Virus record (IMG/VR): IMGVR_UViG_3300010160_000035
Span: 1 to 64,000 of that record
Length of the DNA stretch: 64,000 bases
From: a virus
Reading direction: 5' to 3' (one strand)
Within the stretch, counting starts at the first letter, position 1; every line of letters begins with the position of its first letter. This document shows, piece by piece, positions 1-64,000 of this stretch. Below the pieces are notes generated by a model that searched no databases, was not told the origin of the DNA, and was given only the letters and a program-made list of their open reading frames with translations. Position numbers and translations under genes: made by a program.

Positions 1-1
1 C

Positions 2-2947
2 TCTAATAATACTACTAGTAAAACAGCTACTACATTTAAAGAAGCTAAAGAAAATCTTATAGAGCAAAGAAAAACTAATAAAGATAGAATTAATCAAATT
101 AACAATAGACTTGGTTCAGTTTATCAATTTTCTAAAAAAGAGGCTCTTGAAAAAGGAGTATACATTGAAAACTTTAAAGAGCTTGAAGCTGAAAGAAAAT
201 CTTTACAAGAAAAAAATGCTTTAATTAAAAAGCAAATTGAAGATTTTTACAATGCTACACAAGAAACTAAAGATTTAGAAGCTAAAAGAAAGTCTGCAAT
301 TAAAGCAATTAGAACTAGAAAAACTAATATTAAAGAAGCATATAGACAAGAATTTGAAGCTACACCAGTTGACAAAATTAATACTAAAGAAGCATTAGAT
401 AATCATTTCTTAGATGTTGAAATTCAAATGTTATTGCATCCATCACAGCTTAAGAATCTTTATTCTCCTGTAGCAGATACTCCTTTAGCATCAAGTAAAA
501 AAGACCACTTGACAATAGAAGATAAAGCTGGTGTACCAATGACTAAGTTATATAATTTAGGATACAATGTACTAGCATCTATTAGGTTTGTATCAGGTAA
601 AGCAGGTGTAGGTCAGTTAGCTACTTGGATTAATTTTACTGACTTGGCACAAAGACATGGATTAAAACTAAATTCTAATTATCCAAATATAGAAATTAAC
701 ATAGAAGGATTTGAAGGCAGTCTTGACTTAGGTAATAATTTAGATGCTACTGGAGAATCTATCTCTATTGTATTATCAGCATTACTAACATCACAAGTGG
801 ATATAGTAAGAGACCCTTATGCAGAAGCTTTAAACATTATTAATCAAACATTAGATACTATTGCCTATATGGTTGTTAGAGGTATTCCTGCAGCAACTAT
901 TATAGATATAATGAAATACCCATACATTTCTGAGTTCTTAAAGCAAGAAAGAATTAATCAATCTATGATTGTAAAATCTACTGGTAGAGCTACAGCAAGC
1001 AATCCAAAAGGTCTTCAATTAAGTAATGAAGCTTTAACAACACAATTCTTACCTGTTTCTTTTGAACCTAAGAAGGTAACAATGGAACAGATTAAAAGTA
1101 AAAACCCTGATATTAAATACAGTGTCCTTGCAATGTTTTTGAATTTAAGAACACAAGCTAGAGATGTTAATAAGGTTAAAAGATATTATTCTCCTGATAC
1201 AAAATACTTAAAAGATAGAAATGCAGTTAATGCACTTGGTGATTTATTTAATGACATTAATAATCCAGAAGTAAAGTCTATTGTAACATTAGAAGAGCAA
1301 GATAAATTAATTACAAATGATTCTTTATTACAAGGATTCCATGAAGGAAGACAGCTTTATGATAAATTATATAACAAGTATTTTTTCTTAGACAGTATTA
1401 AAGAATACCAATTATTTAAAAGAATTATATCTCAGCAGTTAAGATTAAATACTGATGATAAAATCAAATTCTATGAATCAATAGACCAAAACTTAATTAC
1501 CTATTTATTACAAAGACACTCAACATACATTAATGAATCAGGATTAACTTTTGACAAGGTTATGAAAGGTAAAGGTTCTACAGCTAATCTAATAGCTGAC
1601 CTTAGAGAGGATCCTGACTTTGCAGATAATTTATTTGTTAAAAACTTACTTGCTTTAGTAAACAACAGAGGTACAGGTATTGATAACTTTAGGTCTTTTA
1701 AAGGTAAGGGTACTACATCATTTATTAATGAACAAGCAGACTCTTTTGATGAACTAAGAAAAGCAGATCCTACAAAAGCAGCTATACTAGTTATAACAAA
1801 TGCTTTCCAATCAGGTACTTATAATTCAATATTCCAATTAAATAAGTTTTTACCTTATGACTTACAAAAGATATTTCTTTCAGATTTAAGTCAGATTGTA
1901 ACTAAGATGTTAGCAAGTGATTCTATAACAGCAACTCAGATTAATGAATTTATGCATAAGTATTTACTATCTCATACTGAGTATATACCTGAGACTTGGA
2001 AGTTTTCACCTAAATTTATTAAAGAAGCCACTAAGATATTTCCTTATGCTAAAAACAACAAGGGTATTATTTTCTTAGTAAATAAAGGTGTAATAACAGA
2101 TATTAAAGTAGATACTATAGGTAACTATCAAGGTATTGATTACAATAAAAAAGTACCTCTTACAGATAACTTTAATGATGTTACTGTAACAGAATCTGAA
2201 GATGTAACATCTACTGAAAAAATGACTATAGAATCATTAAATATTGATTATAGTCAAGAAGTTAATGTGTATGCAGGTACAAATGAAAATACTAGTTTAA
2301 GTAATTTTTCTTCTGACAAACCTGTTACTGTTAGTGGACAAAAGTTTGATACTGTAGAAGGATATTTCCAAGCAAGAAAAATGGATTATTCTAGTGAATA
2401 TTATCAAAGTAATATTCCAGGCAATGTAGAAATGTCTTTAGCTAAATTAGAAAGATTTAAAAGAGCTAAAGGTTCTAATGCTAGATTAATGGGTAAAGAA
2501 CTAAAAGGACTTAAAGTTAGTGACTGGGATGTTGCAGCTACTGATATTTTAAAAGAAGGTATGTTGCAATCATTTTTGCAAAATCCACAAGCAGCTGCTG
2601 AACTACTAGCTACTGGCAATGCACTACTTACACATAAAAATGAAAGAGGTGTTGAACAAGATAATGGTAGATTTTCAAAATTGCTAATGGAGATTAGAGA
2701 ACAGCTATATCAAATGACTTTGCAAAAGCAAGAAGAAATGCCTACCTTTGAAGAAAAAGAAGAAAAGAATCCACATGAAGTTAAACAAGGTGTAGATCCT
2801 GTTTACCAAGATTTAGCTGATAAAATTGATATTGAAAAATTTGATGCTTTCTTCCCAGACTATACAGAGCTAAGTATTGATGAAAAAATAAATATGCTTA
2901 AAGCAGCAAGTGAAGAAGAAATAAAAATAGTTTGTAGAATACTATGA
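2..2947 (+). CDS. Virion-associated RNA polymerase / ejection protein, C-terminal part (5'-truncated), with fused NADAR domain
   Basis: The frame is open from position 2 through the track ORF 428..2947. Motifs FVSGKAGVGQLA and LSALLTSQVDIVRDP resemble crAss-like virion RNAP segments downstream of the catalytic DxDxD, which is not in the window. The C-terminal LSNF...FDTVEGYFQARK...ARLMGK...FLQNP...LLATGNALLTH is NADAR-like. Confidence 0.75.
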   Translation, partial: SNNTTSKTATTFKEAKENLIEQRKTNKDRINQINNRLGSVYQFSKKEALEKGVYIENFKELEAERKSLQEKNALIKKQIEDFYNATQETKDLEAKRKSAIKAIRTRKTNIKEAYRQEFEATPVDKINTKEALDNHFLDVEIQMLLHPSQLKNLYSPVADTPLASSKKDHLTIEDKAGVPMTKLYNLGYNVLASIRFVSGKAGVGQLATWINFTDLAQRHGLKLNSNYPNIEINIEGFEGSLDLGNNLDATGESISIVLSALLTSQVDIVRDPYAEALNIINQTLDTIAYMVVRGIPAATIIDIMKYPYISEFLKQERINQSMIVKSTGRATASNPKGLQLSNEALTTQFLPVSFEPKKVTMEQIKSKNPDIKYSVLAMFLNLRTQARDVNKVKRYYSPDTKYLKDRNAVNALGDLFNDINNPEVKSIVTLEEQDKLITNDSLLQGFHEGRQLYDKLYNKYFFLDSIKEYQLFKRIISQQLRLNTDDKIKFYESIDQNLITYLLQRHSTYINESGLTFDKVMKGKGSTANLIADLREDPDFADNLFVKNLLALVNNRGTGIDNFRSFKGKGTTSFINEQADSFDELRKADPTKAAILVITNAFQSGTYNSIFQLNKFLPYDLQKIFLSDLSQIVTKMLASDSITATQINEFMHKYLLSHTEYIPETWKFSPKFIKEATKIFPYAKNNKGIIFLVNKGVITDIKVDTIGNYQGIDYNKKVPLTDNFNDVTVTESEDVTSTEKMTIESLNIDYSQEVNVYAGTNENTSLSNFSSDKPVTVSGQKFDTVEGYFQARKMDYSSEYYQSNIPGNVEMSLAKLERFKRAKGSNARLMGKELKGLKVSDWDVAATDILKEGMLQSFLQNPQAAAELLATGNALLTHKNERGVEQDNGRFSKLLMEIREQLYQMTLQKQEEMPTFEEKEEKNPHEVKQGVDPVYQDLADKIDIEKFDAFFPDYTELSIDEKINMLKAASEEEIKIVCRIL

Positions 2948-5900
2948 AAAAGAATTGTGATACAAATACCCCAGGAACTGTAGTTGCTGACAAAATAAAA
3001 AACCACCAAGTTGCTGACTTATTTCCAGGAAAATGTGAAACTCAGCAAGAAGGTATTAATAGACTTGAATTTTCTAATAATATTCTTGAAGTAAAAACTT
3101 TTGAAGGTAACAGAGGTTATGGTGTTGTAGGAGTTTCTGCTAAAGAATTCATGACTAAAAAAACATTTACTTCTGAATCTAAAGAAGCATTTGAAGAAAA
3201 GATGGGTCCAGCTAAAGCAGTTGAATTAAATACAGCTGTTACATCTATATTACAAAGAGACCTTGGTACTTACATCCATCTTGAAATGGAGAACTTAATT
3301 AATATTTTATGTACTACTGAGTACAAAGACAAAGTATTAATAAGAGCAGGTAACTATAAATCATTAGCAGATTTAAGAGCAGCTAGTAAACTGTCTGAAG
3401 ATAATTTTAATGTATTATACAAGACAGCTAAAAAGCTAATTGAATCAGGTATTACTGAGCAAAAAAAGAAAGACCCTATGGGTAAAGTCTACATTACAGC
3501 AGAGCAAAGATTACTTGCATCTAGTTCATTAGGTGGAACTTCAGATTTAATATTTTTATACTCAGATGTTACAACAGATAACTTTGACTATAAAACAATG
3601 ACTACTAAATATGGTGATATTAGATTTGAAAGAAATAGAGCAAAAATTGTAAACCCAAGTTGGATTCCTTTTTATAAATATGAAGATTGGAACTTACAAC
3701 TACCTAAAACTACATTTGCATTAGAAAAGATTATTGGTGTAAAACAAAATAATAAATGTAGAATTATTCCAATAGCAATGATTTTGGAATATAAAGATGG
3801 AAATCCTACTGGTAAAATAAATCAAATAGAGACATTTGTATCAGCTAAAGATTATTTACAGCAAATACCTATTCAAGAAAAAACAGGTATTGGTAGTTTA
3901 GATGAAGGTATTGAAAAATTAAGCAGACTTAAAGAAAATTACATATATGAATTAGGTCAAGGTATTTCTCGTGAAAGAAAAGAGTTTTTAAAAACTAGAA
4001 TTGACAGACAGACTAGAGCTATTAATGCAATTATTGTAGATCAAGATATATCTAATCTTATAGATGACTACACAGCAGTAGTTAAAAAATATGCTGATGT
4101 AGAAAGTAAAGACTATGCTGTATTAAAGAATATAAAATCAGAAACTGTAGAAGATAAAGTAAACTCTAATTATTTATCATTAGAAGAGCATAGAGATTTA
4201 CTTAAAGAGTTAGGATTGATATCTTCTATTATAGCAGGTTCATATGAATTCTATGATAGAATGGGTATTGATGAAACTGAGTATATTAAATATAAAAGCA
4301 GGTTAAGAATTCTTCAAAATCAAATACTTGTATTAAATGAGCAATTGCAAAATGAATTATTTGCAAGAATTAGTTTAAGTAAAACAGATATAACTGAAAT
4401 AAAAAGTTCTTTTACAGTTAAGACAGTAGACCAAATGTTTAATACTTTTGGTGAAATACAACACCCTGTATTTAGAGAAGCATTTAGGAAAAAAAGTATG
4501 GCTGAATCAGAAGCTAAACTTAAAACACAAAAATTTAAAGAGAAATTAGAAGAGGTTGCTGTTGAATTAGAGAAATGGGGTAAAGCTAATGGACTAGGAT
4601 TATTTGGTGCATATGACAAGTTGATTAATAAATCAACAGGTAATATATATGCTAAGAATAATGCAGAATTTACAAAAAAGCTAAAAGAAGCACAAGAGAA
4701 AAAAGATGCTACTTTTGTAGATAAATATTTTAAACCCAAAGACAATGCTAAAGCAGAACTTACTAAGTTTATTTTAAGAGTTGTTGAAAAAAGTGGATTA
4801 GTACCAGGTAAAGATGATAATAGGATTAATCAGATTTTAGAAGATAATACAGTAGATAACTATAAGTTTAGTGATAAATTCTTTTTTAAATATTATGAAT
4901 TAAAACCACAATATGTAACTTCATTATCTTCTGAAATATATTCTAAAGAGTATATTGAAATTCAAAGAACACCAGCAATAAAAAATTATTATGATTTTTG
5001 GATTAAAACTATGCAGGAGTTTAGAGAGATTACAGATATGGCTAATGACTATACTGCATTGCCTGATAACTTTATCCCTAATTTTAGAGCTGGTCTTATT
5101 GAACAAATGTTTCAAGGTGGATTACCATCTGCAGCATGGGAATCATTCATAGGTATATTTAGACAACAATCTGATGATGTTGAGTTTGGTTATATGACTG
5201 AACTTGCTAAAAAGAAAGATATAGATACTGGTGAGATACTACATGAGATTCCTTTATTTGGTCTTTACCCTATTTACAATAAGCAAAATGTAATAGACAA
5301 CAGTCTTAAGTCTTATGATTTAAATAGAGTGTTATACACATTTGCAGATATAGCTTACAACTATGAGGGTCTAAAAAAAATAGAAGCTGAAATCACTGTT
5401 TTAGGTGATATGATAGCAACTTTTGATATCACTAAAAAAGATTCAAATGGTAAAATTATTAAATCTATTGGTGGAGCTTACAGTAAATTAACAGGTAAAC
5501 AGTTAACAGAGTATCAGACATATCTTAATACAATTAAATTTCATGTCTACGGTATTAAAGAGCAAGGAGACATATTAGATAAAAATGCTACTAAAGTAGT
5601 AAATAAACTTAATGACCTTCAAAGAGCATCTAAAATGATGTTTGAACCTGTAATACAAGTATCAGCATCGTTAGCATCTAAAGTAATGTCTTACTATGAA
5701 GGTGTAAAAGGATTTTACTATACAAGAGGTCAAATGTTTGAAAGTGAAAAAATGCTAGCTTCTGTATTTACAGAAAATGGTAAACTTGCTTCTGCTTTAT
5801 TACAATACTTTGAGTTTTCAGATAAAAATATTGGTGTTAGAGCTAATGAATTGCCTAGTAATTTTCTTGTCAGACTTGCTAATAAAGGAATAGGGTACCT

Positions 5901-6939
5901 TGGATTTAGAAAAGGTTCTGAGTGGATAGATAACAGTATTGGATTATCTATGTTACAAAATTATGGTATAGATGAAAATGGTAAATTTAAAAGATTAAAA
6001 ATGTTACCCAAAGGCTCTAAATCTTTATTACAAAGAGCATCATTAAAAGATGGTAAGCTTGAAATTGAAGGTATGACATTAGATGTGTATAATGATTTTT
6101 CACAAGCAGTAAAAAAAGTATCTAGAAGTATTAAAGGTGAACTTAGTGATAAAGATCAAAGAGCAATTAATTATACAATGCTAGGTAAACTAGCAATGAC
6201 TTACAAAAACTGGTTACCAGATTTGTGGAAAGAGCATATGGGTAGTGTGCAGTATAATAATTATACAGATGCTGTAGTTATTGGTAGGTTTAATGCTATC
6301 TATCAAAACCTTAAAACAGATGAAAGTAAGAAATTTTTATTGTTAAATCAAGCTGCTTGGATAGGATTAGGTAAAATACTATTAGATATACCATTAGCAT
6401 TAATACCAAAAGTAGGATTTAAATTCTCAAAAACTAATGAAGCAAGAGCTAGAGCATTGTTTGAGCAGTTTAAACAAAATAACCCTAATGATAAAAGAAT
6501 TCAAGAATATTCATTTGAAGAATTTTTAGATTACTATGATGGTCAGATAAGAGCAGGTATACAAGAATTGTCAATATACTTAGCATTAATTGGTCTTGTA
6601 CTTTTAGTAGGTGGAGATTGGGATGATGATGGTAAAGCTGATTATCAACAGTATTTAGCATTAAGTTTAACCTATAAAGTTATAAACAGAATGAGAAGAG
6701 AGTTAGGATTTTTCTTAGGTTCTGAAGGTATTGATATTGCTTTAAACACAACTATTCCAGTAACATCTATAGGTCTTGATTTAAAAAGAAGTTTATTAAA
6801 CTTTGTACAAGAAGCTTATGATGATATATATGATATAGATAATCCTTATGATCAATCTGGATATCTACATCATATGTCTAAAATTACACCTCTTGTTAAT
6901 CCTATTAGAAAAGCTTTAGATTTAAAGAGAGAATCATAA
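2944..6939 (+). CDS. Large virion ejection protein of the RNAP block with an N-terminal PD-(D/E)xK nuclease domain
   Basis: 1331 aa, ATGA-coupled to the RNAP gene. Motifs GTYIH...AEQRL...GGTSDLIF...FDYKT...LQL. Hydrophobic C-terminal segments. Confidence 0.65.
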   Translation: MKKNCDTNTPGTVVADKIKNHQVADLFPGKCETQQEGINRLEFSNNILEVKTFEGNRGYGVVGVSAKEFMTKKTFTSESKEAFEEKMGPAKAVELNTAVTSILQRDLGTYIHLEMENLINILCTTEYKDKVLIRAGNYKSLADLRAASKLSEDNFNVLYKTAKKLIESGITEQKKKDPMGKVYITAEQRLLASSSLGGTSDLIFLYSDVTTDNFDYKTMTTKYGDIRFERNRAKIVNPSWIPFYKYEDWNLQLPKTTFALEKIIGVKQNNKCRIIPIAMILEYKDGNPTGKINQIETFVSAKDYLQQIPIQEKTGIGSLDEGIEKLSRLKENYIYELGQGISRERKEFLKTRIDRQTRAINAIIVDQDISNLIDDYTAVVKKYADVESKDYAVLKNIKSETVEDKVNSNYLSLEEHRDLLKELGLISSIIAGSYEFYDRMGIDETEYIKYKSRLRILQNQILVLNEQLQNELFARISLSKTDITEIKSSFTVKTVDQMFNTFGEIQHPVFREAFRKKSMAESEAKLKTQKFKEKLEEVAVELEKWGKANGLGLFGAYDKLINKSTGNIYAKNNAEFTKKLKEAQEKKDATFVDKYFKPKDNAKAELTKFILRVVEKSGLVPGKDDNRINQILEDNTVDNYKFSDKFFFKYYELKPQYVTSLSSEIYSKEYIEIQRTPAIKNYYDFWIKTMQEFREITDMANDYTALPDNFIPNFRAGLIEQMFQGGLPSAAWESFIGIFRQQSDDVEFGYMTELAKKKDIDTGEILHEIPLFGLYPIYNKQNVIDNSLKSYDLNRVLYTFADIAYNYEGLKKIEAEITVLGDMIATFDITKKDSNGKIIKSIGGAYSKLTGKQLTEYQTYLNTIKFHVYGIKEQGDILDKNATKVVNKLNDLQRASKMMFEPVIQVSASLASKVMSYYEGVKGFYYTRGQMFESEKMLASVFTENGKLASALLQYFEFSDKNIGVRANELPSNFLVRLANKGIGYLGFRKGSEWIDNSIGLSMLQNYGIDENGKFKRLKMLPKGSKSLLQRASLKDGKLEIEGMTLDVYNDFSQAVKKVSRSIKGELSDKDQRAINYTMLGKLAMTYKNWLPDLWKEHMGSVQYNNYTDAVVIGRFNAIYQNLKTDESKKFLLLNQAAWIGLGKILLDIPLALIPKVGFKFSKTNEARARALFEQFKQNNPNDKRIQEYSFEEFLDYYDGQIRAGIQELSIYLALIGLVLLVGGDWDDDGKADYQQYLALSLTYKVINRMRRELGFFLGSEGIDIALNTTIPVTSIGLDLKRSLLNFVQEAYDDIYDIDNPYDQSGYLHHMSKITPLVNPIRKALDLKRES

Positions 6940-6948
6940 CGAGGGTCT

Positions 6949-6972
6949 AAAAAAAAGGGGGCAAAGCCCCCT
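6949..6972 (-). terminator. Rho-independent terminator at the convergence of the two gene blocks
   Basis: Minus strand reads AGGGGGC-TTT-GCCCCCT followed by a T-tract. Confidence 0.85.
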
Positions 6973-6977
6973 CTAAT

Positions 6978-7202
6978 TTAATCTAATGAAACTCCATAAT
7001 CATTTAGTAACTCATGGAGCATATCTCTAGCATCTTGATAAGCAGTAGCTGAACTGTCATCTAATGTAGTATCATACTTAAGTTTACCTCTTAGCTTTTG
7101 ATTTAAATCCCAAAGAACCGCTTTATAATCTCCTGCATGTACTGCATCATGAAATTCTACTTGTTCTTCAGGTAAAGTAAATGTTATAGTAGCCTTTGCC
7201 AT
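6978..7202 (-). CDS. Small conserved phage hypothetical protein
   Basis: Likely start MAKATITFTLPEEQ, which avoids overlap with the upstream ORF. Confidence 0.65.
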   Translation of the reverse strand: MAKATITFTLPEEQVEFHDAVHAGDYKAVLWDLNQKLRGKLKYDTTLDDSSATAYQDARDMLHELLNDYGVSLD

Positions 7203-7203
7203 G

Positions 7204-7542
7204 TTATTTAATTTTAAAAAACCATTTAACAATCTTAGGTAGTTTAGATAGTTGCTCATAAGCACTCTTTAGATTATAATCTAAATTATTATGTAAAGTT
7301 CTTATTCTAACATTATCAGCTTTTAGTTCCATTACTTGCTTAGAGTAATCTTTAATTTTAACATTAAGTTCTTCTAGCATTCTCTCATTAGCACTAAGAC
7401 CATTCTGTAATGAAATAATCTGAGATACTTTCTCATTAATCAATTCAGACTGTTTGTCAATTACTGGTGATGTTATACTAACATCTGCTACTAATGCATC
7501 TACTTGAGGCTTACGTGCTCTTCTTCTTGGTTTATTTTCCAT
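7204..7542 (-). CDS. Coiled-coil hypothetical protein
   Basis: 112-aa ORF with heptad-like pattern, in operon. Confidence 0.6.
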   Translation of the reverse strand: MENKPRRRARKPQVDALVADVSITSPVIDKQSELINEKVSQIISLQNGLSANERMLEELNVKIKDYSKQVMELKADNVRIRTLHNNLDYNLKSAYEQLSKLPKIVKWFFKIK

Positions 7543-7564
7543 TGCTTATTTATTTGTTTGTTGT

Positions 7565-9457
7565 TTATAAAGTTGTTATTTCACAGGCACCACCTGCACA
7601 AGCAGCTTGGTCTACTAAGTTAGTAATATCATCTTCTTCTGTAACTAAAGATAGGTCAATAGATGTTAATTGACCTACAAGATTGTTGTATTGTTGTTCT
7701 GTAATATCTTCAAAAGGTGCTTGACTATAGCTACCACCATCAAATGGAAGACAGCTTAATCCATTGTAGTACTCTTTATTTTCCCACATCCATTCTCCAA
7801 CTACTTCCCACTCATCTTTTTCAACATCTGTATGATCAAAATACATTCTACTTTTATCAATAGAGATAGTAGCAGATACATTATGTGTGTTATCTCCGTG
7901 TATATGTCCAGGTTTTATCCATTTCATGGACACGTTCTTAACTCTCTCTAATGTATGAATAGCAGTCTCAGTTCTTATTACAGAACCAGCAGGTGCTTTA
8001 ATAGGAATCTCAACTACTGCAGAATTAGGAATTAATAAATGGTCTTTAACTAGACTAGGGTGGTTTTGATTAAGATACTTATAAAGGTCTTCTGACTTAG
8101 ACATTTGCATTCTTCTAATATAGAAGTCATTATGCCAAGCATGAATACCTGATGCAGTACCTAATACACAGCTTGTAGTACCTGATGGCTTAACACAAGT
8201 AATTCTAGCTGCTCTATTAATACCTAAAGTTTGAGATAACTCAATATTAGTAAGATAAGCTATGTTAGCTGCTTCTGTAAGGTTATACTTAAATACCTCC
8301 ATGCTAGCAATACCAGTCATACCAATACCAACTAGAGCATCTTTCTCAGTAGTCTTTTTCCAAATAGGTCTTAGATAATGAAAATCAGTAAATCCTGCTT
8401 GTAAAGTACCAAAGAATGCTGCTGCAGTTACTCTATGATTTAAATCTTGTTGTGATTCAACATCACTTACATTAACTTCACATAGATTACAAAACTGATA
8501 AGGTCTTAATGCAATCTCACAGCAAGGATTAGTACCCCAATCTGGATTATTAGTAAAGTAAATACCAGGTTCACCAGCATTACTTAATTCAATCTTTCTC
8601 CATAAGTCTAAGAAAAACTCTTTAGTTATTCTGTGTCTTACAAGTACAGCAGAGTTATTAGCTCTACCTCTTTGTGGATTAAGTTCCCACCAATTACCAA
8701 ACTTACAAGTTAGCATTGATTCATCATCAGCACTAAACAAGCTAATCAAAGCTGCTCTTCTAATACCACCTGCAAGAACTGCATCTGCAATATGACAAAC
8801 TATATCATGAACTTCAACAGAAGATAGCTTTTGACCATTCTCTTTTCTTTCAAGGATTTGTTCTAATTCAAATAAGCATTTCTTAAGCGGCTCAGGTCCT
8901 GGTGCTTTACCACCAGCAGTAATTAATCTTGCACCTTTGTGTCTAATATCACTAAAGTCAAATCTAGGTTTAGTATTTCTAAAACCAAGATAACTTCCAA
9001 TCATATGCTTAACAGCATCAGCCCAACCTTCAATACTATCACCTACTAAGAACTTTTGTTCTTTAACAGGCTTATTAATTTCAGGTAGTTTCTCAATGTG
9101 TTTAAACTGTACAGAGTAACCTACTCCTGTACCACCAAGTAGTAAGAACATAATCTCACCAAAGGCTCTGTAGTCATCAATAGGTAAATAGCAACAGTTG
9201 TAGATTCTAGCTTCATTCTTTTGAATAGCAGGACCTGCAAACTGCAATGCTCTCATAGATGGTAATACCTTTTTATCAAAAATAAGCTGACCATGATTCA
9301 TAATATCATTAGCAAGGGCAGGATATTTATCTACCATCATCTGTAAGTATCTTACAATGATTTCATTATATGTTTCTCGTCTTTTTTGTTGTGGTAAGTA
9401 TTTAGCATACTTATTAAAGACTACCACGTTAGATAGTGTTTCTAATCCAATTTCCAT
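7565..9457 (-). CDS. nrdJ: Class II (adenosylcobalamin-dependent) ribonucleotide reductase
   Basis: Motifs NCCY, GTGVG, GGIRRAA, GTNPCCEI, TCVKPSGT and C-terminal ACAGGACE. No small subunit nearby. Start moved to ATG 9457, downstream of the promoter. Confidence 0.92.
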   Translation of the reverse strand: MEIGLETLSNVVVFNKYAKYLPQQKRRETYNEIIVRYLQMMVDKYPALANDIMNHGQLIFDKKVLPSMRALQFAGPAIQKNEARIYNCCYLPIDDYRAFGEIMFLLLGGTGVGYSVQFKHIEKLPEINKPVKEQKFLVGDSIEGWADAVKHMIGSYLGFRNTKPRFDFSDIRHKGARLITAGGKAPGPEPLKKCLFELEQILERKENGQKLSSVEVHDIVCHIADAVLAGGIRRAALISLFSADDESMLTCKFGNWWELNPQRGRANNSAVLVRHRITKEFFLDLWRKIELSNAGEPGIYFTNNPDWGTNPCCEIALRPYQFCNLCEVNVSDVESQQDLNHRVTAAAFFGTLQAGFTDFHYLRPIWKKTTEKDALVGIGMTGIASMEVFKYNLTEAANIAYLTNIELSQTLGINRAARITCVKPSGTTSCVLGTASGIHAWHNDFYIRRMQMSKSEDLYKYLNQNHPSLVKDHLLIPNSAVVEIPIKAPAGSVIRTETAIHTLERVKNVSMKWIKPGHIHGDNTHNVSATISIDKSRMYFDHTDVEKDEWEVVGEWMWENKEYYNGLSCLPFDGGSYSQAPFEDITEQQYNNLVGQLTSIDLSLVTEEDDITNLVDQAACAGGACEITTL

Positions 9458-9478
9458 TTTTAAATTTTTAAGGGGTGG

Positions 9479-9508
9479 CAAATATAATAATAAAACCCAC
9501 ACACCAAA
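9479..9508 (-). promoter_or_regulatory. Bacteroidota sigma70-type promoter for the RNR gene
   Basis: TTTG (9508-9505), an 18-nt spacer, then TATATTTG (9486-9479). Confidence 0.7.
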
Positions 9509-9532
9509 CATTTGATTGTCTGATATGTGGGT
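9491..9532 (-). terminator. Terminator hairpin overlapping the RNR promoter
   Basis: ACCCACATATCAGACA / TGTTTGGTGTGTGGGT forms a 16-bp stem with G-U pairs, followed by TTTTATT. Confidence 0.7.
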
Positions 9533-9543
9533 ATTTTTTATTA

Positions 9544-10005
9544 TTACAAGCTCATTGGTAAATCATGTTCTGTTGCTAAATAGCATATAGCATTTTTAAA
9601 AGAATTAATGTTTTCATTCATCATACCAATTGCAGTATTACAATTAGAACATAATAGCCCTCTTACTTTTCCAGTAGTATGACAATGGTCTATAACTAAT
9701 CTGTCTTTAAAGTATAAACTATCAGATTCAAATTGTTTTTCACAAATTAAACATTTACCTTCTTGAAGCCTAAAAAGCTCATTATATTGATTAATATCAA
9801 TTTTATAACATCTTTTAAAATGCCTGTTTCTGCTTTTTTCAGTGCTATAAGTTTTTTTAGAATCTTTCCTCAAACAAATAGAACACCTACTTCTAAATAA
9901 TCTTTTTCTACCTATTTGGTTTACTTTTCCATATTCAGAGTTAGGTTTTTCTATATTACATGAACTACATTTATGTAAATAATCTAAATCATTTACATCT
10001 TTCAT
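9544..10005 (-). CDS. Endonuclease VII-family HNH (putative homing) endonuclease
   Basis: CxxC pairs and RLVIDHCHTTGKVRGLLCSNCNTAIG. The likely start ATG 10005 overlaps the upstream stop (ATGA). Confidence 0.85.
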   Translation of the reverse strand: MKDVNDLDYLHKCSSCNIEKPNSEYGKVNQIGRKRLFRSRCSICLRKDSKKTYSTEKSRNRHFKRCYKIDINQYNELFRLQEGKCLICEKQFESDSLYFKDRLVIDHCHTTGKVRGLLCSNCNTAIGMMNENINSFKNAICYLATEHDLPMSL

Positions 10006-10868
10006 AGTGCCATAGGTATGTTTATAGGTAATTTTCCGTTTAATACTACACAACAGGCCACTACTGGCTTTCTGGTATTCTGTTTGCCATAGGCAAAAGC
10101 ATACTTTTCATGGTCAATTCCACAACCTACTGAAACACCAAATATTAGATCTTTAAAAGATGCTAGATATCTGACATTACATACAGTATGTAAGTGACCA
10201 ATAACTGTAGATTGTCTGTTTTCTCTAGCAGCATTAATAGCTGCTAATTCACCAGATAATCCAGTACCATGTTGATAAATTACTCCATTAATTTCATGAA
10301 TAAAATCCCATTGCCATGTAGGTGGACTTTGTAATAACTCTTGATAAGTTTTTAACCAAGTCTTAGGTAAGCCAGCTGTAAAAGCTTTTCTAAATGGTAA
10401 TGCATCATGATTTCCAATGCAAACTTTTACATTAGGAAATGTGTAATACCATTCTTTCATCTTTAGTAGAGCTAAGTTAAACTCATCTCCTGCTGACATA
10501 CCTTCAGGGTCTTTTTCATGATAACTAACAGCATGGTTATCAACTGCATCACCAATGTGAACTACAGTACCACAATCATACTCTTCTTGTACTGACCTAC
10601 AGAATGCCATATACCCTTGTAGAGTAAATGGTTCATGTGGGTCACCAATAACCAGAACATTATCTGGATTTCCATCCAAATAAGGTTCTAGTTTTGTGGC
10701 TGCACTTTTAAATGTATTACGATATAATTCTCTTGCTAATCTGATTATTTCAATGTTTTCTTCACCAGTTAATTCACTGACAATATCCAACGATTTCTTT
10801 AGGTAACCAGGCTTAGCACAGAAAAACTCATATACAAAATTAATCCTTGCATTATTGTTTTTAGCCAT
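10002..10868 (-). CDS. Calcineurin-like metallophosphoesterase
   Basis: Motifs GDPH, GDAVD, GNHD, HG and GHLH. Confidence 0.88.
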   Translation of the reverse strand: MAKNNNARINFVYEFFCAKPGYLKKSLDIVSELTGEENIEIIRLARELYRNTFKSAATKLEPYLDGNPDNVLVIGDPHEPFTLQGYMAFCRSVQEEYDCGTVVHIGDAVDNHAVSYHEKDPEGMSAGDEFNLALLKMKEWYYTFPNVKVCIGNHDALPFRKAFTAGLPKTWLKTYQELLQSPPTWQWDFIHEINGVIYQHGTGLSGELAAINAARENRQSTVIGHLHTVCNVRYLASFKDLIFGVSVGCGIDHEKYAFAYGKQNTRKPVVACCVVLNGKLPINIPMAL

Positions 10869-10883
10869 ATTTTTTTATTTATA

Positions 10884-10891
10884 CAAATATA
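10884..10891 (-). promoter_or_regulatory. Bacteroidota -7 promoter box
   Basis: Intergenic TATATTTG just upstream of the phosphoesterase gene. Confidence 0.55.
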
Positions 10892-10899
10892 AGAATATC

Positions 10900-11484
10900 T
10901 TATATAACCTCTTGTTCATTATCTACTTTATACTTTATAAAATAGGTTTCTTCTTCTATAGAAGGTATAGATGATAACTCAGCATCTTGAGGTAAACTCA
11001 TACCAATCTGCTTCTCAATCTCAAATCTCCGCCAGTCTTTCTTATACAGAACACCAGAAGGACCAAAATTATCAGAAGATGTAGCAGAGTAAAAATCAAG
11101 AATCTTCTTTTTATCTTCTACCCTAAACTTAGAATAGGAACCACTATCAAATAAAGCTAATGTCTTTAAGCACTCAAAAGGTATTTCATAAATCAACATA
11201 ACAGAAACTTTATCAAAATCTACATATGAATGGAAACAAGGGTTTTTCTTCATTCTAGATATGTAAGCTTCAAAACCTGCAATTGGACTATATTTATATA
11301 AAACAAATACATGTTGAGTTAATTCAGGAAACTCTTCACAATACCTAAAAGCGTTAATAAAATTACATTTAGGAAAGAACTCATCTTCCTTAAAATCAGT
11401 AATCTTACCATTTTTAGGTGTCACCAGCGGCAATAGATATGCAACTGTTTTAGTCTTAATCTTTTTAATTTCATCTAACGTCAT
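10900..11484 (-). CDS. Conserved phage hypothetical protein
   Basis: 194-aa ORF, translationally coupled. Confidence 0.65.
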   Translation of the reverse strand: MTLDEIKKIKTKTVAYLLPLVTPKNGKITDFKEDEFFPKCNFINAFRYCEEFPELTQHVFVLYKYSPIAGFEAYISRMKKNPCFHSYVDFDKVSVMLIYEIPFECLKTLALFDSGSYSKFRVEDKKKILDFYSATSSDNFGPSGVLYKKDWRRFEIEKQIGMSLPQDAELSSIPSIEEETYFIKYKVDNEQEVI

Positions 11485-12224
11485 ATTACAAGATTATTTA
11501 CATCTAAGGTAATAGGTTCTTCTTCACCAAAATACTCCCCATCCATGATTTTTAGACATTTATAATTCTGATAGAATTTTTCAATGCCTTTATATTCACC
11601 ATATTGACTGATGTACTCTTCAAAAATTATATTTCTGAAAGATTCTACGTCATCAATATTAGCAAGAAGTTTAATGGCAAAAGCTTTGCCTTTACCTTCA
11701 AGGCCTTTTATATTATCTACTGAGTCTCCAATAATCATGGATTGCCAGAAGAATAAATCAGCCTCTTGTTCACTAGTTGTAACCCATTCATTAGTTTTGT
11801 AATTGTAGTGAGTTCCCTCTAGTTGTAGTAAATCTTTGTCTATTGCACATATAAATGAATTATCAAGCTTAATTCTCAACATATTAACTACATCATCAGC
11901 TTCTATACCATGTAGTGGTATAAATCCCCAATGATCTACCATATGTTGTTTTGCCTCCTTGTAAAAGGGAAGAGGCTCCCTATCTTTTCTATTAGCTTTG
12001 TATTCAGGATATGCATCATATCTAAATTGAGCTCTAGTATATCCTAAATACCCCAAATACTTGTTAGCTTTAGTGTTAATTAGTATAGAACTAATCAAAC
12101 TATCAATAGATTGTTTTATAACCTCTAAAGGCTTATCATAGGTTTTATTATCACTGTCCCAGTGGGCTATAAAAACTATAGAGTCAGCATCAATTAAGGC
12201 TATATTTTCTGAGTGTAATTCCAT
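11481..12224 (-). CDS. 5'-3' exonuclease (T5 D15 / PolI N-terminal-like)
   Basis: Motifs LIDADS, YKANRK, EADDV, DKDLLQ and GDSVDNIKG. Confidence 0.9.
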   Translation of the reverse strand: MELHSENIALIDADSIVFIAHWDSDNKTYDKPLEVIKQSIDSLISSILINTKANKYLGYLGYTRAQFRYDAYPEYKANRKDREPLPFYKEAKQHMVDHWGFIPLHGIEADDVVNMLRIKLDNSFICAIDKDLLQLEGTHYNYKTNEWVTTSEQEADLFFWQSMIIGDSVDNIKGLEGKGKAFAIKLLANIDDVESFRNIIFEEYISQYGEYKGIEKFYQNYKCLKIMDGEYFGEEEPITLDVNNLVI

Positions 12225-12630
12225 GTTCTAGTAGTTTTTTAATAATGCGATAGAAGTCTTCCTTCCTAAGAACTACTACTTCCTCACCTTCTTTTTTATG
12301 AAAAACCACATTTACATAAACATCTCTTTCTGGAACCATCTTTGGAATAAAAGTTTCCATGTCATCTAAAACAGTAAATACATTCAAGCCAGTTTTTACA
12401 GCTTTACACTGTATATTATATGGAACACCATTGATATCTATCTTGGCATCATCCATAATTTTACTTGTAGCTCTAGTAGTTGCTGCTGTAGCAAAACCTA
12501 ATTCTTTTAATTCCTTAACAACTTTCCTCTCATAATTATGACCTATCCTCCTAACATTGGGTCTAGCCTTTGTTTTCTCAGCAGGTAGTTCATTCTTATT
12601 TTTAATCTTACGTCTGTTTGGTTCTCTCAT
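12190..12630 (-). CDS. PD-(D/E)xK Holliday junction resolvase-like nuclease
   Basis: GHNYERKV...DDAKIDI...IQCK. Likely start MREPN. Confidence 0.75.
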   Translation of the reverse strand: MREPNRRKIKNKNELPAEKTKARPNVRRIGHNYERKVVKELKELGFATAATTRATSKIMDDAKIDINGVPYNIQCKAVKTGLNVFTVLDDMETFIPKMVPERDVYVNVVFHKKEGEEVVVLRKEDFYRIIKKLLEHGITLRKYSLN

Positions 12631-12805
12631 TTGATTTGTTATTAGTAAGAACATTAATGATATCATTAAATGCTTCTACTTTACCTTCATAGAATCTAAT
12701 TGTTAAGGGATCCTGGTCAAGAGTATCCAACTCAGTGGCTACTCTATCACAGGCATCTCTTTTTTTATAAACGACTTGAAGGATTGTTTCTGTTAACTTA
12801 TCCAT
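12608..12805 (-). CDS. Hypothetical protein
   Basis: 65-aa ORF in operon. Confidence 0.55.
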   Translation of the reverse strand: MDKLTETILQVVYKKRDACDRVATELDTLDQDPLTIRFYEGKVEAFNDIINVLTNNKSNERTKQT

Positions 12806-12816
12806 AAGCCGTTAGC

Positions 12817-13113
12817 TTATACTGTTCCTACAACAGCATCAACATCAGCATTGTAAATTGCTGTTTCAGCTGATGGTGCTTCAACATCATTAAAGGTATC
12901 AACTCTATTGATGATAAAATCAAATACAGGATTGATAACATAATCAACACTAGTTTTTGTTGGTTTAGCAAAACCAAATTTAATTAGTACATCACGCATT
13001 TCTTTAATGCTAATACCAAAATGGTCAGCCATTGTTTTTGCATCTGTTCTGTATGCTCTCATTGCTGCTACTTCTTTTTGAGAGATATTTATAATTGTTG
13101 CTTCTGTGTTCAT
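12817..13113 (-). CDS. Hypothetical protein, possible HTH
   Basis: AKTMADHFGISIKEMRDVL resembles a helix-turn-helix. Confidence 0.55.
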   Translation of the reverse strand: MNTEATIINISQKEVAAMRAYRTDAKTMADHFGISIKEMRDVLIKFGFAKPTKTSVDYVINPVFDFIINRVDTFNDVEAPSAETAIYNADVDAVVGTV

Positions 13114-14141
13114 ATTAAATAATCTTTTAAATTTGTTGTTAATTTTTTTGTTTGATCATATCCTTTAATGGATATATAATCGGAAATATCTTTAATATTA
13201 TCAGGGATAACTAAAGATTTTATACCAAATTGTGTAGAGAACTTTTTCATTGCTTTTAAACCTACTTCATCGTTATCATAGTTTATAATGATATTTGGAA
13301 ACCTCATTGATAGTAGTTGAAATTGATTCTCATTTAAGAAAATGCTCTCACTTTGTGGTGATATGCTATTATAACCATAAATACGCCAAATCATGCAATC
13401 CTTTAAAGATTTTGTTACTATTAATTCTTTATTTTGTTTATCTAATTGATTGTAACCACTAAAGACATTCCTTGGTATATTACTTATCCATTTATTCTGC
13501 CTGTCAGCAGATGGTCTAAGTATCTTTCTCATTCCATTACCATGCTCATAACTATAAGCAGGGTCATTTGCACTCTCTGAGTAAACATTTAGCAATTCAT
13601 TATTATTAACGCTAATCCAGTAATCTGTTACAGGAACAACATTATAAAAATTGAGCAGGTCTTTGTCTATATAATACTTATTCCAGTAAGTATCATACTC
13701 TTTCCAATCTCTCTTTTTTATCCTAATCATTGTAGTTTGCCTATTATGTTTGTCAGGTAGTCCTAAATAATTTAAAGATGGTATTATTTCTTTGTTTTGA
13801 ACTTTCTTAATAAATCCAAAGTCATTTGCAATTACTTTTAATATTTCATGATAAGTTAGTTCTTCATTAAATTTTTGTCTCATGTAGAATTGTACATATG
13901 CAAAACAATTGTAACTTTCATTAGTACCAAAGTCCTTGTAATATAGACCATTTGGATAAGCTTTAATGCTGCAAGAAGGATATTTATCCATTCTTATATC
14001 TGAGCAGAATGGTTTATTAAGTTCTGTAAAGTTCTTACAATAGAATCTAAAAATCTGGTACTCAGAAACATTCCTGAGTACCATATCCTTAGTTAAATGA
14101 ATAACGTCTACACCTCCAAAATTAGAACTGTAAGCCATCAT
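13110..14141 (-). CDS. DNA primase (TOPRIM, crAss-type)
   Basis: N-terminal CSDIRMDKYPSC...YKDFG, then IVTKSLKD, YDNDEVG and KDISD. Confidence 0.85.
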   Translation of the reverse strand: MMAYSSNFGGVDVIHLTKDMVLRNVSEYQIFRFYCKNFTELNKPFCSDIRMDKYPSCSIKAYPNGLYYKDFGTNESYNCFAYVQFYMRQKFNEELTYHEILKVIANDFGFIKKVQNKEIIPSLNYLGLPDKHNRQTTMIRIKKRDWKEYDTYWNKYYIDKDLLNFYNVVPVTDYWISVNNNELLNVYSESANDPAYSYEHGNGMRKILRPSADRQNKWISNIPRNVFSGYNQLDKQNKELIVTKSLKDCMIWRIYGYNSISPQSESIFLNENQFQLLSMRFPNIIINYDNDEVGLKAMKKFSTQFGIKSLVIPDNIKDISDYISIKGYDQTKKLTTNLKDYLI

Positions 14142-14682
14142 TACCTCCTGATGTAAAGAAATCATTATCAGGTAGTTTTACCAGTTTCTTGATATCAGTA
14201 TCAGGGTTGAATGTCATCTTAGTTACAGCTACCACAGGGTATTCTGCACCTTCTTGAATTGCTTCTGCAAATTCTGGATAACCAATAACAGATCTAACAC
14301 CTGTTGTGCCATCTTGTTTAAGATATTCTTCACCACGGAATTTAATTCTCAAAGAATTACCAGATAGTTTATCATTGTAAACTTGACCTAATTCTTCAAT
14401 GTTTTCTGCTTTAGCTGCAAGATAATCTACATCTTTTACAATTTTAGTAAAGATGTGTCTGATTTTCTTGTAAGTAGATTCTGCTGCTTTATCTGATAGA
14501 TAAAAGCGTAAATCTGTTGCTGAATCAGGTTCACCATCTATTAAGTGCATAGAAAATGTAAGAGTAGGATTACCATTAGCATTTAATTCGCCTTTAACAG
14601 ACTTGATTGTTACTTCGTGAATGCCTGGTCTAATGTACTTAGGCTTACTGATTTCTTGAACATCTTGTCCTCCAAATGTCAT
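14122..14682 (-). CDS. Single-stranded DNA-binding protein (DUF669-like)
   Basis: YIRPGIHEVTIKSV start and acidic/aromatic tail DGLQF. Lies between the AAA ATPase and primase. Confidence 0.65.
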   Translation of the reverse strand: MTFGGQDVQEISKPKYIRPGIHEVTIKSVKGELNANGNPTLTFSMHLIDGEPDSATDLRFYLSDKAAESTYKKIRHIFTKIVKDVDYLAAKAENIEELGQVYNDKLSGNSLRIKFRGEEYLKQDGTTGVRSVIGYPEFAEAIQEGAEYPVVAVTKMTFNPDTDIKKLVKLPDNDFFTSGGNDGLQF

Positions 14683-14703
14683 AATTTTAAAATTTAGTTA
14701 TTG

Positions 14704-15429
14704 TTATTTAAATACTTTATCCCAACTAGCTACAAGATTCCCATCTATAGACTCAGTTAAAATAATTTCTTGATTTTTTAGATGGTCTGGTCTAGCACCA
14801 CAAGTAATCTCATCAGATGTTTTGAAATTCAAAATAACTTGATTACCTTTTCTGCTTAATAAACCAATAGCATCTGCTTTAGCACAAACTAAAGACTTAA
14901 TTTTACCTGTAAGATCCAAATCTACAGCAGCAACTTCTTTGCCTGCTATATCAATATTCTTATCTTTCAAGTGACCTAGTAGAATAATACTACCATCTTC
15001 AGGCACCAATGTCTCAATGTAATCTAAAATCTTAAAGAAAGCTTCTCTAAGATATAAATAACCTGCACCATTAGGTAGTTTAAGTACATTATCACCTGCA
15101 AATGTTTTACCCATAGGAGTATCCATATACAAAGATTTAGCATAACCTAAACACAATTCCTCTAAAGCAGTTACAGTATCTACTGCAATATACCTATAAG
15201 GTTTTCCAGCTTTAACAATCTCAGCACCAACCTCTTTAAGAGTTTGAAGGCTATCAATTTTAAGCTTCATTGCATCAACATAATCAGAACCCTTTTCAAA
15301 GTCTAGCAAAAGGCAATCATCCAATAAAGCCAAAGCTGAGGTTTTCCCAGCTTTAGGCTTTGAATAGATAACCAACCTTTTAGGATTAGCTCTAGTAGCT
15401 AACACCTTTTTAGTTGGTAGTTCAATCAT
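14704..15429 (-). CDS. AAA_24 / Sak4-like ATPase (ssDNA annealing recombinase)
   Basis: YSKPKAGKTS Walker A, LLDFEKGS, IAVDTVT and GAGY. Confidence 0.82.
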   Translation of the reverse strand: MIELPTKKVLATRANPKRLVIYSKPKAGKTSALALLDDCLLLDFEKGSDYVDAMKLKIDSLQTLKEVGAEIVKAGKPYRYIAVDTVTALEELCLGYAKSLYMDTPMGKTFAGDNVLKLPNGAGYLYLREAFFKILDYIETLVPEDGSIILLGHLKDKNIDIAGKEVAAVDLDLTGKIKSLVCAKADAIGLLSRKGNQVILNFKTSDEITCGARPDHLKNQEIILTESIDGNLVASWDKVFK

Positions 15430-15767
15430 AATTTAACTGCAAGTTCTAGTATACGTTCTACTAATACTGGATACAATCCAGGATACTGACTCTTAACTAA
15501 ATCAATGTTAGTACCACCAATAATAATTGGAGTTCTTTGACCATCTCTTGTTTGCAAATCTGTCTTTGGAACAACAGTAGTCAAATCCAATACTTTGCAA
15601 ATAGTATTAATAGCATCAATAGAATCTTGTCTTGTATCACAAGGGAATCTACCTGCTTTAATTTCGTTTACATAAGCAATGTATTCTGCTTTCATTTCCT
15701 CATTTGGGTCTGTAGCTGGTTTTGCTACATCTACCACTTCTTCAAAACTTACTGTTTCTTCTGTCAT
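15426..15767 (-). CDS. Hypothetical protein
   Basis: 113-aa ORF in operon. Confidence 0.6.
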   Translation of the reverse strand: MTEETVSFEEVVDVAKPATDPNEEMKAEYIAYVNEIKAGRFPCDTRQDSIDAINTICKVLDLTTVVPKTDLQTRDGQRTPIIIGGTNIDLVKSQYPGLYPVLVERILELAVKL

Positions 15768-15787
15768 TTTTCTTGTTTTTGTTGTTG

Positions 15788-17026
15788 TTAATAGTAACCT
15801 CTCCCTTTTGAGAGGTGATTGTCATAATAAGCATCTTTTTCATCAAGATAGTTAAAGCATTCTAAGCAATAGCTTTGCTGCATTCCTGCATCCCACATAG
15901 TATCTTTGTGAGAACAAGGTGCACCTACTTTGTCAAAAAATAAATCTAACTGTTTAATGTTATCTGCTTTATTGTCAATAGGTTCAAAACTTTGATTATA
16001 CTGTTTTTCTATTTTAAATTCTTCTTCTTTTTGTTCTATATAATCTAAGATTAAATACTCAAGAGGAGCAAATTCATCTGCAAATTCTATCATTTCTACA
16101 TCACGCTGCTCAATTAAAGCTACAACATAGTCAAATGCTTTACCATAAGCATAAGTATGTTTAGGATTATTGACATAGAGCTTGCTCTTTTTAAAGCCTT
16201 CATATAACGCCTCATAAAGTTCTGACTTACTTTCCGTTGGTTTACTCCCGTAGGTAACTGTAGGTCTTGTAAATAAGAAGCGTTTATCAGAATTACTAAT
16301 AATATCACAAATTACATTGTAGCAATTTGTAACATCTTTAATAGACACATACTCAGTAGATGTATGAGGATTGTAATACCCACAAGAAATATTAAAGCAA
16401 GCAATGCCTACATTTCTTTTAGATAAACAACCAGCATCAGTTGCAATACCTACACACTCTTTGTAATTATAGTCTTTAAGAACAGGTGCCACAAATGTAC
16501 TAAATTCTTCTCCAAATAGTTGCACACCATTTGAATAATTTATGAAATCTGAGTTATTTTTTCTGTCAGCCTGACCTATAAACATACAATCATCAAAGTA
16601 TGATAAATCACAAGCACTAGAACCTATGCAACCTATTTCTTCTGCTACAAAAAATACAACTTTTAAAAAGTTATAGTCTTCCAAAAGTTGTAAACACATA
16701 AATACTCCTACAAGGTCATCACCACCAGTACCTATTTGTCTTGGTCCATCAAATGCTAACAAATAATCACCATTTTGAAATATGGTTTTATTCTGAGCAT
16801 ATTTATGAACTTGATCTAAATGACTTATTATACATGGGTAAAGACTAGTTTCACCTTTAGTAACATAAATATTACCATGTGTGTCATTCTCTATTTTCAG
16901 CTTACCTTTCATCCTAAGATTCAAAGCATCTAAATAGGCATTTAAAGTAGGAACTATTTGTTCCTGCTCTTTGTTAGACTCAGACTGCCATCCTAGAACC
17001 TCTATTAATAATTTTTCGTTAAACAT
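15788..17026 (-). CDS. M20/M28-family zinc peptidase-like protein
   Basis: SHLDQV, GGDDLVG, EEIGCIGS, QADR and GYYNPHT metal-ligand motifs. Confidence 0.85.
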   Translation of the reverse strand: MFNEKLLIEVLGWQSESNKEQEQIVPTLNAYLDALNLRMKGKLKIENDTHGNIYVTKGETSLYPCIISHLDQVHKYAQNKTIFQNGDYLLAFDGPRQIGTGGDDLVGVFMCLQLLEDYNFLKVVFFVAEEIGCIGSSACDLSYFDDCMFIGQADRKNNSDFINYSNGVQLFGEEFSTFVAPVLKDYNYKECVGIATDAGCLSKRNVGIACFNISCGYYNPHTSTEYVSIKDVTNCYNVICDIISNSDKRFLFTRPTVTYGSKPTESKSELYEALYEGFKKSKLYVNNPKHTYAYGKAFDYVVALIEQRDVEMIEFADEFAPLEYLILDYIEQKEEEFKIEKQYNQSFEPIDNKADNIKQLDLFFDKVGAPCSHKDTMWDAGMQQSYCLECFNYLDEKDAYYDNHLSKGRGYY

Positions 17027-17030
17027 TGTG

Positions 17031-18833
17031 TTAAAATATAATGTGTTGTTCTTGTTGACTATCTGTTGCTATGTCATTAATTTGACTTAGCATTGTCTGT
17101 AATTCAGGGTTAGAAGCTATAAGTCTAGCTATATTAGCATTTGGAGTATAACCAGTTATTTGTTCATGTATTCCTGCTCCTGTTGCTACAATATTAACTG
17201 GGCCAGGATTTAATGTACCAACTTCATTTAAAGCAGCTATAGTATAAGGATTTTCTTCTACTTCTTGCTCTGAATCTAAATCTTCCTCATCCCAATCTAA
17301 ATCTTCTTCATAATCTTCATCAGCTTCATCAATATCAGAATCAGAATCATTTAATGTTACTGTATCAATCCTAAGAATTGGATCTATACCATAGCTTGTA
17401 TTGACAAATCTTGTATCATATACTTTACCATTATCGTAATAAACATGATTGTTATCAACAAGTTCACCAGATAATTCACAAGCAGTAAAGAAATTTAATT
17501 CATTAACAGATGCTTGCATAGTAAATGCATTTATGTACTGAAAATTATCTATATAAGGAACATCATAACTACTACTAATGTTAGATTGTTGCATTATAGC
17601 TACTTGATATCTAACAGCATAAGTTTGCTTATCAATAGCAGAAGGTATCCAATCTAAAGCTACTTTGTAGTTATCATCATACTGTTTAGTCCAGTTACCT
17701 GGGCCTTGATTAAGTAAGTTTTTAGTACTACAAGATTTTCTATGCTCATAGATATTTTTAATATTATTTTCTTTAGCATATCTGTGAAACAAAGTAATAA
17801 GCTTAGTATCTACAGAATAAATTCTATCCATAAATACAGTACCATCAGTTGTAGTAACTAATAGTGCTCTAGCCATAATAGAATCTGTTTGACCTGCTTT
17901 CATAATAAGCAATCTAAAGTTAGAATTCTTAGCATAGAACTTTATAACATGACTTTTACTACTATCACGCATACAAGAATTACCTAGTTCACCAGTCATT
18001 CTAAAATAACTGTCTTTAAGATAATATTTTATAATATCATCACCAACAACTACTGAAAATAAATTAGAGTCAAAACATGTTAGCATTTTATTATACTCTA
18101 TATAAGCATTAACAGTAGCTTCAGATACTTCAGGAAGATGGTCTTTAAAGAATTTACCTATACCCATAGTTCTATGATAAGAAGCTGAATCTTCATTCCA
18201 TCCATTAGCAACAGCATAAGCATATTTTTCTTTAGTTACATAAACAATGTTATTTTCATCTATATGCTTAAAATAGTATATCTCACCTACTTCATTTACA
18301 GCACTATAAAAACGATAACTATTAATATTAGGCACCATTCTATGTAATTCTGAATATAAAGCACCTTTACTAACTCTAACTTTATGTTCATTACGATTTA
18401 AAGGTAAATTACCTACATACATAGCAGCTGAAATTACAATTTGACCATCAGGATTTTGATATATATAATAATCTAATTCCATCTTTTCACAGATTGTATA
18501 GCCTTTACTTTTCATAACACAAAAAGATATACTATTCATAGCATTTTCATGATATCTGTTAATACTGCTAATATAAGTATTTGTATACCCATCTACTACT
18601 ATAAGACTTTTTCTTCTATCAACAAAACGCACATTTGAATCTACATAACCTATACCAGTAAGGTGATGCCAATCTACGTCTGTTATTGTTAAATACAATA
18701 CTTTAGTATCATTATTATAACTTAATGCAGCTTTAAACCTTCTAGATTTAGATTGTTTAAACAGGAAAATCAGTTCATCTGGAAATTTTATTTTTGCATC
18801 GCCTTGTTGGTTTGTTATTATTATTTTTCCCAT
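17031..18833 (-). CDS. Conserved phage protein with SCM...ARALL...MDRIY...PYID motifs and an acidic tract
   Basis: 600 aa. Motifs LGNSCMR, MARALL, FMDRIYS and VPYIDNF. Confidence 0.7.
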   Translation of the reverse strand: MGKIIITNQQGDAKIKFPDELIFLFKQSKSRRFKAALSYNNDTKVLYLTITDVDWHHLTGIGYVDSNVRFVDRRKSLIVVDGYTNTYISSINRYHENAMNSISFCVMKSKGYTICEKMELDYYIYQNPDGQIVISAAMYVGNLPLNRNEHKVRVSKGALYSELHRMVPNINSYRFYSAVNEVGEIYYFKHIDENNIVYVTKEKYAYAVANGWNEDSASYHRTMGIGKFFKDHLPEVSEATVNAYIEYNKMLTCFDSNLFSVVVGDDIIKYYLKDSYFRMTGELGNSCMRDSSKSHVIKFYAKNSNFRLLIMKAGQTDSIMARALLVTTTDGTVFMDRIYSVDTKLITLFHRYAKENNIKNIYEHRKSCSTKNLLNQGPGNWTKQYDDNYKVALDWIPSAIDKQTYAVRYQVAIMQQSNISSSYDVPYIDNFQYINAFTMQASVNELNFFTACELSGELVDNNHVYYDNGKVYDTRFVNTSYGIDPILRIDTVTLNDSDSDIDEADEDYEEDLDWDEEDLDSEQEVEENPYTIAALNEVGTLNPGPVNIVATGAGIHEQITGYTPNANIARLIASNPELQTMLSQINDIATDSQQEQHIIF

Positions 18834-18845
18834 ATTAAAAAATAT

Positions 18846-18875
18846 AAAAGCCCCTACTTTTTACAGCAGGGGCTT
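18846..18875 (-). terminator. Rho-independent terminator
   Basis: AAGCCCCTGC...GTAGGGGCTT followed by TTAT on the minus strand. Confidence 0.75.
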
Positions 18876-18885
18876 AAATTGTTTA

Positions 18886-19371
18886 TTAGCGTTGGCTAGT
18901 TACAAATAGTAATGCTAGATTACCATAAGATTCAGCATCAGTTGTTGTAGCAACCCAGTTACCATCCTTCAAAGTTACATGGTAACGTGTTGGTGATTTC
19001 TTTTGGCTTCTTACTTTGTTGTACAAAGCACAAATAGTATCAGCATCAGGTACTTGTGGCAATTCTGCTTCTGGCTCATGTAGATTAACTTCATCATGGT
19101 CAGTATCAGGAGTATAGCTATCTATTAGATTTCTAACAAAATCAAAGATACCACCATCTTCCAATAAATCAAATACCATACTTGATTCTTTAGCAGCAAA
19201 TTCTTCAGTTCTAATCCAATTTACATCGAATTTCTTGCTACCTGTTGTTAAATACATACCTTCCTCTATATCACAGATATTAGGAGATATTGAACAATTT
19301 AATTGTTGTGCAAATGCAATACATGCTCTTGCTACATTGATGTCGTCTACATAAAAGATTTCTCTTGTCAT
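18886..19371 (-). CDS. Hypothetical protein
   Basis: 161-aa ORF. Confidence 0.6.
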   Translation of the reverse strand: MTREIFYVDDINVARACIAFAQQLNCSISPNICDIEEGMYLTTGSKKFDVNWIRTEEFAAKESSMVFDLLEDGGIFDFVRNLIDSYTPDTDHDEVNLHEPEAELPQVPDADTICALYNKVRSQKKSPTRYHVTLKDGNWVATTTDAESYGNLALLFVTSQR

Positions 19372-19383
19372 TTTAATTTGTTT

Positions 19384-20427
19384 TTAAATTTGTTGATTGT
19401 AATAATTGTTTATTTCTAATGAGTCTGGAGCAGGTAATTCAAAGAATTTACCAGATTCAGGTTTAACATAAAGACCTTTTGCTATACCATCTCTTGATAA
19501 TCTGTTCTTGATTATCTTAAGCATAAGCATTTTGTCTTTAAGTTTACTAAGGTCATAGCCAAGGCTTGTATCCATATCTAATTTATATGGGCACATTAAA
19601 CCTAAAACTATGTCAGCATCTTGATAAGGATTAGTGGTATCTTTGAAATCCCCTTGTGAAGGAGACAGATCTACACCCTTAAATTTTTGACGGTCCACTG
19701 AAGATAAACCTTGGTTAAATTGTTGAAGTATTATGGGTGTAAATCCAAAAATATTCCGCAAAATCACAAAGTACTCACTCATCTTATCCATCACCTCCTT
19801 AGTTTGAAATCCTCTTTCTTTTTTAAGTAAGTATAAGTGGTCTAAAGCTACTATATTATAAGCATATGGATTATTTGGTTTATAACCACATATTCTTTGT
19901 TTAGTTTTACCTTCATGATCCTTATACTCTTCATACTGGATTTCACCATGAAGACTTGCAAATTTCCACAGCTCATTAAAGATACCAGTTGGGTTAGTAG
20001 ACTCAAATCTAAAATGAATTTTGTCTGCCATTTCCTCTACCATTGTTATGATAGGTTCTATAACTGCTACTTCTTGAGGTGTTAATCTAAAATCTCCAAG
20101 GCCTTTAATTTTCTCTGGTGGTATTACTACTCCATGTAATTGATAAGCAAAAGATGATACCCAATTGCACATCTTAGTTAGCTTGTCAATCTCAAAGGAA
20201 TAATAAAAGACATTGCATTCAATATCATTATCACTAGCAGACTTCATAGCATTCCTGACTATATAATCCAACAGAGTTGTCTTATAAGTACCTGAAGAAC
20301 CACCTATTAGATAGTAGGTTCCACGTTGAACACCAAAAGTGTACTTGTTTAAATCTTTGAATCCATTAGCTAATCCTTGAAATTTACCTTCCAGACCTTC
20401 ATTAATTCTTTTTGTTAAAATACTCAT
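19384..20427 (-). CDS. DnaB-like replicative helicase
   Basis: GGSSGTYKTT Walker A, YYSFEI, VALDHL, LQQFNQ, DADIV and KNR. Confidence 0.88.
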   Translation of the reverse strand: MSILTKRINEGLEGKFQGLANGFKDLNKYTFGVQRGTYYLIGGSSGTYKTTLLDYIVRNAMKSASDNDIECNVFYYSFEIDKLTKMCNWVSSFAYQLHGVVIPPEKIKGLGDFRLTPQEVAVIEPIITMVEEMADKIHFRFESTNPTGIFNELWKFASLHGEIQYEEYKDHEGKTKQRICGYKPNNPYAYNIVALDHLYLLKKERGFQTKEVMDKMSEYFVILRNIFGFTPIILQQFNQGLSSVDRQKFKGVDLSPSQGDFKDTTNPYQDADIVLGLMCPYKLDMDTSLGYDLSKLKDKMLMLKIIKNRLSRDGIAKGLYVKPESGKFFELPAPDSLEINNYYNQQI

Positions 20428-20927
20428 ACTCTTTCCACCCTTTCTTGAGTGTCTTGAATATCCAAATCAGCATATTTATCCCAGGTTTGTTGATTAAACC
20501 AGGTTCTAATATCTTGAAAGAATGCTTCATTATTACCTTTCTTCCTAAGAAGAATCTCATTCTGAAGACCTTTCATCATTTTAGCACCTATGTTAACATC
20601 TTGCCTTTGATAAATTCTGTACTTAGTCAAGCAATGTTTCCCATCACCAGAATCAATGCTCTTAGCTTTCAGTACACGATTACCTATCTTATGAGGATAT
20701 AAATCATATACTCTTACAAAGAGCATGGTAGCATCATCTGCTTTGGGAAACATTACTTGTTCACAATGGCTTGTTAAATTACCATCTGTGTTCATCAAAC
20801 CTAGCTCAAATAGAGTTTCTATATCTAAATCATTAGCTAGATTATATTTCTTGCATTGCAAATAGGCATACTCTACAGGAGTAATACCTAAATTTGCAGA
20901 ATCATCAGTATCAATTGTCAGTATCAT
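20424..20927 (-). CDS. Hypothetical replication protein (initiator/loader-like)
   Basis: YDLYP...TWFNQQTW pattern. Coupled to the helicase gene. Confidence 0.5.
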   Translation of the reverse strand: MILTIDTDDSANLGITPVEYAYLQCKKYNLANDLDIETLFELGLMNTDGNLTSHCEQVMFPKADDATMLFVRVYDLYPHKIGNRVLKAKSIDSGDGKHCLTKYRIYQRQDVNIGAKMMKGLQNEILLRKKGNNEAFFQDIRTWFNQQTWDKYADLDIQDTQERVERV

Positions 20928-21381
20928 TTGATAGTTTTAATTTATCTAATAACGTATCCTCATCTAAATCTGCTAACTGCACTAAACATTTTGACAATAG
21001 AACTATAGAATTACATTCTTTTTCTCTCATCTCCATATCTGGTGAACCACCTAACATACATTCAATGTATTTATTGTGAAAGAATATAAGTAAATCAGCA
21101 GCACTTGGTGCTATGAATAATATAAACTCTTTTTCTAAATTACCTGAATCTTTACCTGATGAGAAAAATGCTATTGTATCATCTTTAGTATCAAAGATTG
21201 TCATTACATCTTTATTCTCTTTAACTTCATTAAGAACATCATAAAGGTCTTCTTTACCATCCTTAAAGTTTTCAGAATAATCTGTAATGGCATCTAATCC
21301 TACTAATACTTGTACATTATTTGAATCCATAATTGTTGTATAATATTGAATACTCATCTTGCTCAACAATTCTCTCATCAA
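20911..21381 (-). CDS. Hypothetical protein
   Basis: ORF in operon; the true start is probably internal. Confidence 0.55.
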   Translation of the reverse strand: MMRELLSKMSIQYYTTIMDSNNVQVLVGLDAITDYSENFKDGKEDLYDVLNEVKENKDVMTIFDTKDDTIAFFSSGKDSGNLEKEFILFIAPSAADLLIFFHNKYIECMLGGSPDMEMREKECNSIVLLSKCLVQLADLDEDTLLDKLKLSNDTDN

Positions 21382-21538
21382 TTAGTTCTTCAATAGTTGC
21401 AAGTGGTATGTTTTCATCATATACATCTTGTATTAGCTCTCTAATCTTGAATGCAGAATCACTCCATATTCCTGGATAGATAGCTTGTACACAATTGATA
21501 CAGAAAACAATTTCATCTTTTTCTAAAGTACTTGTCAT
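21317..21538 (-). CDS. Hypothetical protein
   Basis: 73-aa ORF, ATGA-coupled. Confidence 0.55.
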   Translation of the reverse strand: MTSTLEKDEIVFCINCVQAIYPGIWSDSAFKIRELIQDVYDENIPLATIEELIDERIVEQDEYSILYNNYGFK

Positions 21539-22668
21539 AAGTTTTTTGAATTTAAATAAGTTATCTTTTGTTTATCTAGGTTCTCAGAACATTTAGTCCA
21601 CCATACCTCATCTTGAGTGCCTACAGCAACTAATACCCAAATAGTAGCTTCATGGTCAGGTCTCCACCTAACAATTCTACCTGTCTGTTGTATTAAGTTT
21701 CTTTCAACACTATTAATCTGAATGATAATAGCAGAATCCAAGTCTGGAATATTCTGACCCTCATTTAAAGCTTTGACGCAGCTAAGTTGCTGAATTTGCT
21801 TGCTGCGTAACTTTTCTAAAGCTTTATCTGAGGATTTTGAATGAAAAGTGTCTGAACACAACTCTTCAGCTTGAGCAATAGAATGGCAAAAGAACAAAGC
21901 TCTTTCACCAACCATATACTTATCTTTAATTAGTTTGGCAACATCCATTTTGGATTTAAGATTCCCAAGAAATCGTTGTCTTGCTAATTGTGCAAACATA
22001 GCAGCTTTAATTCTGCCACCATATTTATGTTGCAATATCAATTTAGATAGATATTGATAATGGCTATACTCAGTAGTCATAAAGGGTTTATCCTTTGAGC
22101 CTGCTGTTATATACTTATCAACACTATTTAATTGAATTTCCACTAGATTGATTTTATAAGGTGCAACAACACTATCTTCAACTGCTGAATCTAATCTGTA
22201 CTCATATATCACTGGACAGTGAATTTTGAGTAACATTTTTTTGGTTTCATCTGTTGGTGGTGTGGCTGATAACCCTAGTATCCTAGTGGATACATTTTGC
22301 ATAAAGAACTTACTATTACTTTCAGTAATGTTATGCAATTCATCAAGTATTACTAAATCATAATTTTCATCAAAGATTTTATTAATGGATACATAACAAT
22401 ATCTATCAAGATACTTGTAGTATTTTGTCATCTTCCATTTCTTAAATTCTTCTAGCCAATTATGGTCTCGTAAACTCTCTGTTGGTACAATTAAGCATAT
22501 CTTTGGTTTCTTGACTCCTAGCGTCTTAATTATGTAGTCTATAGCAAGTAATGCCACCTTACTCTTTCCAGAGCCTGTAGCCATAGCTAATGCACCTACA
22601 CATTTATTATCTACCCAAGTTTGTAATGCTTCATCTTGTATTTCACTTTTCTTATTTTGAACCATCAA
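21535..22668 (-). CDS. Superfamily 2 (DExH) helicase
   Basis: Motifs ATGSGKS, LDELH, LSATP, EGQNIP and QQTGRIVR. Confidence 0.9.
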   Translation of the reverse strand: MMVQNKKSEIQDEALQTWVDNKCVGALAMATGSGKSKVALLAIDYIIKTLGVKKPKICLIVPTESLRDHNWLEEFKKWKMTKYYKYLDRYCYVSINKIFDENYDLVILDELHNITESNSKFFMQNVSTRILGLSATPPTDETKKMLLKIHCPVIYEYRLDSAVEDSVVAPYKINLVEIQLNSVDKYITAGSKDKPFMTTEYSHYQYLSKLILQHKYGGRIKAAMFAQLARQRFLGNLKSKMDVAKLIKDKYMVGERALFFCHSIAQAEELCSDTFHSKSSDKALEKLRSKQIQQLSCVKALNEGQNIPDLDSAIIIQINSVERNLIQQTGRIVRWRPDHEATIWVLVAVGTQDEVWWTKCSENLDKQKITYLNSKNL

Positions 22669-22957
22669 TTTTATCTAAACATCTTTGTTCTAATATCTCA
22701 AAGATATTCACGAAAGTACTATTAGGTCTATTACTAGCATAGCCATTAGCAAAATATAATTCTTCTGAACAGAAGTATAGTAAGTCTAAAGCATTACCTT
22801 TAGATATCTTAACTTCTAAAATTTCAAAAGATGGATCTGAACCTGGATCTGCATCATCAACAGGATATAATATTTCTGGTTCTCCTTCATCATATATACC
22901 TGATATTTCAAGTTCTACATCATGGTCAATTTCAATAGTTATTGTGTCTGTTGTCAT
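22652..22957 (-). CDS. Acidic hypothetical protein
   Basis: 101-aa ORF. Confidence 0.6.
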   Translation of the reverse strand: MTTDTITIEIDHDVELEISGIYDEGEPEILYPVDDADPGSDPSFEILEVKISKGNALDLLYFCSEELYFANGYASNRPNSTFVNIFEILEQRCLDKIDGSK

Positions 22958-23382
22958 AATCTCTTATTTCTTAAGTGTCGTTGTTTAGTTCTACAATGTT
23001 TGCTGTGATCTTTTTTAAACCCACATATAGGGCATTTAGAGTTTTCGTTGATTAGTTTACCATATCTGGATACACCAGTTAATTTTTGGTTTTCAACAAT
23101 TTCAAATTCTACTATAGGATTAGATGCTATTCTAGCTTCAATGTTATCAAATGTAAATTCAAGTTCACGAATATAGTCTACATCATCATAGTGTAATGAA
23201 ACACCTTTTGCTTCTCCATTTTCAGTATAAGAAATCATCCAACCATGTTCTGATTTGATTAGTTCTCCTTTCATATTAACATCATTATTCATAATATCAA
23301 TTAATTGATCTGAATGAGATTGTGTTTTATTTACTAAATCATCCCATTCTTCTTTTGTCTTGTTTGATTTAAGATTTCCCAT
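22954..23382 (-). CDS. Hypothetical protein with C-terminal CxxC...H...C
   Basis: 142-aa ORF. Confidence 0.55.
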   Translation of the reverse strand: MGNLKSNKTKEEWDDLVNKTQSHSDQLIDIMNNDVNMKGELIKSEHGWMISYTENGEAKGVSLHYDDVDYIRELEFTFDNIEARIASNPIVEFEIVENQKLTGVSRYGKLINENSKCPICGFKKDHSKHCRTKQRHLRNKRL

Positions 23383-23629
23383 CTTGTAGCTTTTTTAGTT
23401 TTTGCTCAATTTCTAATGTTTTTTCATGAGATACTCCACAGTTATAGAATCTAAAAGAGCTAAACTTACTCTTTATCTGAGAATAACTAAAATCAGGAAT
23501 TTTAATAAACTCTTGAAATTCATTATCTAGATATTCTATAGCTTCTGGATTATGCAAATCTAATCCATAATGACCATTTTCTAAATAGTCTGCGTATTTA
23601 ATATTAAATTCTTCTGCTGTTTTTACCAT
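23369..23629 (-). CDS. Conserved phage protein (QIKxKF motif)
   Basis: YSQIKSKFSSFRFY. Confidence 0.6.
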   Translation of the reverse strand: MVKTAEEFNIKYADYLENGHYGLDLHNPEAIEYLDNEFQEFIKIPDFSYSQIKSKFSSFRFYNCGVSHEKTLEIEQKLKKLQDGKS

Positions 23630-23832
23630 TTGTCTAAGTCTATGTTTGTTGGTCTAATTAATTTGTGTTTAGCTTCTTTCTTGACAAGAGGATTCCTATA
23701 AGTACCTTGTCTAAAGACACTAACAGGTTTCCTATGCCACCCACTTAAAGATTTTCTCTTATAGTGTGGGTGGTCAAAGTCAGGGTTACAGCTAAGTAAA
23801 AATACTAATAGAATTAAGATTAAGAATTTCAT
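23623..23832 (-). CDS. Small lipoprotein
   Basis: MKFLILILLVFLLSC signal peptide with lipobox. Confidence 0.6.
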   Translation of the reverse strand: MKFLILILLVFLLSCNPDFDHPHYKRKSLSGWHRKPVSVFRQGTYRNPLVKKEAKHKLIRPTNIDLDKW

Positions 23833-23876
23833 AAAGTAAAGTTTTAAACTTCTTTATTACAAATTCTTATTTTGTA

Positions 23877-24134
23877 CTAGATTTTTAGTACAGTTCCATT
23901 CTCAGGTTGATGTTCAATTGATTTAATAATCATTTCTTCTTTTGTATTAAAATAATTACCTAAATTCATACCTACTGTTATAAATGGTCCACCTGATGGG
24001 TCTATAAAATCAATTGTTGTATTATCATTATATCCAATTCTGTAATAATCAAAACCAGACATTTTAACTGTGTTATCATCAAGTTTTTCAAACACTATTA
24101 TATCTCCTTGTCTGTTGTAATAATCTACTTTCAT
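23877..24134 (-). CDS. Conserved phage protein (DPSGGP motif)
   Basis: FIDPSGGPFI. Confidence 0.6.
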   Translation of the reverse strand: MKVDYYNRQGDIIVFEKLDDNTVKMSGFDYYRIGYNDNTTIDFIDPSGGPFITVGMNLGNYFNTKEEMIIKSIEHQPENGTVLKI

Positions 24135-24148
24135 CTTTTTTGTTAGTT

Positions 24149-25039
24149 TTAGTTAATAAATTTACGAATTACATTACCATTCTCATACTTGATAATCTTA
24201 AATCCTGGTGTGTTTAAAGTTGTTGGTAATCCCATAATATCATACACTTTATATTGTAATGAGTATGGATAATAAACACTAATCATTGTGTATTCATGTC
24301 TCACACCATTAAAATCATACTCTACTAATCTATAGTAATTATTACCTTCATAAGGTTTATCATCTATAGTCTTGTAAGTCAGTGCTTTGATAGAGTTACC
24401 ACTAGCTTTAGTTCTATTAATCTCTTTAAAGTTAATAGCATCACTAGATTTCTCAATTACAAAGTAATCAGAACTTGTTTCAGTTGCTGTAGTCCAGCAT
24501 AAGTTTATTAAATTATCTTGTGTTTCACCTTGAAAACTTAATAATTCAATTACTAAAGGATTATCTACAAACCAATAAGGGCATATAGCATTAAATCCTT
24601 GACAAAATCTACCAACAGCAGTAGCTATTAGTGTCCATGTGTAAGTGTGTCCTTCTAATATTTGAAAGGAGTAACCTTCATCCACAAATTGACAAGTGGT
24701 GTTATCATATAATCCCGTATACAAAAAATTAACATTTGTACAAGACAATACACTATAGCCACTGTTAATATAAATGAAGTTATCAGCCACACTATTAAAT
24801 GTGAAAGAATAGGTAATAGAATTAGAAGCAGGAACAATATTATAACAATACTGGTTGTTTCTAAGGTACTCATAAGAGTCTGGTACATAGCTTATTTCTT
24901 TTAGCAATAATGTTGATGTGTCACAGGCAGAATCTAATCTGAGGTTACTATCAAACAGGCTATCTTCAATCTTTTTAAATCCTTGTCCTTGTAATGATAA
25001 TGAAGATATAATCAGCATTAAAATTAAAACAGGTTTCAT
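24149..25039 (-). CDS. Secreted protein with Bacteroidota 'PLPVEL' Ig-like domain and type A T9SS CTD-like tail
   Basis: Sec signal MKPVLILMLIISSLSLQG-Q. Domain PLVIELLSFQG...WTTATE..SDYFVIEKS...NYYRL.EYD.NG. Tail YDIMG...GFKIIKYENG.VIRKFIN. Confidence 0.8.
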   Translation of the reverse strand: MKPVLILMLIISSLSLQGQGFKKIEDSLFDSNLRLDSACDTSTLLLKEISYVPDSYEYLRNNQYCYNIVPASNSITYSFTFNSVADNFIYINSGYSVLSCTNVNFLYTGLYDNTTCQFVDEGYSFQILEGHTYTWTLIATAVGRFCQGFNAICPYWFVDNPLVIELLSFQGETQDNLINLCWTTATETSSDYFVIEKSSDAINFKEINRTKASGNSIKALTYKTIDDKPYEGNNYYRLVEYDFNGVRHEYTMISVYYPYSLQYKVYDIMGLPTTLNTPGFKIIKYENGNVIRKFIN

Positions 25040-25043
25040 AGAA

Positions 25044-25051
25044 CAAAGATA
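25044..25051 (-). promoter_or_regulatory. Bacteroidota -7 box 4 nt before ATG (probably a leaderless transcript)
   Basis: TATCTTTG-TTCT-ATG. Confidence 0.6.
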
Positions 25052-25056
25052 CGGAA

Positions 25057-26904
25057 TTATTTATCCCAATAATCTGCTATCTTACAGTCTACTACAATAG
25101 GTACAGACTTAATAACTTCTTGAGCAGATTCTACCATTAATTTATCTAGTTCTAATTTCCACCATTCAGATAAGTCTTCAGGACATTCTGTTTGTATCTC
25201 GTCATAAACTGATAGTAATATGTTGATAGGCAATGCTCTAGCATCAATAAACCTTTGTACTTTGACTAATGCTGATTTAATAATATCACCATTGGTGCCT
25301 TGAATAGGAGTATTTTTACCTGCTCTCTCAATCTCACCTTGTCTAATAAAGTTCTCTTTGTTATCATAACCAGCAAACCATCTAATTCTACCATAAGGTT
25401 GACCACTTTTGATATAACCTCTAGCTTTAGCTAGTTCACCTAATGCATTAAGAAACTGTTCTACATTGGGTACTACTTTAAAGAACTTTTTGATAATCTT
25501 ATCAGCTTCACCTACAGGAATTTGCATAGTATCTGCAAGTTTAAACTTTGACATACCATAAGCAAGACCAAAATTAATAGTCTTTTGAATATCTCTGTAG
25601 GATACACCTTTCTTAAATGGTGTTTCTTGTTTAACATCAGTAATAGGTATATCAAATGTTGCTGCACATAATACAGAATGCAAATCTTGACCATCATTAA
25701 AAGCATTAACCCATAATGGATCTTTGCTAAACTCTGCTATGATTCTTAATTCCATACCACTATAGTCACCACCAACTATCTTATAACCTTGTTGAGGTAT
25801 AAAACAATTTCTAATCTGTTTACCAAGTTCACCTTTAGATGGAATTTGATTTAGATTAGGTTCACTAACTGATATTCTGCCTGTAGATAGAATTTGCCAT
25901 ACATTGTAATGGATTCTACCTGTGTTTTTATTAACAAACTTTAGAAACTCTTTACCAAATGCTGATTCTAATTTACTATATCTATTATAGTTAATCAATT
26001 CTTTAACTAATGGATGTTTATCCTTGTTAGTTTGTAAGAATCTATCACCAGTACTATCAGTTTGGAATCCTAAGTCTTTTAATATGTTTAGTTTTTGCAA
26101 TGGGCTACCCCAGTTAATACCTAGCTCTCTTGTTTCATACTCAAATAAACTAGTCTGTACATACTTTGGTATATACTTACTAAGCTTTGGTTCTGCTTTA
26201 AGAATGCTATCTAATTTACCTTCAATCTCAAGAGTACCTTTTCCTGTAATTTCTGCTATCTCTAACCATTTAATCTTATTAATAGATATACCAGTATATT
26301 CCATTTTAGCAAATACTCTTGTTACTTGATTCTCAAGTCTAACTACATTTTCTAAGTTGTATTTCTTAACTTGCTCCATCTGTTTATCCATAATCTGTTT
26401 AAGATATGTAACATCATCAGCACAATATTTTACAACTCTTGTAGTTAATCCTTCTCTGTGTATTCCACCTCTAATAGATTTATCTAGTACTGCACCACAA
26501 TATTTCATTGCTAGTGCATCTAAACCTAGTTTTCTATCTTCTAATCCTGTAGTTAGTATACATTCTACTAAAAATGTATCATATACATTCTTAATATTAA
26601 TACCTAACTTTAAGAAGAACCTTAAGTCAAACTTAGCATTTTGCAATATAAATAGCTTATTACTCTCAAGTATTGGTTTAAAATACATAAGATCAATAGT
26701 CTTGTTATCAATAACAAACTGATCATTCTCTGTACCAAACTGCTGAGTTATTATTTGGCAAGTATGTGGATCAAGACCTGTAGTTTCAGTATCTAATTCA
26801 ATTACTCCACATTCTGCTATTTTATTGTATGCTTCTTCTTTACTAATGATAGTATAAGTATCACTCTTAAACAGCTCATTATTTGTAGTTATCAAGTAAA
26901 CCAT
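25057..26904 (-). CDS. polA: Family A DNA polymerase with 3'-5' exonuclease
   Basis: DTETTG, NAKFD, YCADD, TGRIS...PNLNQIP, DYSGMELRI, KTINFGLAYG and VYDE. Confidence 0.95.
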   Translation of the reverse strand: MVYLITTNNELFKSDTYTIISKEEAYNKIAECGVIELDTETTGLDPHTCQIITQQFGTENDQFVIDNKTIDLMYFKPILESNKLFILQNAKFDLRFFLKLGINIKNVYDTFLVECILTTGLEDRKLGLDALAMKYCGAVLDKSIRGGIHREGLTTRVVKYCADDVTYLKQIMDKQMEQVKKYNLENVVRLENQVTRVFAKMEYTGISINKIKWLEIAEITGKGTLEIEGKLDSILKAEPKLSKYIPKYVQTSLFEYETRELGINWGSPLQKLNILKDLGFQTDSTGDRFLQTNKDKHPLVKELINYNRYSKLESAFGKEFLKFVNKNTGRIHYNVWQILSTGRISVSEPNLNQIPSKGELGKQIRNCFIPQQGYKIVGGDYSGMELRIIAEFSKDPLWVNAFNDGQDLHSVLCAATFDIPITDVKQETPFKKGVSYRDIQKTINFGLAYGMSKFKLADTMQIPVGEADKIIKKFFKVVPNVEQFLNALGELAKARGYIKSGQPYGRIRWFAGYDNKENFIRQGEIERAGKNTPIQGTNGDIIKSALVKVQRFIDARALPINILLSVYDEIQTECPEDLSEWWKLELDKLMVESAQEVIKSVPIVVDCKIADYWDK

Positions 26905-27130
26905 CTATCTCATGTTGTATATACCATATTGCTTTTTGCAAATCTTCAACTTTATCTCCTTTAGCACCTGCTCTAGCAATATACTTTACAGCATTACCTA
27001 ATGAGAATCCAAGTTTCCAAGCATCAATTACTTTAATAGCTTCATAAGGATTATCTTTACCCTTATAGTGGTTTGGATGATTTACATTTTCTACACTTGC
27101 AGGTATACATTGTTTAAGGTTATTTTCCAT
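26879..27130 (-). CDS. DUF3310 family protein
   Basis: VNHPNHY...EAIKVI...GNAVKYIARAGAK...EDLQKAIWY. Confidence 0.85.
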   Translation of the reverse strand: MENNLKQCIPASVENVNHPNHYKGKDNPYEAIKVIDAWKLGFSLGNAVKYIARAGAKGDKVEDLQKAIWYIQHEIDGLLDNYK

Positions 27131-27315
27131 TAGAATATCTCCTCTATTATACCTAATACTTCAGCTATACCAAAAGCAATTGCTGCTGATATTAACATAT
27201 TACATCCTAAAAATGTACATGCACCAAATCTAACAAATGATTTCATAAAACTAATAGTTTGATGAGTTCTTGGATTTGGTAATTCATTTAACTTATCTTT
27301 ATTTTTCATACCCAC
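27130..27315 (-). CDS. Small membrane protein
   Basis: H..ISFMKS.VR...AEVLGIIEE; hydrophobic. Confidence 0.6.
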   Translation of the reverse strand: MGMKNKDKLNELPNPRTHQTISFMKSFVRFGACTFLGCNMLISAAIAFGIAEVLGIIEEIF

Positions 27316-27500
27316 ACTTTTTGAATTTTGTTTATCATTTCTACAATTTCAGATTTATGTTCTCTTACTCTATATGGAGTATTTGTTGTTCCTACTGATG
27401 TACAATTAGGTAATTCATATAAACTAACAATATGATTTATATTAATATATATAGAACTATCATTATCTTGCAAATTTAGTTTAATAAATATATTTCTCAT
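27306..27500 (-). CDS. Hypothetical protein (FlbD-like small beta fold)
   Basis: FIKL...IYININHIVSL...VRE...EIVEMI. Confidence 0.5.
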   Translation of the reverse strand: MRNIFIKLNLQDNDSSIYININHIVSLYELPNCTSVGTTNTPYRVREHKSEIVEMINKIQKVWV

Positions 27501-27751
27501 AATTTTCTTAGTTGTTTTAGTATTTTTTCTTTGTTTTCAATAGCAAACCAGTACATGTGTACATTTTTTCTGTAGTTAGTACTCCATCCTGGAGAGTATT
27601 CTAGTAAATCTTCACGTTTATCTAATGTTTTTGCTACTAAAGTATCAGTAGTAATTACAATCATTACACAGTCTTGATATACTATATGCATGTTTCTTTG
27701 TGAATAACTATTAATAGTTATAAACAGTAATAATGTTAATATTGCTTTCAT
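27497..27751 (-). CDS. Small secreted protein
   Basis: Signal MKAILTLLLFITINSYS-Q. Confidence 0.55.
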   Translation of the reverse strand: MKAILTLLLFITINSYSQRNMHIVYQDCVMIVITTDTLVAKTLDKREDLLEYSPGWSTNYRKNVHMYWFAIENKEKILKQLRKL

Positions 27752-27951
27752 AATTTCTCTATTTCTTGTTTAACTTCTTGCCAGTAATATCTATCAATTC
27801 TATACAATCCTTGTTCTGTTGAATGATGATTAAGTATCTCATCAACTGCAACTAAAGCACATTCTTTAGCATATAGATTCTTATAAATAAGACTATCTGC
27901 ATTTGTTGTCATTTTATTTAATAAATCTTTAGCTTTTTCTTGTGGTGTCAT
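27748..27951 (-). CDS. Conserved Bacteroidota-phage small protein
   Basis: MTPQEKAKDL...AKECALVAVDEIL...YWQEVKQEIEKL. Confidence 0.65.
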   Translation of the reverse strand: MTPQEKAKDLLNKMTTNADSLIYKNLYAKECALVAVDEILNHHSTEQGLYRIDRYYWQEVKQEIEKL

Positions 27952-28055
27952 TATTTAAGTTTTAATGTTGTTAATAAATGGGTGATAGCTATTAACTACC
28001 ACCCATTAGGACCATCACAGTTATGATGGACTCCACCAACTAATCCCCATTAGTG

Positions 28056-28456
28056 TGGAGGTAATGGGAGTCGAACCCATGTCTCAAAATAAATTTCAAT
28101 TGTTTTCTACAAGTTTAGATAAGGTTTTTCAAACTTTAAACCTTTCAAAAAGTCTAACATGTACACTGTATGTTATACCAGCTTGAATTCTAATATTTTT
28201 TTCTTCCTCACAACTCAAGTAATTTAGGAATATGTACTTAATTAGACAAGCTCAAGTACAGGAGCTTCAACATCATTAAATGATGCTACAAGGTCAGCGA
28301 TGGCAGATTTACCAACTACGTCAGCAATCTTACCTGTTTCAATAGTGTTTCCAGCTATTATTATCTACTAATATTTAAAGTCCTCACATTATTAGACAAG
28401 GGACTACTTGCTTACATACTTACTCTTTGTATTCTGATCAATACCATGATACCCCC
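28056..28456 (-). ncRNA. ssrA: tmRNA
   Basis: 5' GGGGGTA pairs with 3' TACCTCC-A, giving a G3.U pair and A discriminator. T-arm ATGGGTTCGACTCCCAT. PK1 is AGTCC/GGACT plus CTAATA/TATTAG. Resume context ATAATAGCT-GGA. Tag ORF 28352-28242. CCA is not encoded. Confidence 0.93.
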
Positions 28457-28530
28457 ATATGTAAAAACATTCATAGTTGGTTCACACATCAAATGTTACC
28501 TATAAGACTATTACTGGTTTTTACAATATT

Positions 28531-28773
28531 TTAATAATCAAGTAATTTATTCCATTTTTTTTGAACTTCCCAAGCATTATTTACATACTCATTAAGCTCT
28601 TTCATAGCAGTTTCTATTGATTCAAAAGCTATAGATTTACAACCTACATTTACAACACAACCTCTACTAAGAAACTGTATTCTTATTTCATATTCTTTTA
28701 ATACTTCTGAATTTTTAGGTTGGTATTCTTTTATACCTAATTGTTCTTCACGTAGCATTGGTATTTCATTCAT
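28531..28773 (-). CDS. Hypothetical protein
   Basis: 80-aa ORF. Confidence 0.6.
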   Translation of the reverse strand: MNEIPMLREEQLGIKEYQPKNSEVLKEYEIRIQFLSRGCVVNVGCKSIAFESIETAMKELNEYVNNAWEVQKKWNKLLDY

Positions 28774-28788
28774 GATTATTTAGTTTAG

Positions 28789-29370
28789 TTATTGTTTTTG
28801 TTTTAAATATCTATATTTTCTAGCTGAATTTTTATTTTTAGATTTATATGTGTCCAATTGACTATCACAGTTAGGACAAACTAATCTTAAATTATTTCTA
28901 TTGTTATTAGCTGCATTACCATCAATATGATCTAATATAAATACTAAAATTTTATCATTCCATTTATTACTCATACTACAAATAGAACATTTACTATCTT
29001 GTTCTATTAAAAACCTAGGTTTAAATACAGATGGTGAATAATTTTCTCTACAATACTCATTATTGTTATCAATAAAATCTATATACCTTAAATTGCTTTG
29101 ATACTCTTGCTGACATTTAGCAGAACAATATTTTTTTGAATACACATCACATTCTTTACTACAATTTAAACAATAGACTTTTTCTCTAGTATTATAATTA
29201 GCAGGTTTCCAATTTTCAGGAAACTTACTTCTAATTTTTAATTTTATGCCTAATCTATTAGCTATCTTTTTTATATAAGTGTCTGATACTCCGTATTTTT
29301 CACCTATTTTAATATAAGACATCTTTTGATTAAAAATTAAGTCCTCTAATTCCTCTTTATTATATTTCAT
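28789..29370 (-). CDS. HNH homing endonuclease with N-terminal HTH
   Basis: SYIKIGEKYGVS, CxxC pairs and LDHIDGNAANNNRNNLRLVCPNC. Confidence 0.88.
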   Translation of the reverse strand: MKYNKEELEDLIFNQKMSYIKIGEKYGVSDTYIKKIANRLGIKLKIRSKFPENWKPANYNTREKVYCLNCSKECDVYSKKYCSAKCQQEYQSNLRYIDFIDNNNEYCRENYSPSVFKPRFLIEQDSKCSICSMSNKWNDKILVFILDHIDGNAANNNRNNLRLVCPNCDSQLDTYKSKNKNSARKYRYLKQKQ

Positions 29371-29388
29371 AGTAGTAATTTCTTACTA

Positions 29389-29420
29389 CAAATATAATAA
29401 ATTCGAACCACATTTCCAAA
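29389..29420 (-). promoter_or_regulatory. Bacteroidota sigma70 promoter for the HNH gene
   Basis: TTTG, a 20-nt spacer, then TATATTTG. Confidence 0.75.
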
Positions 29421-29434
29421 TCTTAATCAGTGAT

Positions 29435-29545
29435 AGTTCCCAAGATTGGATTCGAACCAACATGTGTCCAATTACTGTTTCAACTGTTTAGAAGACAGAG
29501 CAGATACTCAGGAGTTTTTTATTCTATCCGTTGAACTATGGAAAC
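29435..29545 (-). tRNA. Atypical/chimeric tRNA-Arg(TCT)-like RNA
   Basis: Acceptor GTTTCCA/TGGGAAC, D-arm GTTC-AACGGATA-GAAT, anticodon arm CTGT-CTTCTAA-ACAG and T-arm GTTGG-TTCGAAT-CCAAT. About 20-nt insertions lie on both sides of the anticodon arm. Confidence 0.6.
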
Positions 29546-29548
29546 AAG

Positions 29549-29574
29549 TAATAGGGGCTTTTACACCCCTATTA
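29549..29574. terminator. Hairpin (terminator or processing signal) upstream of the tRNA-like RNA
   Basis: TAATAGGGG...CCCCTATTA 9-bp inverted repeat. Confidence 0.55.
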
Positions 29575-29595
29575 ATAACAACAACTCCTTGTTGA

Positions 29596-30081
29596 TTAAG
29601 ATACTATCTCAGCTCTTAAAGCTTCTAAAGCAGAAGCAGTTTTGTTAACATTAGCATCAGCAGTCATTACTTCATGACCTTTAGATGCAAATGCAGACTT
29701 AACTGCGCTTTCATGTGCAGGAGAATCAGTATCACTGAACACAACAGTTGTGTAAGTATTTACTGTTCTAACTGAACCATCACCAGCTGTAATGTCATAT
29801 GGCATAACTTCACGTGTTTCAATAGAACCCATGAACCAACCACCATTGGTTGGATTAGCTGCGTTGAACATTGCATCAGTATAACCTGAATCTTGTTTAC
29901 CAAGATAGTTTAACTCATAGCAATTTGCTTTGGTTGTTCTTGCTTGAGTACTTGGCACTAACATTTTCCCAAATGGAGTGTCAATATACTTTACTTCGCC
30001 AAAAGATACAGTCTTGTATTTACGGCCATTCTTGTCTAATTTTACTTCAGACTCTGCTGTTTTGATTACTACGTTACTCAT
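29596..30081 (-). CDS. Conserved hypothetical protein
   Basis: 161 aa, beta-rich, followed by a hairpin. Confidence 0.7.
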   Translation of the reverse strand: MSNVVIKTAESEVKLDKNGRKYKTVSFGEVKYIDTPFGKMLVPSTQARTTKANCYELNYLGKQDSGYTDAMFNAANPTNGGWFMGSIETREVMPYDITAGDGSVRTVNTYTTVVFSDTDSPAHESAVKSAFASKGHEVMTADANVNKTASALEALRAEIVS

Positions 30082-30095
30082 AATTTTAAATTGTT

Positions 30096-30350
30096 TTAAT
30101 TGTTTTTGTTTTTGTTGTTAAATTGTTTGTTTTTGTTGTTATTATTACGGAGTTGTTGTTTTTCTTTAATAGTCTTTATTGCTAATCTGATATTATTAAT
30201 ATCTTGTTGGCATTGGTTAAACATAACCACATTACCATTAGTAATATAATAATCAGACCACATAAAGTTCATTTGTAAGTTTTTATGAAGGACATCAATT
30301 TCTGTCATATCATAGTTGTTCCATCTTACTGGCATTGTGAAATTACTCAT
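30096..30350 (-). CDS. Hypothetical early protein
   Basis: 84-aa ORF with an N/K-rich tail. Confidence 0.55.
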   Translation of the reverse strand: MSNFTMPVRWNNYDMTEIDVLHKNLQMNFMWSDYYITNGNVVMFNQCQQDINNIRLAIKTIKEKQQLRNNNNKNKQFNNKNKNN

Positions 30351-30520
30351 AAGTTTTTAATTTGTTTGAAAATGTGAATAGCTTGAGAATTAAAGTCTAA
30401 TGAATCATCATAAGCTTTAACTTTCGTTAATAATGGTGGTTTAGAAATAAATGTGCTCTCTGACTTTTTATTAATCAGAGAGCTTATTTTTAATCTAACC
30501 ATTTCAAATGGTGTTTGCAT
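30347..30520 (-). CDS. Small hypothetical protein (57 aa, below track cutoff)
   Basis: MQTPFEMVRLK...KQIKNL; its stop overlaps the next ATG (ATGA). Confidence 0.5.
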   Translation of the reverse strand: MQTPFEMVRLKISSLINKKSESTFISKPPLLTKVKAYDDSLDFNSQAIHIFKQIKNL

Positions 30521-30615
30521 AAATACAAAAAATTAAAGTAACTAACAAATACAATATGCTAATTGTAGCCATTGGGTGTTTTCTAATGATTCTTGTCATG
30601 TTTTTAGTAAAAAAG

Positions 30616-30834
30616 CTATAAAGGGTTAGTAATAATATGAGCAGTATATTCTGGTTGCTCATCCAGTTCTTCATGTGTTGGTATCAGTTCTATTTCAACA
30701 ATACGGCTATCATATTTATCAATAATATTCATAGCTTGAATACTTGATATATTATAAACCTTTTGTTTAACAGGAACTGAAGGAACATAGACAAAATAAC
30801 TATTGCCTATGTTCACTATCTCTCCTATGTACAT
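30616..30834 (-). CDS. Hypothetical early protein
   Basis: 72-aa ORF. Confidence 0.55.
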   Translation of the reverse strand: MYIGEIVNIGNSYFVYVPSVPVKQKVYNISSIQAMNIIDKYDSRIVEIELIPTHEELDEQPEYTAHIITNPL

Positions 30835-30968
30835 TATTTATGCGTTTTAGGTAATCTAGCAAGTCCACCACAACCATGATTTACTAAACCATTGTTTTTA
30901 CCTGCTGAACAGCTAGTCATTACAGCTATTAAACACATTAATACGAAAATTGAAATTGCTTCTTTCAT
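30834..30968 (-). CDS. Small lipoprotein (44 aa, below track cutoff)
   Basis: MKEAISIFVLMCLIAVMTSC lipobox; TAATG coupling to the next gene. Confidence 0.55.
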   Translation of the reverse strand: MKEAISIFVLMCLIAVMTSCSAGKNNGLVNHGCGGLARLPKTHK

Positions 30969-30973
30969 GTTAA

Positions 30974-31348
30974 TTAAAAGTCTAATGTTATTTGTCGTGG
31001 TGGTGGTGGCATTTGATTACCATTTTTTAGATGTGCAATATTCCACGTGCCTGGATGGTCAGAATTAGATAGTATATCTATTTCTTTCTGCAAATGCTGT
31101 TGTTTTTGCATTCTGTTAAACAACATAGCCTTCTTTTTGTGTTGGTAATATTTATCCATCACAATCATTGGCATGTTATTCTGATACTTTACAGTATATT
31201 CTAATGAAAAGTATTTTCTACCTTTCCAATTAGAGTAAACTAATACACCATCATGCATACCTTCTGGTAAAGAAGTTGCATATGTCATTCTTACTTGTAC
31301 ACTATCATTAAAATAGAATACTTTACAGTTTTTTGGTAATGTTACCAT
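30974..31348 (-). CDS. Hypothetical early protein
   Basis: 124-aa ORF preceded by TATTCAC. Confidence 0.6.
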   Translation of the reverse strand: MVTLPKNCKVFYFNDSVQVRMTYATSLPEGMHDGVLVYSNWKGRKYFSLEYTVKYQNNMPMIVMDKYYQHKKKAMLFNRMQKQQHLQKEIDILSNSDHPGTWNIAHLKNGNQMPPPPRQITLDF

Positions 31349-31443
31349 TTTTAGTTGTTTTAAGTGAATAAAAAAATAAAGCCTTTTGTCTTCATGCTTA
31401 GGAATACGTCGGATATCACGACCTTTCTATTGTATTTTTAGTA

Positions 31444-31674
31444 CTAACAGTACTCATTTTCATCATACACATCCTCATCATATACATCTTCAATTTCTGC
31501 TTCAGCAAAACTTGCTTCAATATTTGATTGATACTTAACTTCAACAGGATTACTATCAATTAAATACTCGTAGTAATTAATTATAGTTATTACTGATGCA
31601 TTAGGCAAGACACTACCATCCATTAGGTTGGTAAATGCCTTGCTTGTTTTAGCCATTGCTTCTAACTTAGTCAT
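31444..31674 (-). CDS. Acidic hypothetical early protein
   Basis: 76 aa with a D/E-rich tail. Confidence 0.6.
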   Translation of the reverse strand: MTKLEAMAKTSKAFTNLMDGSVLPNASVITIINYYEYLIDSNPVEVKYQSNIEASFAEAEIEDVYDEDVYDENEYC

Positions 31675-31676
31675 AG

Positions 31677-32186
31677 TTAATGTGCTAATTGATAAGGAAT
31701 TTCATCAGTAACTGCTGGTTGTTCCCATTTATCACACTTATTCCAAGAATTCAAATCCATTGTACCATGATTTCTTTCCATTTCTGGAAGAACTACATGC
31801 ATAGAGGTAAGTTCTTTATTATTAGCATACTCTTGCTTATAGCTTAAGTAGTTTTCATAATTAATATCCTCTTTGTTAGCATTTCTTTCAATGTAAATGT
31901 GTAATTTCTTGTTTTCTTCAAAACTATATGACACAATTTTTGCAAACATATCATAATGTGTTAAAGTAAACCTATTACCAGTATTAGAACTTTTAACATC
32001 TGTTTCTAACTCAGGGTGTTCGTAAATACCTAACATCAACTCCATTGCTATCTCAGCATTCGGTGTTGCATAAATAACTGTTAGTAAATCATCTACGGAT
32101 ACTCCGTGATATTTACTTTCTAAAGCTGCTTTGTACACTTTAGAGAACATTACTCCATCATTGTTGTTTTTTGATTTTGAGTTCAT
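31677..32186 (-). CDS. Hypothetical early protein
   Basis: 169-aa ORF. Confidence 0.65.
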   Translation of the reverse strand: MNSKSKNNNDGVMFSKVYKAALESKYHGVSVDDLLTVIYATPNAEIAMELMLGIYEHPELETDVKSSNTGNRFTLTHYDMFAKIVSYSFEENKKLHIYIERNANKEDINYENYLSYKQEYANNKELTSMHVVLPEMERNHGTMDLNSWNKCDKWEQPAVTDEIPYQLAH

Positions 32187-32187
32187 T

Positions 32188-32415
32188 TTAAATTGATTTA
32201 TGTGAATAATAATTAGTTGGTTTCATTGGTTTTGCTCTCATTTCTAATAGATAACTATACTTATCCAAATATGGTTGTAGTGTAGTTATTCTATTTTCAT
32301 GATATGTTCTTGACCCTTTACCTGAAGGATTAAATATTCCTTTAGATAGTACATCTTTAGAATGTGCTAATGATTTAGCTAATATTCTAACTTGAGAAGG
32401 TAATGGTGTTCTCAC
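32188..32415 (-). CDS. Hypothetical early protein
   Basis: 75-aa ORF with GTG start. Confidence 0.5.
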   Translation of the reverse strand: MRTPLPSQVRILAKSLAHSKDVLSKGIFNPSGKGSRTYHENRITTLQPYLDKYSYLLEMRAKPMKPTNYYSHKSI

Positions 32416-32454
32416 TATATATTAAATTAATTGGTTACAAAAGAATATTTAAAA

Positions 32455-32661
32455 CTTTGATATAGTACAGCAAGAGTTCTCTATTGTACTTTCATTCTTA
32501 CTACCTTAACAGCTTCCTTTGTGCATTTCTACATCAACATCAGAGTTTCAGCTAATTAAGCTAAGGAGTATAAGACCGACCTTACACTAACTTGTAATTA
32601 AATCTCAAAATATACCTTATAGGTGCTGAATGAGTATTACAATATTGTTAGTATATCAAAG
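32455..32661. repeat. Structured intergenic element closed by CTTTGATATA/TATATCAAAG
   Basis: 10-bp terminal inverted repeat with nested stems (ACTAAC/GTTAGT, TTGTAAT/ATTACAA, AGTACA/TGTACT). Confidence 0.6.
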
Positions 32662-32673
32662 AATTAAATTAAA

Positions 32674-32782
32674 TCTTTGCACTCAGTTGTAATAGTAAAC
32701 TTTCAGTAGAAGACAACTACAGTTTCCTGTTTTCACATCTATTGTTTACCTAACACTTATAAATTACAACTAAATGCAAAGA
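32674..32782. repeat. Structured element, copy 1 of the TGCACTCAGTTGTAATA motif
   Basis: TCTTTGCA.ctc.AGTTGTAAT ... ATTACAACT.aaa.TGCAAAGA imperfect inverted repeat. Confidence 0.7.
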
Positions 32783-33012
32783 GTATTTTGGTTAGTAAGG
32801 CGAATGCCTGCATTGTTTCATCACCACTTATGCTATAGTCAAAAAATGCGTGGTAGTTATATTACCACTAGGTTAATGTCTTGTAACCTATACAATGCAA
32901 ACTACGATGAGTTTGTCTAATCAGCGGCCAATATAACTGTTTATGGTTAGTGTTCCACGTGCCTTTTGTGCTAAACTGTCACTACTCAGTATTATTATAA
33001 CCTGTGCACAAG

Positions 33013-33786
33013 TTATAACTGCGTTGCTTTAGAAGAATGTTCTCTATGAAATTCAAGATAACTACCTAAATAGCTTCTATATTCAATGATTCTATCCTCT
33101 TTATCGTAAAACTTTACTTTATCTAGATAATCTTGATAAACCTTTTCAAGTTCTATTTCACTATATACAGTTTCTTCATTTTTATCTCCTATTACTACAC
33201 ATTGACCCATACTTTTATACTCTGAGTAATATTTTACAGGCTTAAATTCTAAATGAGCCTCTAATACTATCTCTTGCAGTAGAAAATTAAAGCAATTACC
33301 TAAACTTTCAAGGTTTTTACGAATATTGAGTTTTAACTCTTTTTCTTGATGCATAAACAATAAAGCTTTAACATCATCTTGAACTAATAATTCATCCATA
33401 GATGTAACTATATCTCCAGCCCAATACACATTTTTGGAAAGAAACTTTGCAATTACTTCTACTTCATAAGGCTCATCCATATCATAATCATATCTTGATC
33501 GTGTATATGTATAAGTTAATATGCTAAATTCTACTTTATTACCATAGTCTAATGTAATAGTAAGTCCGTGAAAATTCTCTACAATGTTATGAGTAGGTAA
33601 TAAATCAATTTCTTCATCTTTAGCTATTTCAGCTAAGTATTTTGCACTGCCTTCTTTATAGTCTTTTGCATTAGAACGATAATTCTTTTTAGCAAAATAC
33701 TCATCAATTACTTTTTGAGGTACTTTATTATCAAAGAAGTTATTCAATAAGAACAGTTCAGATACATTAATTTCAATACTTTTCAT
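33013..33786 (-). CDS. Hypothetical early protein
   Basis: 257-aa ORF. Confidence 0.65.
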   Translation of the reverse strand: MKSIEINVSELFLLNNFFDNKVPQKVIDEYFAKKNYRSNAKDYKEGSAKYLAEIAKDEEIDLLPTHNIVENFHGLTITLDYGNKVEFSILTYTYTRSRYDYDMDEPYEVEVIAKFLSKNVYWAGDIVTSMDELLVQDDVKALLFMHQEKELKLNIRKNLESLGNCFNFLLQEIVLEAHLEFKPVKYYSEYKSMGQCVVIGDKNEETVYSEIELEKVYQDYLDKVKFYDKEDRIIEYRSYLGSYLEFHREHSSKATQL

Positions 33787-33827
33787 TGTTTTTAGTTTTT
33801 AAATGTGGATAAAAAGATTTGTCCATC

Positions 33828-33923
33828 TGCACTCAGTTGTAATAATGTCCGTAGATTTTATAGATACATTCTATATTTACCATTATTACAACTGCTCACC
33901 CTTTGGAAGTGAGTTATGGTGCA
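33828..33923. repeat. Structured element, copy 2 of the TGCACTCAGTTGTAATA motif
   Basis: TGCAC/GTGCA closing stem, 14-bp CAGTTGTAATAATG/CATTATTACAACTG stem and CTCAC/GTGAG side hairpin. Confidence 0.7.
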
Positions 33924-33963
33924 TTAACAAATTTGGAAGCTTATGGTTTACCAACCTGTATTA

Positions 33964-34257
33964 TTAACTAACTGTTTCTTTTGGTAGAAAATGTTCTTTT
34001 AATTCTTCAAAAGAATACTCATTATCATGAATATCTATAAATGAATCAACTGGTTCTATCCAAGTAAAATCAGGATCAAATACTCTAATTTCACAATAAG
34101 CATTGAAATTATAGTTACTAATAACTAGTATTTCAATTTCAGTTTTACTTGTTTTAACTGCTTTGTAAAATCTACGAGCTGATCCACAGCTTTCTACAAA
34201 CTTTTGACCTATTGGACAATTGTTAAATTCTTCTTGAGTTAAATCTTTAATTTGCAT
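33964..34257 (-). CDS. Hypothetical early protein
   Basis: 97-aa ORF. Confidence 0.6.
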   Translation of the reverse strand: MQIKDLTQEEFNNCPIGQKFVESCGSARRFYKAVKTSKTEIEILVISNYNFNAYCEIRVFDPDFTWIEPVDSFIDIHDNEYSFEELKEHFLPKETVS

Positions 34258-34551
34258 TGTTTTTAAATTAGAATGTGAGTAAAAAGATTCATTGCACCAG
34301 TATCGTCATATCTCAAGGTTGGCTCCACTATTACACCCGTAGATGTGTTTCATAGCCTCTGACGTATCCTGATATACTGTATATGTGCAATATAGATGAT
34401 TTTTGTCACGGTATCACCAACCTCTATACCCTTTTTAGGGGGTTTGCGCAGTCTAACTATTTCAGAGAATAATACATCTCACCTGCCGTTGTTTTAAAAC
34501 AGGAGAAAGCAGAGCCACTTAAAAGTGGATGCTTTCCGTACCTGTCATATT

Positions 34552-34827
34552 TTAATCAAACTTGGACACTTTATCTATCCAATCAGCAATTTCATTGGTG
34601 TCACAATACCCTTGAACAACATCACCACCAAAGTCATACCAATCACCATTTTTATCCCAAATAGCAATCTCTGCATTTGATGATTCTACAGTATCTTGTT
34701 TTTCAAGATCCATACCTGCAGGATGGTTTTTGTTATCACAATAATTACCATAACCAAATTGAACTGATATAGTCCAATTGTTAGCAAATGTCATTGCAAA
34801 TCCTTTTTTTGTTCTTGATCTAAGCAT
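34552..34827 (-). CDS. Conserved phage hypothetical protein
   Basis: GFAMTFANNWTISVQFGYGNYC...AEIAIW. Confidence 0.7.
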   Translation of the reverse strand: MLRSRTKKGFAMTFANNWTISVQFGYGNYCDNKNHPAGMDLEKQDTVESSNAEIAIWDKNGDWYDFGGDVVQGYCDTNEIADWIDKVSKFD

Positions 34828-34845
34828 TTTGTTTGTTTTAGATGA

Positions 34846-35037
34846 TTAATTATATACTACGTCAATTGCAATTGCAACTAACAACAATGGTAATGCTGTA
34901 TAACAAGTAATACTTGCAAACATAAGAAATATTTCAGATTCATTGACAGCTAATGATACAGTTGTCAAAGTAAATCCCACTAATACAATGGTGAGAATTA
35001 CTTTCAGGAGTATTTCAAGAACTTTAAGCATTTTCAT
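34846..35037 (-). CDS. Small two-TM membrane protein
   Basis: Two hydrophobic stretches. Confidence 0.6.
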   Translation of the reverse strand: MKMLKVLEILLKVILTIVLVGFTLTTVSLAVNESEIFLMFASITCYTALPLLLVAIAIDVVYN

Positions 35038-35069
35038 TTTATTTAAAGATTTAGTGAATACAAGAGTAA

Positions 35070-35173
35070 AACTTTGATAACATTATCACCTTCAAGAAAT
35101 TAATCTGGCAGGTTGGTGTTACATTGGTCTCCGAAGGGTTTTATCCCAAGTCCAACATAATGTTATCAAAGTT
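35070..35173. repeat. Structured element closed by a perfect 17-bp inverted repeat
   Basis: AACTTTGATAACATTAT (35070-35086) and ATAATGTTATCAAAGTT (35157-35173). Confidence 0.75.
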
Positions 35174-35394
35174 ATTGTGTCCATTCATCATCCTATTACA
35201 GGTATGTATCACATAGTGACTAAGGCTTGGACTAAGCTGTTTGAGGTTGAGAACATAATATGTGCTATATATTTAATAATGAACCATGAGAAGCACAGAA
35301 TAACAAATGGTCTGATGAAAGAGGGTAGATATATATCAACAATAAAAGAAACAGAGAACCCAAAGGGTTCTACTGTTTCCATTGATGACAATGA

Positions 35395-35667
35395 TTAAGG
35401 TACAATGTTGAAAGGTGACGCAGGAACCTGAACAACTTGTGGCTGAAGCATTGGCTTCAATGCATTACCTACAGCTAACACAGTATCACGCGAAGTGATG
35501 ATACCTTTACCACTTGCTAACATTATAAACTTAGGCTCAATCTTCAACAAGTAGGCAATGCCTGCCATTACTATTGTTGAGTCATAGAGTAAATCTACAT
35601 TCTCATTAGTGATTTCAACTGATTTTTCTGAGGCTTTGCCTAATCTAGAGACAATTAATTCATTCAT
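35395..35667 (-). CDS. Hypothetical protein (first gene of the minus-strand block)
   Basis: 90-aa ORF. Confidence 0.6.
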   Translation of the reverse strand: MNELIVSRLGKASEKSVEITNENVDLLYDSTIVMAGIAYLLKIEPKFIMLASGKGIITSRDTVLAVGNALKPMLQPQVVQVPASPFNIVP

Positions 35668-35766
35668 GATTTTAAGTATTAATTAAAGTTGGGGGCCATT
35701 GGCGGCTAATGATTAGGGAGGGTGGTTTTGTAGAGTAGGTACCCACTTCCATATCCACAAAACATT

Positions 35767-35800
35767 TTTGTTTTTTATAAAAAAATTTTATTTACCTTTG
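35767..35800 (+). promoter_or_regulatory. Bacteroidota sigma70-type promoter upstream of an ORF-free region
   Basis: TTTG (35767) ... TACCTTTG (35793-35800). Confidence 0.6.
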
Positions 35801-36091
35801 TACTGTAACCTAATTTTAACACACCTCTTAAAGTTAGACCACCCATAAGTAAAAGTGGGTTAGAAGTTGGATTAGCAGAACTAAATAAGTTCAAAGGTTT
35901 TCTCCGATAGTTACAAAAATGGAATTTATATAAAGCAGGACTACCACCAACGTGTAAGGGAAAGAGTAGGCTAGGGGCTAAAAACCAACTGTGGAAATTA
36001 AATTTTAAATGCTAATGACCTCAAGGGGAAAATTATACCTACTCAGTAACAGGTGATTATATTAAAAGTAAACAGATTTGTTTATTTTTAT

Positions 36092-36122
36092 CTTGGATAT
36101 CCAATCTATGGTTTTACATTTG
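36092..36122 (+). promoter_or_regulatory. Promoter for the structural block, with a palindrome at -33
   Basis: TTGGATATCCAA palindrome followed by TACATTTG (36115-36122). Confidence 0.55.
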
Positions 36123-36138
36123 TAAAAAAATATAAGAT

Positions 36139-36459
36139 ATGATTATGTATGAACCACACCCTAAGGGTATTTTAATTGAGTACAAGGAAGCAACTAAAAC
36201 TTCAACTGGAGTTTACCTTCCTGATGGAATGCAAAATTTTGAATTAGATGATTACAACGGAGATTTAATTATTGCTGTTGGTAAAGATGTTGAACTTTAT
36301 AAGGTAGGAGATACTATTATGTTTTTCCCTCATTCTATTCCTACATCTTTTCAAGGTAAAGATTCTGATGGAGAGAAACACAAGTACCAAATGTTTAGAG
36401 AAGCTGATATCTGCTGTAAATGTATTGTTAATACTATTGAGCCTTCAACAATTTTATAA
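36139..36459 (+). CDS. GroES-like co-chaperonin
   Basis: P...ILIE...KTSTGVYLP (mobile loop)...IIAVG...KVGDTI...READI. Confidence 0.8.
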   Translation: MIMYEPHPKGILIEYKEATKTSTGVYLPDGMQNFELDDYNGDLIIAVGKDVELYKVGDTIMFFPHSIPTSFQGKDSDGEKHKYQMFREADICCKCIVNTIEPSTIL

Positions 36460-36683
36460 TGCTACAGTTAAATCCACCATTATGGTTATACATTCCAGAA
36501 CTCAATGCCTATGGGTTAGCTCACTTTGTTGAGAACCATGGGTTAGAGCATCATTTATATTGGACTGTATTTATGGATAATGGTGAGATTTGGACTTTAC
36601 CTAATGATAGAGTAAGGGCTGGGTATAATAATACTTTAGATAGACATGAAAAGAATAGAGATAATGGCAAGTCAACTCAATGA
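36459..36683 (+). CDS. Conserved phage hypothetical protein
   Basis: MLQLNPPL...G.AH...GEIW...N..VR...N.T. Confidence 0.65.
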   Translation: MLQLNPPLWLYIPELNAYGLAHFVENHGLEHHLYWTVFMDNGEIWTLPNDRVRAGYNNTLDRHEKNRDNGKSTQ

Positions 36684-36855
36684 GTTGTATACTACAGTAA
36701 ATCACTTGCATAGGAATAAGCAACTAACTGAACATATGGATGCAGATATAGAACATGGTGGCAATGTTATCAGGTTTATATATGATAGGAATATGGGAAG
36801 AAAAGGATCTTGGGTAGTCATCACACCTATTAGTGTGGTGTATGATGAAGATTAA
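36646..36855 (+). CDS. Hypothetical protein
   Basis: 69-aa ORF in operon. Confidence 0.5.
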   Translation: MKRIEIMASQLNELYTTVNHLHRNKQLTEHMDADIEHGGNVIRFIYDRNMGRKGSWVVITPISVVYDED

Positions 36856-36885
36856 TTTTGTATTTTTGTTTTAAGATTATAAACA

Positions 36886-37176
36886 ATGATTATAGATCCT
36901 AAGTGTGGATCAAATACTGTGGTGTTTGTTCACAAAGAATTTGATGCAGTAATAGAAAAACTAGGTGTATATACAGAACTTGCTAAGAAATTTATTAAGA
37001 GAAATAAAAGGTATCAGTATATCAAACATGTGGAGAAACTTCCTGATGGTAAATGGGTCCTGGTTTTTAAAGTACTGCCATCTAATCATGAATCTATTAA
37101 GGAATATAATAGGATTGTAGAGGGGAGCAAGAGAGAACTTTGGATTAACTACTTAAACCACTTTATAATAGGATGA
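36886..37176 (+). CDS. Hypothetical protein
   Basis: 96-aa ORF. Confidence 0.55.
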   Translation: MIIDPKCGSNTVVFVHKEFDAVIEKLGVYTELAKKFIKRNKRYQYIKHVEKLPDGKWVLVFKVLPSNHESIKEYNRIVEGSKRELWINYLNHFIIG

Positions 37177-37496
37177 TAATCAAGGCTCTTGAACAACTAT
37201 TTACTTTTAAAGATTCTACCAATGAGAATGGAGAACCCATTACTCTTGAGATTCCTGGAAAGTTTATAGTCAAGAGAGTTGAGATTCAAGAAGTGTTAGA
37301 GTTTTCAGAGATTATTAATGAGAGAACTAACAAGCCATACAAAACTAGATGCCTACTTAGGACTATAGAAGGTTGGTTACCTGTTAAGCATTCTTTTGAG
37401 CAATTAATGGAAATGAAAAATACACCACAAAGAATAACAATAAGAGGATTTTATGCTGCAGCAAGAAGTAGTAAAGGTATTAACAGAAATAAGTAA
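37173..37496 (+). CDS. Hypothetical protein
   Basis: 107-aa ORF. Confidence 0.55.
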   Translation: MIIKALEQLFTFKDSTNENGEPITLEIPGKFIVKRVEIQEVLEFSEIINERTNKPYKTRCLLRTIEGWLPVKHSFEQLMEMKNTPQRITIRGFYAAARSSKGINRNK

Positions 37497-37716
37497 AAGG
37501 CATAATATATCATACAAAGATGCTAAGAGTATCTACTGTGATGTGTTTGTTTTTCTAACAGAAAGATTTAGTAAAATTACTGATAGCAATCCAGAAACTT
37601 GGAATAATAACTGTATTGTCAAAAATTTTGGTAAATTTGTAGTAAATAAAAGCAAATTAAAAAGATATGGAATTAATAAAAAGATTGAGAGACAATCCAA
37701 TGAACTCTCCACTTAA
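37453..37716 (+). CDS. IHF/HU-like DNA-binding protein
   Basis: Helical N-terminus then IVKNFGKFVV. Position before the terminase as in crAss-like phages. Confidence 0.6.
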   Translation: MLQQEVVKVLTEISKRHNISYKDAKSIYCDVFVFLTERFSKITDSNPETWNNNCIVKNFGKFVVNKSKLKRYGINKKIERQSNELST

Positions 37717-38050
37717 GTTTATAGGAAGATTATTTGAACTTAGGGATGCTGCTCATGTAGAGCATTTAAAAACTAGAAGCTTTGCTGCACACAGTGCTTT
37801 AAACACATTCTATGATGAATTACTTGAACTAGCTGATGGCTTTGTGGAAAGCTACCAAGGTAAGTATGGCATTGTTACTATTGATATTAAACACACAAAG
37901 CCAGATAATTTTCTAAGCTACCTTACAGAGTTTGCTAATTATGTAGAAAGCTCAAGAGATGTGTTTAAAGATGAGTGGTTAAGAAACCAAGTTGATGAGA
38001 TTTCTTCATTAACATACTCTACAATTTATAAATTAACTTACCTTAAGTAA
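37667..38050 (+). CDS. Ferritin/Dps-like four-helix protein (DUF5856-like)
   Basis: AHVEHLKT.SFAAHSALNTFYD...DGFVESYQGKYG...LRNQVDEI...YKL..L. The start may be ATG 37700. Confidence 0.75.
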   Translation: MELIKRLRDNPMNSPLKFIGRLFELRDAAHVEHLKTRSFAAHSALNTFYDELLELADGFVESYQGKYGIVTIDIKHTKPDNFLSYLTEFANYVESSRDVFKDEWLRNQVDEISSLTYSTIYKLTYLK

Positions 38051-38571
38051 TGAAGATTTTTGATCTAAAAGATAATGAGATTACTATCTCACCAGAGATC
38101 TTAACTATTGAGTGTTTTGAGACTCTTTGGAAGAGTGACAAAAGTAAAAATAAGATTAATGCTTACAACGACTTTAAGTATATTTACCATTTATGTGATT
38201 TCAACTCTCCATATAATAACTACTCGCAGGAAAAAAGAATTGAAGCAATCAAGGAGGAAGTTGTTGGTAACAAAGAATATGAAGCTTCAGAGCAAGTCCA
38301 GCAGGCTTGTAAGATATACAAAAACTTAAAGGAGACACCTATTGAAAGGTTGTTTAATAGTGTTAAGGATAAGATAGAAGAAATGTCAGACTATTTAAAA
38401 GAGAATACCCTTGATAGTGAATCAGTTACACCAGTATTAAAGATAATGGATTCTATTAGTAAGGTAATCTCACAATACAAGACATTAGAATCAGCAGTTA
38501 AATCTGAAAAGGAAACTACTGCTATTAAGAATAGAGGAGATAAAATTGTAAACACATCTTTTAATGTATGA
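38050..38571 (+). CDS. Putative terminase small subunit
   Basis: 173-aa helical protein coupled to TerL; call is positional. Confidence 0.5.
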   Translation: MKIFDLKDNEITISPEILTIECFETLWKSDKSKNKINAYNDFKYIYHLCDFNSPYNNYSQEKRIEAIKEEVVGNKEYEASEQVQQACKIYKNLKETPIERLFNSVKDKIEEMSDYLKENTLDSESVTPVLKIMDSISKVISQYKTLESAVKSEKETTAIKNRGDKIVNTSFNV

Positions 38572-40610
38572 TATTAAGTAATACAAAAGCATTCCTAGAG
38601 GCTAGAACAGAGTTTGAAACTACGGGATTTTATACTAAAGCTCTTATTGGTACATACCAGTATAATGAGTTTTGGAAAGAGGAAGTAAGAAAGTGTATGG
38701 AAGGTGTAACTATAGGAAATACTACAATACCTGGGACATATTATTTTTACCTGAACTACACTAGGATGCTTTTAAAAGATGAAAAGACTGGAAGAAAGAC
38801 TGAAGGATTTCCTAGGTTCACAGATGTGGATTTAGAATTCTTTACTCTTATTGAACAGGCTAGAAAAGAGAAGAAAGGTTTTATCATGGTTAAGCCAAGA
38901 AGAACTGGATTTTCTTACAAGAATGCTGCACTAGTTGTGCATGAATACAATTTCTTTAGAAATGCCAAATGTATTATCTCTGCTTATGAAAATAAGTACT
39001 CAGATAATACAATGGCTATGACATTAAATAATATTAACTTTCTAGATCAGAATACTGTATGGTATAAACCTAGAAACCCTAATACTCAGGACTATGTGAA
39101 GTCTAGACATCAACAAAAGATGGAAGATGGTAGAGATGTATGGGTAGGTTATCAATCTGATATTAGAAAGATTACATTTAAAGATAACTCATTTGCATCT
39201 GCAGGTATGAGTAGCTCTATTTTTCTATTTGAGGAAGCAGGTATCTTTAGTAATATCATAGAATCATACAATATTTCTGAGCCTTGCTGGAAAGATGGGG
39301 ATGATGTTATTGGTATTCCTATTATTTATGGTACAGGTGGAGATATGGGTGGGGGAACTGCTGCATTTTCTGAAATGTATTATGATCCAGAGAGGTTTAA
39401 TCTGTTAGCATTCCCTAATGAGTGGGAACCTGAGAAAGGAAACCAACAATGTGGGTGGTTTTTACCATCTACTAAGCAAAGGTTTGGGGTTTACACTGAT
39501 AAAGAAAGTAAAAAGACTTTTCCATTAGTAGATTTTGAAGGTAATTCCAATGAAGAGTATGCTCTTAAGTCAATTATGGCTTATAGAGAGACTAAAAAGG
39601 GTAACCCATCAGCTTATAGAGATGCAGTAACTCAATATCCACTTACACCATCAGAAGCATTCTTAGTAACATCAGGAAATATGTTTCCTACTATGTTACT
39701 TAATGAAAGGTTAGCTGATATTAAGGTAAATTCTCAAAAATATGTTGAAAGTAACTGGATTGGTGTAATTGCACCATCAGAAGATGGGGAATTAAGGTTT
39801 AATTCTCTAGATAATGTACATCCACTTAGAGATTATCCAATAAAACGTAGACCTGATGATAGTATAGTAGGATGTATTGAGGTTTATGAACAGCCACAGA
39901 AAGATAGTGATGGTAAAGTGTTTGTTAGAAGGTATGTTGTAGGTATTGACCCCTATGATGATGACTATTCTACTACAGATTCTGTAGGTTGTGCCTTTGT
40001 ATTTGATAGATTTACTAGAAGAATAGTAGCTGAGTACACAGGCAGACCACAATTAGCCAAAGAATTCTATGAAAACTGTAGAAAGTTAATAGTGTACTAC
40101 AATGCTGCAGGATTTCCCGAGATTAATAAGTTAGGTTTTGTTACTTATATGGAACACAGAAAGTGTTTACACATGCTAGCAGAGACTCCAATGCAACTTA
40201 GAGATAAGATTGAATGGAAACCTAATTTAAATACGTCTTATGGCTTTAAAGCAACAGAAAGAACAAATACATGGGGTAGAGAGTTGATTAGAGAGTGGTT
40301 ATTAGAACCAATTGAACCTAACTCAGAAATACTTAATGTAAATAGACTTCGTTCTACAGGTTTAATACAAGAATTGATTAAGTGGAATAAAGATGGTAAT
40401 TTTGATAGAGTATCTTCTTTAATTGCTGTATTGATATTAGATGTAACTTTAAACAAACAAGCAATACAAGCTGAGACAAGAAGTACTAAGAACTTTTTAG
40501 AATCTGACTTTTTTAAAGAAAGAGGGTTTTTAAAACATAATGATGACCCATTTGCTGATAATAGCTATAATGAAAATGGTGCTTTTTTTAACAACATGTT
40601 TGTTAAATAA
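38568..40610 (+). CDS. terL: Terminase large subunit
   Basis: YYFYLNY, KPRRTGFSY, FEEAG, YGTGG, GIDPYD and GNFDRVS. Confidence 0.93.
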   Translation: MILSNTKAFLEARTEFETTGFYTKALIGTYQYNEFWKEEVRKCMEGVTIGNTTIPGTYYFYLNYTRMLLKDEKTGRKTEGFPRFTDVDLEFFTLIEQARKEKKGFIMVKPRRTGFSYKNAALVVHEYNFFRNAKCIISAYENKYSDNTMAMTLNNINFLDQNTVWYKPRNPNTQDYVKSRHQQKMEDGRDVWVGYQSDIRKITFKDNSFASAGMSSSIFLFEEAGIFSNIIESYNISEPCWKDGDDVIGIPIIYGTGGDMGGGTAAFSEMYYDPERFNLLAFPNEWEPEKGNQQCGWFLPSTKQRFGVYTDKESKKTFPLVDFEGNSNEEYALKSIMAYRETKKGNPSAYRDAVTQYPLTPSEAFLVTSGNMFPTMLLNERLADIKVNSQKYVESNWIGVIAPSEDGELRFNSLDNVHPLRDYPIKRRPDDSIVGCIEVYEQPQKDSDGKVFVRRYVVGIDPYDDDYSTTDSVGCAFVFDRFTRRIVAEYTGRPQLAKEFYENCRKLIVYYNAAGFPEINKLGFVTYMEHRKCLHMLAETPMQLRDKIEWKPNLNTSYGFKATERTNTWGRELIREWLLEPIEPNSEILNVNRLRSTGLIQELIKWNKDGNFDRVSSLIAVLILDVTLNKQAIQAETRSTKNFLESDFFKERGFLKHNDDPFADNSYNENGAFFNNMFVK

Positions 40611-40650
40611 CAATTTGTAACTTAAATAAACGTAAATTTGTAACCTTAAT

Positions 40651-43185
40651 ATGAACAATTTAGTAATACAAGTACCAGAACAAGCTTTACCAGATTCCAA
40701 AAAGGATTTAGAATGGGGAATGAGATGTGTAGATGCTGGGGAGAATGTATTGATGTTTGATTCCTCTGTAGTAAGACAGACTTTTTATAATAAAAAAGTT
40801 AACTACAGACTTAGGAACAACATGCTTACAGACAAAGATATACAACAGATTTGTGAGCCTTATGGAGTAGAGTTTTCTGCTGCTCCTAAAAGTATGCAAC
40901 ATATTGGATTAGGTAACTCTAAGATTAACACTTTAGTAGGTGAAGAAGCTAAGAGATTAACTAGATATCCATTTAAAGCTTATATATCATCTGATGACCA
41001 AATGGGTATTTCTTCTAAAGAGGAGGCTGTCAGAGATATGTGGCATCAAAAATTAGTAGATATAGCAAAACAAAAATTAGAATCTTCTGTAGAAGGACAG
41101 CAAGTAGATTCAAAAGCTTTAGAAGAAGAAATGCAGAAAGAGCTTGGTAAATTTGATAAATACCTTAAGTATAGTTATCAAGATTTAAAAGAAATGACTG
41201 CTAATAAGATACTTAAGTATGAGTATAAAAGACTTGATGTATCAGATACTTTCCTAAGATGTTGGGAAGACTTTTTAGTTTGTGGTGAAGAGATAGTATG
41301 TATTGAAGAATTAGGTAATGATTTAGTATTTAGAAAGGTTAATCCTTTGTATTTGTTTACTATACAATCTCCTGAGACTTATAAGATTGAAGATGCAGAT
41401 TGGATTGTAGAATATACAATGATGTCAATAGGTCAAGTAGTAGATTATTATCACACAGAACTTACTAAAGATGAGATAGATACACTAGAGCAAAGCAAAG
41501 AATATAACAGTATGAAAACTGGGGGTATTCAAATGGCTTATAATAGGGATATTACAGTAGAAGAGAGATTTGGATATACAGCAGGGGAATTGTTTGTTCC
41601 CAACCAAATTGCTACACATTATTTTGGGGGTGCCTACGACCAGAGAGGGAACGTCAGAATTATGAGGGTGTGCTGGAAATCAAGAAGAAAGATTGGAAAG
41701 GTAAAGTACTACGATGAAGATGGAAGCCAACAAGAAAAGATAGTAGACGAGTACTACAAGATAGATAAAGAAGCTGGAGAGATAGTAGACTACTTATGGA
41801 TTAATGAGTGGTGGGAAGGAACGAAGATAGCAAACGATATTTATGTAAAGATTAGACCAATCCCTTATCAATCAAGGAGTATGGCTAACTTATCAGAAAG
41901 TAAACCACCTTATGTAGGTATTTACTGTAATACTAATAATTCAAGGGTAATGTCTTTCATGGACAATATTAAACCAATGGATTATTTATACGATATTTAT
42001 TTCCACAGATTAAACCTAGCCTTATCAAAATACAAAGGCCCAATGTTAGGAATCAACGTAAGTATGATTCCATCAGAATGGGATCCTTTGAAGTGGTTGC
42101 AGTATGCAGAAGCAACTAACATTTTATTCTTAGACCCAACTAACGAAGTACTTAAAGGACCAATGCAGGGTAAATCTGCAGGTACTTTTAATCAAATGTC
42201 AGCACAAGGTATTAACCTTGAAATGGGTAACTATATTACACAGCACGTTAACCTTATTGGATTTATTAAATCACAGATGGATTTGATATCTGGAGTTAAT
42301 GAATACAGACAAGGTGATATTAAAGGTGATGCCAATGTAGGTACATCTAACATGGGATGGTCAGCATCTAACTCAATGACTGAAAAGTATTTTGCACTAC
42401 ATAACTCATTTAAAAGAGATTGTATGCAAAGATTATTAGAAGTTGCTAAGTATGTTTGGAAAAACAATCCAAAGAAAGTACAGTATGTAGGTGATGATAT
42501 GATGGTTGAGGTAGTTGATAGTTATGATGAATTCTGTGAATCTGAATACGATATCCATATAGATGATGGTCCAAATACTCAAGAACTTATGCAAGCACTT
42601 AATCAGTTGGCTCATGCAGGTATGCAGACAGGTCAGATTAAGTTTAGAGATCTTATTGAAATCTATAAAAAAGATAGTATATCAAGCTTGGCTAGATATC
42701 TAGAAGAAGCTCAAGATAAAACAGCACAAGAAATGCAAGAAAAAGAACAAGCTGATAGACAGCATGAAAAAGAACTTGCACAACAACAAGCTGAACTTCA
42801 AGCACAAGCATTGCAGCTTGAGTACGCTAAACTTGATAGAGAAGATGTTAATAGACAATTAGATAGAGATAATAAAATCCAAATTGAAACTCTTAAAGCT
42901 ATGGGCTTTGCACAAGACACAGATGTTAATGATAATATGATACCTGATGTATTAGAACAAAGTAAGATTGCTTTACAACAACAAAAGCAAACTTATGAAC
43001 AAATACAAAAAGATAAAGAGCATCAATTAAAATATTCTGTAGAAAGACAAAGGAATGAAATTGAAAAGAAAAAAATAATTGTTAAAGAAAAAGAAATTAC
43101 TTCTAAAAAAGAAACTGAAGAACTTAAAGCAGAGACTGCTTTAAAGATTGCTAAAGAAAATAAGAATAAATATGACAAAAAATAA
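40651..43185 (+). CDS. Portal protein
   Basis: 844 aa directly after TerL. KINTLVGEE, WINEWWEG and a coiled-coil C-terminus, as in crAss-like portals. Confidence 0.88.
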   Translation: MNNLVIQVPEQALPDSKKDLEWGMRCVDAGENVLMFDSSVVRQTFYNKKVNYRLRNNMLTDKDIQQICEPYGVEFSAAPKSMQHIGLGNSKINTLVGEEAKRLTRYPFKAYISSDDQMGISSKEEAVRDMWHQKLVDIAKQKLESSVEGQQVDSKALEEEMQKELGKFDKYLKYSYQDLKEMTANKILKYEYKRLDVSDTFLRCWEDFLVCGEEIVCIEELGNDLVFRKVNPLYLFTIQSPETYKIEDADWIVEYTMMSIGQVVDYYHTELTKDEIDTLEQSKEYNSMKTGGIQMAYNRDITVEERFGYTAGELFVPNQIATHYFGGAYDQRGNVRIMRVCWKSRRKIGKVKYYDEDGSQQEKIVDEYYKIDKEAGEIVDYLWINEWWEGTKIANDIYVKIRPIPYQSRSMANLSESKPPYVGIYCNTNNSRVMSFMDNIKPMDYLYDIYFHRLNLALSKYKGPMLGINVSMIPSEWDPLKWLQYAEATNILFLDPTNEVLKGPMQGKSAGTFNQMSAQGINLEMGNYITQHVNLIGFIKSQMDLISGVNEYRQGDIKGDANVGTSNMGWSASNSMTEKYFALHNSFKRDCMQRLLEVAKYVWKNNPKKVQYVGDDMMVEVVDSYDEFCESEYDIHIDDGPNTQELMQALNQLAHAGMQTGQIKFRDLIEIYKKDSISSLARYLEEAQDKTAQEMQEKEQADRQHEKELAQQQAELQAQALQLEYAKLDREDVNRQLDRDNKIQIETLKAMGFAQDTDVNDNMIPDVLEQSKIALQQQKQTYEQIQKDKEHQLKYSVERQRNEIEKKKIIVKEKEITSKKETEELKAETALKIAKENKNKYDKK

Positions 43186-43257
43186 GCTATATAGGAATAT
43201 CTTGTATAGATGTAAGGTAAGAATTAATAAACATAATTTTGTAAACAAATAAGAAAA

Positions 43258-44451
43258 ATGAAAGTAAATAAGTATTATTCACCTGAATTTGGTGAACCAG
43301 ATGGAGATGGTATCCCTACAATTGATAACTCTTCTGATAAGAATCTTGTAAAAGATGTTTTAGAAGGTGGAGAATTTGATTTTGATACAGAATTGTCTAA
43401 TCTAATTAGTGATTCAGATGATGATGATATTGACCAAGAAAAGAGTATTGAAAAGAAAGCAAAAGATTTTGCTCCTAATGATAGTTCTTTAAAAGATGAT
43501 GATAAAGAAGATGAGCCTTTATATAAAGTTTTAGCTGAACAGTTAAAATCTGAAGGTTTATTTGATGATGAAGATTTTGCATCTGATGATGATTTTGAAT
43601 TTGATGGTTCTCCTGAGAGTTTTAAATATCTAATGGAAAGACGTGACTTTAAAAGAGGTTTAAAAATCTTTGAAGAAGTTGTATCTGAAATGCCAGCTAA
43701 AATGAGAACTCAGTTCCAGCTATTTATGGATGGCTTAGATGAAGATTCAGCATCTGATATTGGTAGTAAATTAGTAGATTATTCTAATGTAACTAAAGAA
43801 GATTTAGAAAATAATCCTGCAAAAGCAGAACAATTGTATAGAGAGCTTCTTAGAACTAAAGGATTTTCTAATGAAAAAATTACTAAGTATGTAGAAAGAG
43901 CAAGAGATTTAGATGAATTAGCTGATGAAGGATTAGAAGCAGCACAATCATTAAATCAAGATGCTCAAAAACAGATTGAATTTAAAAAACAAGAAGAGCA
44001 ATATAATTCTCAAAAAAGACAACATGAAGCTAGTCAAAGACTTCAAGCTCTTAAAGCAGCAATTATAAATACACCTGAGATTTTCAAAGGTGTAGGACTT
44101 ACTGAACAAATGAAAGAAAAGCTATACAAGTCTATGACTGAAACAGTAGCTTATGACGAAAATAAACAACCATTAAATAAAGTAGCAGCCTTGTCAAGAA
44201 AAAATCCTGAAGCATTTAGAATGCAGTTGCATTATCTGACTGAACTTGGTTTATTTAATACAGATGAAAGAGGTAATCTTAAACCTGACTTAACTAAACT
44301 CATGAGATTAGCGGAAACTAAAGTATCAAGATCAATAGATGACAGATTAAAAAAAGCTGCATTTAGATCAGGTTCAAATCTGAGTAATAATATTTCAGAA
44401 AAAGAATCTGATGTATTATCATCACTTGAACATTTCCTTAAAAACAAATAA
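43258..44451 (+). CDS. Putative capsid scaffolding/assembly protein
   Basis: Very acidic N-terminus and helical; lies between portal and MCP. Confidence 0.6.
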   Translation: MKVNKYYSPEFGEPDGDGIPTIDNSSDKNLVKDVLEGGEFDFDTELSNLISDSDDDDIDQEKSIEKKAKDFAPNDSSLKDDDKEDEPLYKVLAEQLKSEGLFDDEDFASDDDFEFDGSPESFKYLMERRDFKRGLKIFEEVVSEMPAKMRTQFQLFMDGLDEDSASDIGSKLVDYSNVTKEDLENNPAKAEQLYRELLRTKGFSNEKITKYVERARDLDELADEGLEAAQSLNQDAQKQIEFKKQEEQYNSQKRQHEASQRLQALKAAIINTPEIFKGVGLTEQMKEKLYKSMTETVAYDENKQPLNKVAALSRKNPEAFRMQLHYLTELGLFNTDERGNLKPDLTKLMRLAETKVSRSIDDRLKKAAFRSGSNLSNNISEKESDVLSSLEHFLKNK

Positions 44452-44458
44452 ATAAATC

Positions 44459-45970
44459 ATGCAATTATTTCAACTCCAAAAATACGCAGCCAAAGACTAT
44501 AATGGTCTAGTAACTGCAAATAACTTGGGAGCTTTATACATGAAGCGACCACAGCTTGTAACTAACACCATTCACCAGATTTTCAGAACTAATTTGAAGA
44601 ATGCGATGTTTGACTTCCTTAATCAATTTCCAGTTGTGGAAGTTGAAGAAAATAACTACTATGAGTGGATGCTCCAAGGTCAACATGATAAAAATATTCC
44701 TTTGTTAGAAGCATATGATGCTACTGGAACTTCTGCTGCTTCAGTAGGTGAACTAGGTGCAGGAGTTGCTGCTTTCTATGTAGTATTTGGTGAAGAGTAT
44801 TTTGAGCCAGATAACATCTTAAAAGGTAACAAAGCAGAATACTTACTTCGTGTAATCTCTGTTAAACCTAAAGGTACTAACTATGAGTATGAAGTAGAAC
44901 TTTTGACATCAGATCCAACACTTTCTGTTCCTGCAGAAGAACTTGAAGCTGGTCAGCGTTGGGCTAAGTTTTTCAACGTAGCACCATCTACACTTTCTAG
45001 TAGAGGTCAGAAGCCTAATTTTACTTCACCATTCAGAATGCGTAACAGAATTACTATGCAGCGTTTTGAGTATGAAGTTCCTGGTAACATGATTAATGAA
45101 GGTAAAAACTACCCATTAGAGTTCTCTTTTCCTGGACTTGATGGTAAGCAAGAAAAAGTTTGGATTAACTACCTTGATATGGTAGCTATGTACCAAGCTG
45201 AAGTTGCTAATGTAGTTATGCACTTTTATGGTCTACACAACTTTACAGAAAAAGATTTGTTCTTGAACAAAGACGCTTCTGGTAAATATCCATTGGAATC
45301 AGGTGCTGGTTTATTTGAGCAAATTGCACCATCTAACATTCACTATTACTCAACTCTTGACTTGGACTTCTTAACTGAAGTATTCTTGGATCTATCTATT
45401 GGTAGAATTGAAATGGGTAACAGAGTTGTTACTTTGTGTACAGGTGAATATGGTATTCGTGATTTTCACAGAGCTGTACTTGCTAAAGGTGGTACTGAAT
45501 TATTGATGTCTACTACTAACAGTGGTCCAGGACGTAGTAATGATACTTCTATCCACAAAGAAAATGGTGGAAAACTTACAGGTATTCCTAAGCCACTTTC
45601 TGCTGGTTTCCAGTTCACTAAGTATTACTCAATCAATGGTATTACATTTGAATTAATGTACTGTCCAATGTTTGATGATAAAGTTCTTTTCCCTGAAACT
45701 CACCCAGAAGGTGGAACTACTGAATCTCGTAGAATGATTGCTATGGATTTTGGTGGTGAATCAGGAATTAAGAGAGTATCTGTAAAAGGTCAACCATCTG
45801 TATTCCGTTATATCCCAGGTATGCGTGATCCATTCACACCTGCAGGAAAAGGTTCTCCTTCAATGGCAGTATCTAGATCTGATGGTTATGAAATTCACAG
45901 AATGATGTGGGGTGGAATGATGATTACTGATCCAACAAAAGTTGTTGACTTCCGTTACAACTTAGTTTAA
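44459..45970 (+). CDS. Major capsid protein
   Basis: 503 aa with high-expression codon usage. FRMRN, GAGLFEQI, TGEYG and CPMFDD. Followed by a terminator. Confidence 0.88.
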   Translation: MQLFQLQKYAAKDYNGLVTANNLGALYMKRPQLVTNTIHQIFRTNLKNAMFDFLNQFPVVEVEENNYYEWMLQGQHDKNIPLLEAYDATGTSAASVGELGAGVAAFYVVFGEEYFEPDNILKGNKAEYLLRVISVKPKGTNYEYEVELLTSDPTLSVPAEELEAGQRWAKFFNVAPSTLSSRGQKPNFTSPFRMRNRITMQRFEYEVPGNMINEGKNYPLEFSFPGLDGKQEKVWINYLDMVAMYQAEVANVVMHFYGLHNFTEKDLFLNKDASGKYPLESGAGLFEQIAPSNIHYYSTLDLDFLTEVFLDLSIGRIEMGNRVVTLCTGEYGIRDFHRAVLAKGGTELLMSTTNSGPGRSNDTSIHKENGGKLTGIPKPLSAGFQFTKYYSINGITFELMYCPMFDDKVLFPETHPEGGTTESRRMIAMDFGGESGIKRVSVKGQPSVFRYIPGMRDPFTPAGKGSPSMAVSRSDGYEIHRMMWGGMMITDPTKVVDFRYNLV

Positions 45971-45980
45971 TAAATAACTA

Positions 45981-46022
45981 TAAAGGAGGGTTGAAATACA
46001 TCCTCCTTTATTTATACCTTTG
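45981..46022 (+). terminator. Terminator after MCP, overlapping a promoter
   Basis: TAAAGGAGG/CCTCCTTTA stem and T-rich tail. TTG lies in the loop and TACCTTTG at 46015. Confidence 0.75.
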
Positions 46023-46036
46023 TAAAAAATAAGAAA

Positions 46037-46996
46037 ATGGACAAGAAAATTAATAAGACAGAAACAACAGCTGCACCACTAGAAAGCTTCTTTATAGATA
46101 AGGTGGTTAAAGTTGTACCAATTGTAAGACCCAATAGTTGGGGACACAAATATCAAATCAGTGAAGATGGTAAAGATAAAACCAATGGTTCTTATCAATT
46201 TAATACTGCACTCACTTATTTGTCAGTACCTGTAAGTAAAAAGACAGGTCTATATATTAGACCACTTGACAACATTAAGAAAGTTAGAACTCCTGAGTTT
46301 CCTGATGATGAAATTACTGAACAAGATTTCTTTGAAAGAATGTTAGGAATGAGTAAAGGTGACCTTGATATTTCTAAGTATAAAACTGATGAAAAAGGTA
46401 ATCGTTTTCCTGATACATTTTGGCAAAGAAGTGGTACAGTTAAATTGAGAAATGAAGCAAACACTTTGGATTTATCTCTTCCAATGGATATGTTAAAATA
46501 TAAAGTATTAATGTTAAACAAGAATGTGGTGGCTCCATCACCTTCTGAAAAAAACAAAAAGCGTACTTACAGATTTATGATAGTAGATCAAGAAGTTGCT
46601 GAGATACAAGAGAAAGAAGAATTAAATGTAAAACTAGAAGCGTATTCTTGGTTTGCAAGAGTTAAAGCAGATATTGAACAACTAAAAGAAATTATGTGGT
46701 TATATGATTCAAGAATTAGTAATACTACAAACTATGATTATGTGTTTGCCTATGTTGGAAAACTCGTTAATGATTCACCTACTCAATTCTTAAAAGTAGT
46801 TAATGATATTAATAAAGATGCAAAACTATTACTAATGAAAGCATTAAAAAATGGTGCATTAGTTTTAACTAAAGAAAAAACTTATCAATTCCTAGATGGT
46901 AAAGATATTGGTCCACAAGTGAATGCAATTAAATTCATTAATGATTCTGAAAACTTTGCTATTGTAGAAAGACTTAAAGAACAATCTGGTGTATGA
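46037..46996 (+). CDS. Conserved crAss-like structural-module protein downstream of MCP
   Basis: LDLSLPMDMLKYKVL motif; syntenic position. Confidence 0.65.
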   Translation: MDKKINKTETTAAPLESFFIDKVVKVVPIVRPNSWGHKYQISEDGKDKTNGSYQFNTALTYLSVPVSKKTGLYIRPLDNIKKVRTPEFPDDEITEQDFFERMLGMSKGDLDISKYKTDEKGNRFPDTFWQRSGTVKLRNEANTLDLSLPMDMLKYKVLMLNKNVVAPSPSEKNKKRTYRFMIVDQEVAEIQEKEELNVKLEAYSWFARVKADIEQLKEIMWLYDSRISNTTNYDYVFAYVGKLVNDSPTQFLKVVNDINKDAKLLLMKALKNGALVLTKEKTYQFLDGKDIGPQVNAIKFINDSENFAIVERLKEQSGV

Positions 46997-47742
46997 CAGC
47001 TAATGAAATGTGGGATAATGTCCTTGTAACTTATGATGCACTTTATTCACAAAGTGCTCCTGGGTTTGTTGACCCTGAAGCAAGCATTATTTTAACAAAA
47101 GCTCAGTGGTATTATATACTTCAGAGAATCAACCCTAAGAGTAATAGAAACATGGAGGGTTTTGAAGAAACTGAAGTTAGAATCCAAGAGTTATCTTCTT
47201 TAATAAAAGATAGTGGAGATGCAAATCCTCCAATATTACAATTAACTAATCCTACTGGAACATTGCCTGGAGAAACTCTCTGGGCAATCCCAGTTGATTG
47301 CATGCTACCTATTTATGAAGGTTGTACTACAAATACAAAACAATGTAATACTACATCTACATATAATAGGATTATGACAATACCAATATCTCATGATGAG
47401 TATAACTTAAATTACTCTAATCCTTATAAAAAACCTTGGACTGATGGTGTTGAAGGTATTATATGGAGATTAGAACATGGTACTCAACCTGTAAATACTG
47501 TAGAAAGGAAAATACATGGTATTATTACTGATGGTAGTTTTAGTATTACTAATTATTATATGAGATATATTAAATATCCTGAAGATATTCAAATTAATTT
47601 ATCTAACCCTAATTCACAAGTAAGTTGTAAACTAGACCCCATATCACATCAAAGTATCTGTGACATCGCTGTAAAATTACTCTCTGCAGCAGTGAGAGAA
47701 CAGATACCAGCTAACCAACTAAGTGCAGAGAATTTAGAATAA
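46993..47742 (+). CDS. Head-tail adaptor / ring protein
   Basis: EAS.ILTKAQ...FEETE.R..ELS.L...YMRYIKYP...H..ICDIAV. Confidence 0.65.
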   Translation: MTANEMWDNVLVTYDALYSQSAPGFVDPEASIILTKAQWYYILQRINPKSNRNMEGFEETEVRIQELSSLIKDSGDANPPILQLTNPTGTLPGETLWAIPVDCMLPIYEGCTTNTKQCNTTSTYNRIMTIPISHDEYNLNYSNPYKKPWTDGVEGIIWRLEHGTQPVNTVERKIHGIITDGSFSITNYYMRYIKYPEDIQINLSNPNSQVSCKLDPISHQSICDIAVKLLSAAVREQIPANQLSAENLE

Positions 47743-47794
47743 ATATTTCATATATTTGTAAAACAAAACAACAACAAATTAACATTTTAAAAAA

Positions 47795-49087
47795 ATGGCT
47801 TTAGATTCAAAAAATAACATTAAGAGTGTATTTCTTGTTCCCGCAAATGCAACTGTAGTTACAGCTGGGACAAAAGTAACTCCAGGCTCATTAGCATTAA
47901 ATTCAGTAGTACTTACTAATATGTCTAATGAAGTACTTAATACATCTGCTGCAGGTAATTTTAACCCAGTTCTTTTTGATAAAATTAAAATTATCAAAGA
48001 TCGTGGTGCTGATTTACCTTTACAACAAGTAGTACTTACACGTGATCAAATTATAGCTGCTTCTTCTATTGCAGGTAGACTAGCTGTAGAACAAGTATCT
48101 TATGTTGGATACAATGGTAGTACTGGTTCTATGGATTCAACATCTAATAATTTCTTTATTATTAAATTAGAACACACACCAAATGCTTTCTTATATGGTA
48201 AACGTCCTGCAAGTTACAAGTATGGTACTTACCAATCAAGTGGGTCAGCTTCTCAAGCAGAGATTGCTAATGGACTTACAGCTTCTTTAGTACAAAATTT
48301 TCGTGCTAATAGAACTATTGATTGGAGAGTATTTTCAGAAGTAACTAATGGAGGTGCTAGAACAGCTGCAACTGCAACTGCTGCAGTAACTTTAACATTT
48401 ACTAAATACTCTAAATTTGTAACTGCATCTGCTGCAACTGCATCTACTAATATTGTAGCTGGAGATTATGTAGCAATTGATGCTGCTACTACTTCAGGTG
48501 TTTATAAAGTAGCTTCTAAAGATGCTTCAGGTAATTTAATTCTTGATATTGCATTCCAAGGAGAAACTACAACTATTGTAGCTGCTACTAATAATATTCG
48601 TATAGTTGCTGCTACTGCTAACGCTGCTTCTTTTGGTATCAAAATTACAGGTATCAAACAAAAGTATGATGTTAACAGATGGAGACAATATGACAAAGTT
48701 AGATTTAACACATTCCTTGAAGGATTTGTTACTGCTGTAGCTACTACAACTGCTGCCTTTGATGGTGTTGCTGTTTATGAGCAAGTAGCTAATGATGAGT
48801 ATATCTCTTGGGGTGATGAAGGTCAAGTATTTGTTGATCAAGTTCCACCATTGTTCCGTGAACAAGATGCTGTAGTTGGACAACAATATCAGCCTGCTGT
48901 AATTGGATGGTTAGATAGACTTCCATCTTTAATTGGTGCAGGTCAAAACAAAGGACAAGCTATTATGTATTTTGCTGGTGGTACTGGTACTTCAACTTAT
49001 ACTCCTGCTGCAGGTAATCAAGCTAGTATTATTACTTCTTTTAACTTGTGGTCAAATGTAGATTTACCTGCTACTTTTGTTTACTAA
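47795..49087 (+). CDS. Abundant virion structural protein (auxiliary capsid-like)
   Basis: 430 aa, Ala/Thr-rich, high-expression codons. Has its own promoter (47751) and terminator. Confidence 0.6.
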   Translation: MALDSKNNIKSVFLVPANATVVTAGTKVTPGSLALNSVVLTNMSNEVLNTSAAGNFNPVLFDKIKIIKDRGADLPLQQVVLTRDQIIAASSIAGRLAVEQVSYVGYNGSTGSMDSTSNNFFIIKLEHTPNAFLYGKRPASYKYGTYQSSGSASQAEIANGLTASLVQNFRANRTIDWRVFSEVTNGGARTAATATAAVTLTFTKYSKFVTASAATASTNIVAGDYVAIDAATTSGVYKVASKDASGNLILDIAFQGETTTIVAATNNIRIVAATANAASFGIKITGIKQKYDVNRWRQYDKVRFNTFLEGFVTAVATTTAAFDGVAVYEQVANDEYISWGDEGQVFVDQVPPLFREQDAVVGQQYQPAVIGWLDRLPSLIGAGQNKGQAIMYFAGGTGTSTYTPAAGNQASIITSFNLWSNVDLPATFVY

Positions 49088-49110
49088 TAACAATTAATCT
49101 CTAGATAAGG

Positions 49111-49155
49111 ATAGTGAAGGACCTAGTTTTTGAATTAGGTTTTTCACTATTTTTG
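49111..49155 (+). terminator. Terminator hairpin overlapping a -7 box
   Basis: ATAGTGAAGGACCTAGTT/AATTAGGTTTTTCACTAT stem followed by TTTTG. Confidence 0.7.
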
Positions 49156-49180
49156 TTTAGAATAAAACCTATAATATATT

Positions 49181-49789
49181 ATGGCATTTATACCAACAAT
49201 ATCTGCTTGTCTTAATGGATGCACAGGTATAACATTTAACGACACTACTGGGTTTTATAATAGTGTTACTAACCCTTATGGGTGGAATAATACTTTATGG
49301 AAAAACCAAATAGATGGTTCTCCATATGTTAATGCAGCTACTATTAGTATATCATTAAATGGTGGTGAGGCAACTACAGTTAGTGTATTAAATAAAATAC
49401 AAGATTCTATATTCCCAGATTTTGAATTATATCAATATACTCCTGTAGATAGTACAGGAAGTAATTTTAATTTAGCTGATGGTTATTATACTATTGTATA
49501 TACTATAACAGACAGTAATGATGCTACATATGTTGTAGATACTATTTTTGTAGTATATTGTAATGTAGCTTGCTGTGTTACTAATAAAGCAGCAGCTGTT
49601 GCAGCTGAATTGTGTCTTGATTGTGATTCACAAGCTTATGAAGATTTCTTACTTGCAGATGGTATTTTGCAAGCATTAAAAGCTACTGCAGAATCTTTAG
49701 GTACTGCAGAATTTACTAAACTATTAAACAAACTACAAAGATTATGTGGTACATCTACAACTGGCGGTTGTGGTTGTGGCTGCAGTTAA
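49181..49789 (+). CDS. Tail/fibre hub protein with Cys-rich C-terminus
   Basis: DTTG.YN..TNP.GW; ends GGCGCGCS. Confidence 0.55.
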   Translation: MAFIPTISACLNGCTGITFNDTTGFYNSVTNPYGWNNTLWKNQIDGSPYVNAATISISLNGGEATTVSVLNKIQDSIFPDFELYQYTPVDSTGSNFNLADGYYTIVYTITDSNDATYVVDTIFVVYCNVACCVTNKAAAVAAELCLDCDSQAYEDFLLADGILQALKATAESLGTAEFTKLLNKLQRLCGTSTTGGCGCGCS

Positions 49790-49803
49790 AAACTTATAAA
49801 AAT

Positions 49804-50625
49804 ATGTGTTCATGTTCAGGCAGTTGTAACTGCAATTCAACAATAATACCAAGAGGTCCACAAGGTGTTCCAGGACCACAAGGTGATACAGGAGCTCCAG
49901 GCAGTAATGGAACTCCAGGAACTCCTGCTACAATAACATTAGGTACTGTAACTACAGGTGATGCAGGTACAGATGTAATTATTACAAATGTAGGCCCTGA
50001 TGCTAACAATGCTGAATTTGATTTTACTATTCCAAGAGGAGATGAAGGAATACAAGGTCCTGAAGGTATACAAGGTGCACCAGGCCCTAGTATTATAGAT
50101 GCTATTTGGCCAAGTAATGGAATTGGATTAGGTGGATTAAATGATAAAAAAGGATCTATATATGTACCATATAATTATATGACTACAGCTGATGATACTT
50201 TAGAAGTACAAGCAATATTTAAAGTTGCAGATGGTGTTGAGATAGATCCATTAACTTTTTATATTAGAATATTAAATACTAATGTTGCTGCAGGTTCAAC
50301 AATATTAACTCAATATGGATCAATACCTTATATAGGTGTAGAAGGTGAAAATTTTGTAGTAGAAGTAGATTGTAAAATACAAAGAACTGGTCCTAATGCA
50401 TTTAGAATTAGAGCAAAATGGGAATTATCACAAGGACCTGTTGGTTCTACATACAAAAATACAATAACTACTTTTATAACAGATATTACTTTAAATAGTC
50501 TTATGTCATTAAGTAACCCTAACACTTGGGCAAATAGTCAATTTATTATTGCTTCTGCTGATGATAATACTCCTCCAGATATAAACTTAGTCCATTTAGA
50601 AGTTAGATCATTAAAACGTGTTTAA
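49804..50625 (+). CDS. Collagen-repeat fibre protein
   Basis: Starts MCSCSGSCNC; Gly-X-Y repeats. Confidence 0.7.
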   Translation: MCSCSGSCNCNSTIIPRGPQGVPGPQGDTGAPGSNGTPGTPATITLGTVTTGDAGTDVIITNVGPDANNAEFDFTIPRGDEGIQGPEGIQGAPGPSIIDAIWPSNGIGLGGLNDKKGSIYVPYNYMTTADDTLEVQAIFKVADGVEIDPLTFYIRILNTNVAAGSTILTQYGSIPYIGVEGENFVVEVDCKIQRTGPNAFRIRAKWELSQGPVGSTYKNTITTFITDITLNSLMSLSNPNTWANSQFIIASADDNTPPDINLVHLEVRSLKRV

Positions 50626-50640
50626 AATAAAATATAAACT

Positions 50641-51072
50641 ATGACTTGCTATAACTCAGAATTACCAATAGGTCCTCCAGGACCAACTGGTCCAATAGGT
50701 CCTCAAGGGCCTGCGGGCACACCTATATATAAAGTTTATACTGCTTTATTAACAGAAACACCGGGAAATCCTCCTACTGTTAATACATTAGAAAACACAA
50801 CTGATTTTGATTTAAGTTTTAGTAGATTTGATGGTGGTAAATACAGATCTAATACATTTGCAGCAGATTTAAATAAAATTACAATAACTTGTAATATTGG
50901 TTATTATAACCTTGCAAATCCTATTTTAATTGATGGTATTACAATATCTTCATTAGTTGTAGATGCAGGTTCTGGTAATATATATTTTGAATTAAGAACA
51001 GTAATTAATGGTCTTGGAGCAAGCGATGAATTATTAACTAATGCAGTATTAGAATTAAGAATATACCCATGA
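50641..51072 (+). CDS. Short collagen-repeat structural protein
   Basis: GPPGPTGPIGPQGPAG followed by YKVYTALL...LELRIYP. Confidence 0.65.
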   Translation: MTCYNSELPIGPPGPTGPIGPQGPAGTPIYKVYTALLTETPGNPPTVNTLENTTDFDLSFSRFDGGKYRSNTFAADLNKITITCNIGYYNLANPILIDGITISSLVVDAGSGNIYFELRTVINGLGASDELLTNAVLELRIYP

Positions 51073-54000
51073 TACTAACACCTTTAAATATACAAGTAGC
51101 AATAATTAAAGCATTCTATGCTTTAGCTAAGAAATCAGTTAAGTACTATACAGGACTTGCTTTAGGTAAGAATAATACTTGTCTATTTAAAGAAATAAGA
51201 TTACTTAGAGCTTATGTAGAAATACTTAGAAACTTTGAGATAGTAGGTAGTACTATTACCTGTAACTGTTGTGTTGAAGGTGACTTTAATGTATTACTAA
51301 ATTCTGATTTACCAGTAACTGATACACCTATACAATTTGGTTGTGATAACCAAGGATATATGGTATATAATGGTATTGGATATGAGTTTACATACTTTTA
51401 TGATGATGCTAATAAAAAAATAGTAATAGATTTTTCAGGAGTATTAAATGATGTAGTTATTACTATTACTGATGTACAATTTACAGATACTTGTGATATA
51501 ACAGGGAATGCTGTTTCACCAATAGAAGTAGCTACTATAGATGAGATTACAGAACCTCCAGTTACAGTAGACAATGATTTTGGTACTTGGGATGGTAATA
51601 TAACTATATATGAATCTGATGGAAGTACAGAACTTGTACCACCTATAAGTTTAACTATTCCTGCAGCTGACATGGATAATGTAGAAGCTATTTTAGAACT
51701 TTGGAATACTACATATCCTGAATGGATTTTACAGTATTTTGAAGGACAGTTTGTTTTATATTCTCCATTTGATAATGTAAATTATACTGATTATATTGTA
51801 AAATTTAAACAATATGAAGGTGGTACTGATGCTACTTTAGATTTTGATTTATCAGAACTACCTCCTTTTATAACTGAGAATACACCATCTTACGCTGATA
51901 TATTATTTGAACAACCTACTTTTGCAGCTAGTCATGTAGCAGAAACTACAATAGCACTATCTTCTGGAAGATTGCCTTATAATGTTACTGCAGATCCTGC
52001 ATCTGTTACTATATTAATACCAATTGATCAATTTGCTGTTGGTGAACCAGCAACAATGAGTATTCCATTATACGAATTATTTAATTCTACAAATCAAGAT
52101 TTTTATTATTTAGGTATGCCTATGTTTAGTCATTCTGGTACTTATACTGGCATGCCTCAATTAATAGATGATTTTAATGTAAATAATGGTCAAGGATTTA
52201 CAGCAAGTTATGGTGGTATACAGCCAATAAGTGAAACATTAGCAACAGCTTCAAATATATCTACACTGTTTAATATTGCTGTACCTACAGATGTGTATAC
52301 AGCTAGATTATTTAATCAAAGTTTAAGTATTAATCTTACTATAGGTACATACACAGTAGGTGGAGATGATGTTCCTGAAGATATAGCAAATTTTATAGCT
52401 GCTGATATTATTGCTCAAGATATATTTGAAGGTACTGTTAGTGTAAGTGGAACAGTTATTACATTAACTGCACCAACAGGTACAGGAGCTTCTTGGAATG
52501 CTGTGTATTCATTTACTATACAAAGAAATGCTACTAGAATTAATACTTATGTTTTTAGTGGTGGTGTAGGGGTTCCAACTACACCAATATATTTATTAAA
52601 TATTACAGCACTTAATATTTATCCACAAACAGATTACGATGGAGGAATAATTGAAATTAGATATCCAACAGAAATGTATGACCCTGATGGAGGTCAATTT
52701 GCAGGTGCAGTAGATAATACTGATGGTATAGTAAAATTTACTAATTCTTATCTTGGTCCTAATATTATTTATAATACTGGACCATCTATTCCACCATCAG
52801 AAATTTTTACTAGCATATATGATATGTTAGATTCTTTTAATTTTAGTAATACTTTATTAGCGCAAGCTACTGTAACAGGAACTAGTGGTCCAAACTATGT
52901 AGTAAATATAGTAGTACCTACACCACCAGCATGGGCTTATAATGGTACTACTTTAAAATACGAGTATATATCAAATAGAACTTATATCAATATTGGCACT
53001 TATTCTGGAGGTTCAGATACTACAGCAGCTACTTATACTTTAGTAATACTTGATGATTCTAATGATCCATTTTTAACAGTAATTGGTACAGGTAATTTTT
53101 CAAATTATCAAGGTATTGTAAATAGTTTAAATAGTCAATCTACTTTTAATTCAGATTTTATAGCATCATTAAGTGTTAATAATATTATTATTACAACATT
53201 ATATGATCCACAAGGAGCTTTTTATAATGATTACAGTTTTCAATTAGCTTTAGATTATACATCTATGCAGTATACAGCAAATGATTTTGTAAGTACAGTT
53301 GGTATAATGTCTGGTGGTTTAGATGCTGTAGCTCCAAATATTACCCTTGTTAATGAATTTATTCCTCTTACTATTTTAGATTTACCTCAAAATAGTTATG
53401 ATGTAGATGGTATTAGTGGATTTGTAGATTATTTTAATGGTCTTAGTCCATACAATTATTCAGCAGAATATCTTGGTACTTCTCAAGATTTACCTGAAAT
53501 ACTATCTCAAAGTTTGCTTAACATGCCTAGCTTAACTGGAGACATACCAAATACTGTATTAAAAGCTTTTTATGCACCTTCTGTTATTTCTGCACCTACT
53601 TTAATAGGTACATTTACACCTACTACAGGTGGAGATTATACACCTAGTGGATTAGCATTAGGATTAGCAAATGCTGTAAATTTAAATGTTTGGGATGGTA
53701 CAGCAACAACTAATCTTTCTACTTTAATATTGTCATCACCTTCAGGTACTTTTGGTTCTTATAATAACTATATATCTGCAGTAACTTTAAAAGTACCTAA
53801 TGCTAAAGCAATAGTTAATGTTACATTTTTAACACCTTCTACAGGAGCAGGCACAGTAGAATTAACTGTATCTTTTGGTTCAGTTAGTCTTGGAATACAG
53901 TCTATTCCAGTAGCACAAACTGCAGTTCAATGGGCAACTGCTTATAAAAATAGAATTAATTCTGGTACAGGAACACATGGTTATACAGCTTTTACTTCAA

Positions 54001-54806
54001 CTAGCAGTCCAACTATATCAATATATGCTCCTGCAAATACAGGTACTATTTTAAATACTGCTACTATTTCAGCAGTAACTACTGGTGGTGTTACAATAAA
54101 AACAACTCCAACACCTACGTTTAATGGTGGTACAGATACTACTACTACTGTAGCATTAAATGTTTTTTCAGGAGGTGGTTATACTATTTATGATAAAGTT
54201 AGATTTACAGCAGACCCTGATATATATACTTGGGAATATACTGATGATCTTATAAACGGTAATTTAACTTATACTAATCTTACAGCTTCTCCTAATTATA
54301 TTAATACAGGTGCATTTTTTGGTGGTATTGATAATACTGCAGGACAATTTAGTTTAGTATTAACTAATACACCGCCTGCTTTTCCAGCTTTATTTTATGT
54401 TTTATATAATGACTCTACGCCTGTTATTTATGATTCATTTCAAGAATGGGTAGATGCTGTAAATAATTCTGCTAGTAACTTAGATTTTAGTACTTCTGTT
54501 TTAACTACAGATTTTACAGTACATTCACCTGAAGACAGTTTTGCTTATTTTAATAATTCTGAATTAGCAATAGACTATACATATGCATCACCACAATGGA
54601 GTGGTTTTAATTATAGTAATACAGAGACAATTATTAATGGGTTAGACCCTGTATTAACATCTTATGAAGGTATATTTGAAGCAGGTGTATTAGGTAATTT
54701 TATAAAGAGTAATAACCCTTGTACACCTACAATAGCAACACAGACTTGTTTAACTAATAACCAAGCAAGTAAAATTATACAACATATAAACAAACTAACA
54801 AAATAA
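51069..54806 (+). CDS. Large tail-associated structural protein
   Basis: 1245 aa, T/S/G-rich beta modules with repeated F(S/A)GG.D ends. Confidence 0.65.
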   Translation: MILTPLNIQVAIIKAFYALAKKSVKYYTGLALGKNNTCLFKEIRLLRAYVEILRNFEIVGSTITCNCCVEGDFNVLLNSDLPVTDTPIQFGCDNQGYMVYNGIGYEFTYFYDDANKKIVIDFSGVLNDVVITITDVQFTDTCDITGNAVSPIEVATIDEITEPPVTVDNDFGTWDGNITIYESDGSTELVPPISLTIPAADMDNVEAILELWNTTYPEWILQYFEGQFVLYSPFDNVNYTDYIVKFKQYEGGTDATLDFDLSELPPFITENTPSYADILFEQPTFAASHVAETTIALSSGRLPYNVTADPASVTILIPIDQFAVGEPATMSIPLYELFNSTNQDFYYLGMPMFSHSGTYTGMPQLIDDFNVNNGQGFTASYGGIQPISETLATASNISTLFNIAVPTDVYTARLFNQSLSINLTIGTYTVGGDDVPEDIANFIAADIIAQDIFEGTVSVSGTVITLTAPTGTGASWNAVYSFTIQRNATRINTYVFSGGVGVPTTPIYLLNITALNIYPQTDYDGGIIEIRYPTEMYDPDGGQFAGAVDNTDGIVKFTNSYLGPNIIYNTGPSIPPSEIFTSIYDMLDSFNFSNTLLAQATVTGTSGPNYVVNIVVPTPPAWAYNGTTLKYEYISNRTYINIGTYSGGSDTTAATYTLVILDDSNDPFLTVIGTGNFSNYQGIVNSLNSQSTFNSDFIASLSVNNIIITTLYDPQGAFYNDYSFQLALDYTSMQYTANDFVSTVGIMSGGLDAVAPNITLVNEFIPLTILDLPQNSYDVDGISGFVDYFNGLSPYNYSAEYLGTSQDLPEILSQSLLNMPSLTGDIPNTVLKAFYAPSVISAPTLIGTFTPTTGGDYTPSGLALGLANAVNLNVWDGTATTNLSTLILSSPSGTFGSYNNYISAVTLKVPNAKAIVNVTFLTPSTGAGTVELTVSFGSVSLGIQSIPVAQTAVQWATAYKNRINSGTGTHGYTAFTSTSSPTISIYAPANTGTILNTATISAVTTGGVTIKTTPTPTFNGGTDTTTTVALNVFSGGGYTIYDKVRFTADPDIYTWEYTDDLINGNLTYTNLTASPNYINTGAFFGGIDNTAGQFSLVLTNTPPAFPALFYVLYNDSTPVIYDSFQEWVDAVNNSASNLDFSTSVLTTDFTVHSPEDSFAYFNNSELAIDYTYASPQWSGFNYSNTETIINGLDPVLTSYEGIFEAGVLGNFIKSNNPCTPTIATQTCLTNNQASKIIQHINKLTK

Positions 54807-54811
54807 AAAAT

Positions 54812-55207
54812 ATGAGTAATTATTATCCAGCTGGAAGGCTGTACCAAAAACTAATGATTGCATTAGATCCTAGTGCAAAATGTGTAGTAATTGCAGCAGC
54901 ACTTACTGGTGGTGGTAGTGCTAAAGCAATATTAAAAACAGACTTTGCTGCTACACCTGCTAAATACCCAAACTATACAACAGAATCATTTGCTGAAATG
55001 TTAGATCAAGTAAATATGTTTCAAATTATAGGAGCAACTGGCCAAGCTGCATATAAATTTAACGACAGTGCAACATCTGGAGCTATAGTAGCTCCTACTG
55101 AAGTTCAAGGTGGAGTATATTTATACGGGCAAGAAAACTTTAATAACTTGTATTTTACTGCAGGTACTATTACACACTTAGCTTTATTTATTAAACCTAC
55201 ACCTTAA
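54812..55207 (+). CDS. Structural protein, hypothetical
   Basis: 131-aa ORF in the tail operon. Confidence 0.55.
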
Positions 55208-58200
55208 TGGCATTTTTTGGTAACAAGAGAAAGGACTTTAGTATTCAACCACCTAGGCAACAGGTAGATGGTACTCCTTTTTTTGTTACTGATAGTGCTA
55301 ATATAGATTTTACATTAGCTAATTTAAATTTAACTGCTAACTTAACTACAACAGGAATAACAGCAGGTACTTATGGTGATGCTACACATATACCTATATT
55401 AACATTAGATAGTTATGGTAGAGTAACAGGAGTAAGTACAACTACATTCTCAGCAGCAGGTATATTATTACAAACTAATACTGTAACTAATGCTACACAA
55501 ACTATATTAAACTTAGTAAATGGTACTGATATATCCATTGTTGATGATACTTTAGGCAATATTACTATTTCATATACAGGTACTGGAGGTAGTGCAGTTT
55601 GGGGTTCTATTACAGGTACATTAACTAGTCAAACAGATTTAATTACTTATCTATCAACTAATTACCAACCTATAGGTAGTTATCAACCTCAACTTAATGG
55701 TACAGGATTTGTTAAAGCTGCTGGTACTACAATATCTTATGATAATAATACTTATTATTTAGCAAGTAATCCTAGTAATTTCATAACAGCATCTGCTTTA
55801 ACTCCATATTTAACTATTACTAGTGCAGCTGCTACATATGAACCTATAATAACAGCAGGAACAATCTCTCAATATTGGAGAGGTGATAAAACTTGGCAAA
55901 CATTTCCCACTATACCAACTGTTGGTACTTGGGGTGCTCTTAATTACCCTGCATGGACTACAGGTACTCCATTTGTTAAAATGACTGCTGCTGGTACATT
56001 TGCTTTAGATACTAATACATATCTAACTACAATATCAGGATTAAATATATCTTTATTAACTAATGATTCTGGGTATATAACTTCATCTGCTTTAACAGGG
56101 TATGTACCAAATACTAGAACATTAACTATCAATGGTACTACATATGATTTATCAGCAGATAGGTCTTGGACTATACCTACATTTACTTCACCTCTTACAA
56201 CTAAAGGTGATATATATGTAAGAAATGGAAGTGCAGATACAAGGCTTGGTGTAGGAAGTGATACATATGTTCTTATAGCAGATAGTACGACATCTACAGG
56301 GCTTAAATGGGGGTCTAACACAACACCTCCTGCAAGTGGATACTATTTTGCAATATCAGATAGTACAACACAAGATAATCCAACTGCCAATATACCAAGA
56401 GCAGTTAAATTCAATACTACCGATTTAGCTAATGGATTCTCTTTACAAACAGAAACTGCTGTTTTTACAGGAACAATCAACAATGGTGGCGCAGGAGCAG
56501 GAACAATATTAAATGTTACAGGTGTTACATCAGGAACATTAAAAGTGGGTATGGTGTTAACAGGTGGCAGTATAACTGCTGGTACATTCATATCTGCATT
56601 TACAAGTGGTACAGGAGGAATAGGTACTTATGTAGTTTCTATTTCACAAAATAGAACATCTGCTACCTATACAGGAACAATGACTTCGCAGATTGTTGTT
56701 GCCCATACTGGCATCTATAATATTCAGTTTTCATCACAAATGGATAAAACTGATGCAGGTGTTGATTATGTTAATTTTTGGCTTAGAAGAAATGGAGCTG
56801 ATGTAACTGCAAGTTCTGGTGTTGTTTCATTACAGGGAAATTCTCCTGCATACATGATGGCTGCTTGGAATTATCTTATAGAATTAATAGAAAATGATGT
56901 AATAGAGTTATATTGGGGTAGTGCTGATGTTGGTATGTCAATATTAGCAGAAACAGCTCAGACAAGCCCATTTGCACATCCTTCTATACAATCTACAATA
57001 CTTACAATTACTCAGCAGAGTGGTATATTGGCAGGGACGGGTATCACCGCCATCAACAGTCTTACGGCATCAGCACAGACATTATCAAGTACTGACCTTA
57101 ACATATCATCTTCTGTAGCAACGCATACATTTTCAATAGCCAACAACGCTGTTACGTATGCTAAAATGCAAGCTATATCAGCAGTATCGAAGCTGCTTGG
57201 TTCTAGCTCTACTACCACACCTGTACAAGAGATAACACCAACGAAGTCAATAAATATATTAACTACTAATCTAGAACTAGTAAACGATCAAACTTCGCCA
57301 GCTTATCCTGGCGTTTATGGTATTGATTCCGCAGGGGCGAAAAATTGGCGTTCAGATGCAAGCGTAAGGGGAAACATTCCCCTATTAAATATGCAAGAAT
57401 CTTATCCCGTAGGAACAAATCAAACGGGTATTTTATACGTCGCAAGTGTTAGCAAACTTTACGTTTGTAATTTATCAGGAAGTACAGTCAATATTTTCGA
57501 TACTACAACAGGCGTTTTGCTTTCTACAATAGCCGTTACAAATGCTTATAAACCATTTTACATTGCATCAATTAATGAAGTTTGGGTAACTTCAACAACA
57601 TTATTAACAATTAATAGAATAAGTGCAACATTGAATAGTTCACTTGGAACTATAATTGGTGCAACTATATTCGGAACAGAGGCGATTGAATATTCATCGA
57701 CAAAAGTTTTTATTTGCTGCGGAAATGCAACGGGAACGATAATGTTAATTAATCCGTCTACATTATTAGTTACATCTACAATTGCATTAAATGTTCCAGC
57801 ATCTCCACAAGGAATGGTATTAAATACAAATGTAGCTTCTTCGCAATACGATAAAATAATTGTTTCAGCATCTGCTGGAGTTGCAATATTAAACCCATCA
57901 ACAAACGCAATAACTACAACCGTTGTTAATCCTTCAAGTTCAATAAGCACAGGAACGAAAATTAGATATATAACATCGACAAATCAATATGTTTTATCAA
58001 GTTTCGGAAATAATTCAATTGTCGTTTTAGATATTGCAAGCGCAACAACATTTACTTTAAATTCAACTATTAGAAATTTGCCTGGTATTTTAGATGTTGG
58101 ATTAGATGAAACAAGCGGTTATATTTTTACTGCATTTACAGGACTTACAAGTGCTTCACAATTATTTATTTCGCTAATTGATTTAACAAGTAAAAAGGTT

Positions 58201-58341
58201 AAAATAACAATTGGAACAAATGTTCTTTGTGGTTCTGCTTCTACCTCAGGATACTTAGCAATGGATACGCCAAATACACGTTTCTTTATTTGTGGGCGTT
58301 CATCCAATACAAATGTTGCAACTACAATTAAATATTTATAA
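55207..58341 (+). CDS. Tail fibre / receptor-binding protein with C-terminal beta-propeller
   Basis: Fibre modules (AGTYG...[34 protein letters not shown]), a C1q/BclA-like domain and YVTN-like blade repeats at the C-terminus. Confidence 0.8.
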
Positions 58342-58343
58342 TT

Positions 58344-58514
58344 ATGCGAGTTCAAATAAGAAATGGGGAAATTATCGGGTACGGGTTTGAATTATACGGG
58401 GATGAAAGTTTTGAAGGCGCGCCTGAAGATTATACTTTTGAAAAATATTCTTATACGCCAAACGTGGACGGTTCTTTTAATCCCAATGGATTTGTTTTAA
58501 TTGAAAATAATTAG
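58344..58514 (+). CDS. Small tail-fibre partner / assembly protein (56 aa, below track cutoff)
   Basis: MRVQIRNGEIIGYG...NPNGFVLIENN. Shares the CG-rich composition of the fibre tip. Confidence 0.55.
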   Translation: MRVQIRNGEIIGYGFELYGDESFEGAPEDYTFEKYSYTPNVDGSFNPNGFVLIENN

Positions 58515-58516
58515 CT

Positions 58517-58972
58517 ATGAGCAAGATAACATCAACCAGCAAGAATGGAATAAACCTTATCAAGTCATTTGAAGGTTGTAAACTACAAGCATATAATGAT
58601 CCTGGAACTGGAGGATTACCAATTACTATTGGATGGGGTAATACAACTAAAGAAGATGGTAGTAAGTTTAAACTAGGTGATAAAATAACACAAGAAAGAG
58701 CAGATGCTTTATTCTTAAATTTACTTCCTAGATATGAAAAGAAAGTTATTGATAATATTACAGTACTTCTAACACAAAACCAATTTGATGCTTTAGTTTC
58801 TTTCTGTTGGAATTGTGGATACTCATCTACTCTATTCTCATTAATCAATACTAAAACTAGTAATGAAACAGTATATGATTGGTGGATTTCTCACTACATT
58901 AAAGGTGGGGGTAAGATACTAAAAGGTCTAGTTAGACGTAGAAAAGCTGAAGCTGATTTATACTTTGCTTAA
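58517..58972 (+). CDS. Endolysin, GH24 lysozyme
   Basis: IKSFEGC.L.AY.D...TIGWG, NQFDALVSF and GLVRRR.AE. Confidence 0.92.
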   Translation: MSKITSTSKNGINLIKSFEGCKLQAYNDPGTGGLPITIGWGNTTKEDGSKFKLGDKITQERADALFLNLLPRYEKKVIDNITVLLTQNQFDALVSFCWNCGYSSTLFSLINTKTSNETVYDWWISHYIKGGGKILKGLVRRRKAEADLYFA

Positions 58973-58977
58973 TTAAG

Positions 58978-58985
58978 TATCTTTG
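58978..58985 (+). promoter_or_regulatory. Bacteroidota -7 box 4 nt before ATG
   Basis: TATCTTTG-TAGT-ATG. Confidence 0.6.
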
Positions 58986-58989
58986 TAGT

Positions 58990-59460
58990 ATGAAGAAATT
59001 CCTACTTTGCCTGCCATTATTGTTAGTATTTACTTTTGTAGGAGGAGATCAACCTTCTGCCTATATACAAGGAGATGTAACTATACAGCCTATTGTAGAG
59101 AATGAAGATTTAGATATTAAATCACAATACATAAGAAGCATCAAAGTATACTACAAAGACCCATTAGAAAAGCCTATCATATTACAGAACAACCAAGCTT
59201 TATACAACTATTGCTCAGATTCAACATTAGTTATTTTTAAATCTGTTGCAGATTCTATAAAAGTACCTAGTGTTAAAAGAATGTCTTGTGAGATAATGGC
59301 TATTATTAACCTAACTAAAAGAGATTCTGAGTGGTTAAAGTCACATATTGTCAATGAAGTTGCAGTAGTAAACACTATTACAGATAACAGATTCTCTGTT
59401 TATATGGATGATACTGAGTACTTTAGAAGACTAATGCTTAAATACAATGCAAAGTATTAA
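58990..59460 (+). CDS. Secreted/periplasmic hypothetical protein
   Basis: Signal MKKFLLCLPLLLVFTFVGG. Confidence 0.65.
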   Translation: MKKFLLCLPLLLVFTFVGGDQPSAYIQGDVTIQPIVENEDLDIKSQYIRSIKVYYKDPLEKPIILQNNQALYNYCSDSTLVIFKSVADSIKVPSVKRMSCEIMAIINLTKRDSEWLKSHIVNEVAVVNTITDNRFSVYMDDTEYFRRLMLKYNAKY

Positions 59461-60331
59461 ATGGATACTGCTATTAGTAACAAGCATAAGTTTTGCTCAA
59501 TGTCCAAATATAGGATTTGAAAGTAATAACTTTAGTGGATGGGTAGGTAGCAGAGGAGCTTGTTGTCCTATAGTTATGACAAATGCAGGTATAGTTGCTA
59601 ATAGACATACTATAACTTCAGGAACAGCAACAGACCCTAGTACTTGTAATGTAGTTCCAATAGTTGCTCCAGGAAGTATTCATTCTGCTAGATTAGGTAA
59701 TAATGATGTTAATGCAGAAGCTGAAGGTTTAAGTTATAATTTTACAGTAACACCAACATCTAATTTAATTACATATCAGTATGCTGTAGTGTTTGAAGAT
59801 CCAGGACATACACCATCACAACAACCTAGATTTGAAGCATCAATAGTTAGAGCTAATGGAACTGTTGTATCATGTACACAATTTACAGCAACTGCAGCTA
59901 GTGGTTTAACAGGATTTCAATTTTGTAATAGCATTGATGTTTTAGGATTACCAGTAATTGTTAGATACAAGAATTGGAGTACAATAGCTGCAGATGTTTC
60001 TGCATACATGGGTCAAACTTTAACTTTAAAATTTAAAACAGGAGACTGCTCACAAGGAGGACACTTTGGTTATGCTTATGTAGATGCTAGTTGTGGACCA
60101 TTACAATTAGCTATAGATTACTGTGTTAATGATATGTATGCAGTAGTTACTGCACCATCAGGATTCTTTACTTACTTATGGTCTACAGGAGAAACTACAC
60201 AAACTATTTATGTAAATCCACTGCAAGCTATTAATGTTACTTGCACTATAACAACTGTCTCAGGCTGCACATCTACAGTATCAGTACCAATAACACCAAT
60301 TGCTAATTTCCCTGCAATCTATACCAATTAA
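59447..60331 (+). CDS. Secreted adhesin-like protein (N-terminal domain typical of Bacteroidota gliding-motility-CTD proteins)
   Basis: Signal ...SFA-Q. Motifs CPNIGFE.NNF.GW, SARLGN, YAVVFEDPGH...QPRF, DC.QGGHFGYAYVD and YLWSTGET. Ends PAIYTN. Confidence 0.75.
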   Translation: MQSIKWILLLVTSISFAQCPNIGFESNNFSGWVGSRGACCPIVMTNAGIVANRHTITSGTATDPSTCNVVPIVAPGSIHSARLGNNDVNAEAEGLSYNFTVTPTSNLITYQYAVVFEDPGHTPSQQPRFEASIVRANGTVVSCTQFTATAASGLTGFQFCNSIDVLGLPVIVRYKNWSTIAADVSAYMGQTLTLKFKTGDCSQGGHFGYAYVDASCGPLQLAIDYCVNDMYAVVTAPSGFFTYLWSTGETTQTIYVNPLQAINVTCTITTVSGCTSTVSVPITPIANFPAIYTN

Positions 60332-60368
60332 TTGTATTTATTTTATAGTTATCTTTGTAAAATACTAT

Positions 60369-60929
60369 ATGAAAAATTTGGTAGTGTCAATTATTTTTAT
60401 ATTACTTTGTGCAACATGTTATGCACAAGTACCTACACCCCTTGTTGCCAATGGACAAACTGTCTGTGTAGGTGCTAATCACTACTATGGGGATCAAGTA
60501 ATTACACCATCATCTACTTATGCATTTAGTATAACACCAGTTCAAGCATTTAGTGTTGTAGGAAAACAAATAAATGTTACTTGGAATATACAAGGAGTAT
60601 ATACTATTACTATGACAGAAACAACATCTTCAGGATGCTTGTATACAACTACTTGTATTATTACTGTATTGCCTCCTATAACAATAGCATTAGATCCTAT
60701 TGTTGTATGTCAAGATGGATTACCACAAACTATAACAGGAACTAACATTGGCTCTAACCCATCTTTTAGTGGAGTAGGAGTATCTAATAATACATTTAAT
60801 CCTTCAGGTATATTACCTGGGATATATACTATAAACCTAACTTCAACAACAGCTAATGGTTGTGCTACAGTAGGCACCACAACAGCAACAATAAATCCAC
60901 TACCAACAGGCATTATATATACAGATTAA
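60369..60929 (+). CDS. Secreted Ig/PKD-like repeat protein
   Basis: Signal MKNLVVSIIFILLCATCYA-Q and Cys-paired Ig-like repeats. Ends PTGIIYTD. Preceded by TATCTTTG at 60350. Confidence 0.72.
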   Translation: MKNLVVSIIFILLCATCYAQVPTPLVANGQTVCVGANHYYGDQVITPSSTYAFSITPVQAFSVVGKQINVTWNIQGVYTITMTETTSSGCLYTTTCIITVLPPITIALDPIVVCQDGLPQTITGTNIGSNPSFSGVGVSNNTFNPSGILPGIYTINLTSTTANGCATVGTTTATINPLPTGIIYTD

Positions 60930-61486
60930 TGAAACTATATGCATTGTTTTGTTTAATTAGTTTAAATATAAATGCACAGACACTTAAAGAATATGAACTA
61001 TGCAATGACTATTTAACTAAAGAAATTAGAGCTGTAACTACAAATGCTGTTGTAAGTTGGGAGGTTTCACCTTATGTACCATACCAAGTAAGTAATAATG
61101 TTATGACTATTACTTTTAGCAGTACAGGCTATTATGTTATAAGTGCTGATTTTAGAAGTGGTGATTGTTATAAAGAAGATAAAATAATAATAATAATAAA
61201 AGAATGTACAGAGACTTTTATTTATTTTCCCAATAGCTTTACACCTAATGGTGATAATGACAATGAAAGCTTTGGACCAAAAGGAATAAATGTTTATGAT
61301 TTTAAAATGTATGTATATAACAGATGGGGAGAGTTAATCTTCACTGCAAAGGATATAAGTGATAAATGGAATGGCTATTATAAAGATAGAATATGTCAAA
61401 GTGATATATATGTTTATAAAGCATTCTATAAAGATAAAAGAGGTAAGGAGTATAATAAAATTGGTAAAATAGCACTAATCAAATAA
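60929..61486 (+). CDS. Secreted protein with type B T9SS CTD (gliding motility-associated C-terminal domain, CHU_C)
   Basis: Signal MKLYALFCLISLNINA-Q. Domain IYFPNSFTPNGDNDNE.F...YNRWGE.IF...WNG...YVYK...G.I.LIK. TAATG coupling. Confidence 0.9.
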   Translation: MKLYALFCLISLNINAQTLKEYELCNDYLTKEIRAVTTNAVVSWEVSPYVPYQVSNNVMTITFSSTGYYVISADFRSGDCYKEDKIIIIIKECTETFIYFPNSFTPNGDNDNESFGPKGINVYDFKMYVYNRWGELIFTAKDISDKWNGYYKDRICQSDIYVYKAFYKDKRGKEYNKIGKIALIK

Positions 61487-61495
61487 ACCTAACTT

Positions 61496-61810
61496 ATGGA
61501 TCAGAACTTACTATTAGCAATCATTGCAGGAGCATCATCAACATTGACAATCCTTATACCTAAAATGTTACCTCACAGTAAAAAGAAAGATGCTATTGAG
61601 ATGTATGCAGAATTACAAGAAAAACTATTTAGTGAAATAGATAGATTAGAGAAAAAGATAATACTATTAGAAAACAAAGAAAAGGAAGCTGTTAGTGTAG
61701 AAGAAAAACTCACTAAGAGAATCATGGAACTAGAACAAGAAAATAAAAGACAAGCTTATGAAATTGAACAACTTAAAGCAGAACTTGCTAAACATGTCAA
61801 AAACTACTAA
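61496..61810 (+). CDS. N-terminal TM plus coiled-coil protein (holin/antiholin-like)
   Basis: One hydrophobic N-terminal helix and a charged coil; lysis context. Confidence 0.5.
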   Translation: MDQNLLLAIIAGASSTLTILIPKMLPHSKKKDAIEMYAELQEKLFSEIDRLEKKIILLENKEKEAVSVEEKLTKRIMELEQENKRQAYEIEQLKAELAKHVKNY

Positions 61811-62051
61811 AGACTCATTCATTGAATCCCTTAAAGGTAGCAGTGGTAAAATAGACCATAAAAGATTAACAGTATTAGCTTTTGTATTGATGTTTGTTGG
61901 TATAACTATAGTAGGCTTGTATAAAAAAACACCTATTGTAAACCAAGCATTAATGGAAACTATACTGTATATAATTGGATCTGTTATATTAGGAGGGATG
62001 GGATTAACAAAAATAAAAACAAAAACAGAAACAACTACAAATGAAACTTAG
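61794..62051 (+). CDS. Putative holin (2 TM)
   Basis: GKIDHKRL followed by two hydrophobic helices; directly before the endopeptidase. Confidence 0.6.
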   Translation: MSKTTKDSFIESLKGSSGKIDHKRLTVLAFVLMFVGITIVGLYKKTPIVNQALMETILYIIGSVILGGMGLTKIKTKTETTTNET

Positions 62052-62553
62052 TAAAAACTTCACATTAGATGAGTTACTCAAGTCACCATCTGCAACCAGG
62101 TGGGGCTTTGAAGAACAGTTTACACCTACACAAGACATAGTAAATAACCTTACTTTGTTGTGTAATAAAGTGTTACAACCTATTAGAGATATTCTAAAAG
62201 ATACATTAACAGTATCATCTGGATATAGATGTCCTAGATTAAATGCTAAAATTGGTGGTGCCTACACTATTATTAATGGTAAACCTGTACAAAGTTCACA
62301 GCATTGTTTTGGACAAGCTGCAGATATTGGTTATACTAAACTAGGTGCAGAGCATAACAACTTAATTTTAGCAGCTATCAAAGAATTAATGTCTGATCCA
62401 ACTTTTGTATTTGACCAATGTATAGTAGAATTTGGTACAGATACTAATCCTGCTTGGGTACATATTTCTTATTCAGAGAGAAAAAACAGAATGCAAGTGC
62501 TTAGAGCATACAAGTCAGGTAAAAAAACATTATATAAAGAATGGAAACTATGA
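62041..62553 (+). CDS. Endolysin, peptidase M15A family
   Basis: LSKNFTLDE, VLQPIRD, SSGYRC, SQHCFGQAADI and WVHISY. Confidence 0.9.
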   Translation: MKLSKNFTLDELLKSPSATRWGFEEQFTPTQDIVNNLTLLCNKVLQPIRDILKDTLTVSSGYRCPRLNAKIGGAYTIINGKPVQSSQHCFGQAADIGYTKLGAEHNNLILAAIKELMSDPTFVFDQCIVEFGTDTNPAWVHISYSERKNRMQVLRAYKSGKKTLYKEWKL

Positions 62554-63125
62554 AGAAACATAACACTTGGATAGGTATTGAAGCAGTTATAATTGGATTA
62601 CTCATTTTAGTACTATTATTTTTAAAGCAATGTGAGAGTAATGTTGAGGTTACTAATCCTATTAGCAGAGTAGTGTATACAAAAACAGATACAGTTACTA
62701 TAATTAAAACAGATACAGTTACAAGATATGTTACTCTTAAAGTTCCAAAACCAATTCCCCATGTAACACCTGATGGTGATACAGCACAAACTTATGTTCA
62801 AGAATATAGTGATAGTATTTTAGATGCTACTGTAACAGCTAACCTAAAAGGCAAACTAGATTCTTGGGCATTAAAGTATAAACTTAAAATCCCTACTACT
62901 ATAACTAACACAATAACAGTTACTAATACTGTTACTGAAACTAAAGAAGTCAATGTTCCTAAGAACATGTTATTTGTTAATGGTGTAGTTGTAGGTAATA
63001 CTACTAGCCTTGATGGTGGTATAGGTATATCTTTTTATCATAAAAAAGGTTATATTTACCAACTGAATTACCTACCTATGACCAATAAAGTTGTAGTTGG
63101 TGTATCATTCCAATTAAATAGATAA
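62550..63125 (+). CDS. Membrane-anchored spanin-like protein
   Basis: N-terminal TM, Thr-rich stalk (repeat KTDTVT) and C-terminal beta strands; last gene of the lysis cluster. Confidence 0.45.
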   Translation: MKKHNTWIGIEAVIIGLLILVLLFLKQCESNVEVTNPISRVVYTKTDTVTIIKTDTVTRYVTLKVPKPIPHVTPDGDTAQTYVQEYSDSILDATVTANLKGKLDSWALKYKLKIPTTITNTITVTNTVTETKEVNVPKNMLFVNGVVVGNTTSLDGGIGISFYHKKGYIYQLNYLPMTNKVVVGVSFQLNR

Positions 63126-63127
63126 CT

Positions 63128-63889
63128 ATGATAACATTAAACCAAATGATTTATCAAGTCTATGAAGGACTTCAGATTACATCTGATGATACTTCATTAG
63201 ATAAAAGATTAATTAGAGATTTAATTAATCAATCAAGAGCTAATTGGATTAGAAAAGAACACAACAAGAACAGAAGTATTGATGATAATATCATCCAAGA
63301 TTTAGGTTGTATAGACATTGAACTTACAGATAGAGTATCAGCTAATTGCTGTGATATATCTACAGAATGTAGGATTCTCAGATCTAAAGAAAGAATACCT
63401 AATGCTATTGAGTTAAACCATGAAAAGATAATCACTAGAATATCAGCAGTAGACTTTATGTCTATTCCTATTATATTTATGGATTATGATGCTGCTATTT
63501 ACTTTGGTAATGGTAGATACAATAAGAAAGCTTTAGCTGCTTTCATTAAGAACAACTACTTATATATTATATATAACAAAGGTGCATTCAATATGCTAAT
63601 TGAGAAACTAAATGCTCAAGGTGTATTTGAAGACCCTACAGAAGCTGCATCATTTACTAATGATTGTGGTACACCATGCTTTACTTGGGATTCTCGTTAT
63701 CCTATTAATGCTTGGATGTGGCAGACTTTAGTTAAACCAGAAGTACTTAATGAATTAAGAAGCAAGAGAACTCTATACAGAGATGATAACAACAATGCTA
63801 AGGATGATGCTATTCCATCAGTAGCAGCTAATTTTACACAAGCTGGTACAGATCCTGGACAAGGTAGACAGAAACAACAAGAAGAATGA
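63128..63889 (+). CDS. Tail ring/adaptor structural protein
   Basis: DDTSLD.RLI...QDLGCIDIE...ILRSK..IP...GVFEDP...YPI, a crAss-like ring-protein pattern. Confidence 0.65.
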   Translation: MITLNQMIYQVYEGLQITSDDTSLDKRLIRDLINQSRANWIRKEHNKNRSIDDNIIQDLGCIDIELTDRVSANCCDISTECRILRSKERIPNAIELNHEKIITRISAVDFMSIPIIFMDYDAAIYFGNGRYNKKALAAFIKNNYLYIIYNKGAFNMLIEKLNAQGVFEDPTEAASFTNDCGTPCFTWDSRYPINAWMWQTLVKPEVLNELRSKRTLYRDDNNNAKDDAIPSVAANFTQAGTDPGQGRQKQQEE

Positions 63890-64000
63890 CAAGAAAAGAT
63901 TCTAAGAACAAGTTTGATGTGCATAATACTTATGAAGATATTTATAAGCATTATAAAGTAAATACAGATAAGCCAGTAGACAAAGCTAACCATGCTGCAG
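63886..64000 (+). CDS. Partial ORF running off the window
   Basis: ATGA-coupled; open to the end of the window. Confidence 0.5.
   Translation, partial: MTRKDSKNKFDVHNTYEDIYKHYKVNTDKPVDKANHAA

Follow-up and report, generated by a model that had tools for sequence, protein, structure and literature searches.

Adhesins of the SprB/RemA type from Flavobacterium johnsoniae, which belong to the 'gliding motility-associated C-terminal domain' proteins, are single chains with a Sec signal, an N-terminal binding head, PKD/Ig-like repeats, and a C-terminal CHU_C/TIGR04131 domain, referred to as the type B CTD (for C-terminal domain). To our knowledge, the accepted view of T9SS cargo is one of single chains, each with a C-terminal signal of its own. 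For type B cargo, a cognate PorP/SprF-like partner is often required and is often encoded by an adjacent gene. The secretion and gliding apparatus is mutated in phage-resistant flavobacteria. PorP-like proteins hold type B CTD proteins (PMC9143113), and the T9SS transports folded proteins (review PMC9251779). Bellas et al. (2020, PMC7468147) described T9SS sorting domains encoded by variable genes of the Bacteroidota 'Cryophage' and proposed that this phage uses the host T9SS.

We analyzed a gene cassette (A to D, Table 1) in a 64,000-nucleotide stretch of viral DNA (the window), taken from an IMG/VR record (IMGVR_UViG_3300010160_000035) that is 79.6 kb long, 86% complete, and holds 90 ORFs. 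The cassette has the same parts as the SprB/RemA-type adhesins, but it is phage-encoded and predicted to be split into three separately exported chains. Two of these chains have no CTD and carry a conserved C-terminal tail instead, and no sprF-like gene is adjacent. By analogy with SprB/RemA-type adhesins, PorP/SprF-like anchoring would be expected for the cassette (PMC9143113). Cryophage cargo consists of single-chain enzymes with type A CTDs (an endoglucanase, GH39, and a PA14 protein; PMC7468147), whereas the cassette has a type B CTD, would specify a multi-chain adhesin with docking tails, and occurs in crAss-like and jumbo phages.

Table 1. Positions of the cassette genes, their flanking genes, and short features in the window.
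Feature	Position	Strand	Description
Lysozyme (GH24-type, PF00959)	58517-58972	+	106.7 bits (Pfam); phrog_7 endolysin
TATCTTTG	58978-58985	+	fits Bacteroidota -7 promoter box TAnnTTTG; 4 nt upstream of A start
A	58990-59460	+	exported (predicted), 156 aa; beta-sandwich with helices, invariant Cys75/Cys100 pair
B	59447-60331	+	putative tip subunit: signal peptide, CBM/lectin-like jelly-roll head, one Ig-like domain, no CTD
B C-terminal tail	60308-60328	+	F-P-A-I-Y-T-N; low-confidence, unstructured end in monomer model
Second TATCTTTG	60350-60357	+	11 nt upstream of C start
C	60369-60929	+	putative stalk subunit: signal peptide, two PKD-like Ig domains, no CTD
C C-terminal tail	60894-60926	+	residues 176-186, ending P-L-P-T-G-I-I-Y-T-D
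D	60929-61486	+	putative anchor subunit: signal peptide, one Ig-like domain (predicted tail acceptor), T9SS type B CTD
TM + coiled-coil protein	61496-61810	+	downstream context
Holin-like two-TM protein	61758-62051	+	weak holin match
M15 peptidase endolysin (PF08291)	62041-62553	+	42.3 bits; phrog_894 endolysin

The source of the cassette is a freshwater crAss-like (Crassvirales-type) phage. Its genome encodes crAss-type terminase, portal, major head, and tail ring proteins, with matches to phrog_6681, phrog_6547, and phrog_11589, and its TerL is ~31% identical to those of crAss-like phages. The cassette keeps a constant position in the crAss-type tail module, between tail-fiber genes and the holin/M15 lysis genes, in a setting bounded by crAss ring protein 2 (PF25702 CrAss_Ring_2, 128.9 bits). 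It lies within the late structural and lysis operon, which is an odd location for an exclusion function. The stop codon of C overlaps the start codon of D (TAATG), and C and D were neighbors with overlapping stop and start codons in every cassette compared. The downstream lysis genes (61496-62553) are syntenic across all crAss-like relatives compared. A sequence-only reading of this DNA had described four consecutive ORFs inserted between two endolysins. The four ORFs were found as described, and Pfam placed a lysozyme upstream and an M15 peptidase downstream, but the location between endolysins proved incidental: the lysozyme is optional and is missing from three relatives (L002, L006, and L007). 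An independent freshwater run contained an identical 2233-nt contig spanning 58783-61015, and relatives from other samples keep the synteny, so the block is not an assembly chimera with host DNA, a concern raised in that reading. Two public runs (X3 and X4) contained diverged relatives only, on short contigs.

All four cassette proteins are predicted to be exported. Signal peptides were called with a heuristic that considers the n-region, a hydrophobicity window, and cleavage-site residues. All four N-termini combine a K/R n-region with a hydrophobic 10-residue window whose Kyte-Doolittle mean is 2.5-3.5, and only ~5 other ORFs among the 90 in the genome gave comparable scores. The signal peptides of B, C, and D end in A with Q following, which fits the Bacteroidota Q-rule, and those of A relatives end in A or S followed by Q-Q-P. 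The earlier proposal of a Sec-type signal on each ORF, three of them ending A-Q, agrees with these features. A, C, and D also have conserved Cys pairs, as would suit an oxidizing compartment. None of the four proteins has a lipobox or a TM anchor, and their signals are of the cleavable type.

The sequence-only reading had assigned a type B CTD to the last ORF, and HMM scans bore this out. Residues 99-174 of D (nt ~61223-61450) scored 47.7 bits against PF13585 CHU_C (curated cut-off 27) and 50.7 bits against TIGR04131 (curated cut-off 35), and no CHU_C/TIGR04131 domain was found in A, B, or C by Pfam and NCBIfam scans. PorP/SprF (PF11751) was searched for in the 79.6-kb record (86% complete), with no match at E<=1. 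A host-encoded partner would therefore be needed, as had been supposed. The proposal that A to D are a phage-borne T9SS cargo set, in which D alone carries a CTD, has in silico support.

We compared the cassette proteins with single-chain relatives. B has no Pfam match. Its 7200 homologues are mostly 500-4700 aa long with the B part at their N-terminus, and the heads at the N-terminus of single-chain head-PKD-CHU_C proteins share ~50% identity with B. The B model (pLDDT 87.8) matched CBM61, CBM16, MAM, and Epf adhesin structures in Foldseek (E about 1e-5). C gave weak PKD_4 and Invasin_D3 matches, and its relatives match PF19408 PKD_6. The N-domain of D is homologous to the first domain of C (hhalign probability 82) and showed no significant likeness to the second domain of C in hhalign. 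The observation that the last three ORFs reproduce the domain order of one Bacteroidota surface protein was borne out by 7 of 10 sampled B homologues, which have PKD repeats and a C-terminal CHU_C domain behind the head. These sequence comparisons support, in silico, the view that B, C, and D are pieces of one Bacteroidota surface adhesin encoded as separate chains. A TANFOR-type polymorphic toxin (PMC7073777) was ruled out as the identity of the B head, with no NCBIfam match.

Pieces that resemble one gene cut in three could be the decaying fragment of a captured host adhesin gene that has no function in the phage. The conservation data contradict this explanation, which we regard as extremely improbable. 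Each piece is equipped with a separate start and signal peptide, and the C family comprises 185 clusters of uniform length (~180-190 aa). The arrangement is kept at 40-60% identity in at least six distinct crAss-like relatives, with the head swapped, and recurs in other phage lineages and in bacteria. Values of dN/dS across the cassette range from 0.09 to 0.28 (A, 0.09; C, 0.18; D, 0.15) and are similar to those of the neighboring endolysin and ring protein; judged from these sequence ratios, the cassette is under purifying selection. The B head is variable among the crAss-like relatives, and no tie between B head type and tail-fiber type was visible in the few genomes compared.

A genome scan for cassettes used the jumbo-lineage C alignment as its query. 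Unrelated jumbo-phage contigs also contain the cassette, and so do Flavobacteriales MAG chromosomes, there with other heads (CUB and SprB-repeat). At the DNA level, the block matched only a lysozyme fragment of a cyanophage among 50,697 phage records, and tblastn with D against the same records found two huge uncultured phages only, with no cultured relative carrying the cassette. The cassette is confined neither to this phage nor to phages in general. From the homologues, the host would be a member of the Flavobacteriales.

This distribution bears on two other explanations for the locus. The first is that A to D are lysis machinery that acts as a spanin substitute and breaches the outer membrane, either from the periplasm or at the T9SS pore. 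In the crAss-like lineage the cassette always adjoins the genes for the holin-like protein and the M15 endolysin, together with the lysozyme gene in part of the genomes, and no clear spanin pair was found. We nevertheless consider a lysis role quite unlikely. The same cassette has no adjoining lysis genes in jumbo-phage contigs and bacterial chromosomes, its chains are adhesin parts homologous to cell-surface proteins, and B, C, and D have neither a lipobox nor a membrane anchor. A to D match neither a pair of TM-anchored i-spanin and lipoprotein o-spanin nor a unimolecular spanin, and their single PHROG match, which is Rz-like, is at chance level (E 0.048).

The second explanation is that A to D are virion parts or tail-fiber accessories whose hydrophobic N-termini are not cleaved export signals. 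The block does lie inside the tail module, between tail-fiber genes and crAss ring protein 2, and its head is exchanged from relative to relative, as happens with receptor-binding parts. Against this, the signal peptides are canonical, with Bacteroidota A-Q sites, and ill-suited to cytoplasmic virion assembly. D also carries a secretion CTD, the operon in bacterial chromosomes has no phage genes nearby, and A to D gave no PHROG structural matches. A virion role is thus very improbable.

B and C share a conserved C-terminal tail motif, which is new in the present analysis. The sequence I-x-[H/Y/T/F]-[N/D]-COOH stands at the extreme C-terminus of all C-family members compared (120/120). All head proteins of the nine cassettes examined, B-type or other, carry a tail of the same class, as do all six CTD-less proteins among 150 B relatives, which end in I-x-H-N. 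In fused single-chain relatives, the position of the tail is occupied by the first strand of the next PKD/Ig domain. The tail type and the acceptor strand of D co-vary in three lineages (IYTD/KEIRAV, ISHN/NTFTYY, and IQHN/TDFDYS).

We modeled the complex of C and D, the one pair for which this was done. The complex reached an ipSAE of 0.63, compared with 0.21 for the best control, a score that expresses model confidence and was obtained from shallow alignments of 9-10 rows. According to the tool, 58 of 80 solved complexes and 2 of 110 mismatched pairs attain this mark. Three runs shared at least 92% of contacts, with a partner pLDDT of at least 86. In the modeled interface, C residues 176-186 lie on D residues 31-40 and 71-88 and run against D strands 33-36 and 84-86. 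The model, which passes its controls, predicts that the C tail docks as a beta-strand on the Ig domain of D, and it lends weight to the multi-subunit structure envisaged in the sequence-only reading. B would probably dock on C by its own tail. In the lineage of the crAss-like phage, the mature N-terminus of C has 13 residues ahead of the conserved Cys. These could supply the first strand of the first C domain, so this domain may not be an acceptor. An isopeptide lock at the terminal Asn/Asp was not adopted; the N-domain of D has no invariant Lys.

D could instead be the sole T9SS cargo, with A, B, and C acting as independent periplasmic proteins. The tail would then be a protease or sorting tag, or a leftover of gene splitting, and no multi-chain structure would form. 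This explanation gains from the absence of any CTD in B and C, from a literature search that gave no precedent for CTD-less chains being carried through the T9SS by a partner, and from an interface model that covers C and D alone. It does not account for a tail that is invariant in the C family, contacts D in the model, and co-varies with the acceptor strand. A lectin-like head would have no obvious target in the periplasm, and B, C, and D together always give the order of the fused protein. We find D as the only cargo rather unlikely.

The explanation toward which we lean is a split adhesin that is joined by its tails, exported through the host T9SS, and anchored by a host PorP/SprF-type protein. 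A to D would all cross into the periplasm by Sec, with B serving as the tip, C as the stalk, and D as the anchor. The C tail would form an added beta-strand on the N-terminal Ig domain of D, as in the model, and the B tail would probably do likewise on C. Docking would rebuild the head-stalk-CTD order without covalent bonds. The CTD of D would then direct the assembly, already folded, across the host T9SS; alternatively, the pieces would join at the surface. A host PorP/SprF-type protein would retain the assembly on the outer membrane. We infer export as a complex and anchoring at the surface. The infected Flavobacteriales cell would as a result display on its surface an exchangeable binding head specified by the phage; the phage probably puts its own sticky fiber on the cell that it infects. 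As for the benefit, our guess is surface remodeling encoded beside the host-range genes, either by masking receptors against superinfection and progeny loss on debris or by making infected cells sticky. The sequence-only reading had suggested superinfection blocked by masking or jamming of the gliding/T9SS receptor, or altered adhesion in a carrier state, and these suggestions stay conjectural.

Llp of T5 and Cor of phi80 and N15 are small outer-membrane lipoproteins that block receptors and are encoded beside receptor-binding genes. They are a candidate analogy for the benefit to the phage, although the likeness between these proteins and the cassette would be one of position only, in that exported proteins are encoded next to tail-fiber genes. 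The cassette would specify a multi-domain adhesin with a T9SS signal, and it has no sequence or structural likeness to Llp or Cor.

The docking predicted by the model would follow a logic similar to that of chaperone-usher pili and Bacteroidota type V pili (FimA/Mfa1), in which a terminal strand completes the Ig-like fold of the next subunit. No usher or PapD-like chaperone was matched by Pfam or NCBIfam among the cassette neighbors. In contrast to type V pili, B, C, and D have no lipobox, are not lipoprotein precursors, and have no proteolytic maturation. The cassette proteins are not homologous to the pilins of donor-strand pili, and their export would use a T9SS CTD. A T9SS-dependent, pilus-like, strand-docked fiber is a further possibility that we hold as doubtful. 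D would provide an acceptor and the CTD, C an acceptor and a donor tail, and the heads would be tail-only tips, so that CTD-less chains ride on a partner. C could then be incorporated once or repeatedly, the invariant terminal Asn/Asp might even be the sign of a covalent or metal-mediated lock, and phages would use a compact kit to place a chosen binding head on the infected cell. One bacterial locus encodes three tailed chains (one head and two C) and one D, which fits a chain in which the N-domain of C also accepts a tail.

If the split-adhesin explanation is true, CTD-less proteins that dock by a four-residue-class tail on a small CTD anchor would represent a new rule of T9SS assembly and export. 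The cassette would then provide a naturally occurring plug-in system for display on the surface of Bacteroidota, and crAss-like and jumbo phages of lakes would reshape the surface of infected Flavobacteriales through the host secretion and gliding apparatus.

Protein A stands somewhat apart from the other three. Its homologues form 47 clusters, all metagenomic and ~156 aa long, and its model (pLDDT 84.5) is a beta-sandwich with helices. A belongs to no Pfam, NCBIfam, or PHROG family, and Foldseek against the PDB gave nothing at E<=0.001. The best VIA-align match, IalB (3dtd, Z 7.1), is within the range that the tool calls common. BFVD returned one unnamed viral protein (TM 0.5), and the ESM Atlas returned unnamed viral and Bacteroidota clusters only. 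A is missing from the bacterial operons, and an A homologue lies near the cassette in one jumbo contig (L012; hhalign probability 97.4).

The sequence-only reading had also placed promoter-like boxes ahead of A and C, and TATCTTTG does precede both genes (Table 1). The exact octamer was not enriched, with 9 copies found and 5.8 expected. The looser Bacteroidota -7 box TAnnTTTG occurs 0-45 nt upstream of 14 of the 90 gene starts, compared with ~3.5 expected, and A and C are among these 14 genes.

We assigned the source genome of the four-ORF cassette (A to D) to the crAss-like phages. The PHROG matches of its terminase, portal and major head protein are of crAss type, and TerL shares ~31% identity with crAss-like, Flavobacterium and Cellulophaga phages. 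The IMG/VR virus record is 79.6 kb long and 86% complete by CheckV; the window is its first 64 kb. Four genes at 61496-63125 likely form the lysis set, which all relatives retain; no clear o-spanin lipoprotein was recognized in the set.

Coordinates of the cassette, its neighbors and related loci
Source	Feature	Position (strand)	Details
Phage	69-aa lipoprotein	23623-23832 (-)	LLSC lipobox
Phage	296-aa signal-peptide protein	24149-25039 (-)	TAnnTTTG 4 nt upstream, as for A
Phage	84-aa ORF	27497-27751 (-)	signal peptide ending S|Q; no family match
Phage	large tail-fibre gene	51069-54806	upstream of lysozyme and cassette
Phage	large tail-fibre gene	55207-58341	upstream of lysozyme and cassette
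Phage	lysozyme	58517-58972	PF00959
Phage	A	58990-59460	
Phage	B	59447-60331	
Phage	C	60369-60929	
Phage	D	60929-61486	
Phage	TM plus coiled-coil protein	61496-61810	i-spanin-like or antiholin-like
Phage	holin-like protein	61758-62051	two TM
Phage	M15 peptidase, endolysin	62041-62553	
Phage	194-aa protein, anchored N-terminally	62541-63125	phrog_25644
Phage	crAss ring protein 2	63128-63889	PF25702, 128.9 bits
L004, 11-kb viral contig	partial ORF at contig end	3-242	CHU_C-like C-terminus
L012, 190 kb	C-like, D-like, B-like		A homolog (hhalign probability 97.4) 1.4 kb off
L013, 175 kb	C, D, B		T4-type TerL
L018	B, C, D		
L014-L017, L020-L022, IMG/VR jumbo-phage-sized contigs, 29-225 kb	fused 877-884-aa protein	~6001-8640	
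L027, 974-kb scaffold	771-aa CUB+PKD head, two C-like genes, D-like CHU_C gene	2817-7162	head ends I-T-H-N, C-like genes I-Q-H-N
L029	split-adhesin operon with SprB-repeat head	3649-7299	head ends I-I-H-N
L030	chromosomal split-adhesin operon	81-4351	freshwater Flavobacteriales MAG

The cassette block is real and is maintained by selection. An identical 2233-nt contig from an independent freshwater run extends from the lysozyme end through A, B and C into the start of D. A, C and D occupy the same place, at 40-60% identity, in IMG/VR relatives from other samples (L002, L003/L005, L006-L011). Against the closest relative, dN/dS in the cassette ranged from 0.09 (A) to 0.28 (B), with C at 0.18 and D at 0.15; the M15 endolysin had 0.19 and the ring protein 0.16. 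These selection and conservation data rule out gene decay. The B head takes three forms: the 294-aa form of this phage, an unrelated form of 319-323 aa, and a 450-aa form that has an extra N-terminal domain and occurs in the gene order B-A-C-D. The cassette's constant position is between tail-fibre and lysis genes. Its placement between two endolysins, stressed in the sequence-only reading, is incidental because L002, L006 and L007 lack the lysozyme.

All four chains have signal-peptide-like N-termini, which are found in only ~5 of the other 86 ORFs. The signal peptides of B, C and D end in A|Q, the Bacteroidota signal-peptidase pattern, and those in relatives of A end in [A/S]|QQP. The type B T9SS CTD recognized earlier on D scores above the curated cut-off of PF13585 and also above that of TIGR04131. 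Four cleavable signal peptides, together with the secretion CTD, argue against a virion role for these proteins. The sequence-only reading was right in all checkable details except one: the exact TATCTTTG octamer, noted there as a box before A and C, shows no enrichment. The looser TAnnTTTG (the Bacteroidota -7 box) does lie upstream of A and C. Across the whole record (the window plus 15.6 kb), it is about four-fold enriched directly upstream of starts, ending 0-45 nt upstream in 14 of 90 predicted genes versus ~3.5 expected. This placement points to promoters of the host type and to very short leaders. Structural genes (the portal gene and those at 43258, 46037, 47795 and 49181) are also preceded by the box.

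Modeling and homology searches describe B as a predicted binding head, not an enzyme. It has no Pfam family, and an exhaustive HMMER search returned 7200 relatives, of which 936 had E<=1e-30. In most of them B forms the N-terminus of a 500-4700-aa protein, and B residues 222-290 behave as a repeat unit; 7 of 10 sampled relatives have a CHU_C at the C-terminus together with PKD repeats. AlphaFold modeled B (pLDDT 87.8) as a jelly-roll head, an Ig-like domain and a low-confidence tail, and Foldseek matched this model to CBM61, CBM16, CBM4, MAM domains and the Epf adhesin domain (E ~1e-5 to 1e-4). C has two PKD-like Ig domains, and its relatives match PF19408. D is a single Ig-like domain followed by the CTD, and its N-domain is homologous to the first domain of C (hhalign probability 82). 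A is an exported 15-kDa beta-sandwich with an invariant Cys pair and solely metagenomic homologs; a fold search gave no convincing match.

By comparison of relatives, the C-terminal ending shared by B (F-P-A-I-Y-T-N) and C (G-I-I-Y-T-D) is more than a local coincidence. The C family comprises 185 clusters of very uniform length, and I-x-[H/Y/T/F]-[N/D] forms the extreme C-terminus in all 120 members listed (IYTD 29, ISHD 23, ISHN 20, IQHD 14, IQHN 14, IFHD 6, ten others). Only 6 of the best 150 B relatives have the tail, and all 6 are short proteins of 281-458 aa without a CTD. In fused relatives, the residues aligned with the tail form the first strand of the PKD domain that follows (e.g., P-I-F-T-Y-N-D).

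The most serious rival explanation holds that D alone is secreted, with the tail serving some other use. Our model of mature C with mature D supports binding between the two. Three runs gave ipSAE values of 0.63, 0.61 and 0.64, versus 0.00, 0.21 and 0.00 for controls, with at least 92% of contacts common to the runs and partner pLDDT of at least 86. In the benchmark of the modeling tool, 58 of 80 solved complexes reached that mark, as did 2 of 110 mismatched pairs; these counts are only a rough guide with the custom alignments used. The confident interface places the C tail (residues 176-186) against D residues 31-40 and 71-88, with I183 and Y184 on D strand 33-36 and beside strand 84-86. This site is the expected place of an Ig domain's first strand. 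Tail and acceptor strand differ in step among three lineages (IYTD with KEIRAV, ISHN/D with NTFTYY and IQHN with TDFDYS).

Large viral contigs with no relation to crAss-like phages (L012, L013 and L018) carry the split set too. Jumbo-phage-sized contigs encode a fused protein (signal peptide-head-PKDx6-CHU_C) that has a head ~50% identical to B and adjoins a DnaK-like gene; phages therefore have fused and split forms alike. When prokaryotes were scanned at one genome per species, the split operon turned up on chromosomal scaffolds in MAGs of freshwater Flavobacteriales (L027, L029 and L030), so both bacteria and viruses carry the kit. These operons combine differing heads (CUB+PKD+P-domain or SprB repeats) with one or two C-like genes and a short CHU_C anchor, and their CTD-less chains all end I-x-H-N. 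The tips of the kit are interchangeable. The three tailed chains of L027 match three Ig acceptors only if the C N-domain also takes a tail. A homologs are confined to the crAss-like lineage and L012, so A is dispensable for assembly as such. A purely periplasmic or lysis role would match the neighborhood in the crAss-like lineage, but is at odds with the jumbo-phage and bacterial contexts.

We propose that the cassette encodes a split adhesin, with B as tip, C as stalk and D as anchor. Judging from the signals and conserved cysteines, all four chains would be exported by Sec, and they would fold in the periplasm. The tail of C would dock on D, as modeled, and by analogy the tail of B would dock on C. 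The D CTD would then carry the assembly through the host T9SS, which transports folded proteins (PMC9251779). A host PorP/SprF-like protein would hold it (PMC9143113); as the sequence-only reading had noted, the phage appears to lack such a gene, and our search of the 79.6-kb record found none. The infected cell would thereby display a short stalk that bears a lectin-like head. Reasonable guesses at the benefit to this lytic-looking phage are receptor masking, exclusion or adhesion, because the cassette lies beside tail-fibre genes, its head is swapped, and gliding/T9SS genes are linked to phage sensitivity in flavobacteria (PMC9804748). The literature searched contained one report of phage-encoded T9SS cargo, "Cryophage" (PMC7468147), whose cargo consists of type A CTD enzymes, unlike the type B CTD of D. 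No account of split type B cargo, of docking tails or of T9SS co-export was found there.

Other candidate exported proteins were seen in this phage and elsewhere. The 69-aa lipoprotein and 296-aa protein of the early/middle region have homologs in L012 (40% identity, E 2e-20, and 30% over 128 aa, E 2e-8, respectively) that directly adjoin its split-adhesin cassette, and both may be members of the cassette's exported set. The L004 partial ORF, 43% identical to D residues 98-163, is a further candidate for phage-borne T9SS cargo; its neighbors are radical-SAM, methyltransferase and 2OG-oxygenase-like genes. Among 50,697 deposited phage records, the sole tblastn matches to D were LR745206.1 and LR756502.1. 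Both records derive from uncultured phages and measure 630-640 kb, and each has three to four sites that resemble CHU_C.
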